A stretch of 64,000 nucleotides of DNA from Octopus sinensis (taxonomy: Eukaryota). Within the stretch, counting starts at the first letter, position 1; the number at the start of each line of letters is the position of its first letter. The notes under the pieces were generated by a model. It did not search any database and was not told where the DNA came from. It saw nothing but the letters and a program-made list of their open reading frames with translations. Location of the stretch: positions 207,018,001 through 207,082,000 of the forward strand of contig NC_042998.1 of NCBI RefSeq assembly GCF_006345805.1, in the 5' to 3' direction. Positions 1 through 64,000 of the stretch are shown here, one piece after another. The position numbers and the translations under genes are program-made.

Positions 1-54
1 ATGATGATGATAGCATGTTATCCAAATCAGAAATTGATTAAAACATCCACATTA

Positions 55-225
55 GGTGCAGGAGTGGCTGTGTGGTAAGTAGCTTGCTAACCAACCACAT
101 GGTTCCGGGTTCAGTCTCACTGCGTGGCGTCTTGGGCAAATGTCTTCTGCTATAGCCCCGGGCCGACCAATGCCTTGTGAGTGGATTTGGTAGACGGAAA
201 CTGAAAGAAGCCTGTCATATATATG

Positions 226-260
<35 letters not shown>

Positions 261-460
261 TTTTCTGTGTTTGTCCCCCTAGCATTGCTTGACAACCAAT
301 TCTGGTGTGTTTACGTCCCCCGTCACTTAGCGGTTTGGCAGAAGAGACCGATAGAATAAGTACTAGGCTTACAAAGAATAAGTCCCAGGGTCGATTTGCT
401 CGACTAAAGGCGGTGCTCCAGCATGGCCGCAGTCAAATAACTGAAACAAGTAAGAGAGTA
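55..460 (+). mobile_element. tRNA-headed SINE, family 1 (~400 bp, internal (TA)n(TG)n linker, CAGTC-AAAT-GACTG tail)
   Basis: Head GGAGTGGCTGTGTGGTAAG...GGGTTCAGTCCC (A/B-box-like); tail TAAAGGCGGTGCTCCAGCATGGCCGCAGTCAAATGACTGAAACAAGTAAAAGA; near-identical copies throughout the window. Confidence 0.9.
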
Positions 461-3400
461 TTAAGTTGGCTATAAAGATTACCACTAAGGTCTTAACTCT
501 TTTGATACCAGCCTGCTTAAGACTCCCTTGCTTCAATCCTTCTTGTAATGTCTCTAGGACTTAGGGTATGACTAGAGGCAGGTTTGGTATCTTTTTCTAG
601 CAGGTTGAATCAATGTTACAAGGGTTTCCTCAGTATTGTTCTTAGACTGTTAATCAGTCATTCATTGCTTGCAGACATGGCTGTGTGGTTATGTTTGCTT
701 CCCAACCACATGGTCTCAGGTTCAATCCCACTGCCTGGTATCAGGCCAGGGTCAACCAAAGTCTTGAGTGGATTTCGTGGATGGAAACTGAAAGAAGCCC
801 ATTGTGTCTGTGTGTACACACACACACACATACACTGGGCTGTTGCAGTCATGATCATGAAATTGAGGTTTCAATTCCTGTACTGGGTGGTGCATTGTGT
901 TCTGTTGCTCTGTGATCACTTCGATGCCTGACATGTGGAATACCATGCTCCTGTATAAGTGATGTCCGTTTGATGGAAGCCCAAAACATTTCATCACTTG
1001 AGACAAATACTTTGTGCTGGTGGTTCGTCAATGAATTGCAGGACCATTTTGCTCTTGAACTGCAAGATGCTACTATTAGCCTGAGAGATAGAATGAACTA
1101 AACAGATCAAGGGGAGATACATGGGATGGAGAGCTGCTGAAGAGGTCACAGGAGGTGTGATGAAAGATTTCCAGACAAAGGACATAGAATAGGAATTGTA
1201 ATAAATCTGAAATGAAGACCGGATATGTTATGTGTGTGTGTTTATTTGACAAGAAAAAAAAAAGAAAGGAATGACCAACCTGAAGTATAACATATATAAA
1301 CATCCTGTCATCGTCAGTCAGTGTTTTAAATCCAGGTTTTGTCTCTGTTAACAGGGATGGTTGGTTCTACCTTAATGCCATAGCAACCAAGGTACGCAGG
1401 TGCAGTCCACCCCAATCTTTAGGTTGGCTGGTGCCCATTCTCCTTTGCTATCATGAGGCCTTTTTGGAGCTGGATTTTCTCTGGAGAGCATGCCCTTACT
1501 TATCCCCATCCTCTGTTTCTAGACATGAGTGGTGCTGAGACCATGATTTTTAAGAAATGTGGAAAATTTACTCAGGAGGGCAAGGATGCTACTCCCTGAG
1601 ACCCCTTTCAGAGAACCCCTACCCTGTACACTGTGTAAAGTGGTTGGTGTTAGGAATGGCATCCAGCTCTAGAAACTATGCCAAAGCAGCCTGGAGCTTG
1701 GTGTGGTCCCCCTGGCTTACCAGCTCCTGTCAAACCATCCAACCCATGCCAGCATGAAAGACAGATGTTAAATGATGGTATATACGTTTTTTGGGGGGTG
1801 GGGGTTGTTTTTAATCGTTGGTCGACAGTATTGCAGAAACAGTAACTGAACCACCTCTGCTGTACCAAGGCTGCTTCCAAAAGCAAGTGCCAAATCTCAA
1901 GTACACTCACACCTCTCCACCCATGGCTGCATCACAAACGAAAGACAAACCAATAAGTTTGCAGCATAGAAAGAGCTGCAAGAGATGCCAAATATTGGTT
2001 TTTAAGTATAACTGTTCATGTCTGTCTGAGACACCCTCGTTCTGGATTTTTTGTAGGGGTTTAATCTCCAAGCCCTTTTTAAACACTCAAATTTCCCCAC
2101 AAACCAGCAGGGATTTATTATTTTAATGGGTTTGGTTTGTGCTGGGCCAATCCTGGTCTCTTGTCCTTCAAACAAGCCTTGATTATTTATGGTTGTAAGT
2201 TGATTCATTTCTTGTCATTTGCAAAAACATGTCTGGCCATGGGGTAAAACTGTTTACCTTGCTTGGAAACAGGTGAGGGTTGGTGACAGGAAGGGCATCC
2301 AGCTGTAGAAAAATCTGTCTGACCCATGCAAGCAAGGAAAAGTGGACATTAAAGCAATGATGATGATAATACCTGCTTGTCTGTTTTAATCAGTCCAATG
2401 CCAGCGCCGCCTCGACTGGCTTCCGTGCTGGTGGCACATAAAAAGCACCATCTGAATCGTGGCCGATGCCAGTGCCGCCTCGACTGGCTTCTGTGCCGGT
2501 GGCACGTAAAATGCACCAATCCGACCGTGGCCGTTGCCAGCCTCGCCTGGCACCTGTGCAGGTGGCACGTAAAAAGCACCCACTACACTCACGGAGTGGT
2601 TGGCGTTAGGAAGGGCATCCAGCTGTAGAAACACTGCCAGATCAGACTGGAGCCTGGTGCAGCCTCCTGGCTTCCCAGATCCCCGGTCGAACCGTCCAAC
2701 CCATGCTAGCATGGAGAACGGACGTTAAACAATGATGATGATGATGATGATTCCTCATTGTCATTCAGTTTCTCCCCTACAAAATACTTCACACATCTTG
2801 CCTGTAAAATTCCCCTTATCTCTCTCTTTCTCTCTCTCTCTCTTTCTGCTTCTGTAAAAGATAACTTTTGTTGTTAACTGAATGTTTAAAATATTATAAA
2901 ACCCTAAAGCTCTCCATTCTGAACAAATAAAAGTAAATCTGAAAACTATTCTTGCAAATCTCACAACGAGAGATATTCAGCAACAGTACTTTGGAGTAAA
3001 GATTCTTTGCCAACATCACATGGCAGTCCTGGTTTAGGACGAATGTTGCTGTAGTTCAGCCCCAGGAGACATCATCTCCAGCTGGATGTACGACATGGTC
3101 TCTGTCCTTGTATTTTCAAACAAGGGCATCTATCACCTCCACTCAGCTCAAGACGATATCTGTGTATCTCGATTTACGGGTTATTTCCCTTCATCTGCAC
3201 AGAATAATTGTTCTCGTTTGAAATATATAGTTTTCAAAATGACAACTAGTCACTGATCTATAACTTAGAAAATTACTTTTTTAAGTCTCACAACGAGAGA
3301 TATTCAGCGACAGTACTTTGGAGTAAAGATTGTTTGCCAACATAACCTGGTAGTCTCAGTTTAGGACGAATGTTGCTGTAATTCAGCCCCAGGAGAAATT

Positions 3401-5068
3401 GTCTCCAGCTGGCTATCCGATACGGATCTTTGTTTGAAAATATAAGGACACAGACGTCTTAAACTGGGGCTGCTTTGTTATGTTGGCAAACAATCTTTAT
3501 TACAAAAGTAAATCTATTCACATCACCAGCTTTCCTGAGAAAATATGAAGGTCAAATGAAAATAATCAATACTTCTGTTTATACAAGCAATTAAAAAGCA
3601 AAAACAAAAAAACATTCTTTTTTTTCATTTGTTTCTTTCTTCAGCCTGTCAGTTGCTGTCATCGTCTGGCTTATCTATGACAGTAATTGATTAGGGTGTA
3701 TACAGTACAGTACAATGAGTTTATACACATCACACCAGCTGTCCCACTTTCCCCGTCTCCTTAAGCTGGCTGTTTGTCACCCCCTATACTGGTCTCTGCT
3801 AAATCGGTGAGTTTGTCTCTGGTTTTATTTTTAGTTTTTTTTCATCCTGATCAAATATGAAATATGCTGACTTGGTTTCTCCTCTCTCTCTCTCTCTGCT
3901 ATCAGACATAGGTATATAATGACCTATATACATTGTTTATACATTGTATATAAACTTCATGAAATGAAATCTCTTTTTCTACTTACAATATAAACCATTA
4001 CATTTTTCCTAATTCTCTTCTTTCTCTCCCATCTAACAACACATAAGGTAGTGTTTCTTTTTAAGTTCTGGTGCCCCCCCCCCCTGGACAATATGTAATC
4101 TGTTGGTTATGAGTAGTTCCACTTGATCTGATCAACAGAACAGCCTGTTCATGGACTTAATGTGTAAGTGGCTGAGCGCTCCACAGACAATCTTTTTCTT
4201 TTTCTTTCTACTTGTTTCAGTCATTTGACTGCAGCCATGCTGGAGCACCACCTTTAGTCGAACAAATTGACCCCAGACTTATTCTTAGTAAGGCTGGTAT
4301 TTATTCTATCGGTCTCTTTTGCCAAACTGCTAAGTTACGGGGATGTAAACACACCAAGTAATGTTAGGGGGAGACAAACACAGACACATCATCATCATCG
4401 TTTAACGTCTGTTTTCCATGCTAGCACGGGTTGGACAGTTCGACTGGGGCCTGAGAAGCCAGGAGGCTGCACCAAGCTCCAGTCTAATCTGGCAGTGTTT
4501 CTACAGCTGGATGCCCTTCCTAACGCCAACCACTCCATGAGTGTAGTGGATGTTTTTTACGTGCCAGAGGGACCTGGCAAACGGCTACGATTGGTTGGTG
4601 CTTTTACGTGTCACTTACACGGAGGCCAGTCAGGCGACGCTGGCATCTGCCACATTCGGACGGTGCTTTTTACGTGTCACCAGCACGAGTATCTTATCTA
4701 CTATATATATGTATATATACACATACATACATACATATACAAAGGGCTTCTTCCAGTTTCCGTCTACCAAATCCACTCACAAGGCTTCGATCGGCCCCAG
4801 GCTATAGTAGAAGACACTTGCCCGAGGTGCCACGCAGTGAGACTGAACCCAGGACCATGTGGTTGGTAAGCAAGCTTCTTACCACACAGTCACGCCTGCG
4901 CCTACATGTATACTTTTAATGTAGCTCTCAGGGAGATTCAATATGACATGACTGGCCCTTTGAAATACAGGTAGAACTTATTTTTGTGAGGGCATAACAC
5001 GCTGCTGGAAAATGACCTTACGATTGTTTGCTGAATACTCTTACCACTAAGCCACACAATTTTGCTTT

Positions 5069-5650
5069 ATTATTATTATTATTATTATTATTATTGAGTG
5101 AGAGAGCAGTGCATGCCATCAAAGTGACACTGGGGTAAAATATACGAAGCCCAGTATACCCATCATGACTACCCGTGTGATAAGGGTACACCAGGCACAT
5201 GCATCACAACCATATGTGCACGACATGGTGATCTCGTATCAAGACAAACAGCGCATGGCCTTGCAGGTGGGGCCCAGTTGGAATTTTCTTCTGGTTGAGT
5301 AACCCATCTCACTCCAAAGGGTCCTGAATAAGGGTTGTTTAAGGATGTTGAATGAAACACCCATGTTTCCAAAGGTGAATTATCTAAACCCTTAAGAATC
5401 CCTCTCAACACATGGCTATGATGCTCCCTCACTACTTCTGTTTGTGATCGGAGATGCACATATCGTCAGCCACTAAGGGACATGCTCAATTGGTTACGGT
5501 CAAACAACTGACAAGCAAATCTGTGGTATTGAGCGGAATATTTGCTTTAGACCATCTTTTATACCAAGACAAAACAATGTACATGATAACACTTCTAATC
5601 AGTTAAGATCAGAAGCCATGAGAGTTACTGCCTGGTACTGCATGAGGTCA
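5069..5650 (-). mobile_element. Non-LTR retroelement 3' region with (AAT)n tail, clade undetermined; second copy ~40262-40475(+)
   Basis: Two copies share ~200 nt ending ...CTCTCTCACTCAATAATAAT; no recognisable ORF. Confidence 0.6.
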
Positions 5651-6208
5651 TGCCATCCAAGAATTTGGACCTGGAGATCTCCACTTCCAGCGACTTCGAG
5701 GGCCACCTCCCAGTGATGTCGGGTGTCAACGAAGAGCCCTCGACTACAAAACGACCAAAGATTTTTTTTTTCCTAAGGTCTGGGGTCTCCCGCCCCTAAG
5801 CTCTAGACCATCACCTGATCACCTTTACCCGCCTTGTTGCTTAACAACAACAACAACAACAACAACAGCGTGAGGGCATTGAGAGCCACTGCCTGGTACT
5901 GCATGAGGGCATTGAGAGCCACTGCCTGGTACTGCATGAGGGTATTGAGAGCGACTGTCTGGTACTGCTTGAGGGCATCACCACCACTGCTTTTTTAAGT
6001 GGCAACTGGGTGACTGGCCCCGTGAGTCTGAGGAATCAAGACAGTATTGTCCAGTGGAGGTGGGTGAAGTTGTGATGATGATAAATCCCTAATATGTTTT
6101 AATGAGGGGAGCATCAATGTTGCACCGTTATATTTGTAGAAACGTAAGCTGGAAAATTAACTGCCTTTTAATGATTCTGTTAATTGACATGCTTTAGTCT
6201 CCATAACA

Positions 6209-6246
<38 letters not shown>

Positions 6247-7066
6247 TCATCATGTTATGTCTGCTTTCCCATGCTGGCATGGGTTGGATGACAGTGTCTT
6301 GACAACATTTTGCAGGTCTTACATCATCTCCTGATGTACAACAGCAGTGGAGTCTGCCTCTTTGTTGGTGTCTTATCTCTTCCTCTTTCTTCTTTTACTT
6401 GTTTCAGTCAGTAGACTGCGACCATGCTGGGGCACTGCCTTGAAGAACTTTAGTCAAATGAATCGACTCTGGTCCTTATTTTTTCAGCCTGGTGCTTATT
6501 CTGATGCTGAAGTGCTAAGTTAGGGGGATATAAACACACCAACACTGGTTGTCAAGTGGTGGTGGAGAACACACACACACACACACACAGGACTAGCTTC
6601 TTCCAGTCTTTGGTTGACCTGAGGCTATAATAATAGAAGACAGTTGCCCAAGGAGGGGGTGCCCCACAGTGGGACGAGTTGGGTTTTGCAGCTGAATTGC
6701 CCTTTCTTTTGCCAACCAACTTTACTGCACGGATTGTTTGCCCTTTATTGTGTCCCCCTAAACTGGGCATTGCCTGCTTTAGTTTGTTATTTATAGAGCA
6801 TGAAAATAAAATTATTTATTGTAATAACTGTTGTGTGCATATTATATCTTTTTACTTGTTTTAAGCATTAGACTGCGGCCATGCTGGGGCACCACCTTTA
6901 AGAATTCTTGTCGTCAAATGAAATCAACCCCAGTCCCCTCTTTTCTAAAAAAAAATCCGGGTACTTATTCTATCAGTCCCTTTTGCCAAACTCTCTCTCT
7001 CTCTTTTACTTGTTTCAGTCATTTGACTGTGGCCATGCTGGAGCACCACCTTTAAAACAATGTGTG

Positions 7067-7186
7067 ACGCTTACTGCACCTAGGTTTCCCAAGCGGTCAC
7101 CCATCTAAGTACTAATTAGGCTCGACGTTGCTTAACTTTGGTGATCGGAGGAGAACCGGGGCTTTCAACGTGATATGGCCGTTAAA
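7067..7186 (-). pseudogene. 5S rRNA copy (probable retro-pseudogene)
   Basis: The minus strand reads ACGGCCATATCACGTTGAAAGCCCCGGTTCTCCTCCGATCACCAAAGTTAAGCAACGTCGAGCCTAATTAGTACTTAGATGGGTGACCGCTTGGGAAACCTAGGTGCAGTAAGCGT, a near full-length metazoan 5S with box A and box C. The first ~4 nt do not pair with the 3' end of helix I. Confidence 0.9.
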
Positions 7187-7240
7187 AACTGCTCAGTTAT
7201 TGTTTTTCTTTTAATTAAAAAAATTTTTTTTTTATTTCAG

Positions 7241-7355
7241 CCGGAAGGTTTATTTGTAGAATGGAAAGCTGAAGAAGTGCCTTCTTCTGACGAACACGAT
7301 TGGGCTGTGGTTGGTAATGCTGTTGGTTACAAATTAGACAGGCAGTCTGAATCAG
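7241..7355 (+). CDS. TBC1D15: TBC1D15-like exon (first recognised in window; PEGLFVEW...DRQSES)
   Basis: Acceptor ttatttcag at 7232-7240; donor GTAAAG at 7356; 115 nt, phase 0 to 1; EHDWAVVGNAV resembles the EWDMVNTV segment of human TBC1D15. Confidence 0.8.
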
Positions 7356-7473
7356 GTAAAGACGATGGCTTTCATCTGTTTATTCTCAGAGGACGGCAGT
7401 TCGTTATGAATTAGCACCAGATTAATAATGATGAAAGTTATTTTACTAAATCCTTCATTAGTTTATAAATTAA

Positions 7474-7871
7474 CTAGCAGTATCACCTGGCGTTGCTCGG
7501 GTTTGTAAGGGAAATAACTATATAAACATTTTTAGAGAGTTATAGCCAAAAAATAACAAAAAATGCATTAAAAATGGGGAAAAAATGATGGTAAATTTTT
7601 TTTTAAATCGTTGACTCATCGTAGACATTTTTAGAGAGTTACTTCCCTTATATAATAGCGAAAAATGCATTAAAATGGAAAAGAATGATGGTAATTTTTT
7701 TTTAAATCGTAGACTCATCGTAGACGCGCGCTAATACCCAGAAGGGCTCGATATGAATCACGACTATAAGATACCCACTTTTGGTTAAACTGCACCGCAA
7801 AATGTGGGAGTAGTTACGAATCTAAATCGTAGGAGACAGACAGCACACAACCTCTCTTTTATATATAAAGA
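7474..7871 (-). mobile_element. Non-autonomous Helitron-like element
   Basis: On the minus strand it begins TC and ends CTAG, sits between A and T, and has a subterminal GC-rich hairpin-like segment (+ strand CCTGGCGTTGCTCGGG). Confidence 0.7.
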
Positions 7872-8353
7872 TTGAAACACAGGCAATGCATTTCAACAGA
7901 AATATGATAACGGATGGGTTCAGGTGATCTCAATCAAAACCGTCCATCAAAACTTCATACTTCCAAACACCAGCTTAATAATAAAAGTGTTGTTTCACTT
8001 ATTTCTTCATTAGTTTCCAAATTAATTAGAGACAGACAGTATTTACATATTTCAATATGGTTTCTGTTTTATTATGGTAACGAAACGTTTTGAGCTGAAC
8101 AACATCTGGCAAGGCTCAGCACTCTTGGCAAAGCTCAGCACTCGAACCACAGACTCAATTGCTAGAGTTACGTCATCAAGCAAGGTCCATAACTGCTTCA
8201 GTGCAATTACAATTTTGCGTTCGATTCAGTTTACTGGATTCTCTCCCCTTACAAAACTTTTCTTTTTTTTCTTTTTTTTTTACACAATTTGAAAAGACAT
8301 TGCACGTTGATCAGATAATATACAATTTTATTAATTTTGTTATCATTATGAAG

Positions 8354-9000
8354 GCGGCAAGCTGGCAGAATCGTTAGCACACCAGGCCAAGTGCTTAGTG
8401 GCATTTCATCTGTCTTTACGCTCTGAGTTCAAATTCCACCAAAGTCGACTGTCTTTCATTCTTTCGGGGTCAATAGAATGACAGTTCAACACTCGGTTCG
8501 ATGTAATCAATTAACCCCATCTTCCAAACTTCCTGGCCTTATTTGAAATTTGAAATTATTATTATTATTAAGGTGGTGTGCTGGCAGAATCGTTAGCATG
8601 CCGGGCGAAATGATTAGCAGTATTTCGTCTGCTGCTATGTTCTAAGTTCAAATTCCGCCGAGGTTGACTTTGCTTTTCATCCTTTTGGGGTCGATTGAAT
8701 AAGTACCAGTTTCGCACTGGGGTCGATCTAATCGACTCATCCCCTCCCCCAAAATTGCTGCCCCTGTGGCAACTTTGAAACTATTAAAGCTGGTGAGCTG
8801 GTAGAATCGTTAGCACGCCGGGCGAAATGCTCAGCAGTATTTTGTCTGCCGCTACGTTCTGAGTTCAAATTCCACCAAGGTCGACTTTGCCTTTCATCCT
8901 TTCGGGGTCGATTAAATAAGTACCAGTTGTACACTGGGGTCGATGTAATCGACTTAATCCGTTTGTCCTTGTTTAGCCCCTTGTGGGTAGTAAAGAAATA
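8354..9000 (+). mobile_element. Three consecutive copies of tRNA-headed SINE family 2 (GAGCTGGCAGAATCGTTAGC...TCTGAGTTCAAATTCC...)
   Basis: Heads at ~8354, ~8571 and ~8790; B-box GAGTTCAAATTCC. Other copies at ~9918-10130, 28437-28625, 31667-31895 and 57665-58030. Confidence 0.85.
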
Positions 9001-9093
9001 GGTACATATATAAGTACCAGTTACGCATTGGGGGCAATGCAATTGACTTAATCCTCTCTCCTAAGCTGCCTTTGTTGCAAAAATTTGAAATTG

Positions 9094-9127
<34 letters not shown>

Positions 9128-9151
9128 CATTATTATTATTATTGTTATTAG

Positions 9152-9365
9152 TGACTATAAATTCCAAAACTGAGACACGGAAGAAGTACAATATAAGTTT
9201 TGATATCCTCGATTTGAAAAGTCTCAAAACGAATTCAGTTCATCACGGCTGGAAATACTTCATCTTCATCCTCAAAGACGGTACCACATATCCAGCACTG
9301 CATTTTCATTCTGGTGGATCAGCGGAATTCTTCTCCCTCCTCAGCCAACATGTCTGCATTCAGAT
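9152..9365 (+). CDS. TBC1D15: TBC1D15-like exon (TINSK...GWKYFIFILKDGTTYPALHFHSGGS...CIQ)
   Basis: AG at 9150-9151; donor GTAAG at 9366; phase 1 to 2, matching both neighbours; conserved GW.Y..F.LKD...PALHFH motif. Confidence 0.9.
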
Positions 9366-10133
9366 GTAAGTGTTCCAGTTTTACTTTATTCATCATTTAC
9401 AAAAGAAAAAGAAAGAAAAAAAAAATAGCTGCATCCATGGCCGACTGGTCATGATGTCCACTTTGCAATCACATAATTTCAGTTTCGCCCACTTTGTGTA
9501 GCCTTGGGTTGACCTAAGTCTTGAGAATGCATTTGGTAGGCGAAATCTATGGAAACTGTCGTGTGTATGTATCTATGTATGTGTGTGGTGTGTCCCACAT
9601 CATTTGACAACTGGTATGTAACTTAGTGGTTCAGCAAAGGACACCAATAGAATAAATACCAGACTTAGAAACAAGTACTAGAGTTGAATTATTCAGCTAA
9701 ACCACTCTAGGTGGTGCCCCAGCATGGCCATAGGCCAGTGACTGACACAACAGATGAAAGGAATTTATATGCAATTCAAATTTTCTGACTTCACAATCAA
9801 TCCCAGTGTGTGACCCTTTAATAGCTTTGTATTGAGTGCTACTTTGTTAGTAGCACTTTGGCCCTACCTTCTGTCTCCTCAACTGCTCTTACCTGTCCCT
9901 ATATAATATCCCAATTAGGGTGGTGAACTGGCAGAATTGTTAGTACACTGGGAGAAATTCTTAGTGGTATTTTGTCTGCTTTTACTTTCCGAGTTCAAAT
10001 TCCACCGAGGTTGACTTTTGCCTTTAATCCTTTGGGGTCGATTAAATAAGTACCAGTTACACACTGAGGGCGATGTCTGTCCTTATTTGTCCCCTCTATG
10101 TTTAGCCCCCTGTGGGTAATAAAGAAATAAATA

Positions 10134-10746
10134 CAGGGTGTTAAAAAAATCTCTCCACAGTATTTTATTGCAAAATAAATATTTATAAGATGGTATAAAG
10201 ACTACAAAAGAATATATTAGACTTTACAAGACTTTAAAAAACTTTATAAGAGGTGCTGAAAGTGTCGTCCTTCATTTTCGATACATAAAATTTAATTTCT
10301 CTTTTACTGTCGTGTGAGCACTTCCTGGGTTGATCTCCGTTTCCTGTGACAATTTGCGTAGGGACTTTGATTGGCTTGCCAACAGTTTATCAGAAACATT
10401 GGAGAGTGTTTCGTCTGAAAGAACAGTAGGCCTACCACTTCTTGCTGCATCTTCCACTGAGCCTCCTGTGTTTCTAAATTTTCTTATCAAATCCCTGAAC
10501 AGAGTGTCACGATGTGGAACAACAGTATTTGGAAAGGTTTCACTGAACTTCTGTTTCACAGTATCTGTGTAATTGGTTCCAGCTCCAAACACCCATTCAA
10601 CTAAAAATGTACGTCCTTCAATGGTTGGCATGTCGACACGCTGAAGAGTACACAATCACTGACACCCGGTCACCCATGCAGTGATAGCCATGTTGCGCAT
10701 GTGCAGGATCATAAAAAATTCACTGTGGAGAGACTTTTTGAACCTG
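10134..10746 (-). mobile_element. Internally deleted Tc1/mariner (rosa/maT-like) element retaining the N-terminal HTH
   Basis: TA at 10132-10133 and 10747-10748; imperfect ~28-bp TIRs (CAGGGTGTTAAAAAAATCTCTCCACAGT). ORF 10272-10655(-) has KF..TG.SV.D..RSGRP and KSLRKLSQE HTH-type motifs but no catalytic domain. Confidence 0.85.
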
Positions 10747-11180
10747 TATCTATAATATATATAGAAGTTCAAATTTGGGGTTGGCCTGTGTACTACAGCA
10801 GGGCATCTATGCTTTTCTCTTGTCTCATACTTTAGTCTTTCAAAGTACTATATAGACTATATCTCATTATATTGATTGTAATTATTGTACTGTATTAATG
10901 TCTAATCTTAATGCTCTTGTGTAGTGTTTTAATAAAGTATATGATTCGGTATTATCTGATAGCTGATGAATGATTTAGATATATTTCTCCATTTTCTCAT
11001 TTTGTATTATTAATTTATGGTAAAAATAATTTTACCTTTGCCCACCTAATACAGTAAATGAATTAATTGCATCGCAATTCTTAACATTTATGTATTAACT
11101 TTGTTGGGTACTTCTCTAGCAGTATATTGGATATATGTTATCCCATGGAGGGTTGCATTTACAACCCCTATCTCAATTTG

Positions 11181-11211
<31 letters not shown>

Positions 11212-11784
11212 CACAGAGCTTTTATGCAGTTTTCATTTGCCAATTTCCTTTCACAAGGCATTGCTCCCTCAATAGGTATAATAGAAGAAACTTGCCCAAG
11301 ATGCCAAGCAGTGAGATTGAACCTTCAACCACGTGATGAATATACTGAGTCTGTTCTGGTGGTTGATTTTTGGAAGGGTGTTTGGTCATAATCACATTCT
11401 TCAAGAGTAACTATACATTATTGCAAAACCCTGTCATATCTGGCGCAGATATCCTGCCTTATTCTGTGTTCAAACTTGCTAGATTAGGCCTCTCATGCAT
11501 ACCCCACAATGTCATTCTGAAAGTAGACAATCATATTGTTGCAATCCTGAAGTCGTGAGAGAATACGATTATCAAAAGAAAGTGGATCGATTTCATTACT
11601 TTTGACAGAGAAATCTGAATGCTTAATGGGTTAAAGAGATGTATTCTGCAGCAGTTGACATCTGGTCTTGTTTCTTTGTGAGAAATTGTCAGCTTCTCTT
11701 TATAAGCTAAACCATTGGCCCTGTTTCCATTCCTAGATGTTTTACTGTCATATGACTAATGTCTTTGGAGAAAATCTGAACATA

Positions 11785-12152
11785 GGCGCAGGAGTGGCTG
11801 TGTGGTAAGTAGCTTGCTAATCAACCACATGGTTCCGGCCACTGCGTGGCATCCTGGGCAAGTGTCTTCTGCTATAGCCCCGGGCCGACCAATGCCTTGT
11901 GAGTGGATTTGGTAGACGGAAACTGAAAGAAGCCTGTCGTATATATGTGTATATATATATAAGTGTGTCTGTGTTTGTCCCCCCAGCATTGCTTGACAAC
12001 CGATGCTGGTGTGTTTACATCCCTGTCACTTAGCGGTTCAGCAATACTGGGCTTACAAAGAATAAGTCCCGGGGTCGATTTGCTCGACTAAAGGCGGTGC
12101 TCCAGCATGGCCGCAGTCAAATGACTGAAACAAGTAAAAGAGTAAAAGAGAG
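11785..12152 (+). mobile_element. SINE family 1 copy
   Basis: Head-to-tail match to 55-460 with small deletions; ends ~60 nt before exon 12213. Confidence 0.9.
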
Positions 12153-12212
12153 TATTACAAACATCTTGTTACTGTAAAAAATTCATTTATTGTCAATTTC
12201 TGTAAATTGTAG

Positions 12213-12324
12213 GTCACCAAATGACAACCGCCTGTGGATAGTGGAAGATCATGATCCTGGTATGCTTTCTGAATCATTTGATAAACTGAACTTGTTTACC
12301 GATTCTTCAGAACATTTAGTATCG
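12213..12324 (+). CDS. TBC1D15: TBC1D15-like exon (SPNDNRLWIV...SEHLVS)
   Basis: Acceptor ttgtag at 12207-12212; donor GTAAGT at 12325; phase 2 to 0; SP.D.R and LS.SF match the family. Confidence 0.88.
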
Positions 12325-14329
12325 GTAAGTTTAATTTTTTTTCTTTTTTATATTTTGTATTTTCTGTCTAGCTTGGAGAACAAGATTTGTGCTGTGGTAG
12401 CTTTGGACCTCTGAATGAGATGGAGCAGCAACTCTTCCCCACCACACTTCTGTCTTTTGACAGATGCTAGATTTGTATTTTGACAGGAGTGAATCTCCCC
12501 CCCCCCCTTCTCTCTCTCTCTTGATATGGGAATGGTTTTCTGGTATAGGGAAAAATTTCTGCTTCGTAACATAGTCTACAGCTGTTTGGGTTTTAAATAT
12601 TTTCTGATCTCAAATGGAAACCCAAAATATGATGTCACCTTGCCTAAAGAGATTTTTATATTTTCAGGTTTATAAAGCTTTCTATGGTCCTTACCCTGTG
12701 AAGAAACCTTGTGTGAGTACCTGGGTGCATTGAACAGTTTTACCCTACACTTCTTAGCTCTTGTGTTTCGCAAGGCAATAGTTTATGACAAGCACTTTTG
12801 CACTTGATATCCTTAATTTGCTAAAACAGCTCACATCCTGATGAAATGGTACCATTGGTTCTCTGAGGGAAACAATGGGGAGAAAAACTGTTGAAATTTG
12901 AAACCCTCTTTTTCTTCCATTCAGCTTCAAAGTGGTTTATTTATTTTCTTCTGTTGCTCCATCAATTTGGAAGTTTTACACCTTCCTCTGCTTAATTGCT
13001 GCTGTCTGCATCTACCTGCATTTTAACGTGCCAATGAGGGAGTGTTTATGTGGTCATTCAGATTGGTAGAAATAGCAGCAAAATCTCCCTCAAACCACAC
13101 ATTCATCTTCATCATCATCATTTAATGTTTGTTTTTCCATGCTGGCATGGGTTGAACAGTTCAATGGGAACTGGCAAGGCAAGGAGCTGCATCAGGCCCT
13201 GTTTGTCTGTCTTGGCCGGATGCTCTTTGCATGGTACCAGCTCAAGTGCTTTTTACGTGGCACCAGCATCATCACCAAGTAGCTTGCAAGGCAAAGACTT
13301 CTTAGCTGAAAGAGATAGTGGAACCAAGGAAAGCAGCTGTTAGTCTAGTGAGGGGTTAGAGGTTACCTTAGAAAAAGCACAACCCCTTTGATAATGTAGG
13401 CCAGGGTTTAATGTTTTTAAGAAAAGATGGTCATGGTTTGAATGCCTTTGAACACATCTGCTCAGTCTAAAGAAGGAATTTCAACCATGTTTCGTGGTTT
13501 GCTACCACAACAGCTCCTTTATAGGATCCAGTTAGCTCAAGACATCATCAGGAGGAACCACGTCCGGTTTCGGCCCCTACTCCTTTACCGTTTTGACGTG
13601 GCGGGGTCCCCCCTTTCAGAGGTGTCTTCAGCTTTGGTGTTGGGTGCATGTCTTCTTTCTTCTGTTCCCTGGACTCCTCAATGTATCATCAACGAGTGTC
13701 AGCCGACGACTGACTGACTTGTCGAATTTTTTTCCCTTTAAATACCTGCTTCTAGGCTCCAGCAGGCAGCCCCAGCAAGTTGTCACGTGACAATGTCTCA
13801 ACTTTAACTGACCAATGAAGGCGCATAGTCTTAGCCCACGCATTCTCTAAACGACCGTCACCTGTCAGTCAGTGAAGCTAATTCAGTGTCAGCTTGTCTC
13901 ACCTAGTGATGTTATTTCCCGCCAGCATGTTATGACTTTCAAGCCATTTTTGGTCTTCCCTCTTCAGCCATATATAGAAGCTGGCTTTTTCGACCGCCTC
14001 ATGTACTCTCCTTATTAGTTTTCTCAGCTCCGAGCTAGAAAAAAAACAAATCTTTTGAATAGCGTTGTCATTTTTCTTTAAAATGATCTAAAACAAGGGC
14101 AATATTTTTTGAGATGTGGTGGCATTTAGTCTTGGCACCATTTCATTTAATACGTCAAAGATTCCTAATCTAGGTTTTGGAATCCCCCGTGTATTCTATT
14201 TTTATATTTGAATTAAAATTCTTTACTCAAAGCAGAAACTTTGTAAATGTCAATGGCTTGACCCTTGGCTTCTAATATTAAACAGAAATGAGATATGAAT
14301 TTGTTTACTCTTTTTTTATATCTCATTTA

Positions 14330-14730
14330 CTCTTTTACTTGTTTCAGTCATTTGACTGCAGCCATGCTGGAGCACCGCCTTTTAATCGAGCAAATCGACC
14401 CCGGGACTTATTCTTTTGTAAGCCCAGTACTTATTATATCGGTCTCTTTTGCCGAACCGCTAAGTAACAGGGACATAAATACACCAGCATCGGTTGTCAA
14501 GCAATGCTAGGGGGACAAACACAGACACACAAACACACGCACGCATATATATATATACATATATACAACAGGCTTCTTTCAGTTTCCGTCTACCAAATCC
14601 ACTCACAAGGCTTTGGTCAGTCTGAGGCTATAGTAGAAGACACTTGCCCAAGGTGCCACGCAGTGGGACTGAACCTGGAACCATGTGGTTGGTAAACAAG
14701 CTACTTACCACACAGCCACTCCTGCACCTA
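14330..14730 (-). mobile_element. SINE family 1 copy
   Basis: Full-length reverse-complement match to 55-460. Confidence 0.9.
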
Positions 14731-15400
14731 TTTTTTACTATTTTAAAAAATCTTTTTTATCTTGTTTCAGTCATTAGACTGCGGCTATGCTGGGGCACAC
14801 CCCCTTGAAGGATTTTTAGTCAAATCCACCCCAATATTTACTTTTTTTTTTATTCTTAAGCCCGGCACATTTTCTATTGGTCTCTTTTTGCTAAACTGCT
14901 AAGTTCTGGGGGCATAAGCATATCAACCCCAGTTGTCAAATGGTGATGGGTGACAAACACACACACACACACACACACACACGACTGTCTTTCAGTTTTT
15001 CTCTACCAAATCCATTCACAAGGATTTGGTTGGCCCGAGGCTTTAGTAGAAGACACTTGCTCAATTTTCTATGCAGTGGGACTGAACCTAGAACCATGTG
15101 GTTGGGAAGCAAGCTTCTTACCACACAGCCATGCTTACTTTCCTTGATGTTCTTACTAACTACTCTCTCCTCTACCAAAGTAAACGACCTCCTGCCCATT
15201 TTCCGTGATGGCCAAATAAATCAAGGCAGTTGGAAATGATTTGAGTAAACAAGACAAGGGAGGCAACAAGTAGCCCTCCCTTCACATTTCACAGGAGCCA
15301 AATCTTGCTACGGTCACCTTGAATACATTCACCAAACAGTTATGCACACAAAGAATGAAATAATGAAATCACTGTCATCATCATCATCATCATCATTTAA

Positions 15401-16015
15401 CCCTTTAGTATTTAAACCGGCTATATCCGGCCAAAATATTTAATCTGTTTTACATTGCCAGCACCGCCCCGAATGGCCTCCGTGCTGGTGGCACGTAAAA
15501 GCACCATCCATTCGTGTCCGTTGCCAGCCTCGCCTGGCCCCTGTGCCGGTAGCACGTAGCACCATCCATTCGTGGCAGTTGCCAGCCTTGCCTGGCCCCC
15601 GTGCCGGTGGCACGTAAAAGCACCATCCGTTCGTGACTTTTGCCAGCTCCGTCTGGCACCTGTGCAGGTGGCACGTAAAAAGCACCCACTACACTCACGG
15701 AGTGGTTGGCATTAGGAAGGGCATCCAGCCGTAGAAACACTGCCAGATCAGACTGGGCCTGATGCAGCCTTCTGGCTTCACAGATCCTAGTTGAACCATC
15801 CAACCCATGCTAGCATGGAAAGCGGACGCTAAATGATGATGATGATGATGTTCAAACTGACCAGATCCAGGCTCTCACACCTACCCTACAATGTTATTCT
15901 ACATTAAGTAATTACACCATCAAGATCTTGAGGACATGAGATAATGCATGATTAAATCAAATCAATGGGAATCAATAGGTATTATGTTTGATTGAATAAT
16001 CTGAACACTAAAGGG
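15401..16015. mobile_element. piggyBac-type MITE interrupted by an RTE 3' fragment (~15445-15850)
   Basis: TTAA at 15397-15400 and 16016-16019; TIRs CCCTTTAGT / ACTAAAGGG. Confidence 0.8.
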
Positions 16016-16419
16016 TTAAGCCCCACTTTTCCATGCTTTTGTGGGTCAGATGGAATTCATTGAGGCAAATTTCCTACAGCCGGATGCCCTCCCTGTGCCC
16101 AACTTTTACCTGCTTTTTCCCCCAGATTGGAAATGAATGACACACATTTACACCAGTGGTTCTCAACCCCTTTTTACCTCTGAACCCCTTTGATTACTGT
16201 TGTATTTTGGTGGACCCCTATAACCATTCAATGCTTAAAAATGAGTTTTATAGACACTTCTTTTAACATTCCTGTTTTGCTTTTCACAAATTAACGTGTG
16301 TAGTTTGAACTATGTAAAATGTTAGTGAAAGAAACCTCGCTGTTTCTGCATGTAAAGCAAAATTTGTTCCTTTACCCATGGTGTACTGTTGTCGATCCCC
16401 AATTTGCTATTTTTCTTAT

Positions 16420-17170
16420 GTCATCATCATCATCATCGTCGTTTAATGTCCATTTTCCATGCCGGCATGGGTTGGATGGTTTGACTGAGGTCTGGAGACC
16501 CAGTGGCTGCACCGGCCTCCAATCTATTCTGGCAAGGTTTCTACAGCTGGATGCCCTTCCTAACGCCAACCACTTTGAGAGTGTAGTGGGTGCTTTTACA
16601 TGCCACTGGTACGGGAGCCAGTCAGCAGTCCTGGTGACAATCACGCTTGGATGGGGCTTTTTACATACCACAGGCACAAGTGCCAATCAGGCAGTACTGT
16701 CATTGGCCACATCAGCAATTTTGATTTCACTTGCCTCAAAAGGTCTTCATAAGCAAAGTTTATTGTCCAATGAATGAGGGGTATCCATAATTGGGCTGGT
16801 TATACACCACTGGCATAGGCCACAAGTTATGGTCTCACTTGGCTTGCCGGGTCTTCTTAAGCAAAGCATATTTCCAAAGGTCTCGGTCACTAGTAATTGT
16901 TTCGGTGAGGCCTAATATTCGAAGGTTATGCTTCACCACCTCATCGCAGGTCTTTGTGGGTCTACTTCTTCCACAGGTTCCTTCAGCTGCTTGGGTGTGT
17001 CACTTTTTCAGACAGCTATCCTCATCCATTCGCAACACATGACCATACTAGCGCAGTCATCTCTCTTGCACACCACATCTGATGCCTCTTAAGTCCAACT
17101 TTTCTCCAAAAATCTTATCTGGATCCTAGTTGAGAACTACCGGTTTACAGCATGCTTAACAAGACCCATT
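16420..17170 (-). mobile_element. 5'-truncated RTE-clade LINE: decayed ORF C-terminus, 3' UTR and (GAT)n tail
   Basis: Hand translation of ~17130-16835(-): EKLDLRGIRCGVQER*LR*YGHVLRMDEDSCLKK*...GRSRPTKTCDEVVKHNLRILGLTETITSDRDLWKYALLKKTRQAK*. This is the RTE signature RRLRWYGHV.RM...GRP.K.W; a 3' UTR and (GAT)n tail follow. Confidence 0.85.
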
Positions 17171-18111
17171 GAGCTGAGCAAAATTGCAATTATGGCAGAT
17201 ACCGGTGCCTTGCAAATTGGCACTTGTGCTAGTGGAACGTAAACGCACTCTGGTGTCACATAAATGGCACCTGTGCTGGTGGCACGTGAAAACGCCCATT
17301 ATACTCTTGGAGTGGTTGGTGTTAGGAAGGACATCTAGTCATAGAAAACCATTCCAAATCAGACTGGATTCTGGTGCAGCCTTGCCAGCCCAGTCAAACC
17401 ATCCACCCCATGCCAGCATGGACAATGGATGTTAAATGATGATGCTGCTGATGATGGTATGATGTCAAGATGAAAAAACACAAACATACTCACACTTATG
17501 CACTTAAACAAAGGCTTCTTTCAGTTTCCATTACCATATCCACTCACAAGGCTTTGGTCAGCCCAGGGTTATAGAAGACATCACTTGCCAGAGGTATCAC
17601 CCAGTGGGACCAAACCCAGGACCATGAAGTCGGGAAGCAAACTTCTTAACCACAGCTATGTCTATGCGTTCAGTGTTGTGCTTTGAGGGACATTTAAAGG
17701 CTATTTCTAGCAAAAGTGAATGACTACTTATAGGCTCCTCTCATTCGATTTTTTTTTTCTTTTTTTTTTACATGGAAGGGAGGCATCCCTGTTCTCCTGT
17801 TGGAGATTCCATGAGTTCTCAATTAAAATCTGCCTTTAGAATATCATAGTAAGATTTGAAATGCCTGAGTAATCCTTATGATACCCCACCCTTACCATTG
17901 CTCCTGCTTCTATGAAACAAATCTGTTTTAAATTGATCTAATTAAAACTTTTTCATCAAAATTCATTTTAAGTTAAGTTCCAAATTTTGATAAAATGTTC
18001 ATTATTCTCAAAATTAATTGAAATAAAGGCAGTGTATTTCAACCGAAATTCCGTAGTAAAAGGGTTAAGCAAGAAGGCCTGGCAAGAAATCAAAACCTTA
18101 TTGCCAGGAGT

Positions 18112-18275
18112 GCGCAGGAGTGGCTGTGTGGTTAGTAGCTTGTCTACCAACCGCATGGTTCCGGGTTCAGTCCCACTGCGTGGCACCTTGGGTAAGTGTC
18201 TTCTGCTATAGCCTCGGGCCGACCAAAGCCTTGTGAGTGGATTTGGTAGACGGAAACTGAAAGAAGCCCGTCGTA

Positions 18276-18331
<56 letters not shown>

Positions 18332-18535
18332 TGTGTATATATTTGTGTGTCTGTGTTTGTCCCCTAGCATTGCTTGACAACCAATGCTGGTGTGTCAAAG
18401 ATGCAAAAGAGACCGATAGAAAAAGTACTGGGCTTACAAAAGAATAAGTCCCGGGGTCGAGTTGCTCGACTAAAAAGGCGGTGCTCCAGCATGGCCACAG
18501 TCAAATGACTGAAACAAGTAAAAGAGTAAAGAGTA
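18112..18535 (+). mobile_element. SINE family 1 copy
   Basis: Full-length match with a long (TA)n linker. Confidence 0.9.
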
Positions 18536-18872
18536 AGTGTTGTACATGTAAACCTAAAGACTGAATCTCCAAGAAGTCGACAGTTATAGTTTCTTATATT
18601 AGTACCAAGTCTTTTGGTTTGTAGAGTTGTTGGTGTGTCATACAGTAACCCCCTCACCATGTTGATTCCTCCATGGTGTTGTTTTGCATGTATAATTGTT
18701 TCGGTCATTTGACTGGCCATGCTGGAGCACCGCCTTTGGTCGAGCAAATCGACTCCAGGACTTATTCTTTGTAAGCCTAGTACTTATTGAATCGGTCTCT
18801 TTTGCTGAACCACTAAGCTATGGGGATGTAAACGCACTGGCATTCGTTGTCAAGCGATGTTGCTGAGAGGAC

Positions 18873-18933
<61 letters not shown>

Positions 18934-20089
18934 GGGGAGTTCATGAAAAAAAAGACGAAGACAGGTAGTGTACAAAACAAACAGATGTATTAGTATAACG
19001 CTCAGGAATAGAAAAAAGTCTTTTACGTTTCGAGCCTACGCTCTTCTACAGAAAGGGACACAGAAAAAAACTAGGAGAGAAACAAGGGGTGAAAAAAATG
19101 TGTGTAGTGGCTAACGATCTATCATGGCGACTGACTCGGCAGAAGGGTCACACAGGAGAGTGAAGAAGTAGGAGAGATAAAGTAAAGATGACCCCCAATA
19201 CGAAGGTGCATGTGTGTATAAGAGAGTATGTATGTGTGTGTGAAAGGGGGCTGGTGGTATGGACGTGTGCGTGTATGTATAGGTGTGAAAATGTGGGGAT
19301 GGGAATTGGGTAGTGCTGGTGTATATACACATACATACACTCACAGGCACACATATACATAAAGGGTTTCTTTCAGTTTCCGTCTACCAAATCCACTCAG
19401 AAGGCTTTGGTTACCGCGAGGTTATAGTAGAAGACACTTGCCCAAGGTGTCATGCAGTGGGACTGAACCAAGGAACCATGTAGTTGGTAAGCAAGCTCCT
19501 TACCACAGAGCCACTCCTGCACCTGTAAGCCAAAAATGATGTTAAAAAATATGGCTGTGTGGTAAGTAGCTTGCTAACCAACCACATGGTTCCAGGTTCA
19601 GTCCCACTGCGTGGCATCTTGGGCAAGTGTCTTCTGCTATAGTCCCGGGCCGACCAATGCCTTGTGAGTGGATTTGGTAGACGGAAACTGAAAGAAGCCT
19701 GTCGTATATCTGTATCTATATATAAGTGTGTGTGTCTGTGTTTGTCCCCCTAGCATTGCTCGACTAAAGGCGGTGCTCCAGCATGGCCGCAGTCAAATGA
19801 CTGAAACAAGTAAAAGAGTACTGTTTCTCCATCACGGATTTTTTCATCCGTCATGGGGTGTTTTGGAACATAACACCTGTGATAGTCGAGGGTTTATTGT
19901 AATTTCATTTAGTCCAAATATGGTACTGGCTGATACTATCGAGCTGCGAGAGACACAGTTTAGTCGTCTCCCCTATCCTCATTGTTTCTGATTGACTCAA
20001 ATGAAGTACTACTCCTCCATTATGATTGACTGAGTAACAGTGAGCAGGGTTTCCATGTCTAAAACCAATTGCTCAAACCATTCCACATA

Positions 20090-20474
20090 GGTGCAGGAGT
20101 GGCTGTGTGGTAAGTAGCTTGCTAACCAACCACATGGTTGCGGGTTCAGTCCCCCTGCGTGGCATCTTGGGCAAGTGTCTTCTGCTATAGCCCCGGGCCG
20201 ACCAATGCCTTGTGAGTGGATTTGGTAGACGGAAACAGAAAGAAGCCTGTCGTATATATGTATATATATATATATATGTGTGTTTGTGTTTGTCCCCCTA
20301 GCATTGCTTGACAACCGATGCTGGTGTGTTTACGTCCCTGTCACTTAGCGGTTCGGCAAAAGAGACCGATAGAATAAGTACTGGGCTTACAAAGAATAAG
20401 TCCCGGGTCGATTTGCTCGACTAAAGGCAGTGCTCCAGCATGGCCGCAGTCAAATGACTGAAACAAGTAAAATA
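20090..20474 (+). mobile_element. SINE family 1 copy (others at ~19551-19820, ~21495-21830, ~4195-4905(-), ~14755-15135(-), ~59510-59860(-))
   Basis: Full-length match to 55-460. Confidence 0.9.
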
Positions 20475-20843
20475 GTAAATAGTGCTCTTTGTTTTATTCC
20501 CTTCTCACCTCCCCCATACGCCCTTGCAACCATCACCCACCCACACTCCCAGTTCTTTGGTCCCCATTCACTTCTAGTCAGCACTGGATTAAGGCATCAC
20601 AGAAATGGTAATTGGTGATTCCTAGTCTTGCAAACCATTTGGCATTGCCATTTGTGCTGGTATCATGTAAAAAGTTACTCAGTCATCATCATCATCATCG
20701 TTTAACGTCTGCCCAAGGTGCTGTGTAGTGGGACTGAACCCCGAACCATGTGCATGGGAAGCCAGCTTCTTGACCACACAGCCACGCCCTTCAGCGAAAT
20801 CTATAAATATAAAAAGAGAGAATTTTTCTTTTGTCTTTTCCAG

Positions 20844-21038
20844 AAATTTATCCATGATCCGTACACGACTACTTTGGGAGGTTTTTCAAAAGTCACGAGT
20901 TTCTTCCGAGATGCTCTCCTACAACCGTCTCACATGAATTCTCGTCCACTTGATGAAATGGCTGTCATGTTTAACGAAGACTTACCTGGCATGGAGATTA
21001 ACCAACAAGACGAACCAGGTTTTGAAGTTATCACAAAG
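20844..21038 (+). CDS. TBC1D15: TBC1D15-like exon (KFIHDPYTTTLGGFSKVT...EPGFEVITK)
   Basis: Acceptor ttttccag ending 20843; donor GTATAT at 21039; 195 nt, phase 0 to 0; strong motif match. Confidence 0.95.
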
Positions 21039-24000
21039 GTATATTGTTTGTCCTTTTTCTTTTTTTAACCTTAGGTTATTATGAGATTTTTGATGTATCT
21101 CTTTTTTTTTCTTTCTTTTCTTCTCGTTAAAAGAACCGTTTAAGACGACCTTTTATTCAATTCTTAATTTTTTTAGTATCCGAAACGATTTATATCGAGT
21201 AAGTTGGTAAGTAGTGTTTTAAGAATTGCTAGTTTTATTTTAGTTCAAATGGTTAGTGTCGGGGGAAGCAAAAGGAGAGGAAGGATGGAATCGGACGGGG
21301 TTTCCTCTTGTAGTTTGTAAATGCTAGTGTTGTTGGTTGTAGGCACTTATTCACTGCCTTTCTCACACCTAGAGCAACAATAACGGGAGTGTCTATAATT
21401 TGGTGGGGAACAAATATCTCAAGGGACTTTGTTCTTAGAGCACAAATTTCTCAGTTTTCTTCTTGACATTTTTATTCTTTCACTGATACACACAGGAGTG
21501 GTTGTGTGGTAAGTAGCTTGCTTACCAACTACATGGTTCTGGTTTCAGTCCCACTGTGTGGCACCTTGGGCCGACCAAAGCTTTCTGAGTGGATTTGGTA
21601 GATGGAAACTGAAAGAGGCTCGTCGTATGTTTATATATGTATGTTTGTGTGTGTGTTTGTCCTCCCAACATCACTAAACAACCGATGCTGGTGCGTTTAC
21701 ATCCCCATAACTTAGTGGTTCGGAAAAAGGGACCAATAGAATAAGTACTAAGCTTACAAAGAATTAGTCCTGGGGTTGATTTGCTTTAGCATGGCCGCAG
21801 TCAAATGCCTGAAACAAGTAAAAGAATAAAACAATACATCAGTGAAAGGCACACACACACACATACAGTGGCATGCACGCACACACACATGCACACAGGG
21901 CTTTGCACAATTTCTGTCTACCAAATTCCACTTACAAGCTATTGGTTAATCCAAGGCTATGCATAGTAGAAGACGCTAACTCAAGATTCTGCACACAGGG
22001 TTTGACCCTGGAACCACGTTGTTTCAAAGCAAACCGCTTAACCACGCAGCCATAAATCACTTAATATCATTCACCATTCTTAAAGTTCCTTCCAGCCAGG
22101 GCTTAAACCCAGTTTCCATAGTGATGGAATGAGATGACTACTGCCTCTGGATAGGGTGCTAGTCTCACACGCCACTTTCTCTTTCAGCCGAACAACTGGT
22201 ACCTTTTCCTCATACTAGGGGTAAAAGTTTACTGCTATCATTCATGCCAAAATGCCCGCAATGGGTACGATTTCAACGTCTATAAGTTAGGGGTGCCAGT
22301 GCCACTGGACTAGCTTCCATGCCAGTGGCACGTAAAATGCACCATCTGAGCGTGGTCGGTGCCAGTGGCACGTAAAAAGCACCATTCAAGCGTGGTTGAT
22401 TCCATGTAAAACGCACCCACTACACTCTCGGAGTGGTTGGTGTTAGGAAGGGCATCCAGCTGTAAAAATTTTACCAGATAAGACTGGAGACCAGTGCAGC
22501 CTTCTGGCTTGCCAGTCCTTAGTCAAACCGTCCAAACCATGCCAGCATGTAAAGCAGACATTAAACGATGATGATGGCATGTTATTCTTCTGCCCTACAT
22601 TTGGCATTTGAAACACATCTTCCAAGTATCGGATGTTACGTCAAAAGATTTTAAATAGTTTGTTTGTATTCCAAAGTCAGTGTTGGTGTTCTCTTGTTGG
22701 TGCCTGTCTTTTCTTTTTTTTGTTGTTGTGTAAATATATTTTTTAACTTCTTGGCTTACATAGAGACCTCTATAATCAGTACGTTTTCACTTAAGACTGG
22801 GGAAAAAAAAAGTGAAAAGGGAATGGTTGAATGTGCACAATTCCAGCCACAATAGAGGCAGGCAGACATGTGGAGATAATTTCAAACTTGTTCCATTTTA
22901 AATGTTTTATGGAAATCACGTGAATGCATGAGAGAAAAAGAAACCCCTTGTTTTCTTTTATGTATCAATATAGTGTTCCTTGTTTTTTTTTTGAAATAGT
23001 GAACAATGTATCCTTTCTTTATTGAATTCCCTTCTTTTCCGCAAGAACGGTAACTGTAGTTTGTTTACAAAGTCGTGTCTGTAGATGCTTGCATTTTTAA
23101 TGATGTCAGAAAGTCGTGTCTGTAGATGCTTGCATTTTTAATGATGTCAGAAAATCTGGTGGCACTGATCCTCAAAGATTCATTCCCCCCCCACCCCTCT
23201 AGTTGTGTTGTGTTCTTCATGCATGGTTCTTCATTTTGTCCATGTTGATTGGTGATTAAATTAATACTTTTTAAATTTATTTATATATACAGAAATAAAG
23301 TTTTTTTATTATTCACAAATGCGTGATAATGCTAATTAATAGCTTGAACAGGATAAATTCTCCATACATTGCAGAAAAATGTGTTACTGGCCAGCCATGA
23401 GACTTGAACTCACATCCCTGTGATTATGCGTCAAGTGCTTTACCATTAAGCTAAACTGCCCAGTAACAAATCCTTCTGTAATTTTAGAACTTATAAATTT
23501 AGCTTCATAAGACGCTAACATCATCATCATCGTTTAACATCCGCTTTCCATGCTATCATGGGTTGGACGTTTTTGACTGAGGGCTGGTGAACCAGACGGC
23601 TGCACCAGGCTCCAATCTTGATCTGGCAGAGTTTCTACAGCCAGATGCCCTTCCTAACGCCAACCACTCCGAGAGTATAGTGGGTGCTTTTATGTGCCAC
23701 TGGCACGGGGGCTAGTCAGGTGGTACTGGCAACGACCTTGCTCGAATCTTTTTACACATGTCACTGGCTTGAATGGTGTCTTTTACTTGCCACAGGCATG
23801 GAAGCCAGTTAGAATAAGTACTGGGCTTACAAAGAATAAGACCCGGGGTCGATTTGCTCAACTAAAGGCGGTGCTCCAGCATGGCCGCAGTCAAATGACT
23901 GAAACAAGAGAAAAGAGAAAAAATATATATATATTTTTTTTTTTTGCAAACAGTTAAAGGTAGACCTTCCTAATATCCTAGGTTTCAGTATTTGGTGAAA

Positions 24001-26445
24001 GGTGTTCATTTCAGGGTCACAAGATTGCTGTTGTATCCTCCTCCTCCTCCTCCTCATCATCATCATCGTTTAACGTCTGCCTTCCATGCTGGCATGGGTT
24101 GGACGGTTTGACACGAGCTGGCCAGGCTGGAGCCTGTACCAGACTTCTGTGTCTGTTTTAGCAGGGTTTTTACGACTGGATGCCCTTCCTAACACCAACC
24201 ACCCAGCAGTGTGTATAATAAAGCGCTACTCAGAAGAGAATATGTTTGAGATAAGTAGGGTGTGGCATGAATAGATTTCTTTTGGAATGAAAGCAGACCA
24301 TTATCTTTTGCTCCCCCCCCCCCCACACACACTCAGGAGGGAAGGAGCAAAACGGCAGAGATTGAGAAGTTTGTTTCTTAATGATGTGGCTTTAGGTTCT
24401 GTATCCCTTTACAAAACCTTTGGAAAGTTTCTTTTATAATCCCAGGTTGACGAGTTTGGAAGATGGAAACTGAAAGAAGCCTATTGTGTGTTAATGTTAA
24501 CTGCCTATAGTTACAAGCGGTGACCTTAGCAGTTGCAGCTCAACTACAAACAGGGGTGTCCCCGTTTGTAGCTGGGTTGCAACTGGTGGTGTTTGCTGAC
24601 ATTCCTGGTCAACAGAACCCCCTAACTCAGCACTCCCTAATTCCTCAAGAACAGAAAAACAAATCCTCTTTCTTGAAAAACTAGATACAGGTTGGGGACA
24701 GAATATACAGCCCTAAAAATCCTGCCCTTGCAAGCCAAGCCAGCATGGGAAAACGAGGAATATATGAAACGAATGATATTGTTCATTTGGTTTTCATGAT
24801 AGTGATGGAATGAGATGACTACTGCCTCTGGATAGGGTGCTAGTCTCACACGCCACTTTCTCTTTCAGCCGAACAACTGGTACCTTTTCCTCATACTAGG
24901 GGTAAAAGTTTACTGCTATGATTCATGCCAAAATTTCCGCAATGGGTACGATTTCAAAGTCTATAAGTTAGGGGTGCCAGTGCCACCGGACTAGCCCCCA
25001 TGCTGGTGGCACGTAAATAGCACCATTTGAGCGTGGTCGATGCCAGTACTGCCTGACTGGCTCCTGTGCCAGTGGCACGTAAAAAGCACCATCTGAGCAA
25101 GGTTGATGCTAATGCTGCCTGACTGGCTCCCGTGCTGGTGGCACATAAAATGCACCATTCAAGTGTGGTTGATTCCAGTGCCGCCAGACTGGCCCTCATG
25201 TTGGTAGCACGTAAAAAGCACTGACTACACTCTCTGTGTGGTTGGCGTTAGGAAGGTTATCCAGCTGTAGAAACATTGCCAGATCAGATTGGAGCAGAAG
25301 CAGATTTTGAAGTGGGGTTTTTATGGCCAAACCTAACCCCAAATCTAACTCTTACCTGTTTTTCTAGGAAGAGATTTTTATTGCAGAGAATTCAAAAGCA
25401 CGAAGCTAGGAGGGATTTTTGTCTTGCAAGATACCTGGTCGGTGCTGGAGACTTGTAAAAAGTACTGATATTAGTGCTACATAGGAGGCAACTGTGCTGG
25501 TGCCATGTAAAATGTACTGGTAATGGTGCTATGTAAAAAGTGCTTGGTGGTTGGCATTAGGAAGGGCATCCATTCATAGAAACCATGTCAGAGCAAACAG
25601 CGGAGCCTTGTGTGGTCCCTGATATTGCCAGCTCCTGTCAAACCCAGCATGGAAAATGGGCATTGATGATTTTGTTGACCAAATTTCACTTGTTGAGCCC
25701 AATCGCAAGTTCTGATGTCACCATCCATATTTGGAACTTGAAATGGTTTTATAAACATTCTTGAAAATACTCTTATAAAGAAGATCCTTTCAGTTTCTGC
25801 CTTCCCGACTCCTTCAGAAAGCATTGGTAGACTAGGGGGTTAGAATAGAAGACAAACGGTTGGAGTGTCATGTAGTGGAATTAGAACCTGGAACTCATCG
25901 GTCGTCCATTTCATTAGCAATATGACCTTAAAGCTATTAGATAATTCTTTAGCCCTTAATCTTAATCCAAGAAGTTCCTTTACACTCTACAGTTCCTCTG
26001 GCAAAAGTGTTTTGAGTTACATTGAGAAATACGGTAAACTGATACATCGAGGCCCTTTGGGTTTTATTCCTTGTACAAACCAAATACCCAAGATTTCTTA
26101 TTTGCATATCATTTGGCAAAGACTAAGGTTTATGATTAAAAAAAAAAATCTAGCTTTAACCCAACCATGACCTACCATATCCATTTGTAAATGTCAGGTT
26201 TTATATAAATGTTTTTCTGTTGCATTTTTCCTTTTTCGATATCAAATTTGTTTTATATTTTGCATTCTGTGTATTGTTTGTATTGAGTGCACGGCAAAAG
26301 TTGGATGTCTGCATGTATGTATATGTGTATGTAGCATGAATTACTAAATACACACACCTCCTCCAAATACAAAAAAAAAACATACACTCTACTGTATATA
26401 CTCTCGAGAAATATCTTAACCCATTTATGCCGATCGTCTGTTTAA

Positions 26446-26673
26446 CCCTTTAGTGTTCAAACCGGCCATATCCGGCTCAAATATTCTACGTTTTATATTC
26501 AAACTGGCCATATCTGGCCTCTCACACCTAACCTACATTGACACTCTAAAAATAAATAATCACATCATTGAAACCTCAAAGCTATAAGATAATGCTTGAT
26601 TAATTCAAATTGATGATGATGAATTTGAATGAAGAAGTATTACATTTAACAGAATAATTTAAACACTAAAGGG
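26446..26673. mobile_element. piggyBac-type MITE (228 bp)
   Basis: TTAA at 26442-26445 and 26674-26677; TIRs CCCTTTAGTGTT / AACACTAAAGGG; same family as 15401-16015. Confidence 0.85.
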
Positions 26674-26923
26674 TTAAGCTGACCCTTAATTTACAAGGGT
26701 ATAAAACAAATATTTGATACAAATTGTGATTTGTGTATGATCTGTATCAAAGAATGAAACAGGTTCTGTATCAAAGTAATTTCAATGAAATTTTTTTCTG
26801 TTATTTCGGTCAAAATAATAGTGTCTCCTCTTTTACTCTTTCGCTTGTTTCAGTCATTTGACTGTGGCCATGCTGGAGCACCGCCTTTAAAAAAATGATT
26901 GAGTGTAAATGCAAAATAAGTTG

Positions 26924-26996
26924 TGAGCTCACCAGGATTCGAACCTGCAATCTTCCGATCTGTAGTCAGACGCGTTATCCATTGCGCCACGATCCG
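26924..26996 (-). pseudogene. tRNA-Arg(ACG)-derived pseudogene; anticodon now ACA
   Basis: 73 nt: CGGATCG TG GCGC AATGGATAA CGCG TCTGA CTACAGA TCGGA AGATT GCAGG TTCGAAT CCTGG TGAGCTC A. The D and anticodon arms match eukaryotic tRNA-Arg(ACG). The acceptor stem has 2 mismatches and the T stem 1. Confidence 0.8.
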
Positions 26997-27469
26997 TAGC
27001 CTGTTAATTTTTCCAGCAATTTCATTCACTAGAAAAATTTCGGCACAAATGGGTTAAACAGTTTCATCATAAAATATGTGACTTGTTGATTGTATAGACA
27101 ACATGATTGATATTCAGGAAGGTCTGCCTGTCTTTCTTTTCCCTTACTGCCAAACCCCCTCCACCCCTCGTTGCCCTTTCTGTCTTTGTCCATCGTATGG
27201 CCTTACTTTATCATCTCTCCCTCTCCCTCTCTCACCTTGTCCCTTCATCATTATCCTCTTAACGTCCACTTTCCCATGCTTGCATGGGTCAGACGGAATT
27301 TGCTGAGACAGGTCATGGTCTTCTAGACCTGGATGCCCTTCCTGTCTCCACCTGTTTCCCCATGGCCGGACATGTTTTTCACACAAGACTGGAAATAAAT
27401 GACCTCACCTGTACGACGATATTCATCTACAAGTATCACCTGAATGTCAAGACTGAGGTACACATGCAC

Positions 27470-27740
27470 CACAATGCACACACAACACACACACACTCAA
27501 CACACACAACATACACAACACACATACACACACAACATACACGCACAAACACAACATACACACACACACACACACACCATACACAACACACACACACAAC
27601 ATACACACAACATACACAAACACAACATACACAAACACACACACACACACACAACATACACACACAACATACACACACAACATACACAAACACAACATAC
27701 ACACACACACAACATACACAACACACACACACACACAGTT
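27470..27740. repeat. (CA)-rich compound microsatellite (CACAACATACA units)
   Basis: Direct inspection. Confidence 0.9.
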
Positions 27741-28307
27741 TTGTCTACCACATCCACTCAGAGGATTCTGTCACATATTCTCTGTCATAAGGGGCCCTTT
27801 CTCCCTTTTTGCCATCTCTGTCTTTCTCATGCCCTTCCCTTGTCACAACCTCTCCCCCCCTCTTTTCTCTCTCTCAGACCTCCTGTATATTGTTAAACCT
27901 GTAATATATATCCCATCTCATACACACATTTATACACACTTCCATGATTTAACCATCAAACCTTGATATGTTTTTGTTTTTTTTGTATTTTTGTATTTTT
28001 TTTTCCCTTGTTTTATTCATGCATGTTGCCTCTCTCTCACATTCTCCTCTTTTAGAACCCCTAATTTTCACCCCATATTTGCCTGTGCATGCTTGCATCA
28101 TTTGATCCCTCCCTTTATTACAATTCATCTTCCAGTCCTATTTCCTTCGTTTTTAACCGTTTCCCCACCATCGCAATAGCTGAGGTTCTGGACCCTTCCC
28201 CCCCCTCTTTTCTCCCAGACTTCTTCAGAAATCAGAGAGAGAAACAACAATTCCTTTTTTTTCATATTTTGTTTTTTGTTGTATTTTTATTTTTACTTTA
28301 TTTAAAT

Positions 28308-29658
28308 CAGTGTTTCTCAACCCTTTTTTTTTCCTATGGACCCCTGTGGTTCCTCTTTTCCTCAGATAGGCCCCATTGTCATTTTAGGTGTAAAAAAAAA
28401 TCTTATATAATTAAACCTTATCAAGAATTTTATAGAAAGGTGGCAAGCTGGCAGAATCGTTAGCACGCGGTATTTCGTCCATCCTTACGTTCTGAGTTCA
28501 AATTCCACCGAAGTCGACTTTACCTTTCATCCTTTCGGAGTCGATAAATTAAGTACCAGTTGTGTATTGGGATCAATCTAAATGACTGACACCCTCCTCC
28601 AAAATTTCAGGCCTTGTACCTTTTGTAGAATTTTGTCAAGAATTTAAAATATTTTGTCGAATGTAGAAGTACAGGGCGTCCATAAAGTCTCTTTACAATT
28701 TTTAAATTTTATTACAAAGGCAGTTGACAAGATATCTTAACCAGATTTGTTTTATTGCAATAATTGTTTATTAAAGTTTTTTTAACTGTTATTTAATAGA
28801 CCTCAGTATGGGCACCATTAGTTGCGCGAAGCACATCAAGACGGTACTTGATTTCTTGCCATGTTCACTGTAGGATAGCCTCATCAACGGTGGCAATGGC
28901 ATTACGAATCCTTTGCTTCAAGTTAGCAATGTCCCGTATCTTTGTTTGATACACGATATCTTTTACATAACCCCATAAAAAGAAGTCCAAGGGAGTGATA
29001 TCTGGCGAACGCGGTGGCCGTGGAATTGACTCATCCCTTCCAATCCATCGGTCTGGAAATGTTTGACTGAGGAACTGACAAACAGACCGTCCCCAATGTG
29101 GTGGTGCACCATCTTGCTGGAGAATGATGGCTGGTTGTAAATCAATCAGTTGTGGTGCCACATATTCGGTCAGAAGTTCGAGGTAAACATCTGCAGTAAT
29201 TGTTGCCTCGTTGAAGAAAAAGGGACCAATTATTCAATTGCTCATGATTCCACACCACACATTCACTTTTGGACTATCCCGTTGAAGCTCCTTAGTCACA
29301 TGGGGGTGTTCTGATGCCCAGATTCTCACATTGTGTCTGTTTAATTTCCCTGAAACATTAAAGTTGCCTCGTCACTAAAACAAACTCGCTTGAGGAATGC
29401 TTCATCCTCATTTTGTAGGGGTTCAGTGAATCAGTTCCCTTCCATCAACAGAGTATGTGAAACACAAAAATTTAATATCAATAAAAACTTTAATAAACAA
29501 TCATTAAAATAAAACAAATCTGGTTAAAATATTTCATCAACTGCCTTTGTAATAATTTCTTTTAAATTGTAAAGAGACTTTATGGACACCCTGTATTATT
29601 GCACATATTTTAACAACGGATCCCCAAGGGTTACATGGACCACGGTTGAGAGCCATTG
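28308..29658. mobile_element. hAT-type MITE hosting a SINE (28437-28625) and the rosa element
   Basis: TIRs CAGTGTTTCTCAACC / GGTTGAGAGCCATTG; 8-bp flanks ATTTAAAT and TTTTAAAT (7/8 match, central TA as for Buster/Charlie). Related ends at ~16154, ~44765-45387 and ~60497-60950. Confidence 0.75.
28672..29593 (-). mobile_element. Tc1/mariner DD41D (rosa-type) deletion derivative with ~110-bp TIRs and a decayed catalytic domain
   Basis: TA at 28670-28671 and 29594-29595; TIR CAGGG(C/T)GTCCATAAAGTCTCTTTACAATTT. ORF 28865-29161(-) has QQDGAPPH...WIGR...PPRSPDITPLDFFLWGYVK, with 41 residues between the 2nd and 3rd Asp. Confidence 0.92.
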
Positions 29659-30184
29659 TTTTAAATGATGAATTCAAGCTACCGGTATTTTTTTTGTTTT
29701 TCGTCTTTTTTTTTCTTTTCCCCAACTTTCTCTCTTTCAGAAACCAGTACACTCAGTCAGGTTTAGACAGAACAATCAACCCAAGTTTAAAAGGGTAAAA
29801 AAACAAAAAAAAAGTAACAAAAAACTCTAAAATAAACGTAAAACCTCTAGGAAAGCTTTACTATTTGGTTTGAATAACTCCACTGCTAACCACCAGTTCC
29901 TTCTCTGGAACCGTAGCTCTTCATTTTAGTAGAATAGTTTAGTGTGTGTGTGTGTGTGTGTGTTACTGGTACACGTTTACACTATTTCTGTCTCCCACAG
30001 TCACTGCACTTTTATAAACAAAACTATAACCCTTATTTCTTATTTGTGGACTTTAGTGCATAACCTTAGGTCTAATGCTTTTGTATTTGCTGTTTTCAAC
30101 ATATAAAATGGTGTTAAAACGTTTCCATTTTGGATTTGGCAATGTGAGATTTTACAAGACTTATAACATTTTTGGTGGTGTGTA

Positions 30185-30272
<88 letters not shown>

Positions 30273-30782
30273 CTATTGAGTCAAGTACGTTAACGCCAAC
30301 ATCAAAGTAAAAATCAAATGGAAATTGAAGTTAAGAAACCTCTGCCGGTGGCATGTAAAAAGCACCGTCCGAACGTGGCAGATGCCAGCACTGCCTGACT
30401 GGTGTCGGTGACACATAAAAGCACCAACCGATTGTGGCCGTTTGCCAGCCTCCTCTGGCTCCCATACCAGTGGGACGTAAAAAGCACCCACTACACTTTT
30501 GGAGTGGTTGGCGTTAGGAAGGGCATCCAGCTACAGAAACTCTGCCAGATCAAGATTGAAGCCTGGTGCAGCCATCTGGTTCGCCAGTCTTCAGTCAAAT
30601 CGTCCAACCCATGCCAGCATGGAAAGCGGATGTTAAACGATGATGATAATATAATTTAATGTATACAGTATTAAAATGAGCCACTAAAGGTTTCTTGCTA
30701 TGAAAACCTGTTGATAGCAAATTGTTATAACCTGTCTTGTGTCTCTGTGCTCATGGTTCTGTTTGAAAGCAAGTTATAAATC

Positions 30783-31175
30783 TGGATGGATGGAAGCACT
30801 CCGTCGGTTACGACGATGAGGGTTCCGGTTGATCCGAATCAACGGAACAGCCTGCTCGTGAAATCAACGTGTAAGTGGCTGAGCACTCCACAGACACGTG
30901 TACCCTTAACGTAGTTCTCGGGGATATTCAGCGTGACACAGAGAGTGACAAGGCCGGCCCTTTGAAATACAGGTACAACAGAAACAAGAAGTAAGAGTGA
31001 GAGAAAGTTGTGGTGAAAGAGTACAGCAGGGATCACCCCCACCCCCTGCCGGAGCCTCATGGAGTTTTAGGTGTTTTCGCTCAATAAACACTCTCAACGC
31101 CCGGTCTGGGAATCGAAACCGCAATCCTACAACCGCGAGTCCACTGCCCTAACCACTGGGCCATTGCACCTCCAC
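30783..31175 (-). mobile_element. tRNA-headed SINE family 3; second copy ~37980-38275(-) shares head and core but has a different tail
   Basis: Minus-strand head TGGAGGTGCAATGGCCCAGTGGTTAGGGCAGTGGACTCGCGG...GGTTTCGATTCCC (A and B boxes). Confidence 0.85.
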
Positions 31176-32733
31176 ATACACACGCACATATATATATATT
31201 AATTCAGCATTTTTCACTTGCTGCCGACTGAAACTGTGCTTGCGTGGTGAATTTTGATAAAAAATTTAATATATAATGATGAGACGTGTGTTATTCTGTC
31301 TCTAAATTATATGTTAGTGTTTTGGCGTAGCCACTGATGAGAACTTCGCCTAGCAAATTATTTTATTTGCTAATTAGAGGTATGGCTGTAAAAAAACAAG
31401 GTAGAAGTTTTTATTTTTGATTCCCTTCAAAATTGCGCTTAAATGTGGATTTGGATGTCTTGACTGCTCCTTCTAGCATGTAAGGCTGCCTGTTAAGGGT
31501 CGCCTCTTTTGCGTTTATTTGTACACTAATTTTATATATATACAAACACACACACACACAGGTGGATAGTTAGGTTGGCCATTTAGGATTTTTGTTTGAA
31601 TTATCTTCATCATCATCATTTAACATCCGTTTTCCATGCTGGCATGGTTGGATGGTTTAACACGGTGGTGAGCTGGCAGAATCGTTAGCACGCTAGGCAA
31701 AAAGCTTAGCGGTATTTTGTCTGCCGTTACGTTCTGAGTTCAAATTCCGCCGAGGTCGACTTTGGCTTTCATCCTTTCAGGGTCAATTAAATAAGTACAA
31801 GTTACACACTGGGGTCGATATAATCGACTTAATCCATTTGTCTGTCCTTGTTTGTCCTCTCTGTGTTTAGCCCCTTGTGGGTAGTAAAGAAATAGGTTTG
31901 ACAAGGTGGCAAACCAGAGATCTGCACCAAACACCAATAGTCTGTTTTGGCATGGTCTCTACAGCTCAATGCCCTTCCTAATGCCAACCACTTTGCAATC
32001 AATAAACAGATATTTATTTCTTTGAAGATCAATAATGAAACAATAGCTTTTAGTGTGCCCTGATTGATGAAGCTCTTGTATGAAGTCTTGAAGTTCTATT
32101 CAGGTCTTTGGAAATGGTCTGGTGGAGTCAAAAGGCATTGGAATTATTATATCTTGGCCACTATTTTTGTGTGAAATGTTAAAAAGTGTTGCTTAGATTG
32201 GCTTTAAAATGTTGTCCTGCTGCAGTTAGAACCCATATATCCATTTTCGTACACTGGCGGTGTGTTGTCATAATCTTGGTAGATGTTGGTGCCAGCAGAT
32301 TCAAGGTTTCGCTGACCGGCACTGGAACCCAACAATCCACCATTTAATATCTTAGAACAATGAAGCCTGCAATGGGCCAACATTTATACATCTGTACCTT
32401 ATTCTGTTGGCATATAATTCAGAATTTCTTACTATGGAAACTTGTAGAAGCTTTAGCTATAACTAGTAAACAGTCTGGCTTGGAAAAGGAATATACTTTT
32501 GTCTTTGTGTGTGTGTATGTGTACAGTGATGTGTTCTGTGTTTACTCAAGTGCAGTGCAATTTCAAACATAATGTGACCCCTTTTTGTATCTTGAAAATT
32601 TATCTGTAGTATAATAATGGCTACCGATGTTAACCCTGGTATTTTTGGTGATTTATTTTAAATTTCTGGCATCATGTACGAGTAAATACACTACATATAA
32701 ACACACATGGGCATACATAGACTTGTGTGTGTG

Positions 32734-32770
<37 letters not shown>

Positions 32771-34030
32771 GCACACATACATACATACATACACAATGTC
32801 TCATGAATTTAGAATTCTAAGAAAAATAATGCCTTTGCAGAATCTACTCTCAATATACAAAGCAGTCAACCAAATATAAATTAAAGATGATAAATGCCTA
32901 TCATAATAAATGTATATACACAAACGTGCACACTTATATATTTTAGTGCTTTGAATTTTCTAGCATTTTGCGAATAACATCAGAAATAACAGTCCTGTGT
33001 GCAAGACCTGGTTTTCTCCACGGCCATTTTACTTAATTTTTTTTTTACAACATTATTATTCCAAATTCTTGGGACCAGTGTGTGTATGTATATACACATA
33101 TATATGACACACACACACACACACATATAACTCTTAAACTAACTCCCTCCAAGTGTTTTCCAATGTTTTTTTTTGGCATGCTTTATTTTAACTTTGCTCA
33201 TGTTTTGCATTTGTATACCCCCCCTCCTGTATAATTAACCCCCTAACTACCCCCTGTTTGGTGTAATTGTAGTAGTTTATGCTGGCATGGTTTTCTTTTA
33301 ATTGCTTTTTTCTTATATTTTTCTCATTACTGCTTTTATATTTTTATTTCAATGTAATTTGTTTTTTTGTTCTTTTTTTATTTTTCAAAGATTTTTGACA
33401 AAATATTTAAAAACAATTTGTTGTTGTTTGAACCATTTTAAAATCTATGTTTGCGTAATTCTAATCTAATTTTTAATTCCTGAATCTTTTATGTGTCTTT
33501 TACCGAGAAATATTTCTTCTACTTGGACTCGATCCTTTCAGCCACTTTCTTCATTGTTATCTCTGCGAGTCAAGAATGTCTCAAGCTCCCCCCCCCCCCG
33601 AAGGGACCTTCTCCATAGTTATTCAGCTGCTAAATTTCTCAGTTCACACCTTACCACCACCACCATCATTTAATGTCCTTTTTCCAATCTGGCATAGGTT
33701 GGACAGTTTGACAGGAGCTGGTAAGCTGGAAGGTTGTACCAGGTTCCAGTAATCTGTTTTGGAATGGTTTCTTAACACCCAACCACCTTTTAACAACCAT
33801 CTGGATGGCATTGAGCAACACCACCCAGAATATACTTTGTGGACTCTCTTGTGACAGATGTGGGCTTTGCAGGTGCTTGCTTAACAACCTGCTCAGATGG
33901 TTTGTTTATAGTGATCAAACATATGCGCTGTACATCATTTCACTCCCCCCATCAAATTGGTGTTACCTGTACAGGTGCACAATATGCCCCTCATCAGATG
34001 TTCAAGTAATTGCAGAGGACCATTGACTGA

Positions 34031-34505
34031 TATGGAGTAAAGATTGTTTGCCAACATAACACGGCAGTCCTGGTTTAGGACGAATGTTGCAGTAATTTAG
34101 CCCCAGGAGACATCGTCTCCAGCTGGCTACACGACATGATCTGTGTCCTTATATTTTCAAACAAGGGAATCTAACACCCCAACTCAGCTCAAAACAATAT
34201 CTGTGTATCGCGATTTCTGGATTATTTCTCTTCATCAGCACAGAATAATTGTTTGACTGATAAAGGGAAATAACCCAGAAATCGTGATACACAGGTATTG
34301 CTTTGAGCTGAGTGGGTGTGCTAGATTCCATTGTTTGAAAATATAAGGACACAGATCGTGTCATATAGCCAGCTGGAGACAATGTCTCCTAGGGATAAAT
34401 TACAGTAACATTAGTCCAAACCAGGACTACCATGTTATGTTGGCAAACAATCTCTATTCCATAGCACTGTTGCTGAATATCTCTCATTGTGAGATTTAAA
34501 AATAG
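34031..34505. mobile_element. Fold-back element with ~207-bp arms (relatives at ~2958-3500 and ~37200-37480; diverged relative 43121-43575)
   Basis: 34031-34238 is the reverse complement of 34257-34463, with an 18-nt spacer. Confidence 0.85.
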
Positions 34506-35528
34506 TAATTTTCTAATTGACTATGTTTTGCTCAAGAACAAAATGTGCCACTTGGTCTGGGAATTGAAACCATGATCTTTAGATTGTCATTGCAACATCC
34601 TAGCCACTATGCCATGCACCTTCACATCCAGGATATACAATGCCTGAAAAATGGGGGATGGTCATGGCTGGGGTGTCTTTGATTACAGGTCTGCTCTGTT
34701 GACCTGGTGCTAAACACCATGGAAGTATAAAATGACATCATCACCTGACTTTGCTAATGAACCGATTTCTATTGGTTCTCATTGCAAAACCTACTTGGGA
34801 CTTGGTAGAGGAATCTAGAATCCTATGTTCAACATAAGACAAGTAAACCATTTGTGGTACCGATTCCATGGTCTGTTCTTTACTGGGAGTAAAACTTTGA
34901 CCAAACCGTTGGAAGTGGGTTTGGTTGTGCTTTAGGATTCTGTATCCAATGATGTTAATGACTCAATTAACGTTATCTCAGACTGTTTGATGCATTTTCA
35001 ATCCTGGAATGATTGAACGCAGGAGTTTCCCTGAAACAAACGGCCCAAAGTGTGTAGTGTGCAGAAAGTAATTACACTTAAGGAATGAAACTAAGAATAT
35101 AAACAGGAAAGCATAAACTTTACATGTACTTCATACTTTGTATTCAACAGCTGTTTCATTAAGATAAACATTACTAAATGTATAATTACGTAATTATGAT
35201 ACATAATTAATTTCAAAGCTGTGTTTACACAAATCAATCAGGATATATATATTGTTCCTCTTGGATTTACTTCACTGTAACAATGTGTTGAAATTTTAAT
35301 TAACTGCTATTTATTAATTGAATTCCTAATTACTGTGAATTTAGTTTTTATGTTCATACATCAGTTCTTTATATGGAATTAAGGCTTTATATTAACAATG
35401 AAACAGCTTTTCTCTTCACCTAAAAGACAGGCTTTGAGGTGTGCTATATAGCGTGTAACAAAACATACCAAAGTACTGCTAGGACAGTTGTTACAATTTA
35501 AAACATTTATACAAAATACATTTTGTAC

Positions 35529-35973
35529 ATTATTTACATTTGACGGATATTTGTCCTCATCTTGTTTGTTGATAACACAATGTTTCGGCTGATATACCCT
35601 CCAGCCTTGATCAGGTGTCTTGAGGAAATTTCGAACCTGGGTTCTCATTCTTTAGGTATTTTTCAATGTTATTATTATTATTTTCAGGTCACTGCTTGGA
35701 ATTGAACTCGGAATTTTGGGGTTAACCCATGCTCTTAACAACTACGCCATATGCCTGTAGTGGTTAAGAGTGCAGGTTACTAACCCCAAAATTCCGAGTT
35801 TGATTCCAAGCAGTGACCTTAATAATAATAATAATAATGAAAAATACGTCAGGAATGAGAACCAGGTTTGAAACTTCCCCAAGACACCCGATGAAGGCTG
35901 GAGGGTATATCAGCCGAAACATTGTGTTAACAACAAACAAGATGAGGACAAATATCCGTCAAATGTAAATAAT
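35529..35973. mobile_element. Palindromic element: two tRNA-headed, hammerhead-bearing units head-to-head (relatives at ~42499-42845, ~44975-45295, ~58855-59075)
   Basis: Arms of ~220 bp are reverse complements around a central CATATG at 35748-35753. Confidence 0.85.
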
Positions 35974-36122
35974 TCCTCATCTCTTAAATATAGAAAATAC
36001 TGTTCTGTTCTCTTCATTTTCTTCTAAAACAGTTCTTTTTTCCTTTTTGTCATCTTCTAAACGTATTTCACCCGTCCTCTGTTACTGTTTATATATTTTC
36101 CCTTTCCTTTCTCTTCTAAAAG

Positions 36123-36251
36123 ACCAAACTACCGCCACCGCCTGAAACCAGCAGAGGAGAACCACTCCAGGCTCACCAGTGGACTAATTTCCTGGATGCG
36201 GATGGCAAGGTTACTAATATTGAGGAAGTGAAGAAAATTATATTTCGAGGT
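36123..36251 (+). CDS. TBC1D15: TBC1D15-like exon (TKLPPPPETSRGEPL...KKIIFRG)
   Basis: Pyrimidine tract then AG at 36121-36122; donor GTAAGT at 36252; 129 nt, phase 0 to 0; start of TBC domain (W..F.D..G.....K..IFRG). Confidence 0.92.
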
Positions 36252-36650
36252 GTAAGTGAATTGTTAAATTTGTTTCAGAGTGTAAAGAAGTGCTGATCTT
36301 TAACCATGGAGGGAACTTGGGGAAGAGCTAGACCCAGGATGACATGGGAAAGGGTGGCGAAGTGTGTACCGGGTGCTTTTTACATGGCACCGGCAGCAGT
36401 GTTTTTTATTTGGCACCATCCCAGTTGACCATCGAGTGTACCATGCTATTCCAGACCAGTGATAAGTGAATCAGTGTTAAACGAGGCTGCTTGTATGAAC
36501 ACTTTAATGTCTAACTCCATGCAAATAATGTCAAGTGACAACCGAGGGAATAATTTTGGGGATTCAGATTTTATAGTTTTTTTTTTTTTCTCCCCTAAAG
36601 TTTTTACCATTTTGATTTACCATGTTCTTCATCTTCTCCCCTAACTTTAG

Positions 36651-36754
36651 GGTATTGAACCTGCAATGCGTGTTGAAGTTTGGAAGTTTCTCTTAGATTA
36701 TTACAAATGGGACTCAACAAAGAAGAGTCGAGAGGAGGAACGGAAGAGAAAAGT
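36651..36754 (+). CDS. TBC1D15: TBC1D15-like exon (GIEPAMRVEVWKFLLDYYKWDST...RKRK)
   Basis: Acceptor ctttag ending 36650; donor GTAAGT at 36755; phase 0 to 2; R..VWKFLL motif. Confidence 0.95.
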
Positions 36755-37594
36755 GTAAGTTTTCTTTCTAATTAACTAATTGGAAATTATCATTTTATCA
36801 TAATAGCCCTACCACCCCTCCAATTATATTGTTTAATTAACTTGGTAAGATGAAGAGAATTTAGCTACTGTTTCTAGCAGATCAAGCAGTGATTTGCGTC
36901 ATAATGTTGCACACAGACCTCACCTGTTGACCATATATTCTCATTCTTGTACCTTGAGGGTGTCCCTCGACACCTCATCATCATCTTTTCCCTTTTCTTT
37001 CTTTCCAGCTTCTACAGCAAGACCCTTGTTCCTGTCCCTCTATCATAGTCTTTGTATGTTTATATGTGGTTAGTGTGGCCTCCTAGAATTTACAGATGGA
37101 CAGGAATATATCGGAAAATACAGAATGGAACATATTTAAATTGTCTCACTACATCTATGTAATTAAATAAAGTCTAAATCTGTTGAGACATGGTCTATTA
37201 ATGGAGTAAAGACTGTTTGCCAACATAACATGGCAGTCCTGGTTTAGGACGAATGTTGCTGTAATTTAGCCCCAGGAGACATCGATCTGTGTCCATACAC
37301 TTTTGAACAAGGGAATCTAGCACCCCCACTCAGCTCAAAACAATATCTGTGTATGGCGATTTTCGGGTTATTTCCCTTCATCAGCATAGAATAATTGTTC
37401 AGCTTAGAGGTGGCACTACCAAATTCCCATTTGAAATATATAGTTTTCAAAGTGACAACTAGTCACTGAACTAGCCACTGTCTCCTTTCTTGAGAAATTT
37501 GAAGCCAAAGTTATGTTACTGTCTTGTTTAAAAGTGAAAAGTTAATCTGTCGTTTTTCTTTTTGAATAACTGTTTGTTTGTTTTTTGTTTCCAG

Positions 37595-37689
37595 TGATGA
37601 TTATTTTAAAATGAAACTTCAGTGGAAAACCATAAGTGCAGATCAAGAAAGCCGGTTTACTAAACTAAAAGACAGCAAGACACTTATAG
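37595..37689 (+). CDS. TBC1D15: TBC1D15-like exon (DDYFKMKLQWKTIS...KTLI)
   Basis: Acceptor gtttccag ending 37594; donor GTGGGT at 37690; phase 2 to 1. Confidence 0.95.
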
Positions 37690-38272
37690 GTGGGTTGGCA
37701 TCGTTAGTTTAATCAGAGCATCACCTGAGGTTGATGATATTGTGTGCACAATTAAACCCATTAGATTATTGCTGCCGGTAGGTGGCGCATCAATCGTCAT
37801 AAAGTCAATCGGTTGTAAGTTGACGATGACCTGTATCCATATGTGTATTATATGTATATCATCATCTATATATATATACATATTTAATCTTTCTATTATA
37901 TGTAATTTTCTAGATGGTGTAATTTAATTTTTCATTTTGAATTGATAAAAGGTGGTTTTTTTCTTCTAATATATATATATCACATGATCACGTGACCGAC
38001 CAGACCATCTGATGTTTTTACACATCGCTGGTCACAATGCGTTCACATTGTTTTAGCCTTCGAATGACGCCACCCCGCTGGCTAAGCGAGCAGGCCAACA
38101 GAAGAAAGAGTGGGAGAAAGAGTGGTGAAAGAGTACAGCAGGGATCACCACCCCCTGCCGGAGCGTCGTGGAGCTTTTAGGTGTTTTCGCTCAATAAACA
38201 CTCACAACGCCTGGTCTGGGAATCGAAACCGCGAGTCCGCTGCCCTAACCACTGGGCCATTGCATTGCACCT

Positions 38273-38314
<42 letters not shown>

Positions 38315-38784
38315 TTTGGGAAATTTGATTTAGTATTTCTAAATTGAATTTTTCCCTGTAAGTTTGGAATAATATTCCCTCATTATTATTATTACATATA
38401 CATACATTCATATATATGGATCTCTTCTTGTCTGGGGGTCCCAGATGAACCTACCTCACAACAGGAGACGCAGATGCGGGCAGCGGCATCAAACTCCCTT
38501 GTTGATCAAGTGCCACATATCAGAGGTGGATTCACATATTAGTGTAGCTCATTCAGCGGTGGTGCCCCAGCATGGCCGCGGCCTTCGGGCTAAAACATTT
38601 TTACGGATTTAAGGATTTATATATATATTTCGCTTTTGTATCTGGTTTGCTGACAAAGTAGACTTGAAATGAAATGAAATGAAACCAGAGAAAGAAACGG
38701 GTGTATTTTATTATAAGTTTTCTTGATAGTGTCATGGAAACCCAATATTTGTGTAACTGATGACGTTTTTGTTTGTCTCTCCAG

Positions 38785-38901
38785 AAAAAGATGTGTCCCG
38801 AACCGATCGCACTCACAAATTCTTCGAAGGAGACGGAAATCATAACTTACAAGTTCTAAACGACATTCTCAGAACATACTGCATGTATAACTTTGATCTT
38901 A
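38785..38901 (+). CDS. TBC1D15: TBC1D15-like exon with Arg finger (EKDVSRTDR...YCMYNFDL)
   Basis: Acceptor ctctccag ending 38784; donor GTAAGT at 38902; phase 1 to 1; IxxDxxR motif completed across the junction. Confidence 0.96.
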
Positions 38902-39071
38902 GTAAGTTTGGAATTGTTTGCTTCAATATTTTGTCTTGTCTGGTTGCAGAAAATTCTGAAAGAAAGACCCAACCCCTACCCCACAAAAATTTAAAAAAAG
39001 ATATGAGGACAGATTTCAACCATTAGTGAAGTTCTGTTTTTAAGGTGTACCAGCAAGTCTTTATTAATAAT

Positions 39072-39722
39072 ACCTATTTCTTTATTACCCACAAGGGGCT
39101 AAACATAGAGGGGACAAACAAGGACAGACATAGGTATTAAGTTGATTACATCGACTCCAGTGCTTAACTGGTACTTATTTAATCGACCCCGAAAGGATGA
39201 AAGGCAAAGTCGACCTCGGCAGAATTTGAACTCAGAACATAAAGACAGACGAAATACATATTCAATTCTTTATTGCCCACAAGGGGCTAAACATAGAGAG
39301 GACAAACAAAGACAGACAATTGGATTAAGTCAATTATATCGACCCCAGTAACTGGTACTTATTTAATCGACCCCGAAAGGATGAAAGGCAAAGTCGACCC
39401 CGGCAGAATTTGAACTCAGAACGTAGCGGCAGACGAAATACCGCTAAGAATTTCGCCCGGTGTGCTAACGTTTCTGCCAGCTCGCATACATATTTCTTTA
39501 TTGCCCACAAGGGGCTAAACACAGAAGGGACAAACAAGGACAGACAAACGGATTAAGTTGATTACATTGACCCCAGTGCGTAACTGGTAATTTATCGACC
39601 CTGAAAGGATGAAAGGCAAAGTCGACCTCGGTGGAATTTGAACTCACAATGTAACGGCAGCTGAAATACCGCTAAGCATTTCGCCCGATGTGCTAACGAT
39701 TCTGCCAGCTCGCCGCCTTAAT
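39072..39722 (-). mobile_element. Three consecutive SINE family 2 copies
   Basis: Three ~200-230 nt reverse-complement units starting at ~39072, ~39265 and ~39493. Confidence 0.88.
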
Positions 39723-40499
39723 AATGCCATTGAGATGGAGTTCGCCAAGAAATCGTCTTTTAAGTGTCTGCCTCTCTGTGTTTGCATGGGTTAAACGATT
39801 GTAGTTGAGGTAGGTTTTCTACAACTCGATGCCTTTCCTGTTAACAACCTTCACTTGTTTTCAAGTGAGATGATAACCTACTTGTCTATTGATTCAGACA
39901 TGAGCAGCTGAATGTCTGGACATGTTTTCACATGAAATTGCTAAACAAATGATGCCATCTTGGTATGAATGGTAACTTTGTTTACAGTCAGTACAGAGTT
40001 ACATTGTTTTTCCAGATTTGCAAAACCTATAACTTGGTAAACACAAGAGAAAAATGAGTATAAGCTGGAAGAATTATAGAGTAGTTTCCAGGGATTACAA
40101 AGTAAATATATTTGGCCTCAAATATTGTTTAGCCCTTTTGATTCCAAGCCAACCTGGTTCTATAATACAAACTTACTTCTTAACCCCAAGATCCCGAGTT
40201 CGATTCCAGGCAGTGACTGAATAATAATAACAATAATAATAATAATAATAATAATATTAATAATATGGGTCCCACCTGCTAGGTCATGTGCTGTTAATCT
40301 TGATATGAGATCACCATGTCGCGCACATATGGTTGTGATGCATGTGCCTGGTGTACCCTTATCAGACGGGTAGTCATGATGGGTATACTGGGCTTTGTAT
40401 ATTTTACCCCAGTGTCACTTCGGTGGCATACACTGCTCTCTCACTCAATAGTAATAATAATAATAATAATAATGATATCGACAAACTTCCTTGTTTTAA

Positions 40500-40882
40500 C
40501 CCTTTCGTTACCAACCTGGCCAAATCGATTATATATAAGTTGATTATATTGACCCCAGTGCCTAACTGGTACTTAATTTATCGACTCCGAAAGGATGAAA
40601 GGCAAAGTCGACCTCAGTGGAATTTGAACTCAGAACGTAACGGCAGCCGAAATACCGCTAAGTGTTTCGCCTGATGTGCTAACGTTTCTGCCAGCTCTGT
40701 AATACAAATGTCTTGTTTTCATAAGTTTTGAATTAAAATCTTCCACCAAACCTTAGTCACAATTTGTGTTCCTAACACTAGCTTAATGATAATAACCAAG
40801 TTATTTTACTAAATTCTTTGTTATATTTAAAACAATTGAATGAAACACAGAGCATCTCAAGAGAAATATGGTAACGAAAGGG
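40500..40882. mobile_element. piggyBac-type MITE with an inserted SINE (~40525-40700)
   Basis: TTAA at 40496-40499 and 40883-40886; TIRs CCCTTTCGTTACC / GGTAACGAAAGGG. Confidence 0.85.
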
Positions 40883-41475
40883 TTAAAGTGTTTGCTAAAT
40901 TAAAACTTACCCATGAGATTTCATGTGAATTTATGTTTCAAACTCCAGTTTAATAATGACAGTTATTTTACTGAATTCTTCATTATTTTTTTTTAATTGA
41001 ATGAAACAAGTACTGTATATGGTAAAAAACCCAAAAGGGTTAAGTTACACTTTTCAATTCTACAACGGGCCCAAAACCTCAAATTTGCAGATTTTATTTC
41101 TGTTAATGCTGACTAAAGTGTAGCTGTTTCTCAAGTAATTGGTTTTTAGATTAACCCAACTTTCCTAATCTACTTTAACTCATGGCATCATAGATCAAAA
41201 TAATACTTACTTGGTTTGCAAGATTCTTTATGTGAATTTGTGTGTTGAAGCATATTTTATTGTGTCTGGGGAGAGTCATTCTCTTTTAGTACATTATTAA
41301 TTTAACATACTCACTGGTCTGATTTCCTCTCATTTTCACATAAATGAAAATAAATGAGTGGCAATCAGATTGGTGAGTGTGTTAAATTGATAAGACACTA
41401 AAAGACACGACTCTCCCTCAGACTCAATAACCAATACTTAAAATTTCTTCTAAAGTTGTCTCCCTTATTTTACAG

Positions 41476-41576
41476 GTTATGTTCAAGGAATGAGCGACTT
41501 GCTCTCTCCTATATTAGTAATAATGGAAAATGAGGTTGATGCCTTTTGGTGCTTCGCTGGTTTTATGGAAACTGTT
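41476..41576 (+). CDS. TBC1D15: TBC1D15-like exon with Gln finger (YVQGMSDLLSP...EVDAFWCF...ETV)
   Basis: Acceptor ttttacag ending 41475; donor GTAAGT at 41577; phase 1 to 0. Confidence 0.96.
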
Positions 41577-43794
41577 GTAAGTTTCTTTTCTTTGTGTAAA
41601 CTTTAAATTTATGCTTCAAAGGTTGAACCAGAGCTGCAGCTTGCCAAGGTTCTACGTGTCTTGTCTCCAGTGATAAAACTATTTTAATCCTATCATCATA
41701 CTGTCATCATCATCATCATCGTTTAACGTCCGTTTTCCATGCTGGCATGGGTTGGACGGTTTGACTGATGTCTGGAGAGCCAGTGGCTGCTCCAATCTGA
41801 TCTGGCAATGTTTCTACAGCTGGATGCCCTTCCTAACGCCAACCACTCTGAGAGTGTAGTGGGTGCTTTTTATGTGCCTCTGGCACAAGAGTCAATCAGT
41901 GGGTACTGACATCGCCATGTTCAGTTGGTGCTTTTTATGTGCCACCAGCATGGGAGCCAGTCAGGCGGATCTGGCATTGACCGAGTTCAAGTGATACTTT
42001 TTACGTGCCACCAGCACAAGAGCTAGTCAGGGGGAACTGGTCACAGCTACGATATTGGTTTAACTTGACTCAACGGGTCTTCTCAAGCATATCATACTGC
42101 CCGATGCATCTGGGTATTCTTAACAGGGCCAGTCATGCATGGCTGCAATCTCACATTAGTTGCCGAATCTTCTCAGTCGCAGCACATCTCCAAAGGTCTC
42201 TTGTCATGTTCCTGATATTATGGGAGTAGCATAAACGAAATCTCTTCTGGATTCCTGTTAAGAGATAAACTATTAAAAATAACCAACTGGTCCCATGTTG
42301 CAGCTTTGGGGTCAGCTGTGTTTAGGATTCATTACTTATGGGGTCCCACCATACCTGTTGTTTACTTTTGTTTTTAACCAAATAAAAAAAAAACGATTTT
42401 GCAATCAATCAAGCATGTGATAAACCCAGCACTTTGTTTTGTAAACATGCAAGGCCTACAGTTCTATGTTTAAGAGATGAGGAATTATGTACATTATTTA
42501 CATTTGACGGATATTTGTCCTCATCTTGTTTGTTGTTAACACCAGCCTTCATCGAGTGTCTTCGGGAAATTTCGAACCTGGGTTTTCATTCCTATGGTAT
42601 TTTTTTGATGTTGTTATTATTCATGTGGCATAGTGGTTAAGAATACGGGCTACTGACCCCAAGATTCCGGTGACCTGAATAATAATAATAATAATAATAC
42701 CAACAGTAACAACAACAACATTGAAAATTACCTTAGGAATGTGAACCCAGATTTGAAACTTTCCCAACACAGGCTGGAGAGTATATCAGCTGAAATGCTG
42801 TGTTAACAACAAACAAGATGAGGACAAATATCCATCAAATGTAAAAAATATGCAAGGCCTAGACTTTTTTTATTTATTTTTTTTTAATGCATTTGAGCAA
42901 ATTATTGGTGATATTTACTCTTTGGATGAAGAGCTTAGACTTACACTAGCAATAAGAGGGATTCAAACTGGTGAAAGAGATGAAGAAAGTAATGATCCAA
43001 GATAACAAATATGGCAGTTGAGAGAGAAAGGCCTATCATTGTTCTTCTCCTCAGTTTTTTGAGGATTCTGCTCATTGCTTTTCCTGCAGTCATTTCTCTT
43101 GAACTGTATGGGCGACTGATAGCATGTTGTCAACTTAATGTGACAGTCCTGTGAAAGGGAAGAATGCTACTGTTATTTAACCCTAGGAAACACCGTTTCC
43201 TGTTGGACTTGATTCATTTCCTGTGTCCTTATGTTTACAAAGGGGGAGACAAGCACCTCCACCCACCAAAGCCAGAATCTAGAGACTAGTTTCAGAGTCA
43301 TTGCTCATCATCAGTCTGGTGTAGCCTGGCTTGCTGGCTGTCGATGCCTATCCACCTTTGTAGACATATAATAATTCAAGTGAAATACATTCACTGATTT
43401 TTGAAATAGAAATAATATATTTCTACATCTCTGAGATTTATGCAGTAGCAGTATGATAATCTCTGAGAGATTTAGAAATGTGTCAAAGTCCAATAGGAAA
43501 CGGTATTTCCTAGGGCTAAATAACAGTAACATTCTTCCCTTTCATGGGACTGTCACATTAAATTGACAACATACTTTCACTTTATTGTGCTGCTACTGCA
43601 TAAATCTCTCTGAGAGATTTAGAAATGTATTATTTGTATTTTTTTGCTCAGGATTTCAGGTGAAGAGTAAAGTTAGACACAAGGGCCCGACTCTGAGTAG
43701 GTTAACTCTCTGTTAAATTATGTATTTGTTATGGGTGTATATAAAGTTATTTACCATATTTTGAGGTGTTTTTTTTTTTTTGTTTTGCTTTCAG

Positions 43795-43894
43795 TGTAGT
43801 AACTTCGAAATGGATCAACAAGGTATGAAAACGCAGCTGGCACAAATGCACACCTTGATGCAGTTTGTGGACCCTGAATTGTGCAGTTATCTTG
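43795..43894 (+). CDS. TBC1D15: TBC1D15-like exon (CSNFEMDQQGMKTQL...ELCSYL)
   Basis: Poly-T tract, ttcag ending 43794; donor GTAAGT at 43895; phase 0 to 1. Confidence 0.95.
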
Positions 43895-44038
43895 GTAAGT
43901 ATTTCTTAATACGATAGACCCCCCCCCCCCCTCTAGCTTTTCATCTTTCTCTTGTCGTAGCTGAACTTCATAATTGCTTTGAGAAATTAATTATAAACAA
44001 TGCAAGCTTAAAAATTCTTGAAGTAGTTTATTGTAAAA

Positions 44039-44437
44039 CTAGCAGTATCGCCCGGCGTTGCTCGGCTTTTTGTTTCGACCCTTTAGAATTGGAATTTTTG
44101 AAAAGTAAAAATTTTGCATTATGTAGCTTGTTATTCTCTTTAAGTGAACATTTTTCTGGTTCAAATACACTGAAAAATAGCAACACAGCAGTAAAAAAAA
44201 TCGTAAAAAAATAGGGATTTTCATTTTTAAAAAAAAGCACCTTTTTGATGTAAATAATTTTTGGTGTTAACATGGTCCGATTTGAATTTTTTCTTCTACG
44301 AAAGGAAGAGCAAGCCTTCTTCTATCATACTCTCAATTTTGGTCAACTTGCACCACAGGGTCTCGGAGGAGAAAGTGTTAGTTGAAGGCTACCAAACCTG
44401 CCACACACAGACAACTTCAGCTTTATATTTAGAGAGA
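44039..44437 (-). mobile_element. Non-autonomous Helitron-like element
   Basis: A|CTAGCAGTATCGCCCGGCGTTGCTCGG ... TTTATATTTAGAGAGA|T; same termini as 7474-7871 with a different core. Confidence 0.7.
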
Positions 44438-45190
44438 TTTGTTATTGCAGTTAAATAATAATAATAATATAATAATAAGCCTTTCTACTATAGACACAAG
44501 GCCTGAAATTTGGGGTGGGGGTTACAGTCGATTAGATTGACCTCAGTATATAACTGGTATTTAATTTATCGACCTCTAAAGGATGACAGGCTAAGTTGAT
44601 CTTGGTGGAATTTGAACTCAGAACATTCATGCATGGGTCATTGCCTGTGCAGCCTGACTGGCTCCCCGTGCCAGTGGCATGTAAAAGGAATCATCCGAAC
44701 GTGGATCTGTCTGTTGTAGACAGAGGAGAGTTTTGCAATTCCTTGCAAAATGATTCATTCAAAGCACAGGTTCTCAACCATTTTTTGCCTTTGTGGATCC
44801 ACTCCATTTCTTCTTTATTTCTTGCTGGACCATCATAGCCATTTGATGTCTATAAAAAAAATCCTGCTGTATTTTTATAATTTAATATTAGGAATTGTAT
44901 AAAAGGAATGTATTGTAGAAGCATAAACAATTTATAAGCCCTAAAATTCACTCCATGGTTGCCCATGGGCTTATAGTGTAGTGGTTAAGAACACAGGCTA
45001 CTAAACCCAAGATTCCGAGTTCGATTCCAAGCAGTGACCTGAATAATAGTTTACATCGTTGTTTAACGTCCGCTTTCCATGCTGGCACAGGTTGGATGGT
45101 TTGACTGAGGACTGGTGAGCCAGAAATAATAATATCCAAATAATAATATCGAAAAATGGGAATGAGAACCCAGGTTTGAAATTTCCCCAA

Positions 45191-45236
45191 GACACCTGAT
45201 GAAGGCTGGAGGGTATATCAGCCGAAACGTTGTGTT
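45191..45236 (+). ncRNA. Minimal type I hammerhead ribozyme motif (predicted)
   Basis: GACAC-CTGATGA-A-GGCTG-GAGGGTATAT-CAGCC-GAAA-CG-T-T-GTGTT: intact core, 5-bp stems I and II, palindromic ACGT helix III. Confidence 0.7.
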
Positions 45237-45988
45237 AACAACAGACAAGATGAGGACAAATATCCATCAAATGTAAATAATATAAATAATATAAATAATG
45301 CATAAGCAATTTATTGCACATAAATTCTAAAAACGAAATCTTCTCTGGACCCCCAAGGGTCATATGGGACGCATTTGAGAACCACTTGTTTAGAGCTGTA
45401 TATGAGTTCCCTCCATCCATGAAATTAACCGTGCCTCTACATTGTGCCACTCATCAAATGTCAGAAGTGACTGCAGAAGTGCTTTGCTCAACAACACAAA
45501 GCGCTGCCCAGACTGGGAATTGAAACCATAATCTTGTGATTGTGAGTGCAACACTAACTACTTGGCCAAGTGCCTTCATATTCTGTAGTATGCACACAGG
45601 TATTGTCTTGGTCTCACTATTGCTGGACACATCTTTGCCACCCTCTCTCTCATCATCATTTCCCTCTTTATCTTACTCACCAAATCTCCTTACCTTACTC
45701 TCAGACTCCATCTCCTTTCTCTTCCACCTGGGCTGTGTCCATCTACCTACAGCAAGGCACCCATCCGTGTCCCTCTTTACCTTTAATCTCTCAACTGACA
45801 CAAAGCCACCCACCACTTTAGCACTACTAAGCCGAAAGGTTCTTTGTCTTGCATGTTGCTTGGTGACCCTGGTGGTGCTGGTGCCACTTAAAATAGTACC
45901 CAGTAGACTGTAAGGTGGTTGGCATTAGGAAGGGAATCCAGGTGTAGAAACCACACCAAAACAGACAACGGAACCTGGTGCAGCTCCT

Positions 45989-46391
45989 GGCCTTACCAGC
46001 ACCAGGCCTTACCAGCACCAGGCCTTACCAGCACCTGGCCTTACCAGCACCAGGCCTTACCAGCTCCTGGCCTTACCAGCACCTGGCCTTACCAGCTCCT
46101 GGCCTTACCAGCACCTGGCCTTACCAGCACCAGGCCTTACCAGCACCAGGCCTTACCAGCACCAGGCCTTACCAGCTCCTGGCCTTACCAGCACCTGGCC
46201 TTACCAGCACCAGGCCTTACCAGCACCAGGCCTTACCAGCACCAGGCCTTACCAGCACCAGGCCTTACCAGCACCTGGCCTTACCAGCTCCTGGCCTTAC
46301 CAGCGCCTGGCCTTACCAGCACCAGGCCTTACCAGCACCTGGCCTTAACCAGTTCCCGGCCTTACCCAGCTCCCAGCCATACCCAGCTCCT
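45989..46391 (+). repeat. 16-bp minisatellite GGCCTTACCAGC(A/T)CC(A/T), 22 regular plus ~3 degenerate units
   Basis: Period of 16 from 45989 to 46340; embedded in an RTE-like 3' fragment. Confidence 0.95.
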
Positions 46392-46498
46392 GTCAAACCA
46401 TCCAACCCATGCCAACATGGAATAACGGATGATGATGATGATGATTATACTACAAAATGTTTTGAGATTTTGACATTATTTTTGTTCTTAAATTTCAG

Positions 46499-46596
46499 AG
46501 AGCCATGATTCAGGGAATTTCTATTTTTGTTTCCGTTGGTTATTGATTGTCTTCAAACGAGAATTTAGTTTCCCAGATATACAGAGATTATGGGAG
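46499..46596 (+). CDS. TBC1D15: TBC1D15-like exon (ESHDSGNFYFCFRWLLIVFKREFSFPDIQRLWE)
   Basis: Acceptor atttcag ending 46498; donor GTACTG at 46597; phase 1 to 0; strongly conserved TBC C-terminal motif. Confidence 0.96.
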
Positions 46597-47554
46597 GTAC
46601 TGTATGCACCCTTTCTTTTCAAATTTCGATAAATTACAAATAATATAAACTTGAAAATACAGGATGTGTGTGTGTGTGTGTGTGGTTGAGCTAAGGCCAA
46701 GGAACAGTGAATATCTTTGTATGGTTAATCTGACCCTGAGAATAGGTTCAAGTGTGGCTGTGTGGTAAGAAGTTTGCTTCCCAACCACATGGTTCCAGGT
46801 TCAGTTCCAGTACGTGGTACCTTGACCAAGTGTGTTCTATATACCTCAGCCAAGCAAAATCTTGTGAATGGATTTAAGGAAATGACTAGTGACCGAGACT
46901 TTTGGAAATATGCTGTGCTTGAGAAGACCTGGCAAGCCAAATGAGACCATAACCTCATGGCTTATGGGTACCTTTTCCTTCTTTGGACACTAAACTCTGC
47001 TTGCGAAGACCTGTTAAGGGAAGTGAAATCAAAATCAAATTTAATGACTGGCATCTGTTCTAGTGGGGTGCAAAGAGCACCATATGAGTGTGATTGTTGA
47101 CAGAGCAGCTAACTGGCTTCAGTGTCAGTGGCACATAAAAGGCACCGTTCAAGTGTGATCGTTACCAGCATCACCTTACTGGCACCTGTGCTGGTGGCAT
47201 GTGTAAAAAGATTTGAGCGAGGTCGTTGCCAATATTGCCTGACTAGCCCCTGTGCCAGTGGCACGTAAAAGCACCCACTACACTCTCGGAGTGTTTGGCG
47301 TTAGGAAGAGCATCCAGCTGTAGAAACTGTGCCAGATCAAGATTGGAGCCTGGTGCAGCCATTTGGTTCGCCAGCCCTCAGTCAAAATCGTCCAACCCAT
47401 GCTAGCATGGAAAGCGGACATTAAACAATGATGATGATGAAACTGAGAGAAGCCTGTTTGACTGTTGCCAATCTTTCTTTGTTCCCAGTTCAGTTTGTGT
47501 ACAAAAGACTGCCTCTTTCCATTATATTTTCTTTCTATTATATTTTCTCAACAG

Positions 47555-47671
47555 GTATTATGGACCGGGTTACCTTGTCAGAACTACCATTTGCTCATTT
47601 GTTTGGCAATCTTAGACAATGAGAAAGCTACGTTAATGGAGAATCGTTTTGGTTTTACTGAAATCTTGAAA
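47555..47671 (+). CDS. TBC1D15: TBC1D15-like exon (VLWTGLPCQNYHLLICLAILD...FGFTEILK)
   Basis: Acceptor caacag ending 47554; donor GTAAGT at 47672; 117 nt, phase 0 to 0. Confidence 0.96.
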
Positions 47672-47938
47672 GTAAGTTCCTATCACAGAGTTGGAAATAA
47701 TATTTGGATTATGTTCTTGCTTATCACCACCATTTTTATGTCTTTGTTTATGCTTTCATTGGTTGGACAGATAGTTTTTCAACACAGCATGCTGTCATGT
47801 TTGCTGTTTTGGTTTCATCTTTGTAACATTCTTTCACCTAAGATCAGCCTTCATCACCTGTCTTTCTATGGTTCATCCTCTTCTGCTCATTCCTTCCACA
47901 CGAATCTCCTGGTACTTCTTCACACACCTGTCATCATT

Positions 47939-48690
47939 TATAGATATTTTCGATCTCATTTGGATTCTTTGCCACCAAATTTGAATTTTTCAATTGGTGC
48001 TCAAGCCTTGAAAAAACAAAAAGAGTTATAAACTACATCAGCCGTAAGGGAATACATGTCTATCTTATCTAACTCATCCAGTAAAGCCCACTGCTACTCA
48101 AACTTCGATCTAACTCCAAGCTTGGGACAACAAACTTGAGTTGGATAAACTTGAATAGTAAGCTCTTTGCTCTTTATAACCGTTTTATGAAGTCACTTTT
48201 TTTGTTAAAGACTTGTTCAATTTGCAGCTCCTCAAAGCAAATGGACTGGTTCTCTTAAGAGGGATCACGGGTTCGAATCTCAGACCAGGCGATGTGTGTG
48301 TTTTCGAGTGGAACACCTAAGCTCCACAGATTCGAACCCGTGATCCCTCTTAAGAGAACCAGTCCATTTGCTTTGAGGAGCTGCAAATTGAACAAGTCTT
48401 TAACAAAAAAAGTGACTTCATAAAACAGTTATAAAGAGCAAAGAGCTTACTATTCAAGTTTATCCAACTCAAGTTTGTTGTCCCAAGCTCGGGGTTAGAT
48501 CGAAATTTGAGTAACAGTGGGCTTTACTGGATGAGTTAGATAAGATAGACATGTATTCCCTTATGGCTGATGTAGTTTATAACTCTTTTTGTTTTTTCAA
48601 GGCTTGAGCACCAATTGAAAAATTCAAATTTGATTGCAAATAATTCAAATTTGGTGGCAAAGAATCCAAACTAGATCGAAAACATCTATA
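47939..48690. repeat. Long inverted repeat (arms 47939-48280 and 48328-48690, 47-nt spacer)
   Basis: Arms compared by eye: ~8 substitutions and one ~21-nt insertion in the right arm. Confidence 0.95.
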
Positions 48691-49744
48691 TATACATTAC
48701 ATATCTATATCAACTTAGCTTTCCCTCGTCTGTTTTACTACAAATAACTCCTTTTCTAATCCAGTTTTTCTTCCAGTGCATCAAGTCCTTATGTAAGGTT
48801 CCTTTAACCCTTTTTATACCATATTTCTATTTCAGTCAATTTTGAAGATGATGAATATTTTAGTAGAGTAACTTTGTCCTTATTCAGTTGGAATTTTAAT
48901 GGAAGGTTTTCATTTCACTCTCCTTAACTCTTTAGTATTTCAACTAACCATATTTGACTCAATGCCAGCACCGCCTTGACCGGCTTCTGTGCCGGTGGCA
49001 CGTGACCTGCTGTGCTTGAGGAGACCTATTGAGTCAAGTACATCAACTTCAAAATAAATATCAAATGGAAATTGTAGTTAAGATACCTGTGCTGGTGGCA
49101 CGTAAGAAGCACCATCCGAATTTGGTCGATGTCAGCGCCGTCTTGACTGGCTTCTGTGCCAGTGGCACGTAAAAAGCACCAACTGATCGTGGCCGCTGCC
49201 AGCCTCCCCTGACACCTGGCTAGTGGCACGTAAAAAGCACCCACTGCACTCACGGAGTGGTTGGCGTTAGGAAGGGCATCCAGCTGTAGAAACACTGCCG
49301 GATCAAATTGGAGCCTGGTGCAGCCTCCTGGCTTCCCAGACCCCGGTTGAACTGTCCAACCCATGCTAGCACGGAAAACGGACGTTAAACGATGATGATG
49401 ATGATTCTGTTTCATGTTAAAACTGACTGTCTGGCCTCTCACACCTACCTGACAATGTCATTCTAAAAATAATCCCATTCTAAAAATAATCTCAAAGCTG
49501 TGAGATAATGCATGATTAATTCAAATTTACGTGAATAAATAAGCATTATTTATTTGGCTGTAATCTGAATGTTAAAGGATTAAAACAAGAAGTTTGAATC
49601 ATAGAACGAAAGGTGGCTGTGGGTGGGTTGCTATCAAAAGGGTTAATTTGTTCGTAGGTTAGGGCCATAAGCCCACAGCCAAGCCCTGTTTGGGTTTATT
49701 GCTTTTGATAAAATGTCTAATTGTGAGTGTCTTCCTTTTTTCAG

Positions 49745-50008
49745 CACATCAATGACATGTCTTTTACCATCAACGTGGACCAAATTCTGAACAAAGCTGA
49801 AAGCATTTGTCTTCAGCTGAAGAAATGCAGGAAGCTACCTCAAGCAATTAAGGAGATCTTAGAACTCGGTGCGTCCTCCTCGCCATCTGCTTCAAGTAAC
49901 AGTTCTGGCAGCACCACACCAGCCACTGGGAACTCTCAGTGCCAGTATCCAAATTCTAACAAGGATTATTGCTCTGGGACAGTCACAGACCACTTCACCA
50001 ACGGATAG
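49745..50008 (+). CDS. TBC1D15: TBC1D15-like terminal coding exon (HINDMS...KAESICLQL...Ser/Thr-rich tail, TAG)
   Basis: Acceptor tttttcag ending 49744; HIND.S..I.V..IL.KAE.I.LQ matches the family; stop at 50006-50008. Confidence 0.93.
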   Translation, partial: HINDMSFTINVDQILNKAESICLQLKKCRKLPQAIKEILELGASSSPSASSNSSGSTTPATGNSQCQYPNSNKDYCSGTVTDHFTNG

Positions 50009-50867
50009 CACAACCAAAGGTTTTTAAACTAGATTTTAAAAAATATTAAAAAAAGAGCACAAAAAAATTCTAAGACAAAACAAAGACAATTCTGTATCCA
50101 TGATTATATTTTGCTTGCCAGCAATGATGTCAGCTCATCTCGGCTAAAATATTTTATTTAACTTTATAGTTTCCAGGAAGCCTTTTTTTTTCTGTTTTAA
50201 GTTTCTATTTTTTACCATCTAAACCAGTGATACACAACTTTTTTTTTTGTTACTGAAGGTGACCTGCAAAACTTCATGAGGATAACTTCATGGACTCCCC
50301 CCTCCATTCATCCCAAAAAGGTACACTGTAATATGTAGACCTCAGGATGTGGACCACCAAAATTTTGGTGTGGACCACGAGGGGTCTTGATGGACTGTGT
50401 TGTCTCTCACTGGTCACTAGCCAATTGATTGCAATCCACTCAGATTCAGGGAAGTATCAGAACTTGATGCAATTGGTGCCACACCTCAATGATGATGTCT
50501 TAAATCTCTCTCTCTCTCTTATTTTCCTTGTCCCACAACGGAACTGGGTCGTCCACTTTCTCCATTTCAACTTGGCTTTTAAATATGAACACCATTTTAT
50601 TTTTATCTTTGACTGTTACAAGATGAAAATGTGCTGATTGTCTGACTGGTACGGCACGAAGCCAATCAGTCAGTAATCATTGTTTAATCATTTGTGTGCA
50701 TGTCTACATAATGTACGAATGCATGTAATACATACATATACACACAGGTGTGTGTGTGTGTGTCTGTCTGTCTGTCTCTGTTGTACAATCACTTTACATT
50801 TCTGGTTTTCTTGATCTTTCATTCATGAATTTCCTGTCTGTGCTTGTATGTGTCATATATAATTAAT

Positions 50868-50873
50868 AATAAA
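50868..50873 (+). terminator. Candidate polyadenylation signal AATAAA (alternatives at 51550 and 51574)
   Basis: First AATAAA noticed about 860 nt after the stop codon; the context is AT-rich, so it may be chance. Confidence 0.25.
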
Positions 50874-50964
50874 AGGGTAAAATTAATTAATTAATTAATT
50901 AATCAATTAATTAATAATTTCACCAAGTAGATCAGTATGTTAAAATAACCTTAATAGGTAAAAT

Positions 50965-51141
50965 TATACAAATATTTTATAATTATTAACATAATTATAA
51001 TTAGAGGTCAGCTAATAGCTTCACCACATACCGAATTTAGAAATAGGAATTTTAACTCCTATTTCAAAATTCGGTATGTGGTGAAGCAATTAGCTGACCC
51101 CTAATTATAATTATGTTTATAATTATAAAATATTTTGTATA
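50965..51141. repeat. Near-perfect hairpin, ~87-bp arms, tiny loop
   Basis: TATACAAATATTTTATAATTA...GAAATAGGAATT, then TT, then AACTCCTATTTC...TAATTATAAAATATTTTGTATA; ~6 differences. Confidence 0.9.
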
Positions 51142-51780
51142 TATATATAATGTGTGTATATATTTGTGTTTCTGTGTGTTTCTATATGTGTGTGTATTTG
51201 TATATAAATGTGTGGATGTACATATGTGTATATATAGATATTCATGTATATGTGTATATATATGCATGTGTGTGTATGTGTGTTTGTGCATGTGTACGTG
51301 TTTCTGTATATATATGAGTGTATATTTGTTTGTATTTGTATATAAATGTGTGGATATACACGTGTGTATATATGGATAGTCCTGTATGTATGTGTGTATA
51401 TTAATGTGTGCATATATATAATGTATATATATATTTGTATGCATATACATACATACATGTGTGTGTTCACAATCCACAGTTCACTTTATGGTTGGACTGA
51501 ATTCACAAACCTTCTGTCTTCCTCATTGGTAAACTCTCTACTAAATATAAATAAAACCTTGTCCAGCTCCGTAAATAAACAACATTGAGAAAAACCTAAG
51601 ACTTCCATAGATTTCATATCTTTTCTAGATGCTTCTGTGTTCCCTAGCCCTTTCCTCTACTCGTCCCTTCTCTCTTCCTCTCCCTGCTAATTTTTTTTTT
51701 GTTTGTTTTCAAGATTTGTGTCTCCAAATTCTAATTCATGCCTAAGCTTATTTAAATATTTTCCTTCGTTTAGAAATTAA

Positions 51781-52237
51781 CTAGCAGCATAGCCTGGCGT
51801 TGCCCGGGTATGTAAGAGCCCCTAGTAGGCAACAACTAATCCCAATCTAGTCCTTTCCCTCTAGGGAACGAAGGCGCATGTGTAGGCTGCAATGTCTTCT
51901 CTTTGCTCGAATACTTCTGTGTATACGATGTTCCTAGCTGTCCCTTTGGGCGAAAACATGAAAACATCATTGTGCCTCCCAACGCGTGAACAGCCCACGT
52001 ACAGCCCAGAAAATGTGTTGCATATAAAAAGCTTACATTCTCGACCCCATGTCAAATTTATCGATTTTTTCAGAACTGGGGGGACTTTTCAAAATTTTCG
52101 CTGCGTTAGTTTTGAATTATGACATTGGGCTATGTGTGTGTCAAGTTTCATCAGAATCGGTTGAAATCCGTGGTCAGGGTGAGGGTACAACCTGACAGAC
52201 ACACAGACAGACAAACTGCCGTTTATATAGAGAGAGA
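51781..52237 (-). mobile_element. Non-autonomous Helitron-like element
   Basis: A|CTAGCAGCATAGCCTGGCGTTGCCCGGG ... TTTATATAGAGAGAGA|T; a third core type. Confidence 0.7.
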
Positions 52238-53333
52238 TAAATGGACTTTACCATCATTCCCCGTTCATACTTCCCCAAGTGCTCGCATGTGCGCACACAC
52301 ACCCAACCTTTTTCTACATCCAAGGTGATAATTCCTCGAATGATGTCATAGATTCAAGCAGATGTGGCTGTGTGGTAAAAAGCTTGCTTCCCAATCACAT
52401 GGTTCTGGGTTCAGTCCCACTGTTTGACGCCTTGGGCAAGTGTCTTCTACTATAACCTCGGGCCAACCAAAGCCTTGTGAGTGGATTTAATAGACAGAAA
52501 CTGAAAAGAAGCCCGTTGTGTGTGTCCGTGTGTCCCCATGTTTGCCCCCTCACCATTGCTTGGTTCAGATACTTTACTGCTTCAGTAAACTCTATCTGAC
52601 CCAAACAAGCTTGGAAAAGTGGACATGGAAACAGTCACTGACACACACACACACACACTGGTCATCATTATTGACCCAGTTATTTTGCTACAATTTGATT
52701 TTGTCAAACTAATCTTAATCCCACACTGGTTTACAAGCATCCTCTAGAGGTGCTAAAAAGTATCCCGTCTGGCCTGGCTCTGCATCATTTCAGCCGTAAT
52801 CTCTCTTACACACATATATATAATCTATGAAGATGAAGTCAGGAGGTAGGAAAGGTAAATAGGGGTTTGTTGTTTCCATAATATCTTTATGGGTGTCTCT
52901 TAGGCCTTCTGATTCTGTTTTCTTCTCTGCGTATCCTCCTTGTGCAAATGTTTACTGTTTGTTTCAGTTGCATGGCTAAGTTCAGCGATTTAATCACTTT
53001 GTGAACTGATAGCTGGGTCCTTGCTAAGTGCTTACTGCGGGTTCTGCTTGAGCCTCGAAATCTAATTTTCTTTGTGTGCGTGTGCATGCGTATCTATCTA
53101 TATATATATATAGAGAGAGAGATATCTATAGATATATATCTATAGGGAGCTTGCTTCCTAGCCACATGGTTTCGGGTTCAGTCCCACTACGTGGCACTCT
53201 GGGTAGGTGTCTTCCGCTATAGCCCCGAGCGACCGGAGCTTTGTGATTGAATTCGGTAGGCGGAAGTTACTGCCGTGTGTGTATGTGTGCGTGTAGGTGC
53301 TTGTGCCTCTCCGAAAGAGAGAGAGGGATATAT

Positions 53334-53413
<80 letters not shown>

Positions 53414-54584
53414 TGTATATATATATGAGAGGTATTGGTATCTAGAAGACTCAAAGAGTGATGGGTAACGCTAAGTAAGTACTATGGACAGATGAAGGGA
53501 TATCCATAATATCCCAGAAATAGCTGTAAGACTATTTCATTATAAATGTCCTGAAAACTCCTCACAGCCTTGGCTTTGTTATCCCATTCTGTCTAACACA
53601 CACACATATATATATATATATATGAATGCATGCATGTGTGTATGTATGTATGTTTAAATTTCATGTTAAATTGCTTTTGACAATCAATTTCAGTCCATTT
53701 TCTAAATAATATATATTTTGTAAATTATATTTGATTCAAATTTATTTTACCCACCAAAAAGGGGTTTTTTAGAAAAAATTTTAATTTTGTTGCATTAGGT
53801 TCTAAAGTAAAATTAAAATTGTTTTTCTTTCTGTTAAACCTATTTTGAAAATTTCTTAATAATATTTATTTACCATTCAAGGAACTTAAATCCCCCAAAA
53901 ATTGTGATCCAGTTTCCAGCTAAATTCATCTCGTTTTCCCATATTTTCCCCTCCTATGGCGGAATTCTTTGAATGACTGGCAAAATGCTGAACGGTATTT
54001 CGTCCGTTTTTGCATTTGGCACTCAAATCCCTCTGGTCTCGACTTTGCCTTTCGTCTCTAGCGAGGTCGATAAAATAAGTACCAGCTATGTACTGGGGGG
54101 GGGGGAGTCGATGTAATCGATTATGCCCCTTTTCTGAAATTGCTGTCTTTGGGCCAAAGTATGAAGCCATTATTTATCCCTGTTAATCCTTTGTAAGTCA
54201 AGATTATCATCCACACCCTGCTCCCCACCTCCATCCTATGCAACCGGCTGTTCTCGTTAAATTTATAAAAATTCGTCTAAAATAACGAAGCTGAAACCAT
54301 TAACCCTGGTCTCTTTGTATTATTTTAGACATATTCCCCACCCTTCACTAAAAAAAAAAATAAAAATGATTTAAAAAGATTATTTTAAAAAATTTCCCAT
54401 TCCCGGATAAGAAATGTCTTCTAGATAATCCTTATTTGATTTCTAATTTTTTCTCATTTTCCTCCTCCTCCTTCCCCTCCTCTTCCATTAATTAACTTGC
54501 TGTATCCTTGAGCAAGTGTCTTCATCTTGTGTTGCTCTAGTCTTTGTCACCTGAAAACATGTACCAGCTGCCTGGCCCGTGCAG

Positions 54585-54845
54585 CTCTCTCCCTCTCTCT
54601 CTCTCTCTCCCCAGCTCTCTTTATCTCTCTCTCTCTCTCCAGCTCTCTCTTTCTCTTTCTCTCTCTCTCCAGCTCTCTGTCTTTCTCTCTCTCCAGCTCT
54701 CTTTCTCTCTCTCTCCCTCCCCCCAGCTCTCTCTTTCTCTCTCCAGCTCTCTTTCTCTCTCTCTCTCCAGCTCTCTTTCTCTCGCTCTCCAGCTCTCTTT
54801 CTCTCTCGCTCTCCAGCTCTGTCTTTCTCTCTCTCTCCACCTCTC
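54585..54845. repeat. Polypyrimidine (CT)n array punctuated by CCAG at roughly 20-25 nt spacing
   Basis: Direct inspection. Confidence 0.9.
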
Positions 54846-55299
54846 ATGCCCTCAATACCCTGTTGGGTGGCTGGAGAGGATATCTACGTCTGTCTGTCTG
54901 TCCAACTATAGAGGTGCCCCAAGCAACTTCAAGACTTAAACACTACCAGGTTCACAAAACGGGGACAGATGCCTCAGTCTGTTTCGCCTCCCTCGTCCTT
55001 AACAATTTAATGCCTTAAACAGCTCTACCCAAGATACATCATCATAGCTTTAGTGTCGCACGTTTCTTATAGTTTGTCCAGCCAAAAGACAAGAATTAGG
55101 TTGCTGCAAAACAACCGTAAATGATAAAATGTTTCTGACTTTTTAAGATTTTCTTTCTAAGCAAACACTGCTGATGCTACAAACACGCAATCAATCCGGA
55201 AATGTCTTGAGACCTGGTTGAACGCCTTCTTGGTTTGTTATTTTAGAATTGTTTATACATACATACATACATGTGTGTGTGTGTGTGTATTTATATATG

Positions 55300-55752
55300 T
55301 GTATATATGTATATGTGTCTGTATATATACACATGTATATGTATATGTGTCTGTATATATACACTTATATATATTCAAATATATGTATATGTGTCTGTAT
55401 ATATACACATGTATATATTCAAATATATGTATATGTGTCTGTATATATACACATGTATATATTCAAATATATGTATATGTGTCTGTATATATATACATGT
55501 ATATATTCAAATATATGTATGTGTGTCTGTATATATACACATGTATATATTCAAATATATGTATATGTGTCTGTGTATATACACATGTATATGTGTCTGT
55601 ATATATACACATGTATATATTCAAATATATGTATATGTGTCTGTGTATATACACATGTATATGTGTCTGTATATATACACATGTATATATTCAAATATAT
55701 GTATGTGTGTCTGTATATATACACATGTATATATTCAAATATATGTATATAT
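55300..55752. repeat. ~44-bp tandem repeat (GTGTCTGTATATATACACATGTATATATTCAAATATATGTATAT) with shorter variants
   Basis: Period 44 between 55391 and 55435; about 10 units. Confidence 0.9.
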
Positions 55753-55981
55753 ATTACTGTTGCTGGTGGTGAATTGTGTAAATATATCCTAAACAAAATG
55801 TGTATATTGTAACTTTTACATTTAAGATGCCATGGAGGCAACTATGAAGAGAAAATATAAAACTTGAATATGTGAATCTAGTGTTGCTTTTTTTTTTGTT
55901 TTATGTTGTTGACGGTTTATTTTCTTTTTTCTTTTCTTTGCTCAATAATTTCTGTTCTGTGAAGACCTGTGGTTTAATTCC

Positions 55982-56450
55982 CTGGGCCTTACTTCCCTGG
56001 GCATGGATACATTGAAACTCCGACGTCTGGCAGCTGACTTGGCCGACACCCATAAAATTATTAACCATCTTACAAACAATAACTCTGAGCACCTTTTCAA
56101 ACTCCACCCGTCTAACACCTGTGGACATGTTTACAAAGTCAGAAAACAGCACAGCTCCTTCCATGACTTTCGGAAACATTTTTTTCACGCTAAGAGTTGC
56201 TGAAGCATGGAACAAACTGCCGGCATCAGAGCAGTTAGTTGCCGGAGCACTGCATCCTTCAAAACTTCCATGCTTTCTGAGATTTGCCAACACTTCACCT
56301 GATTTTCTCTCCTCCATACACACACAAGCATGTACCTGACTCATACACTGTTCACTTTCCAGGCATTTCTACATTACTGCATATGCTTTATGTGCACTTT
56401 TGACAGGTTGTGGTGCACCTGAGCACTGTATACAATAATTGCATTGTTAT
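55982..56450 (+). mobile_element. 5'-truncated CR1-clade LINE (ORF2 C-terminus with frameshift, short 3' UTR)
   Basis: LKLRRLAADLADTHKI...TCGHVYKVRK...RKHFF, then in another frame FFTLRVAEAWNKLP, matching CR1 L..RRLR.DL...YKI...TRGH..K...FF..RV...WN.LP. Confidence 0.85.
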
Positions 56451-56454
56451 AAAT

Positions 56455-56501
<47 letters not shown>

Positions 56502-57159
56502 ATCTGTGTTTGTCCACCACCATTGCTCGACAATCGGCGTTGGTTTGTTTACGTCCCTTAACTTAGCAGCTCGGCTAAAGAGACCAATAGAATAAATACC
56601 AGGCTTGAAAGAAGTGCTGGAATCGCTTTATTTGACTAAAAGATAATTTCCAGGTGGTGCCCCAGCATGGCCAGTCTAATGAAAGAAACAAGAAAAAGAT
56701 GTACGCAATTAAATTATTGTAAGGGAGGAGTTATGTCCCTTATACTGTAGACGAAACTGTTATTTTATGTGGTTACTGGATCTGCTAGAAATAGCAGCCA
56801 AGTCTTCCTCGAATTACACTCCATCTTCAGGAAATATACTTTGTATAATGTGGGATGGTCGTGTCTGGAACGTTACACAGTTGAAAATAGGATGTTTTAA
56901 GGGAAGCAATCAAAAATGGACCAATGCTATGAAGGTTGATGATAAAATTAAAGGGTGCCATGAATTCCTAAATATCTTTGTAGCAGTTGTTGTCAGTTCT
57001 TAGTGGAAAGGCTGAGCTAATTCCCCGAGGGTGTGGCTGCAAGGTTAAAAAGCTTGCTTCCCAACCATTTGGTTCTGGGTTCTATCCCACTGTGTGGAAG
57101 TTGGGGCAAGTGTCTTTTTGACACTTTAGCATTTAAACTGGCCACATCCAGCCAGAATA

Positions 57160-57556
57160 CTCTTTTACTTGTTTTAGTCATCTGACTGCGGCCATGCTGG
57201 AGCACCACCTTTAGTTGAGCAAATCGACCCCAGGACTTATTCTTTGTAAGCCTAGTACTTATTATATCGGTCTCTTTGCCGAACCGCTAAGTTACGGGGA
57301 CGTAAACACACCCGCATCGGTTGTCAAGTGATGTTGGGGGAGACAAACATAGACATACAAACACACACACACACATATATACATATACATATATACGACA
57401 GGCTTCTTTCAGTTCCCGTCTACCAAAATCCACTCACAAGGCTTTGGTTGGCCTGAGGCTATAGTAGAAGACACTTACCCAAGGTGCCACGCAGTGGGAC
57501 TGAACCCGGAACCATGTGTTTGAGAAGCAAGCTACTTACCACACAGCCACTCCTGC
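57160..57556 (-). mobile_element. SINE family 1 copy
   Basis: Full-length reverse-complement match. Confidence 0.9.
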
Positions 57557-60500
57557 TATATTCTGTTTTATGATTAAACCAGCCAGATCAGACATCTTAC
57601 ACCTGTCCTGCAATATCATTTTAAAACTAAACTATCACATCATTGAAATTTCAGTGCCACGGTGTTAGCACACCAGGCAAAATAATTAGCCATATTTCGT
57701 TTGTCGTTACGTTCTGAGTTCAAATTCCGCCATGGTCAACTTTGCCTATCTTCCTTTAGGGGGTCGATTAAATAAGTATCAGTTACACACTGGGATCAAT
57801 ATAATTGACTTAAGCTGTTTGTCCTCTCTGTGTTTAACCCCTTGTGGTAGTAAAGAAAAAGGTATTTAGCCTGCCGCTACGTTCTGATTTCAAATTCTGC
57901 CGAGGTCGACTTTGCCTTTCATCCTTTTGAGGTTGATTAAATAAGTACCAGTTGAATACTGGGGTTGATATAATCGACTTAATTTGTTTGTCCTTTCTGT
58001 GTGTTGCCCCTTGTGGGCAGTAAAGAAATAAGAAATTTCAATCCCACAAGATAATCCTTGATTAATTCAAAACAATCATCATTGTCTAACGTCTGCTTTC
58101 CATCCTAGCATGGATTGGATGGACTGACATGGAGCTGCCCACACTCCAGTTGTCTGTTGTGGCATGGTTTCTATGGCTGGATGCCCTTCCTAATGCCAAC
58201 CACTGAGTGTGCTGGGTGCCTTTTAACGTGCCATCAGCAGGGGTGGGTTTACCCAGCACTGGCATGGGTGCTGTTTATGACACTGGCACCTGCAAAGAGC
58301 AAGCTTGTATGTATGGAACACAGCGATTTTACTTAGCTATCCGTGCTATGACTGGCATCCGTGCTAGTGGGGTGCAAAGAGCACCATACGAGTGTGATCA
58401 TTGACAGAGCGGCTAACCGGCTTCCGTGCCAGTGGCACATAAAAGTCACCATTCGAGTGTGATCGTTACCAGTGTCGCCTTACTGACACTTGAGCCCCGT
58501 GCTAGTAGGGTGCTAAGAGCACCATCCGAGCGTGATCGTTGCCAGAGCAGCCAACTGGCTTCCGTGCTGGTGACACGTAAAAGGCACCGTTCGAGCGTGA
58601 TCGTTACCGGCGTCGCCTTACTGGCACCTGTGCGGGTGGCATGTGTAAAAAGATTCGAGCAAGGTCGTTGCTGGTGGCATGTAAAAAGCACCCACTACAT
58701 TCTTGGAGTGGTTGGCGTTAGGAAGGGCATCCAGTTATAGCAACACTGCCAGATCAGATTGGGATCTGGTGCAGCCATCTGGTTCGCCAGCCCTCAGTCA
58801 AAATCGTCCAACCCATGCTAGCATGGAAAGCAGATGTTAAACGATGATGATGATCTTGTTGTTAACATAATGTTTCAGCTGATATACCCTCCAGCCTTCT
58901 TCAGGTGTCTTGGGGAAATTTCGAACCTGGCTTCTTATTCCTAAGGTATTTTTCGATATTATTATTATTATTATTATTATTCAGGTCACTACCTGGAATC
59001 AAACTCGGAATCTTGGGGTTAGTAGCCCGAGCTCTTAACAAGATGAGGACAAATATCCGTCAAATGTAAATAATGTACTTTGAGATAATGCATGATTAAT
59101 TCAAAACAATTTGAATAAATAAGCCTTCCATTTGACAGAGTTCTATGAACGCTTAAGCATCACAGGAGAGGGCAGTCTCAAGGTTACTCCAAGGTAGATT
59201 GGGTCAGTACAGTACTCCAGTGTATTCCTGACCATTTACTCTTCAGAAGTTGGTTGGTTTCATAATTCCTGAGATGGAACGAGCAAGCTCTCGTCTTTTC
59301 AAATTGTTCTCTCTTGTAAACAATAATTTGTTTTAAGGCCATCTCCCCCCCTCCTCCCCCATTAAAACAGGGAGTTCACCTTGCTGGCCCATCACGATCT
59401 AAAACTCATCATGGTCCCTTGTTTCGCTTTTTATGGCTGGATGGTCTTCTTCCGACAGTTGTTATTAAAAACACTAATAAATGGTGATGTTTATCTTTTC
59501 TCTTTTGTCTCACTCGTTACCCAGTGGCCATACTGGGGCAGCACCTTGAAGAATTTTAGTAGGTTTTTTGAAGCTTAGTACTTATTCTATCAGTCTCTTT
59601 TGCTGAACTGCTAAGTTACCGGGATGCAAACACACCAACACCCATTGTCAAGCAGCAGTGAGGAACAGACAGACACACACACACATCTATCTGTTTATAT
59701 ATGACGGGCTTCATTCTATTTCCATCTGTCAAATCCACTTGCAATGGTTCGGCTGGCCCGAAGCTGTAGTAAAAGATACTTGCCCAAGGTCTCTCACAGT
59801 GGGACTGAACTCGGAACCACGTGGTTGGGAAGCAAACTTCTTACCTCACAGCCACGCTTGTTTGTTTTCTCAAACTGATGAGATAAAATTGCAACAAGGT
59901 TTTCTTGCCCCCATTCCCCGACCCCCCCCCTCAAGACCAAAACAATTATTTCCTAAGAAATCAAATATCTGTGGTATGCTGGAATATTTTCTTCATCCAC
60001 ATCCTTCTCTTATCACAGAGAAAGAAAGAGCAGCTAATTGGGTGGGGTGGGGGGAAGAGAGAGGAGCTAATCTCAATACTGACATATAATCCAATCTTAC
60101 TTCATCTTCCACCCTTGCCCATCCCATCTAGTGATGTGTTCCTCCGTTTCCTTTCATGACTTGTCAGAAAAATATCTAATTATCCAGTTCCAGGTGTGTT
60201 GGAATTGTCTTATCAATTACACACCTGCCTCAGGTGAGTAAATATATAATGCATTTGTCATTGCTGTTTTGTATTACAAAAATGTTGCATGCCTGTGGGG
60301 GTGGGGGTATTACTTTTTGTGATTACCCAGTCTTAGCAGCAGAGTTTACACCCATTTGCAGGAAGCAAAGAAGGTAAGCATATTTAGACAGACTTAAAAT
60401 GGTTATTGTTCAGCCCTGGGTTGGTTCTGAGTGAGCCAAACCTATGATGAATCATTCCAATCATGACCATCCTTATGGGTTTTGTTCTACGCCTGTGGTT

Positions 60501-62429
60501 CTCAAGTTTTCTTTTTTGTTTTTGTTTTACCTAGGGACCCCTTTGAATACTATTTTATTCTGGTGGACCCCCAAAGCCATTCGTTGTTTAAAATAGATAC
60601 CTTTCGAAATTGTTATTTTGTTTCTTCCCACGTTCACCTACATGCTAGAAACGTGTTAAACTATTTCAAAAGTTAAAGAAATCTCGCTGTTTCTTGTGAT
60701 AAATAAAATAGTTACAGTTATTTAATGAAACCAGTCTAAATTCTTGATGATTTTAGAATATAATTGAAACTCATAAGGGTTTTGTGATAAAAAGTTTTGC
60801 TTTTGTTGTACAAAAGCAAAACTTTTTTCATGGACACAATACAACTGAGAATCCCCAGTTTTTTATCATGTTCACATGGACCACCAAACCCCACTCCAAA
60901 ACCTTATGTGAACCCCTAGGGGTCATCTAGACTCTGGTTGAGAACCACCATTCCAGACAGTGGAAATCCAATGTGTCTGTACCTTTTGATAGGGTGTGGA
61001 ATGATGGACATTTGGCTGTTGTTTATCATCATCGTTTAACGTCCGCTTTCCATGCTAGCATGGGTTGGACGATTTTTGACTGAGGGCTGGCGAACCAGAT
61101 GGCAGCACCAGGCTCCAATCTTGATCTGGCAGAGTTTCTACAGCTGGATGCCTTTCCTAACGCCAACCACTCCGAGAGTGTAGTGGGTGCTTTTACGTGC
61201 CACCAGCTTGGAGGCCAGTCAGGCGGTACTGGCAACGACCTCGCTTGAATCTTTTTATGCATGCCACCGGCACAATGCCAGTAAGTCGACGCTGGTAACG
61301 ATCACACTCGAATGGTGCCCTTTTACGTGCCACCGACACGGAGGCCAGATAGCCGCCCTGGCAACGATCACGCTTGAATGGTGCTCTTAGCACCCCACTA
61401 GCACAGGCACAGGTGCCAGTAAGGCGACACTGGTAACGATCACGCTCAAATCATTCCTTTTACATGCCACTGGCACGGAAGCTGGTTAGCTGCTCTGTCA
61501 AACGATCATTATTGTATACGTATGGGTGTGTCTCCTTGTCTTGACATTGTGTCACTCTTGTAGAAGCTGTGCCCTTTATTTCCAATCTTCTGTGAAAATA
61601 TGTCTGGTCATGGAGAAATATTACCTTGTTTGGAAACTGGAGAAGGTTGGTGACAGGAAGGGCATCCAGCTGTAGAAAATCTGCCTGGAAGTCTTGGACC
61701 ATTCCAGAGTTTTGCTTACACTGTTTTATCAGGTGAGTGGAAGGATCTTTTACTACTTAAGGCCACTGGACTGTGGCCATGCTGGAGCAACACTTTGAAG
61801 GGCTTTCAATGAGCTAAACAACCCCAGTATTGTTTTGTTTTACAGTCTGGTACTTATTCTATTGGTCTCTTTTGCTGAACTGCTAAGTTATGACGATGTA
61901 AACAAACCAACACAAGTTGTCAAGTAGTAAGACACACACACACGACTATAAGCCTTGTAACCAGTTGATCTAGTAAATGGGGCCTCATCTCATTGAGGGC
62001 TCATGCGCAATAATGCCATTGAGAGGGAGGCCCTGAAATGGTGCACATCCTCTCCTGATGACCCCAATTAACCTGATAGCATCCAGCATGTGGACCCTTC
62101 GGCTGGTAGTACTTGCATCTGCAAGTTATTTGCAAAAAATACATGCATGCACACACTCACACATGATGGGCTTCAACACAGTTTCCATCTAGTAAATTCA
62201 TTCTCAAGGCATTGACCATCTCAGGGTTACAGTAGAAGAGACACTTAAACCTTTCGTTATTATATTTCTAATTAAAACCCTTATGAGTTTCAATTAAATT
62301 CTGAAATCATCAAGAATTTAGACTGGTTTCATTAAACAACCGTAACTATTTTATTTATCGACTTCTTAATGTGATTTTTGGAACGCAATTGAAAAAAAGG
62401 TTCTTAATTCTGTTGCGTAACTTTTGCCT

Positions 62430-63080
62430 CAATGACACGAGTGACTGAGACCTTTGGAGATATGCTGTGCTTGAGAAGACCGACAGGCCAAGTGAGACCA
62501 TAACCCAGGGCCTATGCCAGTGCTGTATAACCAGCCCATTTAAGAATACCCTTCAATCATTGGGCAATAAACTTTGCTTGTGAAGACCTGTTGAGGCAAG
62601 TGAAATCAAAATCGCTGATGTGGCCAATGATGGTACCGCCTGATTGGCATTCGTGCCAGTGATATGTTAAAAGCATATCTGAGCGTGATCGTTACCTGGG
62701 CTGCTGACTGGCTCCCATGCAGGTGGCACGTAAAAAGCACCATTCGAGTGTGATCATCGTCAGTGTCACCTTACTGGCACACGTGCCGGTGGCACGTGAA
62801 AAACAACATTTGAGCATGGTTGTTGCCAGTGCAGGTGGCATGTAAAAAACACCTTTTGAGTGTGGTCATTGCTAGTATTACCTGACTGGCCCTCGTGCTG
62901 GTGGCACGTAAAAGCACCCACTACACTCTCGGACTGGTTGGCATTAGGAAGGGCATCCAGCTGCAGAAACTCTGCCAGATCAGATTGGAGCCTGCTGCAG
63001 CCTTCTGGCTCACCAGTCTTCAGTCAAACTGTCCGACCCATGCCAGCCTGGAAAGCGGACGTTAAATAACGATGATGATG
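62430..63080 (+). mobile_element. RTE LINE 3' fragment with internal GTGGCACGTAAAAAGCACC unit array and (GAT)n tail (representative of >15 copies)
   Basis: Same 3' sequence as 16420-17170. Other copies at approx. 2385-2750(+), 4388-4690(-), 15445-15850(+), 22285-22575(+), 23518-23800(-), 24970-25290(+), 30290-30650(+), 41700-42230(-), 46880-47440(+), 48960-49404(+), 58310-58855(+), 61025-61510(-), 63420-63928(+). Confidence 0.85.
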
Positions 63081-64000
63081 ACTCTAATTACAGGTAAATA
63101 CATTTCAACCACAAGCTATCTTTTTTTCTCGATTTGTTTACTTTCTGCATAATGGTTTGATTCTGTATGTGATCATTTCAGACAAGCTTACCTTTGCTTG
63201 ATTTCTCCATATCTTCCATTGAAAAGGCCTCAAATTCAGAATCACTGCTCGATAGCAGGAAACTGTTATCCATTTTAAAAGTTTAAAAAAAAAAAAATCA
63301 CCGAAGTAAAAAATGGGAAAAAAAAAAACCTTCCAAAAGTCTCAGAGCTCAGGTCTCACATCAATGTCAGATACTGTGACTCAACTGTTTACAAAGCGAA
63401 ATCAAGTGTTTTCACAAATGTACTCGGTGACTGGCATCCGTTGCTAGTGGAGTGCTAAGAGTACCAAAACTCGGTGACTGACATCCGTTGCTAGTGGAGC
63501 GCTAAGAGTACCATACAAGTGAGATTGTTGCCAGAGCAACAAGCTGGCCTTCGTGCCGATGGCACATTAAACACACCATTCGAGTGTGATCGTTACCTGC
63601 GTTGCCTTACTAGCACTTGTGCTGGTGGCACGTGGAACATTTGAGCGAGGTCGTCGCCAGTGCCGCTGGACTGGCTCCTGTGCAGGTGGCACATAAAAAG
63701 CACCATTTGGGCATGGCCATTGCCAGTACCACCAAAATGGCCCTTGTGCCGGTTGCACGTAACTCTCAGAGTGGTTGGCATTAGGAAGAGTATCAAGCTG
63801 TAGAAACTCCGCCAAATCATGATTGGAGCCTGGTGCAGCCATCTGGTTAGCCAGACCTCAGTCAAACCGTCCAATCTATGCTAGCATGTAAAGCGGACGT
63901 TAAATGATGATGATGCTGATGATGATGTACTAACGAGATTGGTGCTGAAATTCATATTTAAATATCAATGGGTTCCCTCGGCTGGGTTGGTAATGAAAGG

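Follow-up and report, generated by a model that had tools for sequence, protein, structure and literature searches.

A 5S rRNA-derived sequence joined to a SINE tail and inserted as one unit upstream of an octopus coding exon: a candidate chimeric retropseudogene

The stretch of Octopus sinensis DNA analysed here (64 kb in all, hereafter the window) carries, on its minus strand, a sequence derived from 5S rRNA that runs through a short trailer into the terminal module of a SINE. This compound unit lies inside an older SINE, in an intron and close to a conserved coding exon. Read along that strand, the 5S part is followed by TCACACATTGTTT(T) (7067..7055) and this in turn by TAAAGGTGGTGCTCCAGCATGGCCACAGTCAAATGACTGAAACAAGTAAAAGAG(AG)n (7054..6993); the junction sequence is GTAAGCGTCACACATTGTTTTAAAGGTGGTGCTCC. 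An initial annotation, made from the letters of the sequence, had proposed this order; the coordinates and strings agree with it and Rfam recognises the 5S part with 91 bits. Further along the window lies a second element of the same build, headed by a tRNA-like sequence. The features of both elements and of their surroundings are collected in Table 1.

Table 1. Features of the 5S unit, its insertion site and the second element
Feature	Position	Strand	Basis and remarks
5S rRNA-derived part	7068..7186	-	Rfam; model positions 1-120, full length by the model, decayed
5S transcript 3' trailer, 13 nt, TCACACATTGTTT	7055..7067	-	Sequence; with the T at 7054 gives TTTT
SINE/LINE tail module, TAAAGGTGGTGCTCCAGCATGGCCACAGTCAAATGACTGAAACAAGTAAAAGAG then (AG)n end	6993..7054	-	Repeat matches; two hairpins predicted
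Left target-site duplication, 5 bp, AAACT (AGTTT on the element strand)	6988..6992	.	Sequence; AAACT once in the empty L001 site
Right target-site duplication, AAACT	7186..7190	.	Sequence; one-base overlap with Rfam 5S position 1
Host SINE 3' part, older, 5'-truncated, with its own tail of the older GGTGCCCCAGC type	6847..6987	-	Orthologous to L001 ~72-231
Host SINE 5' remnant, ATAACTGAGCAG on the minus strand	7191..7205	-	Continuous with 6847-6987 minus the insert
Conserved coding exon, 115 nt (PEGLFVEWKAEEVPSSDEHDWAVVGNAVGYKLDRQSES)	7241..7355	+	Acceptor tttcag/CC, donor CAG/GTAAAG; L001 272-386, L003 ~699-813
Second element of the same build	26828..26996	-	Rfam, ARAGORN, sequence
tRNA-like head	26996..26924	-	Rfam tRNA, 35 bits; ARAGORN anticodon ACA
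tRNA trailer, 34 nt, ends in T7	26923..26890	-	Sequence; unique
SINE tail of the tRNA element, with the TAAAGG start of the 5S unit's tail	26889..26828	-	Consensus comparison

Relatives of the locus were found through a 79-aa ORF that runs from the 5' end of the 5S part into the adjacent exon (ORFs from Logan assemblies). Two ORF matches were obtained in Logan assemblies of other cephalopod sequencing runs, and their contigs were then compared with the window. The comparison involved L001 and L002 (SRR11869391 and SRR11869384), which come from a related octopod, and L003 (ERR3431203), from a more distant species. The peptide of the 115-nt exon is identical in L001, where 9 of 9 nucleotide differences are synonymous, and the differences from L003 number 6, 3 and 16 by codon position; these patterns mark it as a real coding exon that is clearly under purifying selection. 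No annotated octopus protein with this exon was found in a collection of 5.8 billion proteins (only ORFs on Logan contigs were), nor did the exon give a Pfam match; it may be absent from the annotation of current octopus gene sets. The 5S unit is intronic and antisense to the exon. The initial annotation had placed it 55 nt upstream of a coding exon, which was right as to the exon, while the distance has to be corrected, since the gap between 7190 and the exon start at 7241 is 50 nt. The polypyrimidine tract and the splice acceptor are kept, and the insertion was probably neutral for the host gene. Within the polypyrimidine region, at ~7214-7227 (+), the window is also longer than L001 by about 14 bases (TTTTAATTAAAAAA-like), which lie past the host SINE remnant and before the acceptor.

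The Rfam model 5S_rRNA matches at 7186..7068 on the minus strand (91 bits, E = 2.8e-18, gathering score 38), and this is the sole 5S match of the 64-kb window even at E <= 1. The head is nevertheless decayed: in the Rfam alignment it has five non-canonical pairs, three of them in helix I, and its minimum-energy fold differs from the 5S fold and is as stable as that of a shuffled sequence (z = -0.01). The internal-promoter stretches AAGUUAAGC and UAGUACUUAGAUGGGUGACC (box A and box C) match the Rfam consensus, and at the level of the sequence the promoter regions thus seem to be retained. As to the 5' end, which was first described as clipped by about 4 nt, the first four bases (UUUA) do mismatch the model and are unpaired with the 3' strand of helix I, but Rfam aligns the sequence from position 1 and clipping is not established; these bases could be mutated, non-templated or a substitute for a short truncation. 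At the other end, the normal 3' end of the 5S part carries no T-run. The first T-run comes at positions 10-13 past it, in the 3' flank TCACACATTGTTTT, and this TTTT, a minimal Pol III terminator, directly abuts the tail. The trailer had no other match in the window or in the 100-kb O. vulgaris sample.

A full-length match so far above the gathering score could suggest a dispersed 5S rRNA gene that adjoins a SINE and is, or was until recently, functional. We regard this as next to impossible, given the five non-canonical pairs and the loss of the canonical fold, a normal 3' end that is not followed by a T-run, and the fact that this is a single intronic copy that is absent at the orthologous site described below. 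The empty orthologous site and the broken helices together refute such a gene.

The trailing piece corresponds to the last ~55 nt of a SINE that is more abundant in the window than any other. Within the window, the opening 30 nt of this piece have 12 matches at <= 3 mismatches (0 expected), and its 17-nt core has 20, with 18 more in 100 kb of Octopus vulgaris, a sharing that by itself assigns the window to an octopod. The consensus of 30 copies reads CTCGAC/TAAAGGCGGTGCTCCAGCATGGCCGCAGTCAAATGACTGAAACAAGTAAAAGAGTAA (the slash marks the start of the tail); the tail behind the 5S part differs from it at two CpG sites and in the terminal repeat only, and the assignment of this piece to the terminal module of SINE family 1, made at the outset, holds. 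SINE homology stops exactly 5' of TAAAGG in the 5S unit. The predicted fold of the tail has two hairpins and, after them, a short-repeat end without pairing (-17.8 kcal/mol, z = -3.5, with 0 of 200 shuffles as stable). LINE reverse transcriptases of the 'stringent' kind, such as that of CR1, recognise 3' sites with just this layout, and the tail is a candidate recognition site of an enzyme of this type. The remaining tails sampled (window and 100 kb of O. vulgaris) all have repeat-element sequence upstream, which is SINE body in every case except one (38561), and none of them is preceded by a T-run. Thus, the 5S unit and the tRNA-headed element are not ordinary 5'-truncated SINE copies. At the exception, 38561-38600 (+), the tail core GGTGCCCCAGCATGGCC stands in a different context (…cattcagcggtGGTGCCCCAGCATGGCCgcggccttcgggctaaaaca…), with neither the body nor the end of SINE family 1; it may belong to another element, or to a relative of the partner LINE, that shares the hairpin.

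The host SINE reads ...TTTTGCCAAACT / insert / AAACTGCTCAGTTAT around the unit and is uninterrupted in other copies (...cttttgccaaactgctaagttacg...); likewise, on the minus strand, ...gagcAGTTT / insert / AGTTTggcaaaagggactgatagaataagtac... is continuous in other copies. The initial annotation had read this arrangement as an older host SINE interrupted by a single insertion between AAACT repeats at 6988-6992 and 7186-7190, and had pointed to related octopods as the place to look for an uninterrupted host SINE. The repeats were confirmed in the sequence, and the intact host SINE was indeed found: in L001/L002 the orthologous SINE is uninterrupted (...cttttggcAAACTgctcagttat...) as in the other copies, AAACT occurs once, and both the 5S part and the tail are absent. 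The flanks of the window, joined without 6993-7190, are colinear with L001 across the joint, with 85.7% identity over 420 columns, and L003 has the exon but lacks the host SINE. Since the host SINE is intact in the related octopod, it predates the split of the two species. The 5S part and the tail, jointly absent from that relative where AAACT is found once, entered together after the lineages had separated, and the single AAACT of the empty site also means that the 5-bp duplication is real. The 5S part with its tail is thus a single-unit, lineage-specific insertion into an older host SINE.

Taken strictly, the empty site shows only that both parts postdate the split from the L001 lineage, and T-rich sites can be nicking targets. 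Two separate events after the split might therefore be imagined, a 5S retropseudogene and a severely 5'-truncated, tail-only SINE copy at its T-run, in either order. We consider this very improbable, because one 5-bp duplication brackets the whole unit with no second duplication inside it, because the second insertion would have had to fall exactly at the T-run without a duplication of its own, and because tail-only truncated copies are absent among the 38 tail cores, the two elements described here aside. The second element adds to this argument.

In this second element, the tail is preceded by the trailer CAACTTATTTTGCATTTACACTCAATCATTTTTT and by a head that we take to be a tRNA-Arg(ACG) with CpG decay in its anticodon, in other words probably a decayed tRNA-Arg-ACG. 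The head lacks CCA and the trailer is kept, which points to a precursor-type transcript. In both units the tail thus sets in at TAAAGG, a point ~4 nt 5' of the first hairpin (n = 2). If placement were random, at least two of the three small-RNA matches of the window would be located at most 40 nt upstream of a tail on the same strand with a probability of 1.6e-4, and the same joint at an unrelated tRNA argues against two independent events at the 5S locus. The tRNA element itself is only a candidate for insertion as a single unit: the candidates TAACAG and CCGAAAT in its flanks are no better than chance as a target-site duplication, shared flank 6-mers and 7-mers being expected by chance in 58% and 22% of shuffles, respectively. 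The window also contains a second tRNA-like match at 23389-23460 (-) (Rfam, 34 bits), not called as a tRNA by ARAGORN, with a T5 14 nt downstream and without a SINE tail; this match may represent either a SINE head or a pseudogene of a tRNA.

No other copy of either head with its trailer (5S or tRNA) was found in the 166 kb sampled, an absence that excludes only families of tens of thousands of copies. The O. vulgaris sample consisted of five 20-kb loci reached through repeat-derived 'hypothetical proteins'; these loci hold 18 tail cores and contain neither a further chimera nor a small-RNA pseudogene. One of them (L007) has a match to the mir-9/mir-79 precursor above the gathering score at 7027-7103, unrelated to the 5S unit. 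Copies were also sought with the antisense ORF that spans tail, trailer and 5S, a search that is insensitive since such ORFs are short: no junction-spanning ORF was found in 5.8 billion proteins or in 1.84 billion representatives, where the matches covered the tail only. The searchable literature yielded no cephalopod 5S SINE. The 5S-tail copy may well be unique.

Several other repeats and repeat artefacts were noted in the window. A high-copy element carries long antisense ORFs with LQLDALPNANHS (4267-4869, 15450-15803, 16319-16777, 27284-27790 and 49026-49442). Similar ORFs figure as 'hypothetical predicted protein' in O. vulgaris GCA_951406725.2 (P0008, P0009, P0012 and P0013), and two O. 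bimaculoides UniProt entries contain them as part of their sequence; such protein entries are probably repeat-derived mis-annotations. The ORF at 10272-10655 (-) matches the helix-turn-helix domain DUF4817 (Pfam E = 1.7e-05); this domain is found at the N-terminus of mariner/Tc1-like transposases, and the ORF is probably a DNA-transposon remnant. Dozens of sub-threshold Rfam miRNA matches (mir-297, mir-466, mir-3149 and others; E <= 1), located at 18260-18940, 30190-30280, 32700-32800, 51000-51480, 53270-53660 and 55250-55750, were rejected as artefacts of TA/TG-type microsatellites.

How, then, did 5S and tail come to be joined? It is possible, albeit rather unlikely, that the unit belongs to a simple SINE family of the SINE3 type, derived from 5S, made of head and tail only and present in several or many copies. 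Its master copy would have this same order of 5S, trailer and tail and would be transcribed by Pol III through the weak T4, and the transcript would be mobilised by the partner LINE. The head does keep both promoter stretches, and the tail module is shared with an abundant SINE. A T4 followed by AAA is a weak, leaky Pol III terminator, and read-through of the T4 of the 5S unit is conceivable. Moreover, the 5S part looks more decayed than the tail (five broken pairs and no 5S fold, against differences from the consensus at two CpG sites only), which would fit a head already past rRNA function before insertion; from this sequence comparison, the head could have evolved as a non-rRNA lineage before it was inserted. 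It is also known that 5S-headed SINEs arose several times (PMC10886601). On the other hand, a terminator stands between promoter and tail, and in the tRNA element it is a T7. Head and tail of SINE3 share one Pol III transcript without a terminator, and the TTTT found here weakens membership in such a family, even if a T4 may leak. In addition, a second copy is absent from the 166 kb and from predicted ORFs, and the searchable literature holds no such family from cephalopods.

Of the two readings put forward in the initial annotation, a template-switch or ligation chimera and a minimal 5S SINE, we favour the chimera because of the T4 terminator at the junction, the tRNA/T7 element with the same joint and the lack of a second copy of the junction. 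The 5S-tail unit is, in our opinion, rather probably a chimeric retropseudogene that arose by template switch or RNA ligation. Primary transcripts of Pol III that have escaped processing are marked by a trailer with oligo-U, and T7 stops Pol III. A polymerase that starts from the 5S or the tRNA promoter would therefore halt before the tail, certainly at the T7 and at least often at the T4. Given that a Pol III terminator precedes the tail in both elements, the joint is best explained as made post-transcription, and this is its most likely origin. The 3' part matches the tail of an abundant SINE of the same genome, as is required of a chimera of the U6/L1 type.

For the formation of such a chimera, the following course may be proposed. 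A LINE-type reverse transcriptase would start target-primed reverse transcription at a plus-strand nick after ...GCCAAACT; the plus-strand primer end ...AAACT-3', followed by (CT)n, fits priming on an (AG)n RNA end. The template would be the RNA of the SINE (or of its partner LINE), recognised via the two-hairpin 3' tail. Once ~55 nt had been copied, just beyond the hairpins, the enzyme might shift to a nascent Pol III transcript at its 3' end; this RNA, made from a 5S gene or pseudogene, would still have had its 13-nt trailer and terminal oligo-U. Alternatively, it might have copied an RNA in which the SINE tail and the 5S transcript were already ligated. The 5S would then be copied to, or nearly to, its 5' end, and the product integrated inside the older intronic SINE with a 5-bp target-site duplication, antisense and at a distance of 50 nt from the acceptor. 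In this course, the joining step (by template switch or ligation) and the identity of the enzyme are inferred. With a Pol III stop between head and tail, the copy can hardly be expected to spread as a SINE, and it was probably inactive from the outset; it has decayed since its insertion and has no evident function. The fixed tail start of the two elements weighs against this reading, as it could stem from a shared DNA ancestor or a module boundary. Other possible reasons for it are a favoured switch point at the border of the structured site, a donor RNA with its end there, or a switch between related chimeras under the guidance of a U-run.

By the current view, a SINE gains its head through the jump of a reverse transcriptase from the tail of a LINE or SINE to a small Pol III RNA, and to our knowledge the raw intermediate of this step has rarely been caught. 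The 5S unit offers a fairly clean snapshot of it, as the joint still bears the trailer and the terminator of the donor transcript and the empty site proves insertion in one step. The kind of event is already known; what is new here is such a chimera in a cephalopod and with a non-L1 hairpin tail. It is tempting to go further and to see in the octopod ~55-nt hairpin tail a promiscuous cassette that captures nascent oligo-U-ended Pol III transcripts (5S, tRNA and possibly others) at one set position, which might be dictated by the end of the donor RNA or by U-runs that guide the switch. We put this forward as a speculation, more doubtful than likely. If true, such a cassette would be the main retro-copying route for small RNAs in octopod genomes and an ongoing source of the new SINE heads behind the large SINE expansions of cephalopods. 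Elements of this build make up two of the three dispersed small-RNA matches in the 166 kb covered. Should such chimeras be frequent genome-wide, the octopus might become a natural system for studying retro-copying by stringent non-L1 LINE enzymes and the birth of SINE families.

Among the closest known counterparts are the mammalian U6/LINE-1 and 5S/LINE-1 chimeric retrocopies, such chimeras being reportedly described by Buzdin et al. In U6 chimeras, the small RNA ends in its own oligo-U, and the truncation points of the LINE-1 part are variable; the two octopus elements share one breakpoint (n = 2). For U6/L1 and 5S/L1 chimeras, template switching or ligation are known as mechanisms, and the LINE-1 part of U6/L1 chimeras is 5'-truncated (bioRxiv 10.1101/2025.02.02.635956). 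The ligation variant depends on RtcB, with template switching as the alternative. Like these chimeras, the octopus 5S unit couples a small Pol III RNA, in sense, with a retroelement 3' end, and the whole was inserted in one event with a target-site duplication. The small RNA of U6 chimeras is likewise full length, and mammalian chimeras do not propagate further. Apart from the host, a cephalopod instead of a mammal, the octopus elements differ in that their 3' partner is a ~55-nt hairpin tail with a short-repeat end and not an L1 3' end with poly(A), in that the breakpoint in the tail is identical in both, and in that their small RNAs are precursors with 13-34-nt trailers. Moreover, human 5S/L1 chimeras are mostly antisense and truncated, whereas the octopus 5S unit is in sense (head relative to tail) and full length.

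Among established SINEs, 5S heads are found in zebrafish SINE3, in Deu-SINEs with a 5S head and in lepidopteran HaSE3 (PMC10886601, PMC4824008). In SINE3 and its kin, as in the octopus unit, a LINE-type tail comes after a head that derives from 5S and contains internal promoter boxes. They are, however, present in many copies and as a rule include a body region, and no terminator separates their head from their tail, whereas the octopus unit has the terminator and was seen as one copy in 166 kb. A template switch has been proposed for the birth of new SINE heads (PMC5729268, PMC4824008, PMC4758252), in particular for PittSINE/TguSINE1 of passerines, where a switch from a CR1-derived SINE tail to a new tRNA head was suggested (PMC5729268). 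The octopus elements resemble PittSINE in combining a hairpin-plus-microsatellite tail and a stringent LINE reverse transcriptase, here the putative one, with a new Pol III head (PMC5729268). PittSINE is a multi-copy family, whereas the octopus units are seen as single copies with a Pol III terminator between head and tail, which should hinder their propagation, unlike that of PittSINE.

What the first reader, a model, noticed from the sequence alone, without database searches (positions are those of the whole stretch)
38900..38903. The conserved Gly before the catalytic Gln finger is genomically Ser; a single A-to-I edit would restore it
Seen: the exon ends ...GAT CTT A|GTAAGT (A at 38901) and the next exon starts GT TAT GTT CAA GGA (41476), so the spliced codon is AGT: FDL-S-YVQG. 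Known: this position is Gly in human TBC1D15 (FDLGYVQGMSDLL) and most TBC domains. ADAR prefers 5'-U and 3'-G neighbours, and coleoids recode many codons by A-to-I editing. The A is in UAG both before and after splicing, and editing would give GGT (Gly) and a consensus G at donor -1. A weak candidate partner, CAAACTTACT at 40168-40177, is complementary to 38901-38910 but may be chance. Inference: a candidate restorative recoding site tuning Rab-GAP activity.
Basis: partly seen in the sequence, partly recalled or inferred. Interest (0 to 1): 0.72.

Follow-up and report, generated by a model that had tools for sequence, protein, structure and literature searches.

The report
Octopus TBC1D15 Gly-to-Ser beside catalytic glutamine
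Octopuses, cuttlefish and squid-like relatives all encode serine where other animals' Rab7-GAP TBC1D15 has an invariant glycine next to the catalytic glutamine; one A-to-I edit could restore glycine, but nothing available here shows that it happens, and most indirect evidence points to an ordinary, tolerated substitution.

Summary
Exon 38785-38901 ends GAT CTT A|gtaagt, exon 41476-41576 starts GT TAT GTT CAA GGA, and the spliced codon is AGT (Ser) three residues before the Gln finger of an Octopus sinensis-type TBC1D15 gene.

It is not an assembly error. The same A|gtaagt phase-1 junction is in the O. vulgaris, Argonauta hians and Sepia pharaonis genomes, and AGT is in two decapodiform mRNA contigs. 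All 113-115 non-coleoid orthologues have Gly. This is the only coleoid-wide change among 118 near-invariant columns.

RNA editing at this site is untested, and the indirect evidence leans against it:
- The favourable U at -1 occurs only in Octopus (G in Argonauta, C in decapodiforms).
- The proposed 10-nt partner is at chance level and leaves the A at the end of the duplex.
- No RNA structure is conserved across coleoids.
- All 18 RNA-derived decapodiform contigs read A.
- Ser recurs independently in about 4% of distant family members.
- Published base rates for potential restorative sites are below 1% per tissue.

Two points favour it: an Octopus-only exon-intron hairpin (z about -2.9, with the A bulged) and a local peak of synonymous conservation.

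Best reading: a fixed, tolerated Gly-to-Ser substitution. Interest is low to moderate.

The parts
7241..50008 (+). TBC1D15 orthologue. 13 coding exons were found in the window: 7241-7355, 9152-9365, 12213-12324, 20844-21038, 36123-36251, 36651-36754, 37595-37689, 38785-38901, 41476-41576, 43795-43894, 46499-46596, 47555-47671, and 49745-50008 including the stop. The first exon was not located. Optional cassette exons lie at 12668-12712 and about 29738-29782.
   Evidence: Exon model with GT-AG introns throughout. 100% identity to O. sinensis XP_029655014 and its isoforms. Pfam PF12068, PF00566 and PF23436 are precomputed for the identical protein.
38785..38901 (+). Exon carrying the Arg-finger motif (IEKDVSRTDR), ending with the first base of the Ser codon.
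38901..38901 (+). The genomic A. It is the first base of AGT (Ser433 of XP_029655014) and position -1 of the 5' splice site. It is the hypothetical A-to-I target.
   Evidence: The A is conserved in the O. vulgaris, Argonauta hians and Sepia pharaonis genomes and in two decapodiform mRNA contigs.
38902..41475 (+). Phase-1 intron (2574 nt, gtaagt...ttacag) that splits the Ser codon.
   Evidence: The intron position is conserved in four genomes, but the sequence beyond gtaagt is not.
41476..41576 (+). Exon starting GT TAT GTT CAA GGA. It supplies the last two bases of the Ser codon and the YxQ Gln-finger motif.
38826..38924 (+). Predicted exon-intron hairpin specific to the genus Octopus. Exonic AACUUACAAG (38844-38853) pairs with CUU-A-GUAAGUU (38898-38908), leaving A38901 as a one-base bulge and sequestering the donor.
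   Evidence: -24.2 kcal/mol, z -2.85, 1 of 200 shuffles as stable. O. vulgaris gives z -2.93, Argonauta +1.09 and Sepia +2.73.
40168..40177 (+). It is an exact 10-nt complement of 38901-38910, judged to be a chance match.
38861..41488 (+). Patch of unusually conserved synonymous positions (codons 347-364 of the 586-aa model) straddling the exon 8/9 junction. The exonic parts are 38861-38901 and 41476-41488.

Best explanation
The codon is what it looks like. A single G-to-A transition (GGT to AGT) was fixed before octopods and decapodiforms split, and it replaced the otherwise invariant Gly three residues before the Gln finger of TBC1D15 with Ser. The mRNA is translated as Ser in essentially all, or the great majority of, molecules. 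Coleoid TBC1D15 therefore works as a Rab-GAP with Ser in the loop (NFDL-S-YVQG) that presents the catalytic Gln.

Shown here: the substitution, its conservation with the same codon and the same phase-1 intron across coleoids, and its uniqueness among near-invariant columns.

Inferred: that Ser is functionally tolerated (neutral, compensated or mildly adaptive) and that A-to-I editing plays no necessary part.
For: 1. The genomic A and the AGT codon are present in O. sinensis (the window), O. vulgaris, Argonauta hians and Sepia pharaonis, and in two decapodiform mRNA contigs. This conservation since the octopod-decapodiform split, without reversion to G, fits a residue that is accepted as Ser.

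2. Every coleoid protein in the collection has Ser. That includes 11 distinct proteins from 18 spliced, RNA-derived Logan contigs. The majority RNA base is therefore A in those runs.

3. Ser has been fixed independently elsewhere in the family. It is found in an unidentified non-cephalopod animal with genomic codon AGT in four assemblies. It is found in 5-6 of 144 representatives at 50% identity, alongside one Ala and one Asn. It is found in 4 of 91 partial proteins. These other occurrences suggest Ser is compatible with the fold and with catalysis.

4. The ADAR-favoured 5' U is not conserved: it is G in Argonauta and C in decapodiforms.

5. No double-stranded partner is conserved.

6. Published base rates are low. 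Only 0.6-0.95% of potential restorative sites are edited per O. bimaculoides neural tissue, and far fewer in non-neural tissues. About 90% of restorative sites are edited below 20%. Only 11 restorative sites are shared by all four coleoids studied (PMC6881472 supplement).

7. From general knowledge: TBC1D15 is a broadly expressed housekeeping GAP, so the Ser form must function in tissues where editing is negligible.
Against: 1. G433S is the only coleoid-wide fixed difference among 118 columns that are at least 97% conserved in 113 non-coleoid orthologues. It is a G-to-A change in the one animal clade with massive A-to-I recoding. That is exactly what the harm-permitting model predicts (PMC6881472).

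2. In Octopus the site has the optimal UAG context and lies in a local hairpin more stable than shuffles (z about -2.9).

3. The gene's strongest patch of synonymous conservation sits on this codon (gene-wide permutation P = 0.004 for 16-codon windows, 0.017 for 10, 0.15 for 24). Junction-proximal constraint is a general trend in this gene.

4. Consensus assemblies cannot see editing below about 50%, and the tissues of the runs are unknown.

5. No Octopus RNA-derived sequence was available.
Confidence: 0.72

Rival explanations
1. Incidental low-level editing confined to Octopus. In Octopus neural tissue, ADAR deaminates A38901 in a small fraction of pre-mRNAs (a few per cent up to about 20%), helped by the UAG context and the genus-specific exon-intron hairpin. 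This yields a minor Gly isoform and a slightly stronger donor, without selected function.
For: The UAG triplet. A hairpin with z about -2.9 in O. sinensis and O. vulgaris. Coleoid neural editing touches a few per cent of coding As, and potential restorative sites are edited somewhat more often than synonymous ones (PMC6881472).
Against: In the predicted fold the A is a pure bulge with no opposing base, and the helices around it are short (3 and 7 bp). From general knowledge of ADAR substrates, that is a poor geometry. Base rates are low. There is no RNA evidence either way.
Confidence: 0.13
2. Genuine restorative (harm-permitting or compensatory) recoding. Ser is deleterious, and substantial A-to-I editing restores Gly in neurons across coleoids, so that editing is now under selection and tunes Rab7-GAP activity.
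For: A unique G-to-A change at an otherwise invariant position, found only in coleoids. AGT is retained in all coleoids. A peak of local synonymous constraint.
Against: The -1 base is G in Argonauta, which is ADAR-disfavoured, and C in decapodiforms. No structure is conserved. All 18 RNA-derived decapodiform contigs read A. Ser is tolerated in other lineages. The gene must also work in non-neural tissues where editing is rare. No TBC15 entry was found in the truncated copy of the Jiang & Zhang source data, which is weak evidence.
Confidence: 0.04
3. Assembly error or polymorphism: the true genomic base is G.
For: None.
Against: The same A is present in four independent genome assemblies from three genera and in two transcript contigs. 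All annotated isoforms of O. sinensis, O. vulgaris and O. bimaculoides have Ser.
Confidence: 0.01

Closest known systems
TBC1D15 / TBC1D17 (Gyp7-type Rab7 GAPs; solved GAP domains 5TUB, 5TUC, 9SI6, 9SI7)
   Same: Same domain order (PH_RBD plus RabGAP-TBC). The Arg-finger motif IxxDxxR and the Gln-finger motif YxQ are both present. The two catalytic exons are about 70% identical to the solved domains. The gene groups with mollusc orthologues in a tree.
   Different: Ser replaces the Gly that precedes YVQ. This is the only coleoid-wide change at a near-invariant column.
Restorative (harm-permitting) A-to-I sites of coleoids (Jiang & Zhang 2019, PMC6881472)
   Same: The site meets the definition of a potential restorative site: an ancestral G-to-A nonsynonymous substitution whose A-to-G edit would recreate the ancestral amino acid.
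   Different: Editing itself, which is what turns a potential site into a restorative site, has not been shown. More than 99% of potential sites per tissue are not edited.
GRIA2 (GluA2) R/G site (general knowledge)
   Same: An A within one or two bases of a 5' splice site, whose editing would give Gly and could interact with splicing. An exon-intron hairpin is predicted in Octopus.
   Different: At the R/G site, the downstream intron supplies a conserved complementary sequence that puts the A inside an imperfect duplex of roughly 25-30 bp. Here the intronic 10-mer is at chance level and terminal. The local hairpin leaves the A bulged. Nothing is conserved outside the genus.
Insect Adar Ser>Gly auto-recoding site (PMC10578469 and PMC10965108, seen)
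   Same: The same codon chemistry: AGU Ser to GGU Gly by one edit.
   Different: That site is an experimentally established, diversifying edit. Here no editing has been demonstrated, and the Gly would be ancestral.

Membership tests
TBC1D15/Gyp7-type RabGAP | RabGAP-TBC domain together with the N-terminal PH_RBD domain | tested here: met
   The 586-aa model is 100% identical over the aligned parts to P0001, for which PF12068, PF00566 and PF23436 are precomputed. Hits to the PDB TBC1D15/17 GAP domains have E-values of 1e-31 to 1e-33.
TBC1D15/Gyp7-type RabGAP | Catalytic dual finger: Arg in IxxDxxR and Gln in YxQ | tested here: met
   IEKDVSRTDR in exon 38785-38901 and YVQG in exon 41476-41576. 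R399, D401, R402, Y434, V435, Q436 and G437 are invariant in the 55-sequence alignment.
TBC1D15/Gyp7-type RabGAP | Orthology (groups with the TBC1D15 of other molluscs) | tested here: met
   In the maximum-likelihood tree the coleoid clade sits inside molluscs with 98-100% support.
TBC1D15/Gyp7-type RabGAP | GAP activity on Rab7 | not testable with these tools
   This needs a biochemical assay.
ADAR A-to-I recoding site | A in genomic DNA and G in a fraction of cDNA from the same animal | tested here: inconclusive
   No reads were available. All 18 RNA-derived decapodiform contigs, and both mRNA contigs that were read, carry A, which excludes only majority editing in those runs. No Gly-bearing coleoid fragment was found in any size class.
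ADAR A-to-I recoding site | Target A embedded in a double-stranded RNA of adequate length | tested here: inconclusive
   Octopus has a 107-nt hairpin with z -2.85, but the A is a bulge flanked by 3-bp and 7-bp helices. The structure is absent in Argonauta and Sepia. In the mRNA there is a 10-bp hairpin that is broken by synonymous changes in decapodiforms. The intronic 10-mer is at chance level.
ADAR A-to-I recoding site | Neighbour preference (5' U or A and not G; 3' G) | tested here: inconclusive
   The triplet is UAG in O. sinensis and O. vulgaris, CAG in Sepia and the second decapodiform, and GAG in Argonauta.
Restorative / harm-permitting editing site (Jiang & Zhang 2019) | The amino acid after editing equals an ancestral state, and the change is a G-to-A substitution on the coleoid lineage | tested here: met
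   Gly is found in 113-115 of 113-115 non-coleoid orthologues, and Ser (AGT) in all coleoids. The state in Nautilus was not found, so the branch is bounded only as lying before the octopod-decapodiform split.
Restorative / harm-permitting editing site (Jiang & Zhang 2019) | The site is actually edited, at a level sufficient to mask the harm wherever the gene is needed | not testable with these tools
   This needs matched DNA-seq and RNA-seq. The base rates and the independent occurrences of Ser make it unlikely.
GluA2 R/G-type exon-end site | A conserved intronic editing-complementary sequence pairing across the target A | tested here: not met
   The 10-mer at 40168-40177 pairs only 3' of the A and does not extend. 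The introns are not alignable beyond gtaagt between Octopus, Argonauta and Sepia.

The most novel reading that the evidence does not exclude
A38901 is edited at a substantial level in Octopus (and perhaps other coleoid) neurons. Nervous tissue would then make a Gly (ancestral, fully active) TBC1D15 alongside the genomic Ser form. That would be a clean single-residue example of harm-permitting or compensatory recoding at a catalytic loop. The edit would also convert the donor to the consensus G at position -1, coupling recoding to splicing efficiency.
Probability: 0.05. Interest if true: 0.55.

Novelty: already known. Interest (0 to 1): 0.2.

Why it matters
If the site were edited, it would be a rare, mechanistically interpretable test case for the debate over whether coleoid recoding is adaptive or merely permits harmful G-to-A substitutions. 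It is one residue, next to a catalytic finger, with an easy GAP assay.

As it stands, it documents a coleoid-specific replacement of an otherwise invariant Gly in a housekeeping Rab7 GAP. That is a modest comparative observation about an annotated gene.

Tried and rejected
1. Published editing tables. No paper combines TBC1D15 with cephalopod editing. The supplements of Shoshan 2021 and Alon 2015 held here have no TBC15 or TBC17 entry. The Jiang & Zhang source data are stored truncated and show only TBC16 and TBCD5. This route is not conclusive.

2. Edited (Gly) coleoid fragments. I searched the 5.8-billion-protein collection with 104-aa and 240-aa queries. No coleoid fragment of either kind exists in those size classes, so the search is uninformative.

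3. Nautilus state. No sequence falls on the coleoid stem in the tree. P0430, at 74% identity, is not clearly cephalopod and has Gly.

4. High-level editing from genome-versus-transcript mismatches in Sepia. L002 is about 98% identical to the S. pharaonis genome, with all mismatch types and no A>G excess, so it comes from a different species.

5. Long-range mRNA partner for the conserved patch, sought with RNAduplex. Energies were no better than other tiles, and positions were only loosely shared. Rejected as noise.

6. Inverted-repeat scan of 36-44 kb. None of the 25 longest repeats listed covers the site.

7. Rfam and tRNA scans around the intron. Nothing was found.

8. The idea that the Ser caps the following helix. 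The AlphaFold model puts S433 inside the 429-437 loop, not at the cap, so that argument was dropped.

Full report
**Observation**

The coordinates and letters are exact. Exon 38785-38901 ends ...AAC TTT GAT CTT A, followed by gtaagt. The acceptor is ttacag at 41470-41475, and exon 41476-41576 begins GT TAT GTT CAA GGA ATG AGC. The spliced codon is AGT, giving NFDL-S-YVQGMSDLL.

Guided by tblastn, I built a 13-exon model with GT-AG introns throughout (7241-50008, + strand, 586 aa, first exon not found). Over its aligned parts it is 100% identical to Octopus sinensis TBC1D15 isoforms, which also use two optional cassette exons (12668-12712 and about 29738-29782). The O. vulgaris locus differs in intron length and in a few bases, so the window is of O. 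sinensis type.

**What the residue is**

The two exons carry the Arg finger (IEKDVSRTDR) and the Gln finger (YVQ) of a TBC RabGAP. They match the solved TBC1D17 and TBC1D15 GAP domains at E-values of 1e-31 to 1e-33, and in those structures the aligned residue is Gly. An AlphaFold model built from a 55-sequence alignment places Ser433 in the loop 429-437, between helices 413-428 and 438-449. That loop presents Gln436, and local pLDDT is about 85-92.

**Distribution**

- Among the 120 best full-length homologues, the five coleoid entries have Ser: O. sinensis, O. bimaculoides, Argonauta hians, a cuttlefish cluster that includes Sepia pharaonis, and a second decapodiform cluster. All 115 others (molluscs to vertebrates) have Gly.
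- Of 118 columns that are at least 97% conserved in 113 non-coleoid orthologues, this is the only one with a coleoid-wide fixed difference.
- The codon is AGT in Octopus and in both decapodiform mRNA contigs.
- The genomes of O. vulgaris, A. hians and S. pharaonis have the same phase-1 intron and the same A|gtaagt.
- The base is therefore not an assembly error or a polymorphism. The G-to-A change predates the octopod-decapodiform split. No Nautilus sequence could be found.

Gly is not absolutely required in the wider family:
- An unidentified non-cephalopod animal has genomic TTT GAT CTA AGT TAT GTT CAG GGA in four assemblies.
- Among 144 representatives at 50% identity, 135 have Gly, 5-6 Ser, one Ala and one Asn.
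- Four more Ser cases occur among partial proteins.

**Is it edited?**

No reads were available, so this rests on indirect tests.

*RNA-derived sequences.* Eleven distinct decapodiform proteins from 18 Logan contigs all have Ser. The two contigs I read, L001 and L002, are spliced mRNAs. This excludes majority editing in those runs. It does not exclude minor editing, and the tissues are unknown. No Octopus RNA-derived contig exists in the collection. Searches for short or medium fragments found no coleoid fragment at all.

*Neighbour preference.* The 5' base is T in Octopus, G in Argonauta and C in Sepia and the other decapodiform. The favourable UAG is therefore genus-specific, and Argonauta has the disfavoured 5' G.

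*Structure.*
Twelve mismatches follow upstream.
- It occurs by chance in 4.5% of shuffled introns and is matched by a similar 10-mer at another donor.
- Local folding of the Octopus pre-mRNA gives a reproducible hairpin (38826-38856 with 38895-38924; -24.2 kcal/mol; z -2.85). In it, exonic AACUUAC pairs with the donor GUAAGUU, and A38901 is a one-base bulge.
- O. vulgaris keeps the hairpin (z -2.93). Argonauta (z +1.09) and Sepia (z +2.73) do not, and their introns are not alignable beyond gtaagt.
- In the spliced mRNA the A sits in a 10-bp hairpin that two synonymous changes break in decapodiforms.

*Base rates.* In O. bimaculoides only 0.6-0.95% of potential restorative sites are edited per neural tissue, and 0.03-0.2% in other tissues. 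About 90% of restorative sites in O. vulgaris are edited below 20%. Only 11 restorative sites are shared by all four coleoids studied (PMC6881472).

*Point in favour.* The strongest excess of synonymous-codon identity in the gene is at codons 347-364 of the model, straddling this junction.
- Four species, 16-codon windows: 10 identical codons against 3.5 expected, gene-wide permutation P = 0.004.
- For 10-codon windows P = 0.017, and for 24-codon windows P = 0.15.
- Pairwise comparisons are not significant.
- Junction-proximal codons are generally more conserved in this gene (36 observed against 30.3 expected near the other junctions; 49 against 59.6 far from junctions). Splicing constraint and the catalytic context are therefore plausible causes.
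- The window size was chosen after seeing the pattern, so I treat this result as suggestive and unexplained.

**Interpretation**

The best-supported reading (about 0.7-0.75) is an ordinary, fixed and tolerated Gly-to-Ser substitution that is translated as Ser. My reasoning:
- The A has been kept in every coleoid lineage examined, while the flanking synonymous base drifts.
- Ser recurs elsewhere in the family.
- From general knowledge, TBC1D15 is a broadly expressed Rab7 GAP involved in lysosome and mitochondrion dynamics. It must therefore work in tissues where coleoid editing is negligible.

Incidental low-level editing in Octopus neurons is possible (about 0.13). A genuine, selected restorative edit is unlikely (about 0.04). 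Assembly error is excluded.

**Comparison with known systems**

The gene is a bona fide TBC1D15 orthologue, and all sequence-level defining features are met.

The site meets the definition of a potential restorative site in the sense of Jiang & Zhang (2019). It does not meet the definition of a restorative editing site, because editing has not been shown.

It resembles the GluA2 R/G site only in lying next to a donor. The defining conserved intronic complementary sequence was tested and is not present.

**Novelty and score**

The gene and its Ser are already in public annotations, and both the idea of restorative sites and the base rates are published. The coleoid-only replacement of an invariant Gly beside the Gln finger is a tidy comparative observation and a reasonable, cheap target for a read-level check. 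Nothing here indicates a new mechanism. Interest 0.2.

Noticed in passing
L007 (Argonauta hians) 32611, 32725, 32799, about 32900 and 33997: The last ~27 nt of the orthologous exon together with its donor (TATAACTTTGATCTGAGTAAGTCATAT) is repeated four to five times inside the downstream intron, embedded in CT-rich microsatellite. These copies are potential decoy 5' splice sites.
   Followed up: partly
window 38861-38901 and 41476-41488 (codons 347-364 of the model): This is the strongest patch of synonymous-codon conservation in the gene across Octopus, Argonauta, Sepia and a second decapodiform (10 identical codons against 3.5 expected; P = 0.004 at 16 codons, weaker at other window sizes). 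The cause is unknown: splicing signals, RNA structure or codon selection at the catalytic loop.
   Followed up: partly
window 38826-38924; L009 50326-50432: A predicted hairpin, present only in the genus Octopus, base-pairs the 5' splice site GUAAGUU with exonic AACUUAC (z about -2.9). It could modulate donor use. In O. vulgaris two substitutions lengthen the basal stem.
   Followed up: partly
L003-L006 (Logan genomic contigs SRR23372216, SRR23372231, SRR23372229, SRR31984834): An unidentified non-cephalopod animal with short introns carries the same Gly-to-Ser (AGT) change in its TBC1D15 orthologue, in an exon that is not split at that codon.
   Followed up: partly
window 12668-12712 and about 29738-29782: Two small cassette exons (VYKAFYGPYPVKKPC and KPVHSVRFRQNNQP...) are used in some annotated O. 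sinensis isoforms and have counterparts in the decapodiform clusters.
   Followed up: no
window 38861-38863 (Arg in DILRTYCM): A second coleoid-specific change, Met/Leu to Arg (AGA; AGG in Argonauta), lies 12 residues upstream of the Ser in the preceding helix. It may be co-evolved, but distances in the model could not be measured with the tools.
   Followed up: no
It is probably a fragment of a tRNA-derived SINE. ARAGORN and Rfam find nothing.
   Followed up: partly
Cuttlefish cluster, alignment column 384 (P0134-P0136 versus P0004 and P0137-P0144): The position is Lys in the S. pharaonis genome models but Glu in all RNA-derived contigs, which is an A-to-G type change. The transcripts come from a species about 2% divergent and show no overall A>G excess, so this is probably a species difference.
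   Followed up: partly

Follow-up and report, generated by a model that had tools for sequence, protein, structure and literature searches.

Minimal hammerhead ribozymes (min-HHRs), which lack helix III and loop 3, have been found in the pseudo-LTRs (pLTRs) of all Penelope-like elements (PLEs) examined, and thousands of them are dispersed in metazoan genomes (Cervera and de la Pena, 2014, PMC4209133). According to this report their hallmarks are a nucleotide that sits between residues 9 and 10.1, a G10.1-C11.1 pair, a palindromic 15.2-16.2 segment, a helix I of 4-5 bp and the missing loop 3. They occur in pairs on opposite strands, 100-700 bp apart, and mostly as single motifs in elements that are probably truncated. 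Cleavage of a single min-HHR was undetectable, and dimeric and trimeric constructs showed low activity in vitro (PMC4209133). The role of these motifs in vivo is "still a mystery" according to later reviews, including PMC6765202, where further min-HHR work is also cited (Lunse, Weinberg and Breaker, 2017). The insertions of PLEs have a characteristic architecture as well: an inverted, 5′-truncated copy adjoins the 5′ end of the element, and a tail of 30-40 bp is found on one end only (Craig et al., 2021).

Here we describe a motif of this kind in a 64,000-nucleotide stretch of Octopus sinensis DNA, which is called the window in the following. Sequence reading, a descriptor search and folding identify a minimal type I hammerhead on the plus strand at 45191-45236, with the sequence GACAC-CTGATGA-A-GGCTG(G)-AGGGTATA-(T)CAGCC-GAAA-CG-T-T-GTGTT. 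Helix I has 5 bp (GACAC/GUGUU, 45191-45195 with 45232-45236) and leads into the core residues C3 to A9 (CUGAUGA, 45196-45202), which are followed by one more A, unpaired, at 45203. Helix II consists of 6 bp including one G-U pair (45204-45209 with 45218-45223) and is closed by a loop at 45210-45217. The 3′ part of the core contains G12, A13, A14 and A15.1 (45224-45227), C15.2 (45228), G16.2 (45229), U16.1 (45230) and U17 (45231), all on the plus strand, and the predicted scissile bond is 45231/45232, between U17 and the next nucleotide. The residues that generally define a hammerhead core are all present (CUGAUGA, GAAA and U16.1-U17), with one A added past A9. The initial annotation had placed here a hammerhead with all core residues that is cut after U45231, and the sequence reads exactly so.

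Residues A15.1, C, G and U16.1 form an ACGU palindrome at 45227-45230, which amounts to a helix III without a loop. Because these four residues are contiguous, an intramolecular helix III is impossible and helix III can be formed only by pairing with a second copy. The motif at 45191-45236 thus has helices I and II within one molecule and not the full set of three. The PLE hallmarks are found at this site: A45203 is the extra nucleotide, G45204 pairs with C45223, the palindrome is ACGU, and there is no helix III or loop 3.

In the window, CTGATGA..GAAACGT has one match, and none was obtained in 100 shuffles. A general min-HHR descriptor was also applied to both strands; it requires CTGANGA, an optional bulge, a helix II of at least 4 bp, GAAA-NN-U-H, Watson-Crick pairing at 15.2/16.2 and a helix I of at least 4 bp. 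It has exactly one match, 45191-45236, and no match in 300 first-order Markov windows. A chance origin of the motif is excluded. The Rfam hammerhead models gave no match to the window, neither at the gathering score nor at E≤10, which means that standard annotation would miss the motif. Reading of the bare sequence can therefore find a genuine minimal hammerhead that is missed by the Rfam models. We consider it likely, with a probability of roughly 0.7, that the motif sits in the intron as part of a passive copy of a short non-autonomous retroelement that carries a min-HHR of the Penelope type.

Self-comparison and a profile search revealed six copies of the hammerhead segment in the window and two fragments. 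Three copies are located on the plus strand (45139-45300, 35827-35990 and 42700-42870) and three on the minus strand (35510-35660, 58840-58985 and 42470-42625). Four readable copies had been counted before, with core and ACGT both kept only at 45191; this single intact copy stands, and the copy number has to be corrected to six. The carrier unit is approximately 250-350 nt long and consists of a head of about 80 nt, an (AAT)n stretch and a hammerhead-bearing body of about 165 nt. The hammerhead lies about 50-65 nt from the constant 3′ end (...CAAATGTAAATAAT) of the unit.

The copy with the intact hammerhead is a solo and apparently full-length one on the plus strand, which was delimited by self-comparison and profile search to 44936-45299, with an uncertain 5′ limit (44936-44968). 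It has the fullest head of the family (approximately 44968-45048, plus strand), in which an A-box-like TAGTGTAGTGG and a B-box-like GTTCGATTCC are about 45 nt apart and agree with the respective box consensus at 10 of 11 positions each. ARAGORN, applied to the window and under relaxed settings to the heads and a hybrid consensus, does not call a tRNA in the carrier head, and neither does Rfam; the description of the head as tRNA-like is therefore drawn from the two box matches only. The (AAT)n stretch of this copy is split by a later, nested insertion of a different, very abundant repeat of about 72 nt (45049-45137), which none of the other family copies has. The 3′ end is the constant one and is followed by approximately three units of a 9-nt repeat. 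The element is flanked by a target-site duplication (TSD) of 15 bp, GCATAA[A/G]CAATTTAT, the left copy of which is GCATAAACAATTTAT (44921-44935) and the right copy GCATAAGCAATTTAT (45300-45314, 14 of 15 positions identical), directly adjoining the 3′ end of the element. As a separate candidate, an outer MITE around this copy was considered and rejected: there is one 9-bp inverted match (GGTTCTCAA/TTGAGAACC), and no second copy of such an element was found in the window.

Two further insertions are inverted pairs. The pair at 35520-35988 is arranged head to head, with a minus arm of about 227 nt (35529-35755) and a plus arm of about 218 nt (35756-35973) that are 88.6% complementary, and a tail beginning with TCCTCATCTCTTAAA is located at its right end only. 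A 12-nt TSD candidate for this pair, TATA[C/G]AAAATAC, was set aside as uncertain, since it overlaps sequence common to the tail of the other pair. The second pair (42447-42861 including the TSDs, element 42459-42849) has a minus arm of 134 nt (42493-42626) and a plus arm of 223 nt (42627-42849). It is flanked by a perfect TSD of 12 bp, ATGCAAGGCCTA (42447-42458 and 42850-42861), and has a 34-nt tail at its left end only (42459-42492). The one-ended tails of these two independent insertions are homologous (TCCTCATCTCTTAAA[C/T]ATAGAA..). The fourth insertion contains a 5′-truncated copy on the minus strand (58856-59038), preceded by an inverted piece of 42 nt from the 3′ end of the element (59037-59078); the 3′ part of the copy is replaced by another repeat, and no TSD was found for the insertion at 58856-59078. 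A fragment that consists of head and (AAT)n is located separately at 40180-40246.

All five other hammerheads in the window are mutated or deleted. On the plus strand, the one at 35883-35928 has CCGAUGA (U4C) and ACAU, and the one at 42.76 kb has lost its core and has ATGC at the palindrome. On the minus strand, the hammerhead at 35574-35619 has CUGAUCA (G8C) and ACAU, the one at 58.9 kb has CUGAAGA, a G10.1-U11.1 pair, ACAU and a C2.1/A1.1 mismatch in helix I, and the one at 42.54 kb has an internal deletion of 23 nt. The palindrome has changed from CG to CA three times and from CG to TG once, which agrees with the earlier proposal that it decayed by loss of the CpG from an ancestral ACGU.

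The 45191 hammerhead itself is identical to the inferred ancestor (0 changes in 46 nt), as against 2, 2 and 4 changes in the remaining copies that can be aligned. Outside the hammerhead the same copy is 6.2% diverged. The family members differ from the six-copy consensus by 4.5-6.7%, with one at 18%; these values and the TSD statistics come from six copies only and are thin. At a divergence of about 6%, a given copy is expected to be free of changes over 46 nt with a probability of about 6%, and among six copies the probability that this holds for one or more is about 30%. With p of about 0.06 per copy, the unchanged 46 nt are a weak hint at possible conservation or weak constraint. The copy retains five of its eight ancestral CpGs overall according to the alignment, and that both CpGs of the hammerhead are kept is thus unremarkable. 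In helices I and II, which can be compared in the four alignable copies only, one G-C pair has become G-U and one mismatch has arisen; no compensatory pair was found. Judged from these comparisons, the intact 46-mer fits neutral decay and would reflect sampling and not a function for the host.

The deletion in the minus arm of the 42.4 kb insertion joins GAAGGCTG to GTGTTAAC, and its 3′ boundary coincides with the predicted scissile bond within 1 nt, owing to the ambiguity of a shared G. A reverse transcriptase that reaches the 5′ end of an RNA cut by the ribozyme and then switches template could leave such a mark, and the junction could then mean that the ribozyme of the family is active in vivo; for a single junction, coincidence may be an equally good explanation.

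Traces of the family are also found in a second octopus. A protein search with all open frames across the element, made with a chimeric query, gave one match, the dystrobrevin beta isoform X1 of Octopus bimaculoides. The N-terminus of that protein, GEGWRVYQPKCCVNNKQDEDKYPS, comes from exonisation of an element copy whose CpG has already decayed. A 22-mer common to four of the six copies has no exact match in metagenome and viral contigs. The window also contains a mariner-like ORF, the best database matches of which are 75-79% identical, and putative fragments of LINEs. The locus of one of the mariner matches contains neither the hammerhead family nor the abundant repeat of the window. Octopus vulgaris has been reported to contain 30 Penelope families with recent activity, and its SINEs to have expanded at a Jukes-Cantor distance of 0.065 (PMC13282606). 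The age of this SINE burst matches the divergence of the window copies.

The hammerhead is located in a gene. The downstream exon at 46499-46596 (plus strand) codes for SHDSGNFYFCFRWLLIVFKREFSFPDIQRLWE, a match to the TBC1D15/TBC1D17 GAP domain (PDB 5tuc, E 1.4e-11), and was also found by tblastn. The upstream exon (..NFEMDQQGMKTQLAQMHTLMQFVDPELCSYL) is at 43795-43893 on the same strand according to tblastn with a homologue. A protein search with a query of four exons returned TBC1D15 of many animals, the best match being a gastropod protein with 66% identity; an octopus orthologue was not among the proteins returned. Tblastn with a TBC1D15 homologue gives colinear plus-strand exons at 36678-36767, 37596-37688, 38784-38900, 41475-41594, 43795-43893, 46498-46599, approximately 47555-47671 and 49742-49861. 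The hammerhead is therefore contained, in sense orientation, in an intron of 2.6 kb (43894-46498) of a TBC1D15-like gene, and the predicted cleavage site is 1268 nt upstream of the exon starting at 46499. This exon layout bears out the initial annotation, which had put the motif into the sense strand of a TBC1D15 intron, about 1.26 kb before exon 46499.

What kind of element carries the motif can be seen from the insertions. Their outer (3′) ends are constant, and the position of the inner (5′) end differs from one insertion to the next, with arms of 227/218, 134/223, 42/183 and 0/364 nt. The inverted partners are accordingly about 227, 134 and 42 nt long, and the TSDs have 12 and 15 bp. Variable 5′ ends, a one-ended tail and long TSDs of unequal length indicate the behaviour of a retroelement, and of the Penelope type; inverted partners and tails agree with the PLE insertions described by Craig et al. 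(2021). No ORF for the reverse transcriptase/endonuclease of a PLE (RT/GIY-YIG) was found beside any copy in the window, and no pLTR sharing the 3′ module; the proposed dependence of the family on PLEs is drawn from insertion architecture and motif type.

The carrier might instead be a tRNA-derived SINE that depends on a LINE, with no Penelope link and a hammerhead that is incidental, similar to the Sm-alpha and Sj-alpha elements. The composition of the unit speaks for this: a head with A-box-like and B-box-like sequences, an internal (AAT)n, a 3′ end of simple repeats and the occurrence of head plus (AAT)n on its own at 40180-40246. The putative LINE fragments of the window would fit as well. 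SINE-like elements that combine a promoter with a hammerhead are moreover on record (described in PMC6765202). The insertions, on the other hand, contain two inverted copies that both have the 3′ end, together with a one-ended tail, and this is not an outcome of LINE-driven integration. Twin priming, by which LINE insertions become inverted, inverts a 5′ segment that does not overlap with the rest. The hammerhead is also of the minimal PLE type and not a canonical type I as in Sm-alpha, with helix III and loop-loop contacts. We regard a LINE-dependent SINE as unlikely, and a Penelope-type non-autonomous retroelement remains the preferred reading.

It had further been proposed that transcripts of the family pair with the intronic hammerhead in trans and cut the intron at 45231/45232, by which TBC1D15 expression would be lowered or modulated. 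In the double-hammerhead arrangement (Forster et al., 1988, as cited in PMC6765202), one copy contributes its strand 16.x-H17-1.x to a junction for which the other copy supplies the core and the 15.x strand. It follows from this junction topology that it is the core of the partner that would cut 45231/45232. The substrate half of the intronic copy (ACGU, U17, GUGUU) is intact, its hammerhead has 0 of 46 positions changed, and the deletion junction mentioned above falls on the scissile bond. There are several copies of the family, which may have a Pol III-type head of its own; partner RNAs could be plentiful, and enough family transcripts might be made to provide partners in trans.

Several results stand against such cutting. 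A partner with a working core is needed, and all five other copies of the window are defective: no competent sense-strand partner was found there, since the hammerhead at 35883 has the U4C change and the core of the one at 42.76 kb is deleted. The min-HHRs of PLEs were weak in vitro even as dimers or trimers (PMC4209133), and the statement of the initial annotation that minimal hammerheads cleave poorly as monomers and need a second copy agrees with PMC4209133 and PMC6765202. Folding predictions point in the same direction. In the isolated 46-mer, helices I and II together have −12.0 kcal/mol, compared to an MFE of −12.6 kcal/mol. In contexts of 86-446 nt, the probability of helices I and II is 0.003-0.13, which makes them a minority fold; U16.1 and U17, together with the 3′ strand of helix I, are taken up by a local hairpin, GUUGU-GUUA-ACAAC, that is conserved. 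The double hammerhead, with its 4-bp helix III, is predicted at −22.3 kcal/mol and would be less stable than two monomers (−25.2 kcal/mol) or the best dimer (−29.2 kcal/mol). In addition, the same pre-mRNA contains antisense copies (35529-35650 and 42488-42600) that can sequester the region of the intact hammerhead, in duplexes of about 120 bp with −206 and −151 kcal/mol, respectively. The decay pattern gives no sign of selection and looks neutral. Cutting of the intron in trans is in our view very improbable, and regulation or cutting of the TBC1D15 transcript by the motif at 45191 is unsupported.

A bolder version, to which we give a slightly smaller chance still, combines these ideas. The carrier would be a Pol III-headed SINE that parasitises PLEs, its hammerhead would be active in vivo, the U17/G1.1 junction at 42.5 kb would be the footprint of a template switch, and family RNAs would cut host pre-mRNAs at solitary sense copies. 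If this were true, it would amount to an attack of transposon ribozymes on octopus introns.

It is scarcely credible that the family is a MITE or another class II foldback element with long TIRs and the hammerhead-like motif a by-product of its sequence: two of the four insertions are indeed near-perfect long palindromes, but arm lengths are unequal among insertions while the outer ends are constant, the TSDs have 12 and 15 bp and not 8, the tail is on one end only, the copy at 45 kb is solo and non-palindromic, and the motif descriptor was never met in 300 simulated windows. The hAT-like MITE named as carrier in the initial annotation falls with the same observations, as hAT MITEs have defined TIR ends and 8-bp TSDs.

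For the preferred reading, a passive intronic copy of a Penelope-type non-autonomous element, the following course of events can be proposed. An element with a min-HHR in its 3′ module would have inserted into the intron of the TBC1D15-like gene about 6% divergence ago, duplicating 15 bp of the target. The ribozyme would serve the life cycle of the element itself, and transcription may start from the Pol III-type head. In multimeric or closely spaced transcripts, two copies might pair via the ACGU palindrome and thereby build helix III, and each core might then cut the GUU/ site of the other copy. Within a long pre-mRNA, a lone copy that lacks a competent sense partner nearby would be essentially inert.

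A new way of regulating TBC1D15 is not revealed on the present evidence. With this locus, the motif class is placed in the genome of a cephalopod, together with insertions in the Penelope style and on a carrier that is SINE-like. This is useful for the annotation of octopus repeats, where hundreds of SINE families are unclassified, and it bears on the in vivo role of the min-HHRs of PLEs. Only if RNA ends were mapped to 45231/45232 would the site become an example of a transposon ribozyme that acts on a host transcript.

Compared with known hammerhead systems, the motif is closest to the min-HHRs of PLEs. It shares with them the type I topology, a helix I of 5 bp for which no loop 1 is defined, and a helix II that is longer; dispersed single copies occur together with opposite-strand pairs (two of the four insertions described here are such pairs), and the motifs would be expected to work only as dimers. 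It differs in its carrier, which has a tRNA-like head and (AAT)n and beside which no RT/GIY-YIG ORF or pLTR was found, and in helix II, which has 6 bp here and 7-8 bp in Schistosoma (PMC4209133). The cephalopod host is likewise different, as it is not among the genomes named in the available portions of PMC4209133 and PMC6765202. The Sm-alpha and Sj-alpha elements of schistosomes (Ferbeyre et al., 1998; Laha et al., 2000; both in PMC6765202) resemble the octopus carrier as short non-autonomous elements in which a Pol III-type promoter precedes a hammerhead. Their hammerhead, however, is described there as a canonical type I with a short real helix III and loop-loop contacts, often in tandem arrays, whereas the octopus carrier has no helix III, occurs in solo or inverted copies and has a head that is only weakly tRNA-like.

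The metazoan non-LTR retrozymes (Cervera and de la Pena, 2020, PMC7229834; Li et al., 2026, preprint 10.64898/2026.07.22.740005) are similar in being small, non-coding and AT-rich, with a type I hammerhead and long TSDs, and they are thought to be mobilised by PLEs. In contrast to the family described here, they are head-to-tail tandems with units of 170-400 bp, have canonical hammerheads and are expressed as circRNAs. The octopus hammerhead is of the minimal variant, and the profile search found no head-to-tail tandem array of the unit in the window, where the copies are solo or inverted. Like the intronic ribozymes of amniotes (HH9/HH10 and the HDV-like CPEB3 ribozyme), the motif is of a self-cleaving kind and is located, in sense orientation, within an intron of a gene that codes for a protein. 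Those ribozymes are single-copy and complete, are competent as monomers and are conserved at orthologous sites across species. The motif at 45191 differs from the HH9/HH10 type as a member of a multi-copy repeat that has no helix III and no Rfam match. Taken together, it belongs to the described min-HHR class, and as far as the copies in this window indicate, what is mildly new is the cephalopod host and the apparently Pol III-headed, SINE-like carrier with PLE-style integration.

Two insertions of the hammerhead family, a short retroelement with a tRNA-like head, an (AAT)n stretch and a body that carries the minimal hammerhead, consist of a minus and a plus arm arranged head to head (35529-35973 and 42493-42849). 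Both lie within the TBC1D15-like pre-mRNA, in which they would form long hairpins of approximately 130-220 bp; the duplex energy of the arms at 35.5 kb is -197 kcal/mol. In a cephalopod, double-stranded RNA of this kind could be a substrate for editing by ADAR. The minus arm of the 42.4 kb insertion contains a hammerhead copy with a 23-nt deletion (42535-42550), which joins GAAGGCTG directly to GTGTTAAC. The 3′ boundary of this deletion is the predicted scissile bond between U17 and G1.1, within a G microhomology of 1 nt. The junction may be the footprint of reverse transcription on ribozyme-cleaved RNA, or else the position is a coincidence.

A further fragment (40180-40246, +) consists solely of the head and an extended (AAT)n stretch; the body with the hammerhead is missing. 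Its structure hints that the head-plus-(AAT)n unit may be an independent SINE and the hammerhead family a possible chimera, in which a module derived from a Penelope-like element was inserted into the microsatellite tail of this unit. The hammerhead element also holds one nested copy of a very abundant repeat of approximately 72 nt. The core of this repeat (..GTTTAACGTCCGCTTTCCATGCTGGCA..GGTTGGA..) recurs across the whole window in either orientation, at 45054-45125 and no fewer than 25 further sites, among them 63003-63074, 41714-41783, 30575-30649 and 16434-16503. Many spurious ORFs arise from this repeat, with the peptides HGLDGLT and LQLDALPNANHS. Located between the intact hammerhead and the exon starting at 46499 is a tandem array of the 16-nt unit CAGCACCTGGCCTTAC (45981-46366; 24 copies, 93% matches), approximately 130 nt upstream of the 3′ splice site.

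In Octopus bimaculoides, the N-terminal start of the predicted "dystrobrevin beta isoform X1" (P0001, the protein matched by open frames across the hammerhead element; GCA_001194135.2) corresponds to an exonised element copy (GEGWRVYQPKCCVNNKQDEDKYPS); the exonisation is either genuine or an artefact of the gene model.

Searches for structural RNAs revealed a full-length 5S rRNA match (7068-7186, -; 91 bits, E 2.8e-18), which could represent a 5S gene or pseudogene, or else a SINE head derived from 5S; it falls within the span of the TBC1D15-like gene. Two matches to the tRNA model, both on the minus strand and barely over the Rfam threshold, may be pseudogenes or SINE heads: ARAGORN classed 26924-26996 as tRNA-Cys (anticodon ACA) and made no tRNA call for 23389-23460.

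Remnants of other transposons are present as well. Tc1/mariner-type transposase ORF remnants are found at 28868-29233 and 10275-10655 (both -); the former matched Tc1-like DDE transposases with up to 79% identity, and the latter looks like a putative N-terminal helix-turn-helix part. Downstream of the TBC1D15-like gene, ORFs encoding ...LKLRRLAADL...FF..RV.EAWNKLP... (55949-56336, +) presumably resemble the C-terminal end of LINE ORF2, in which case the 3′ fragment of a LINE is located here.
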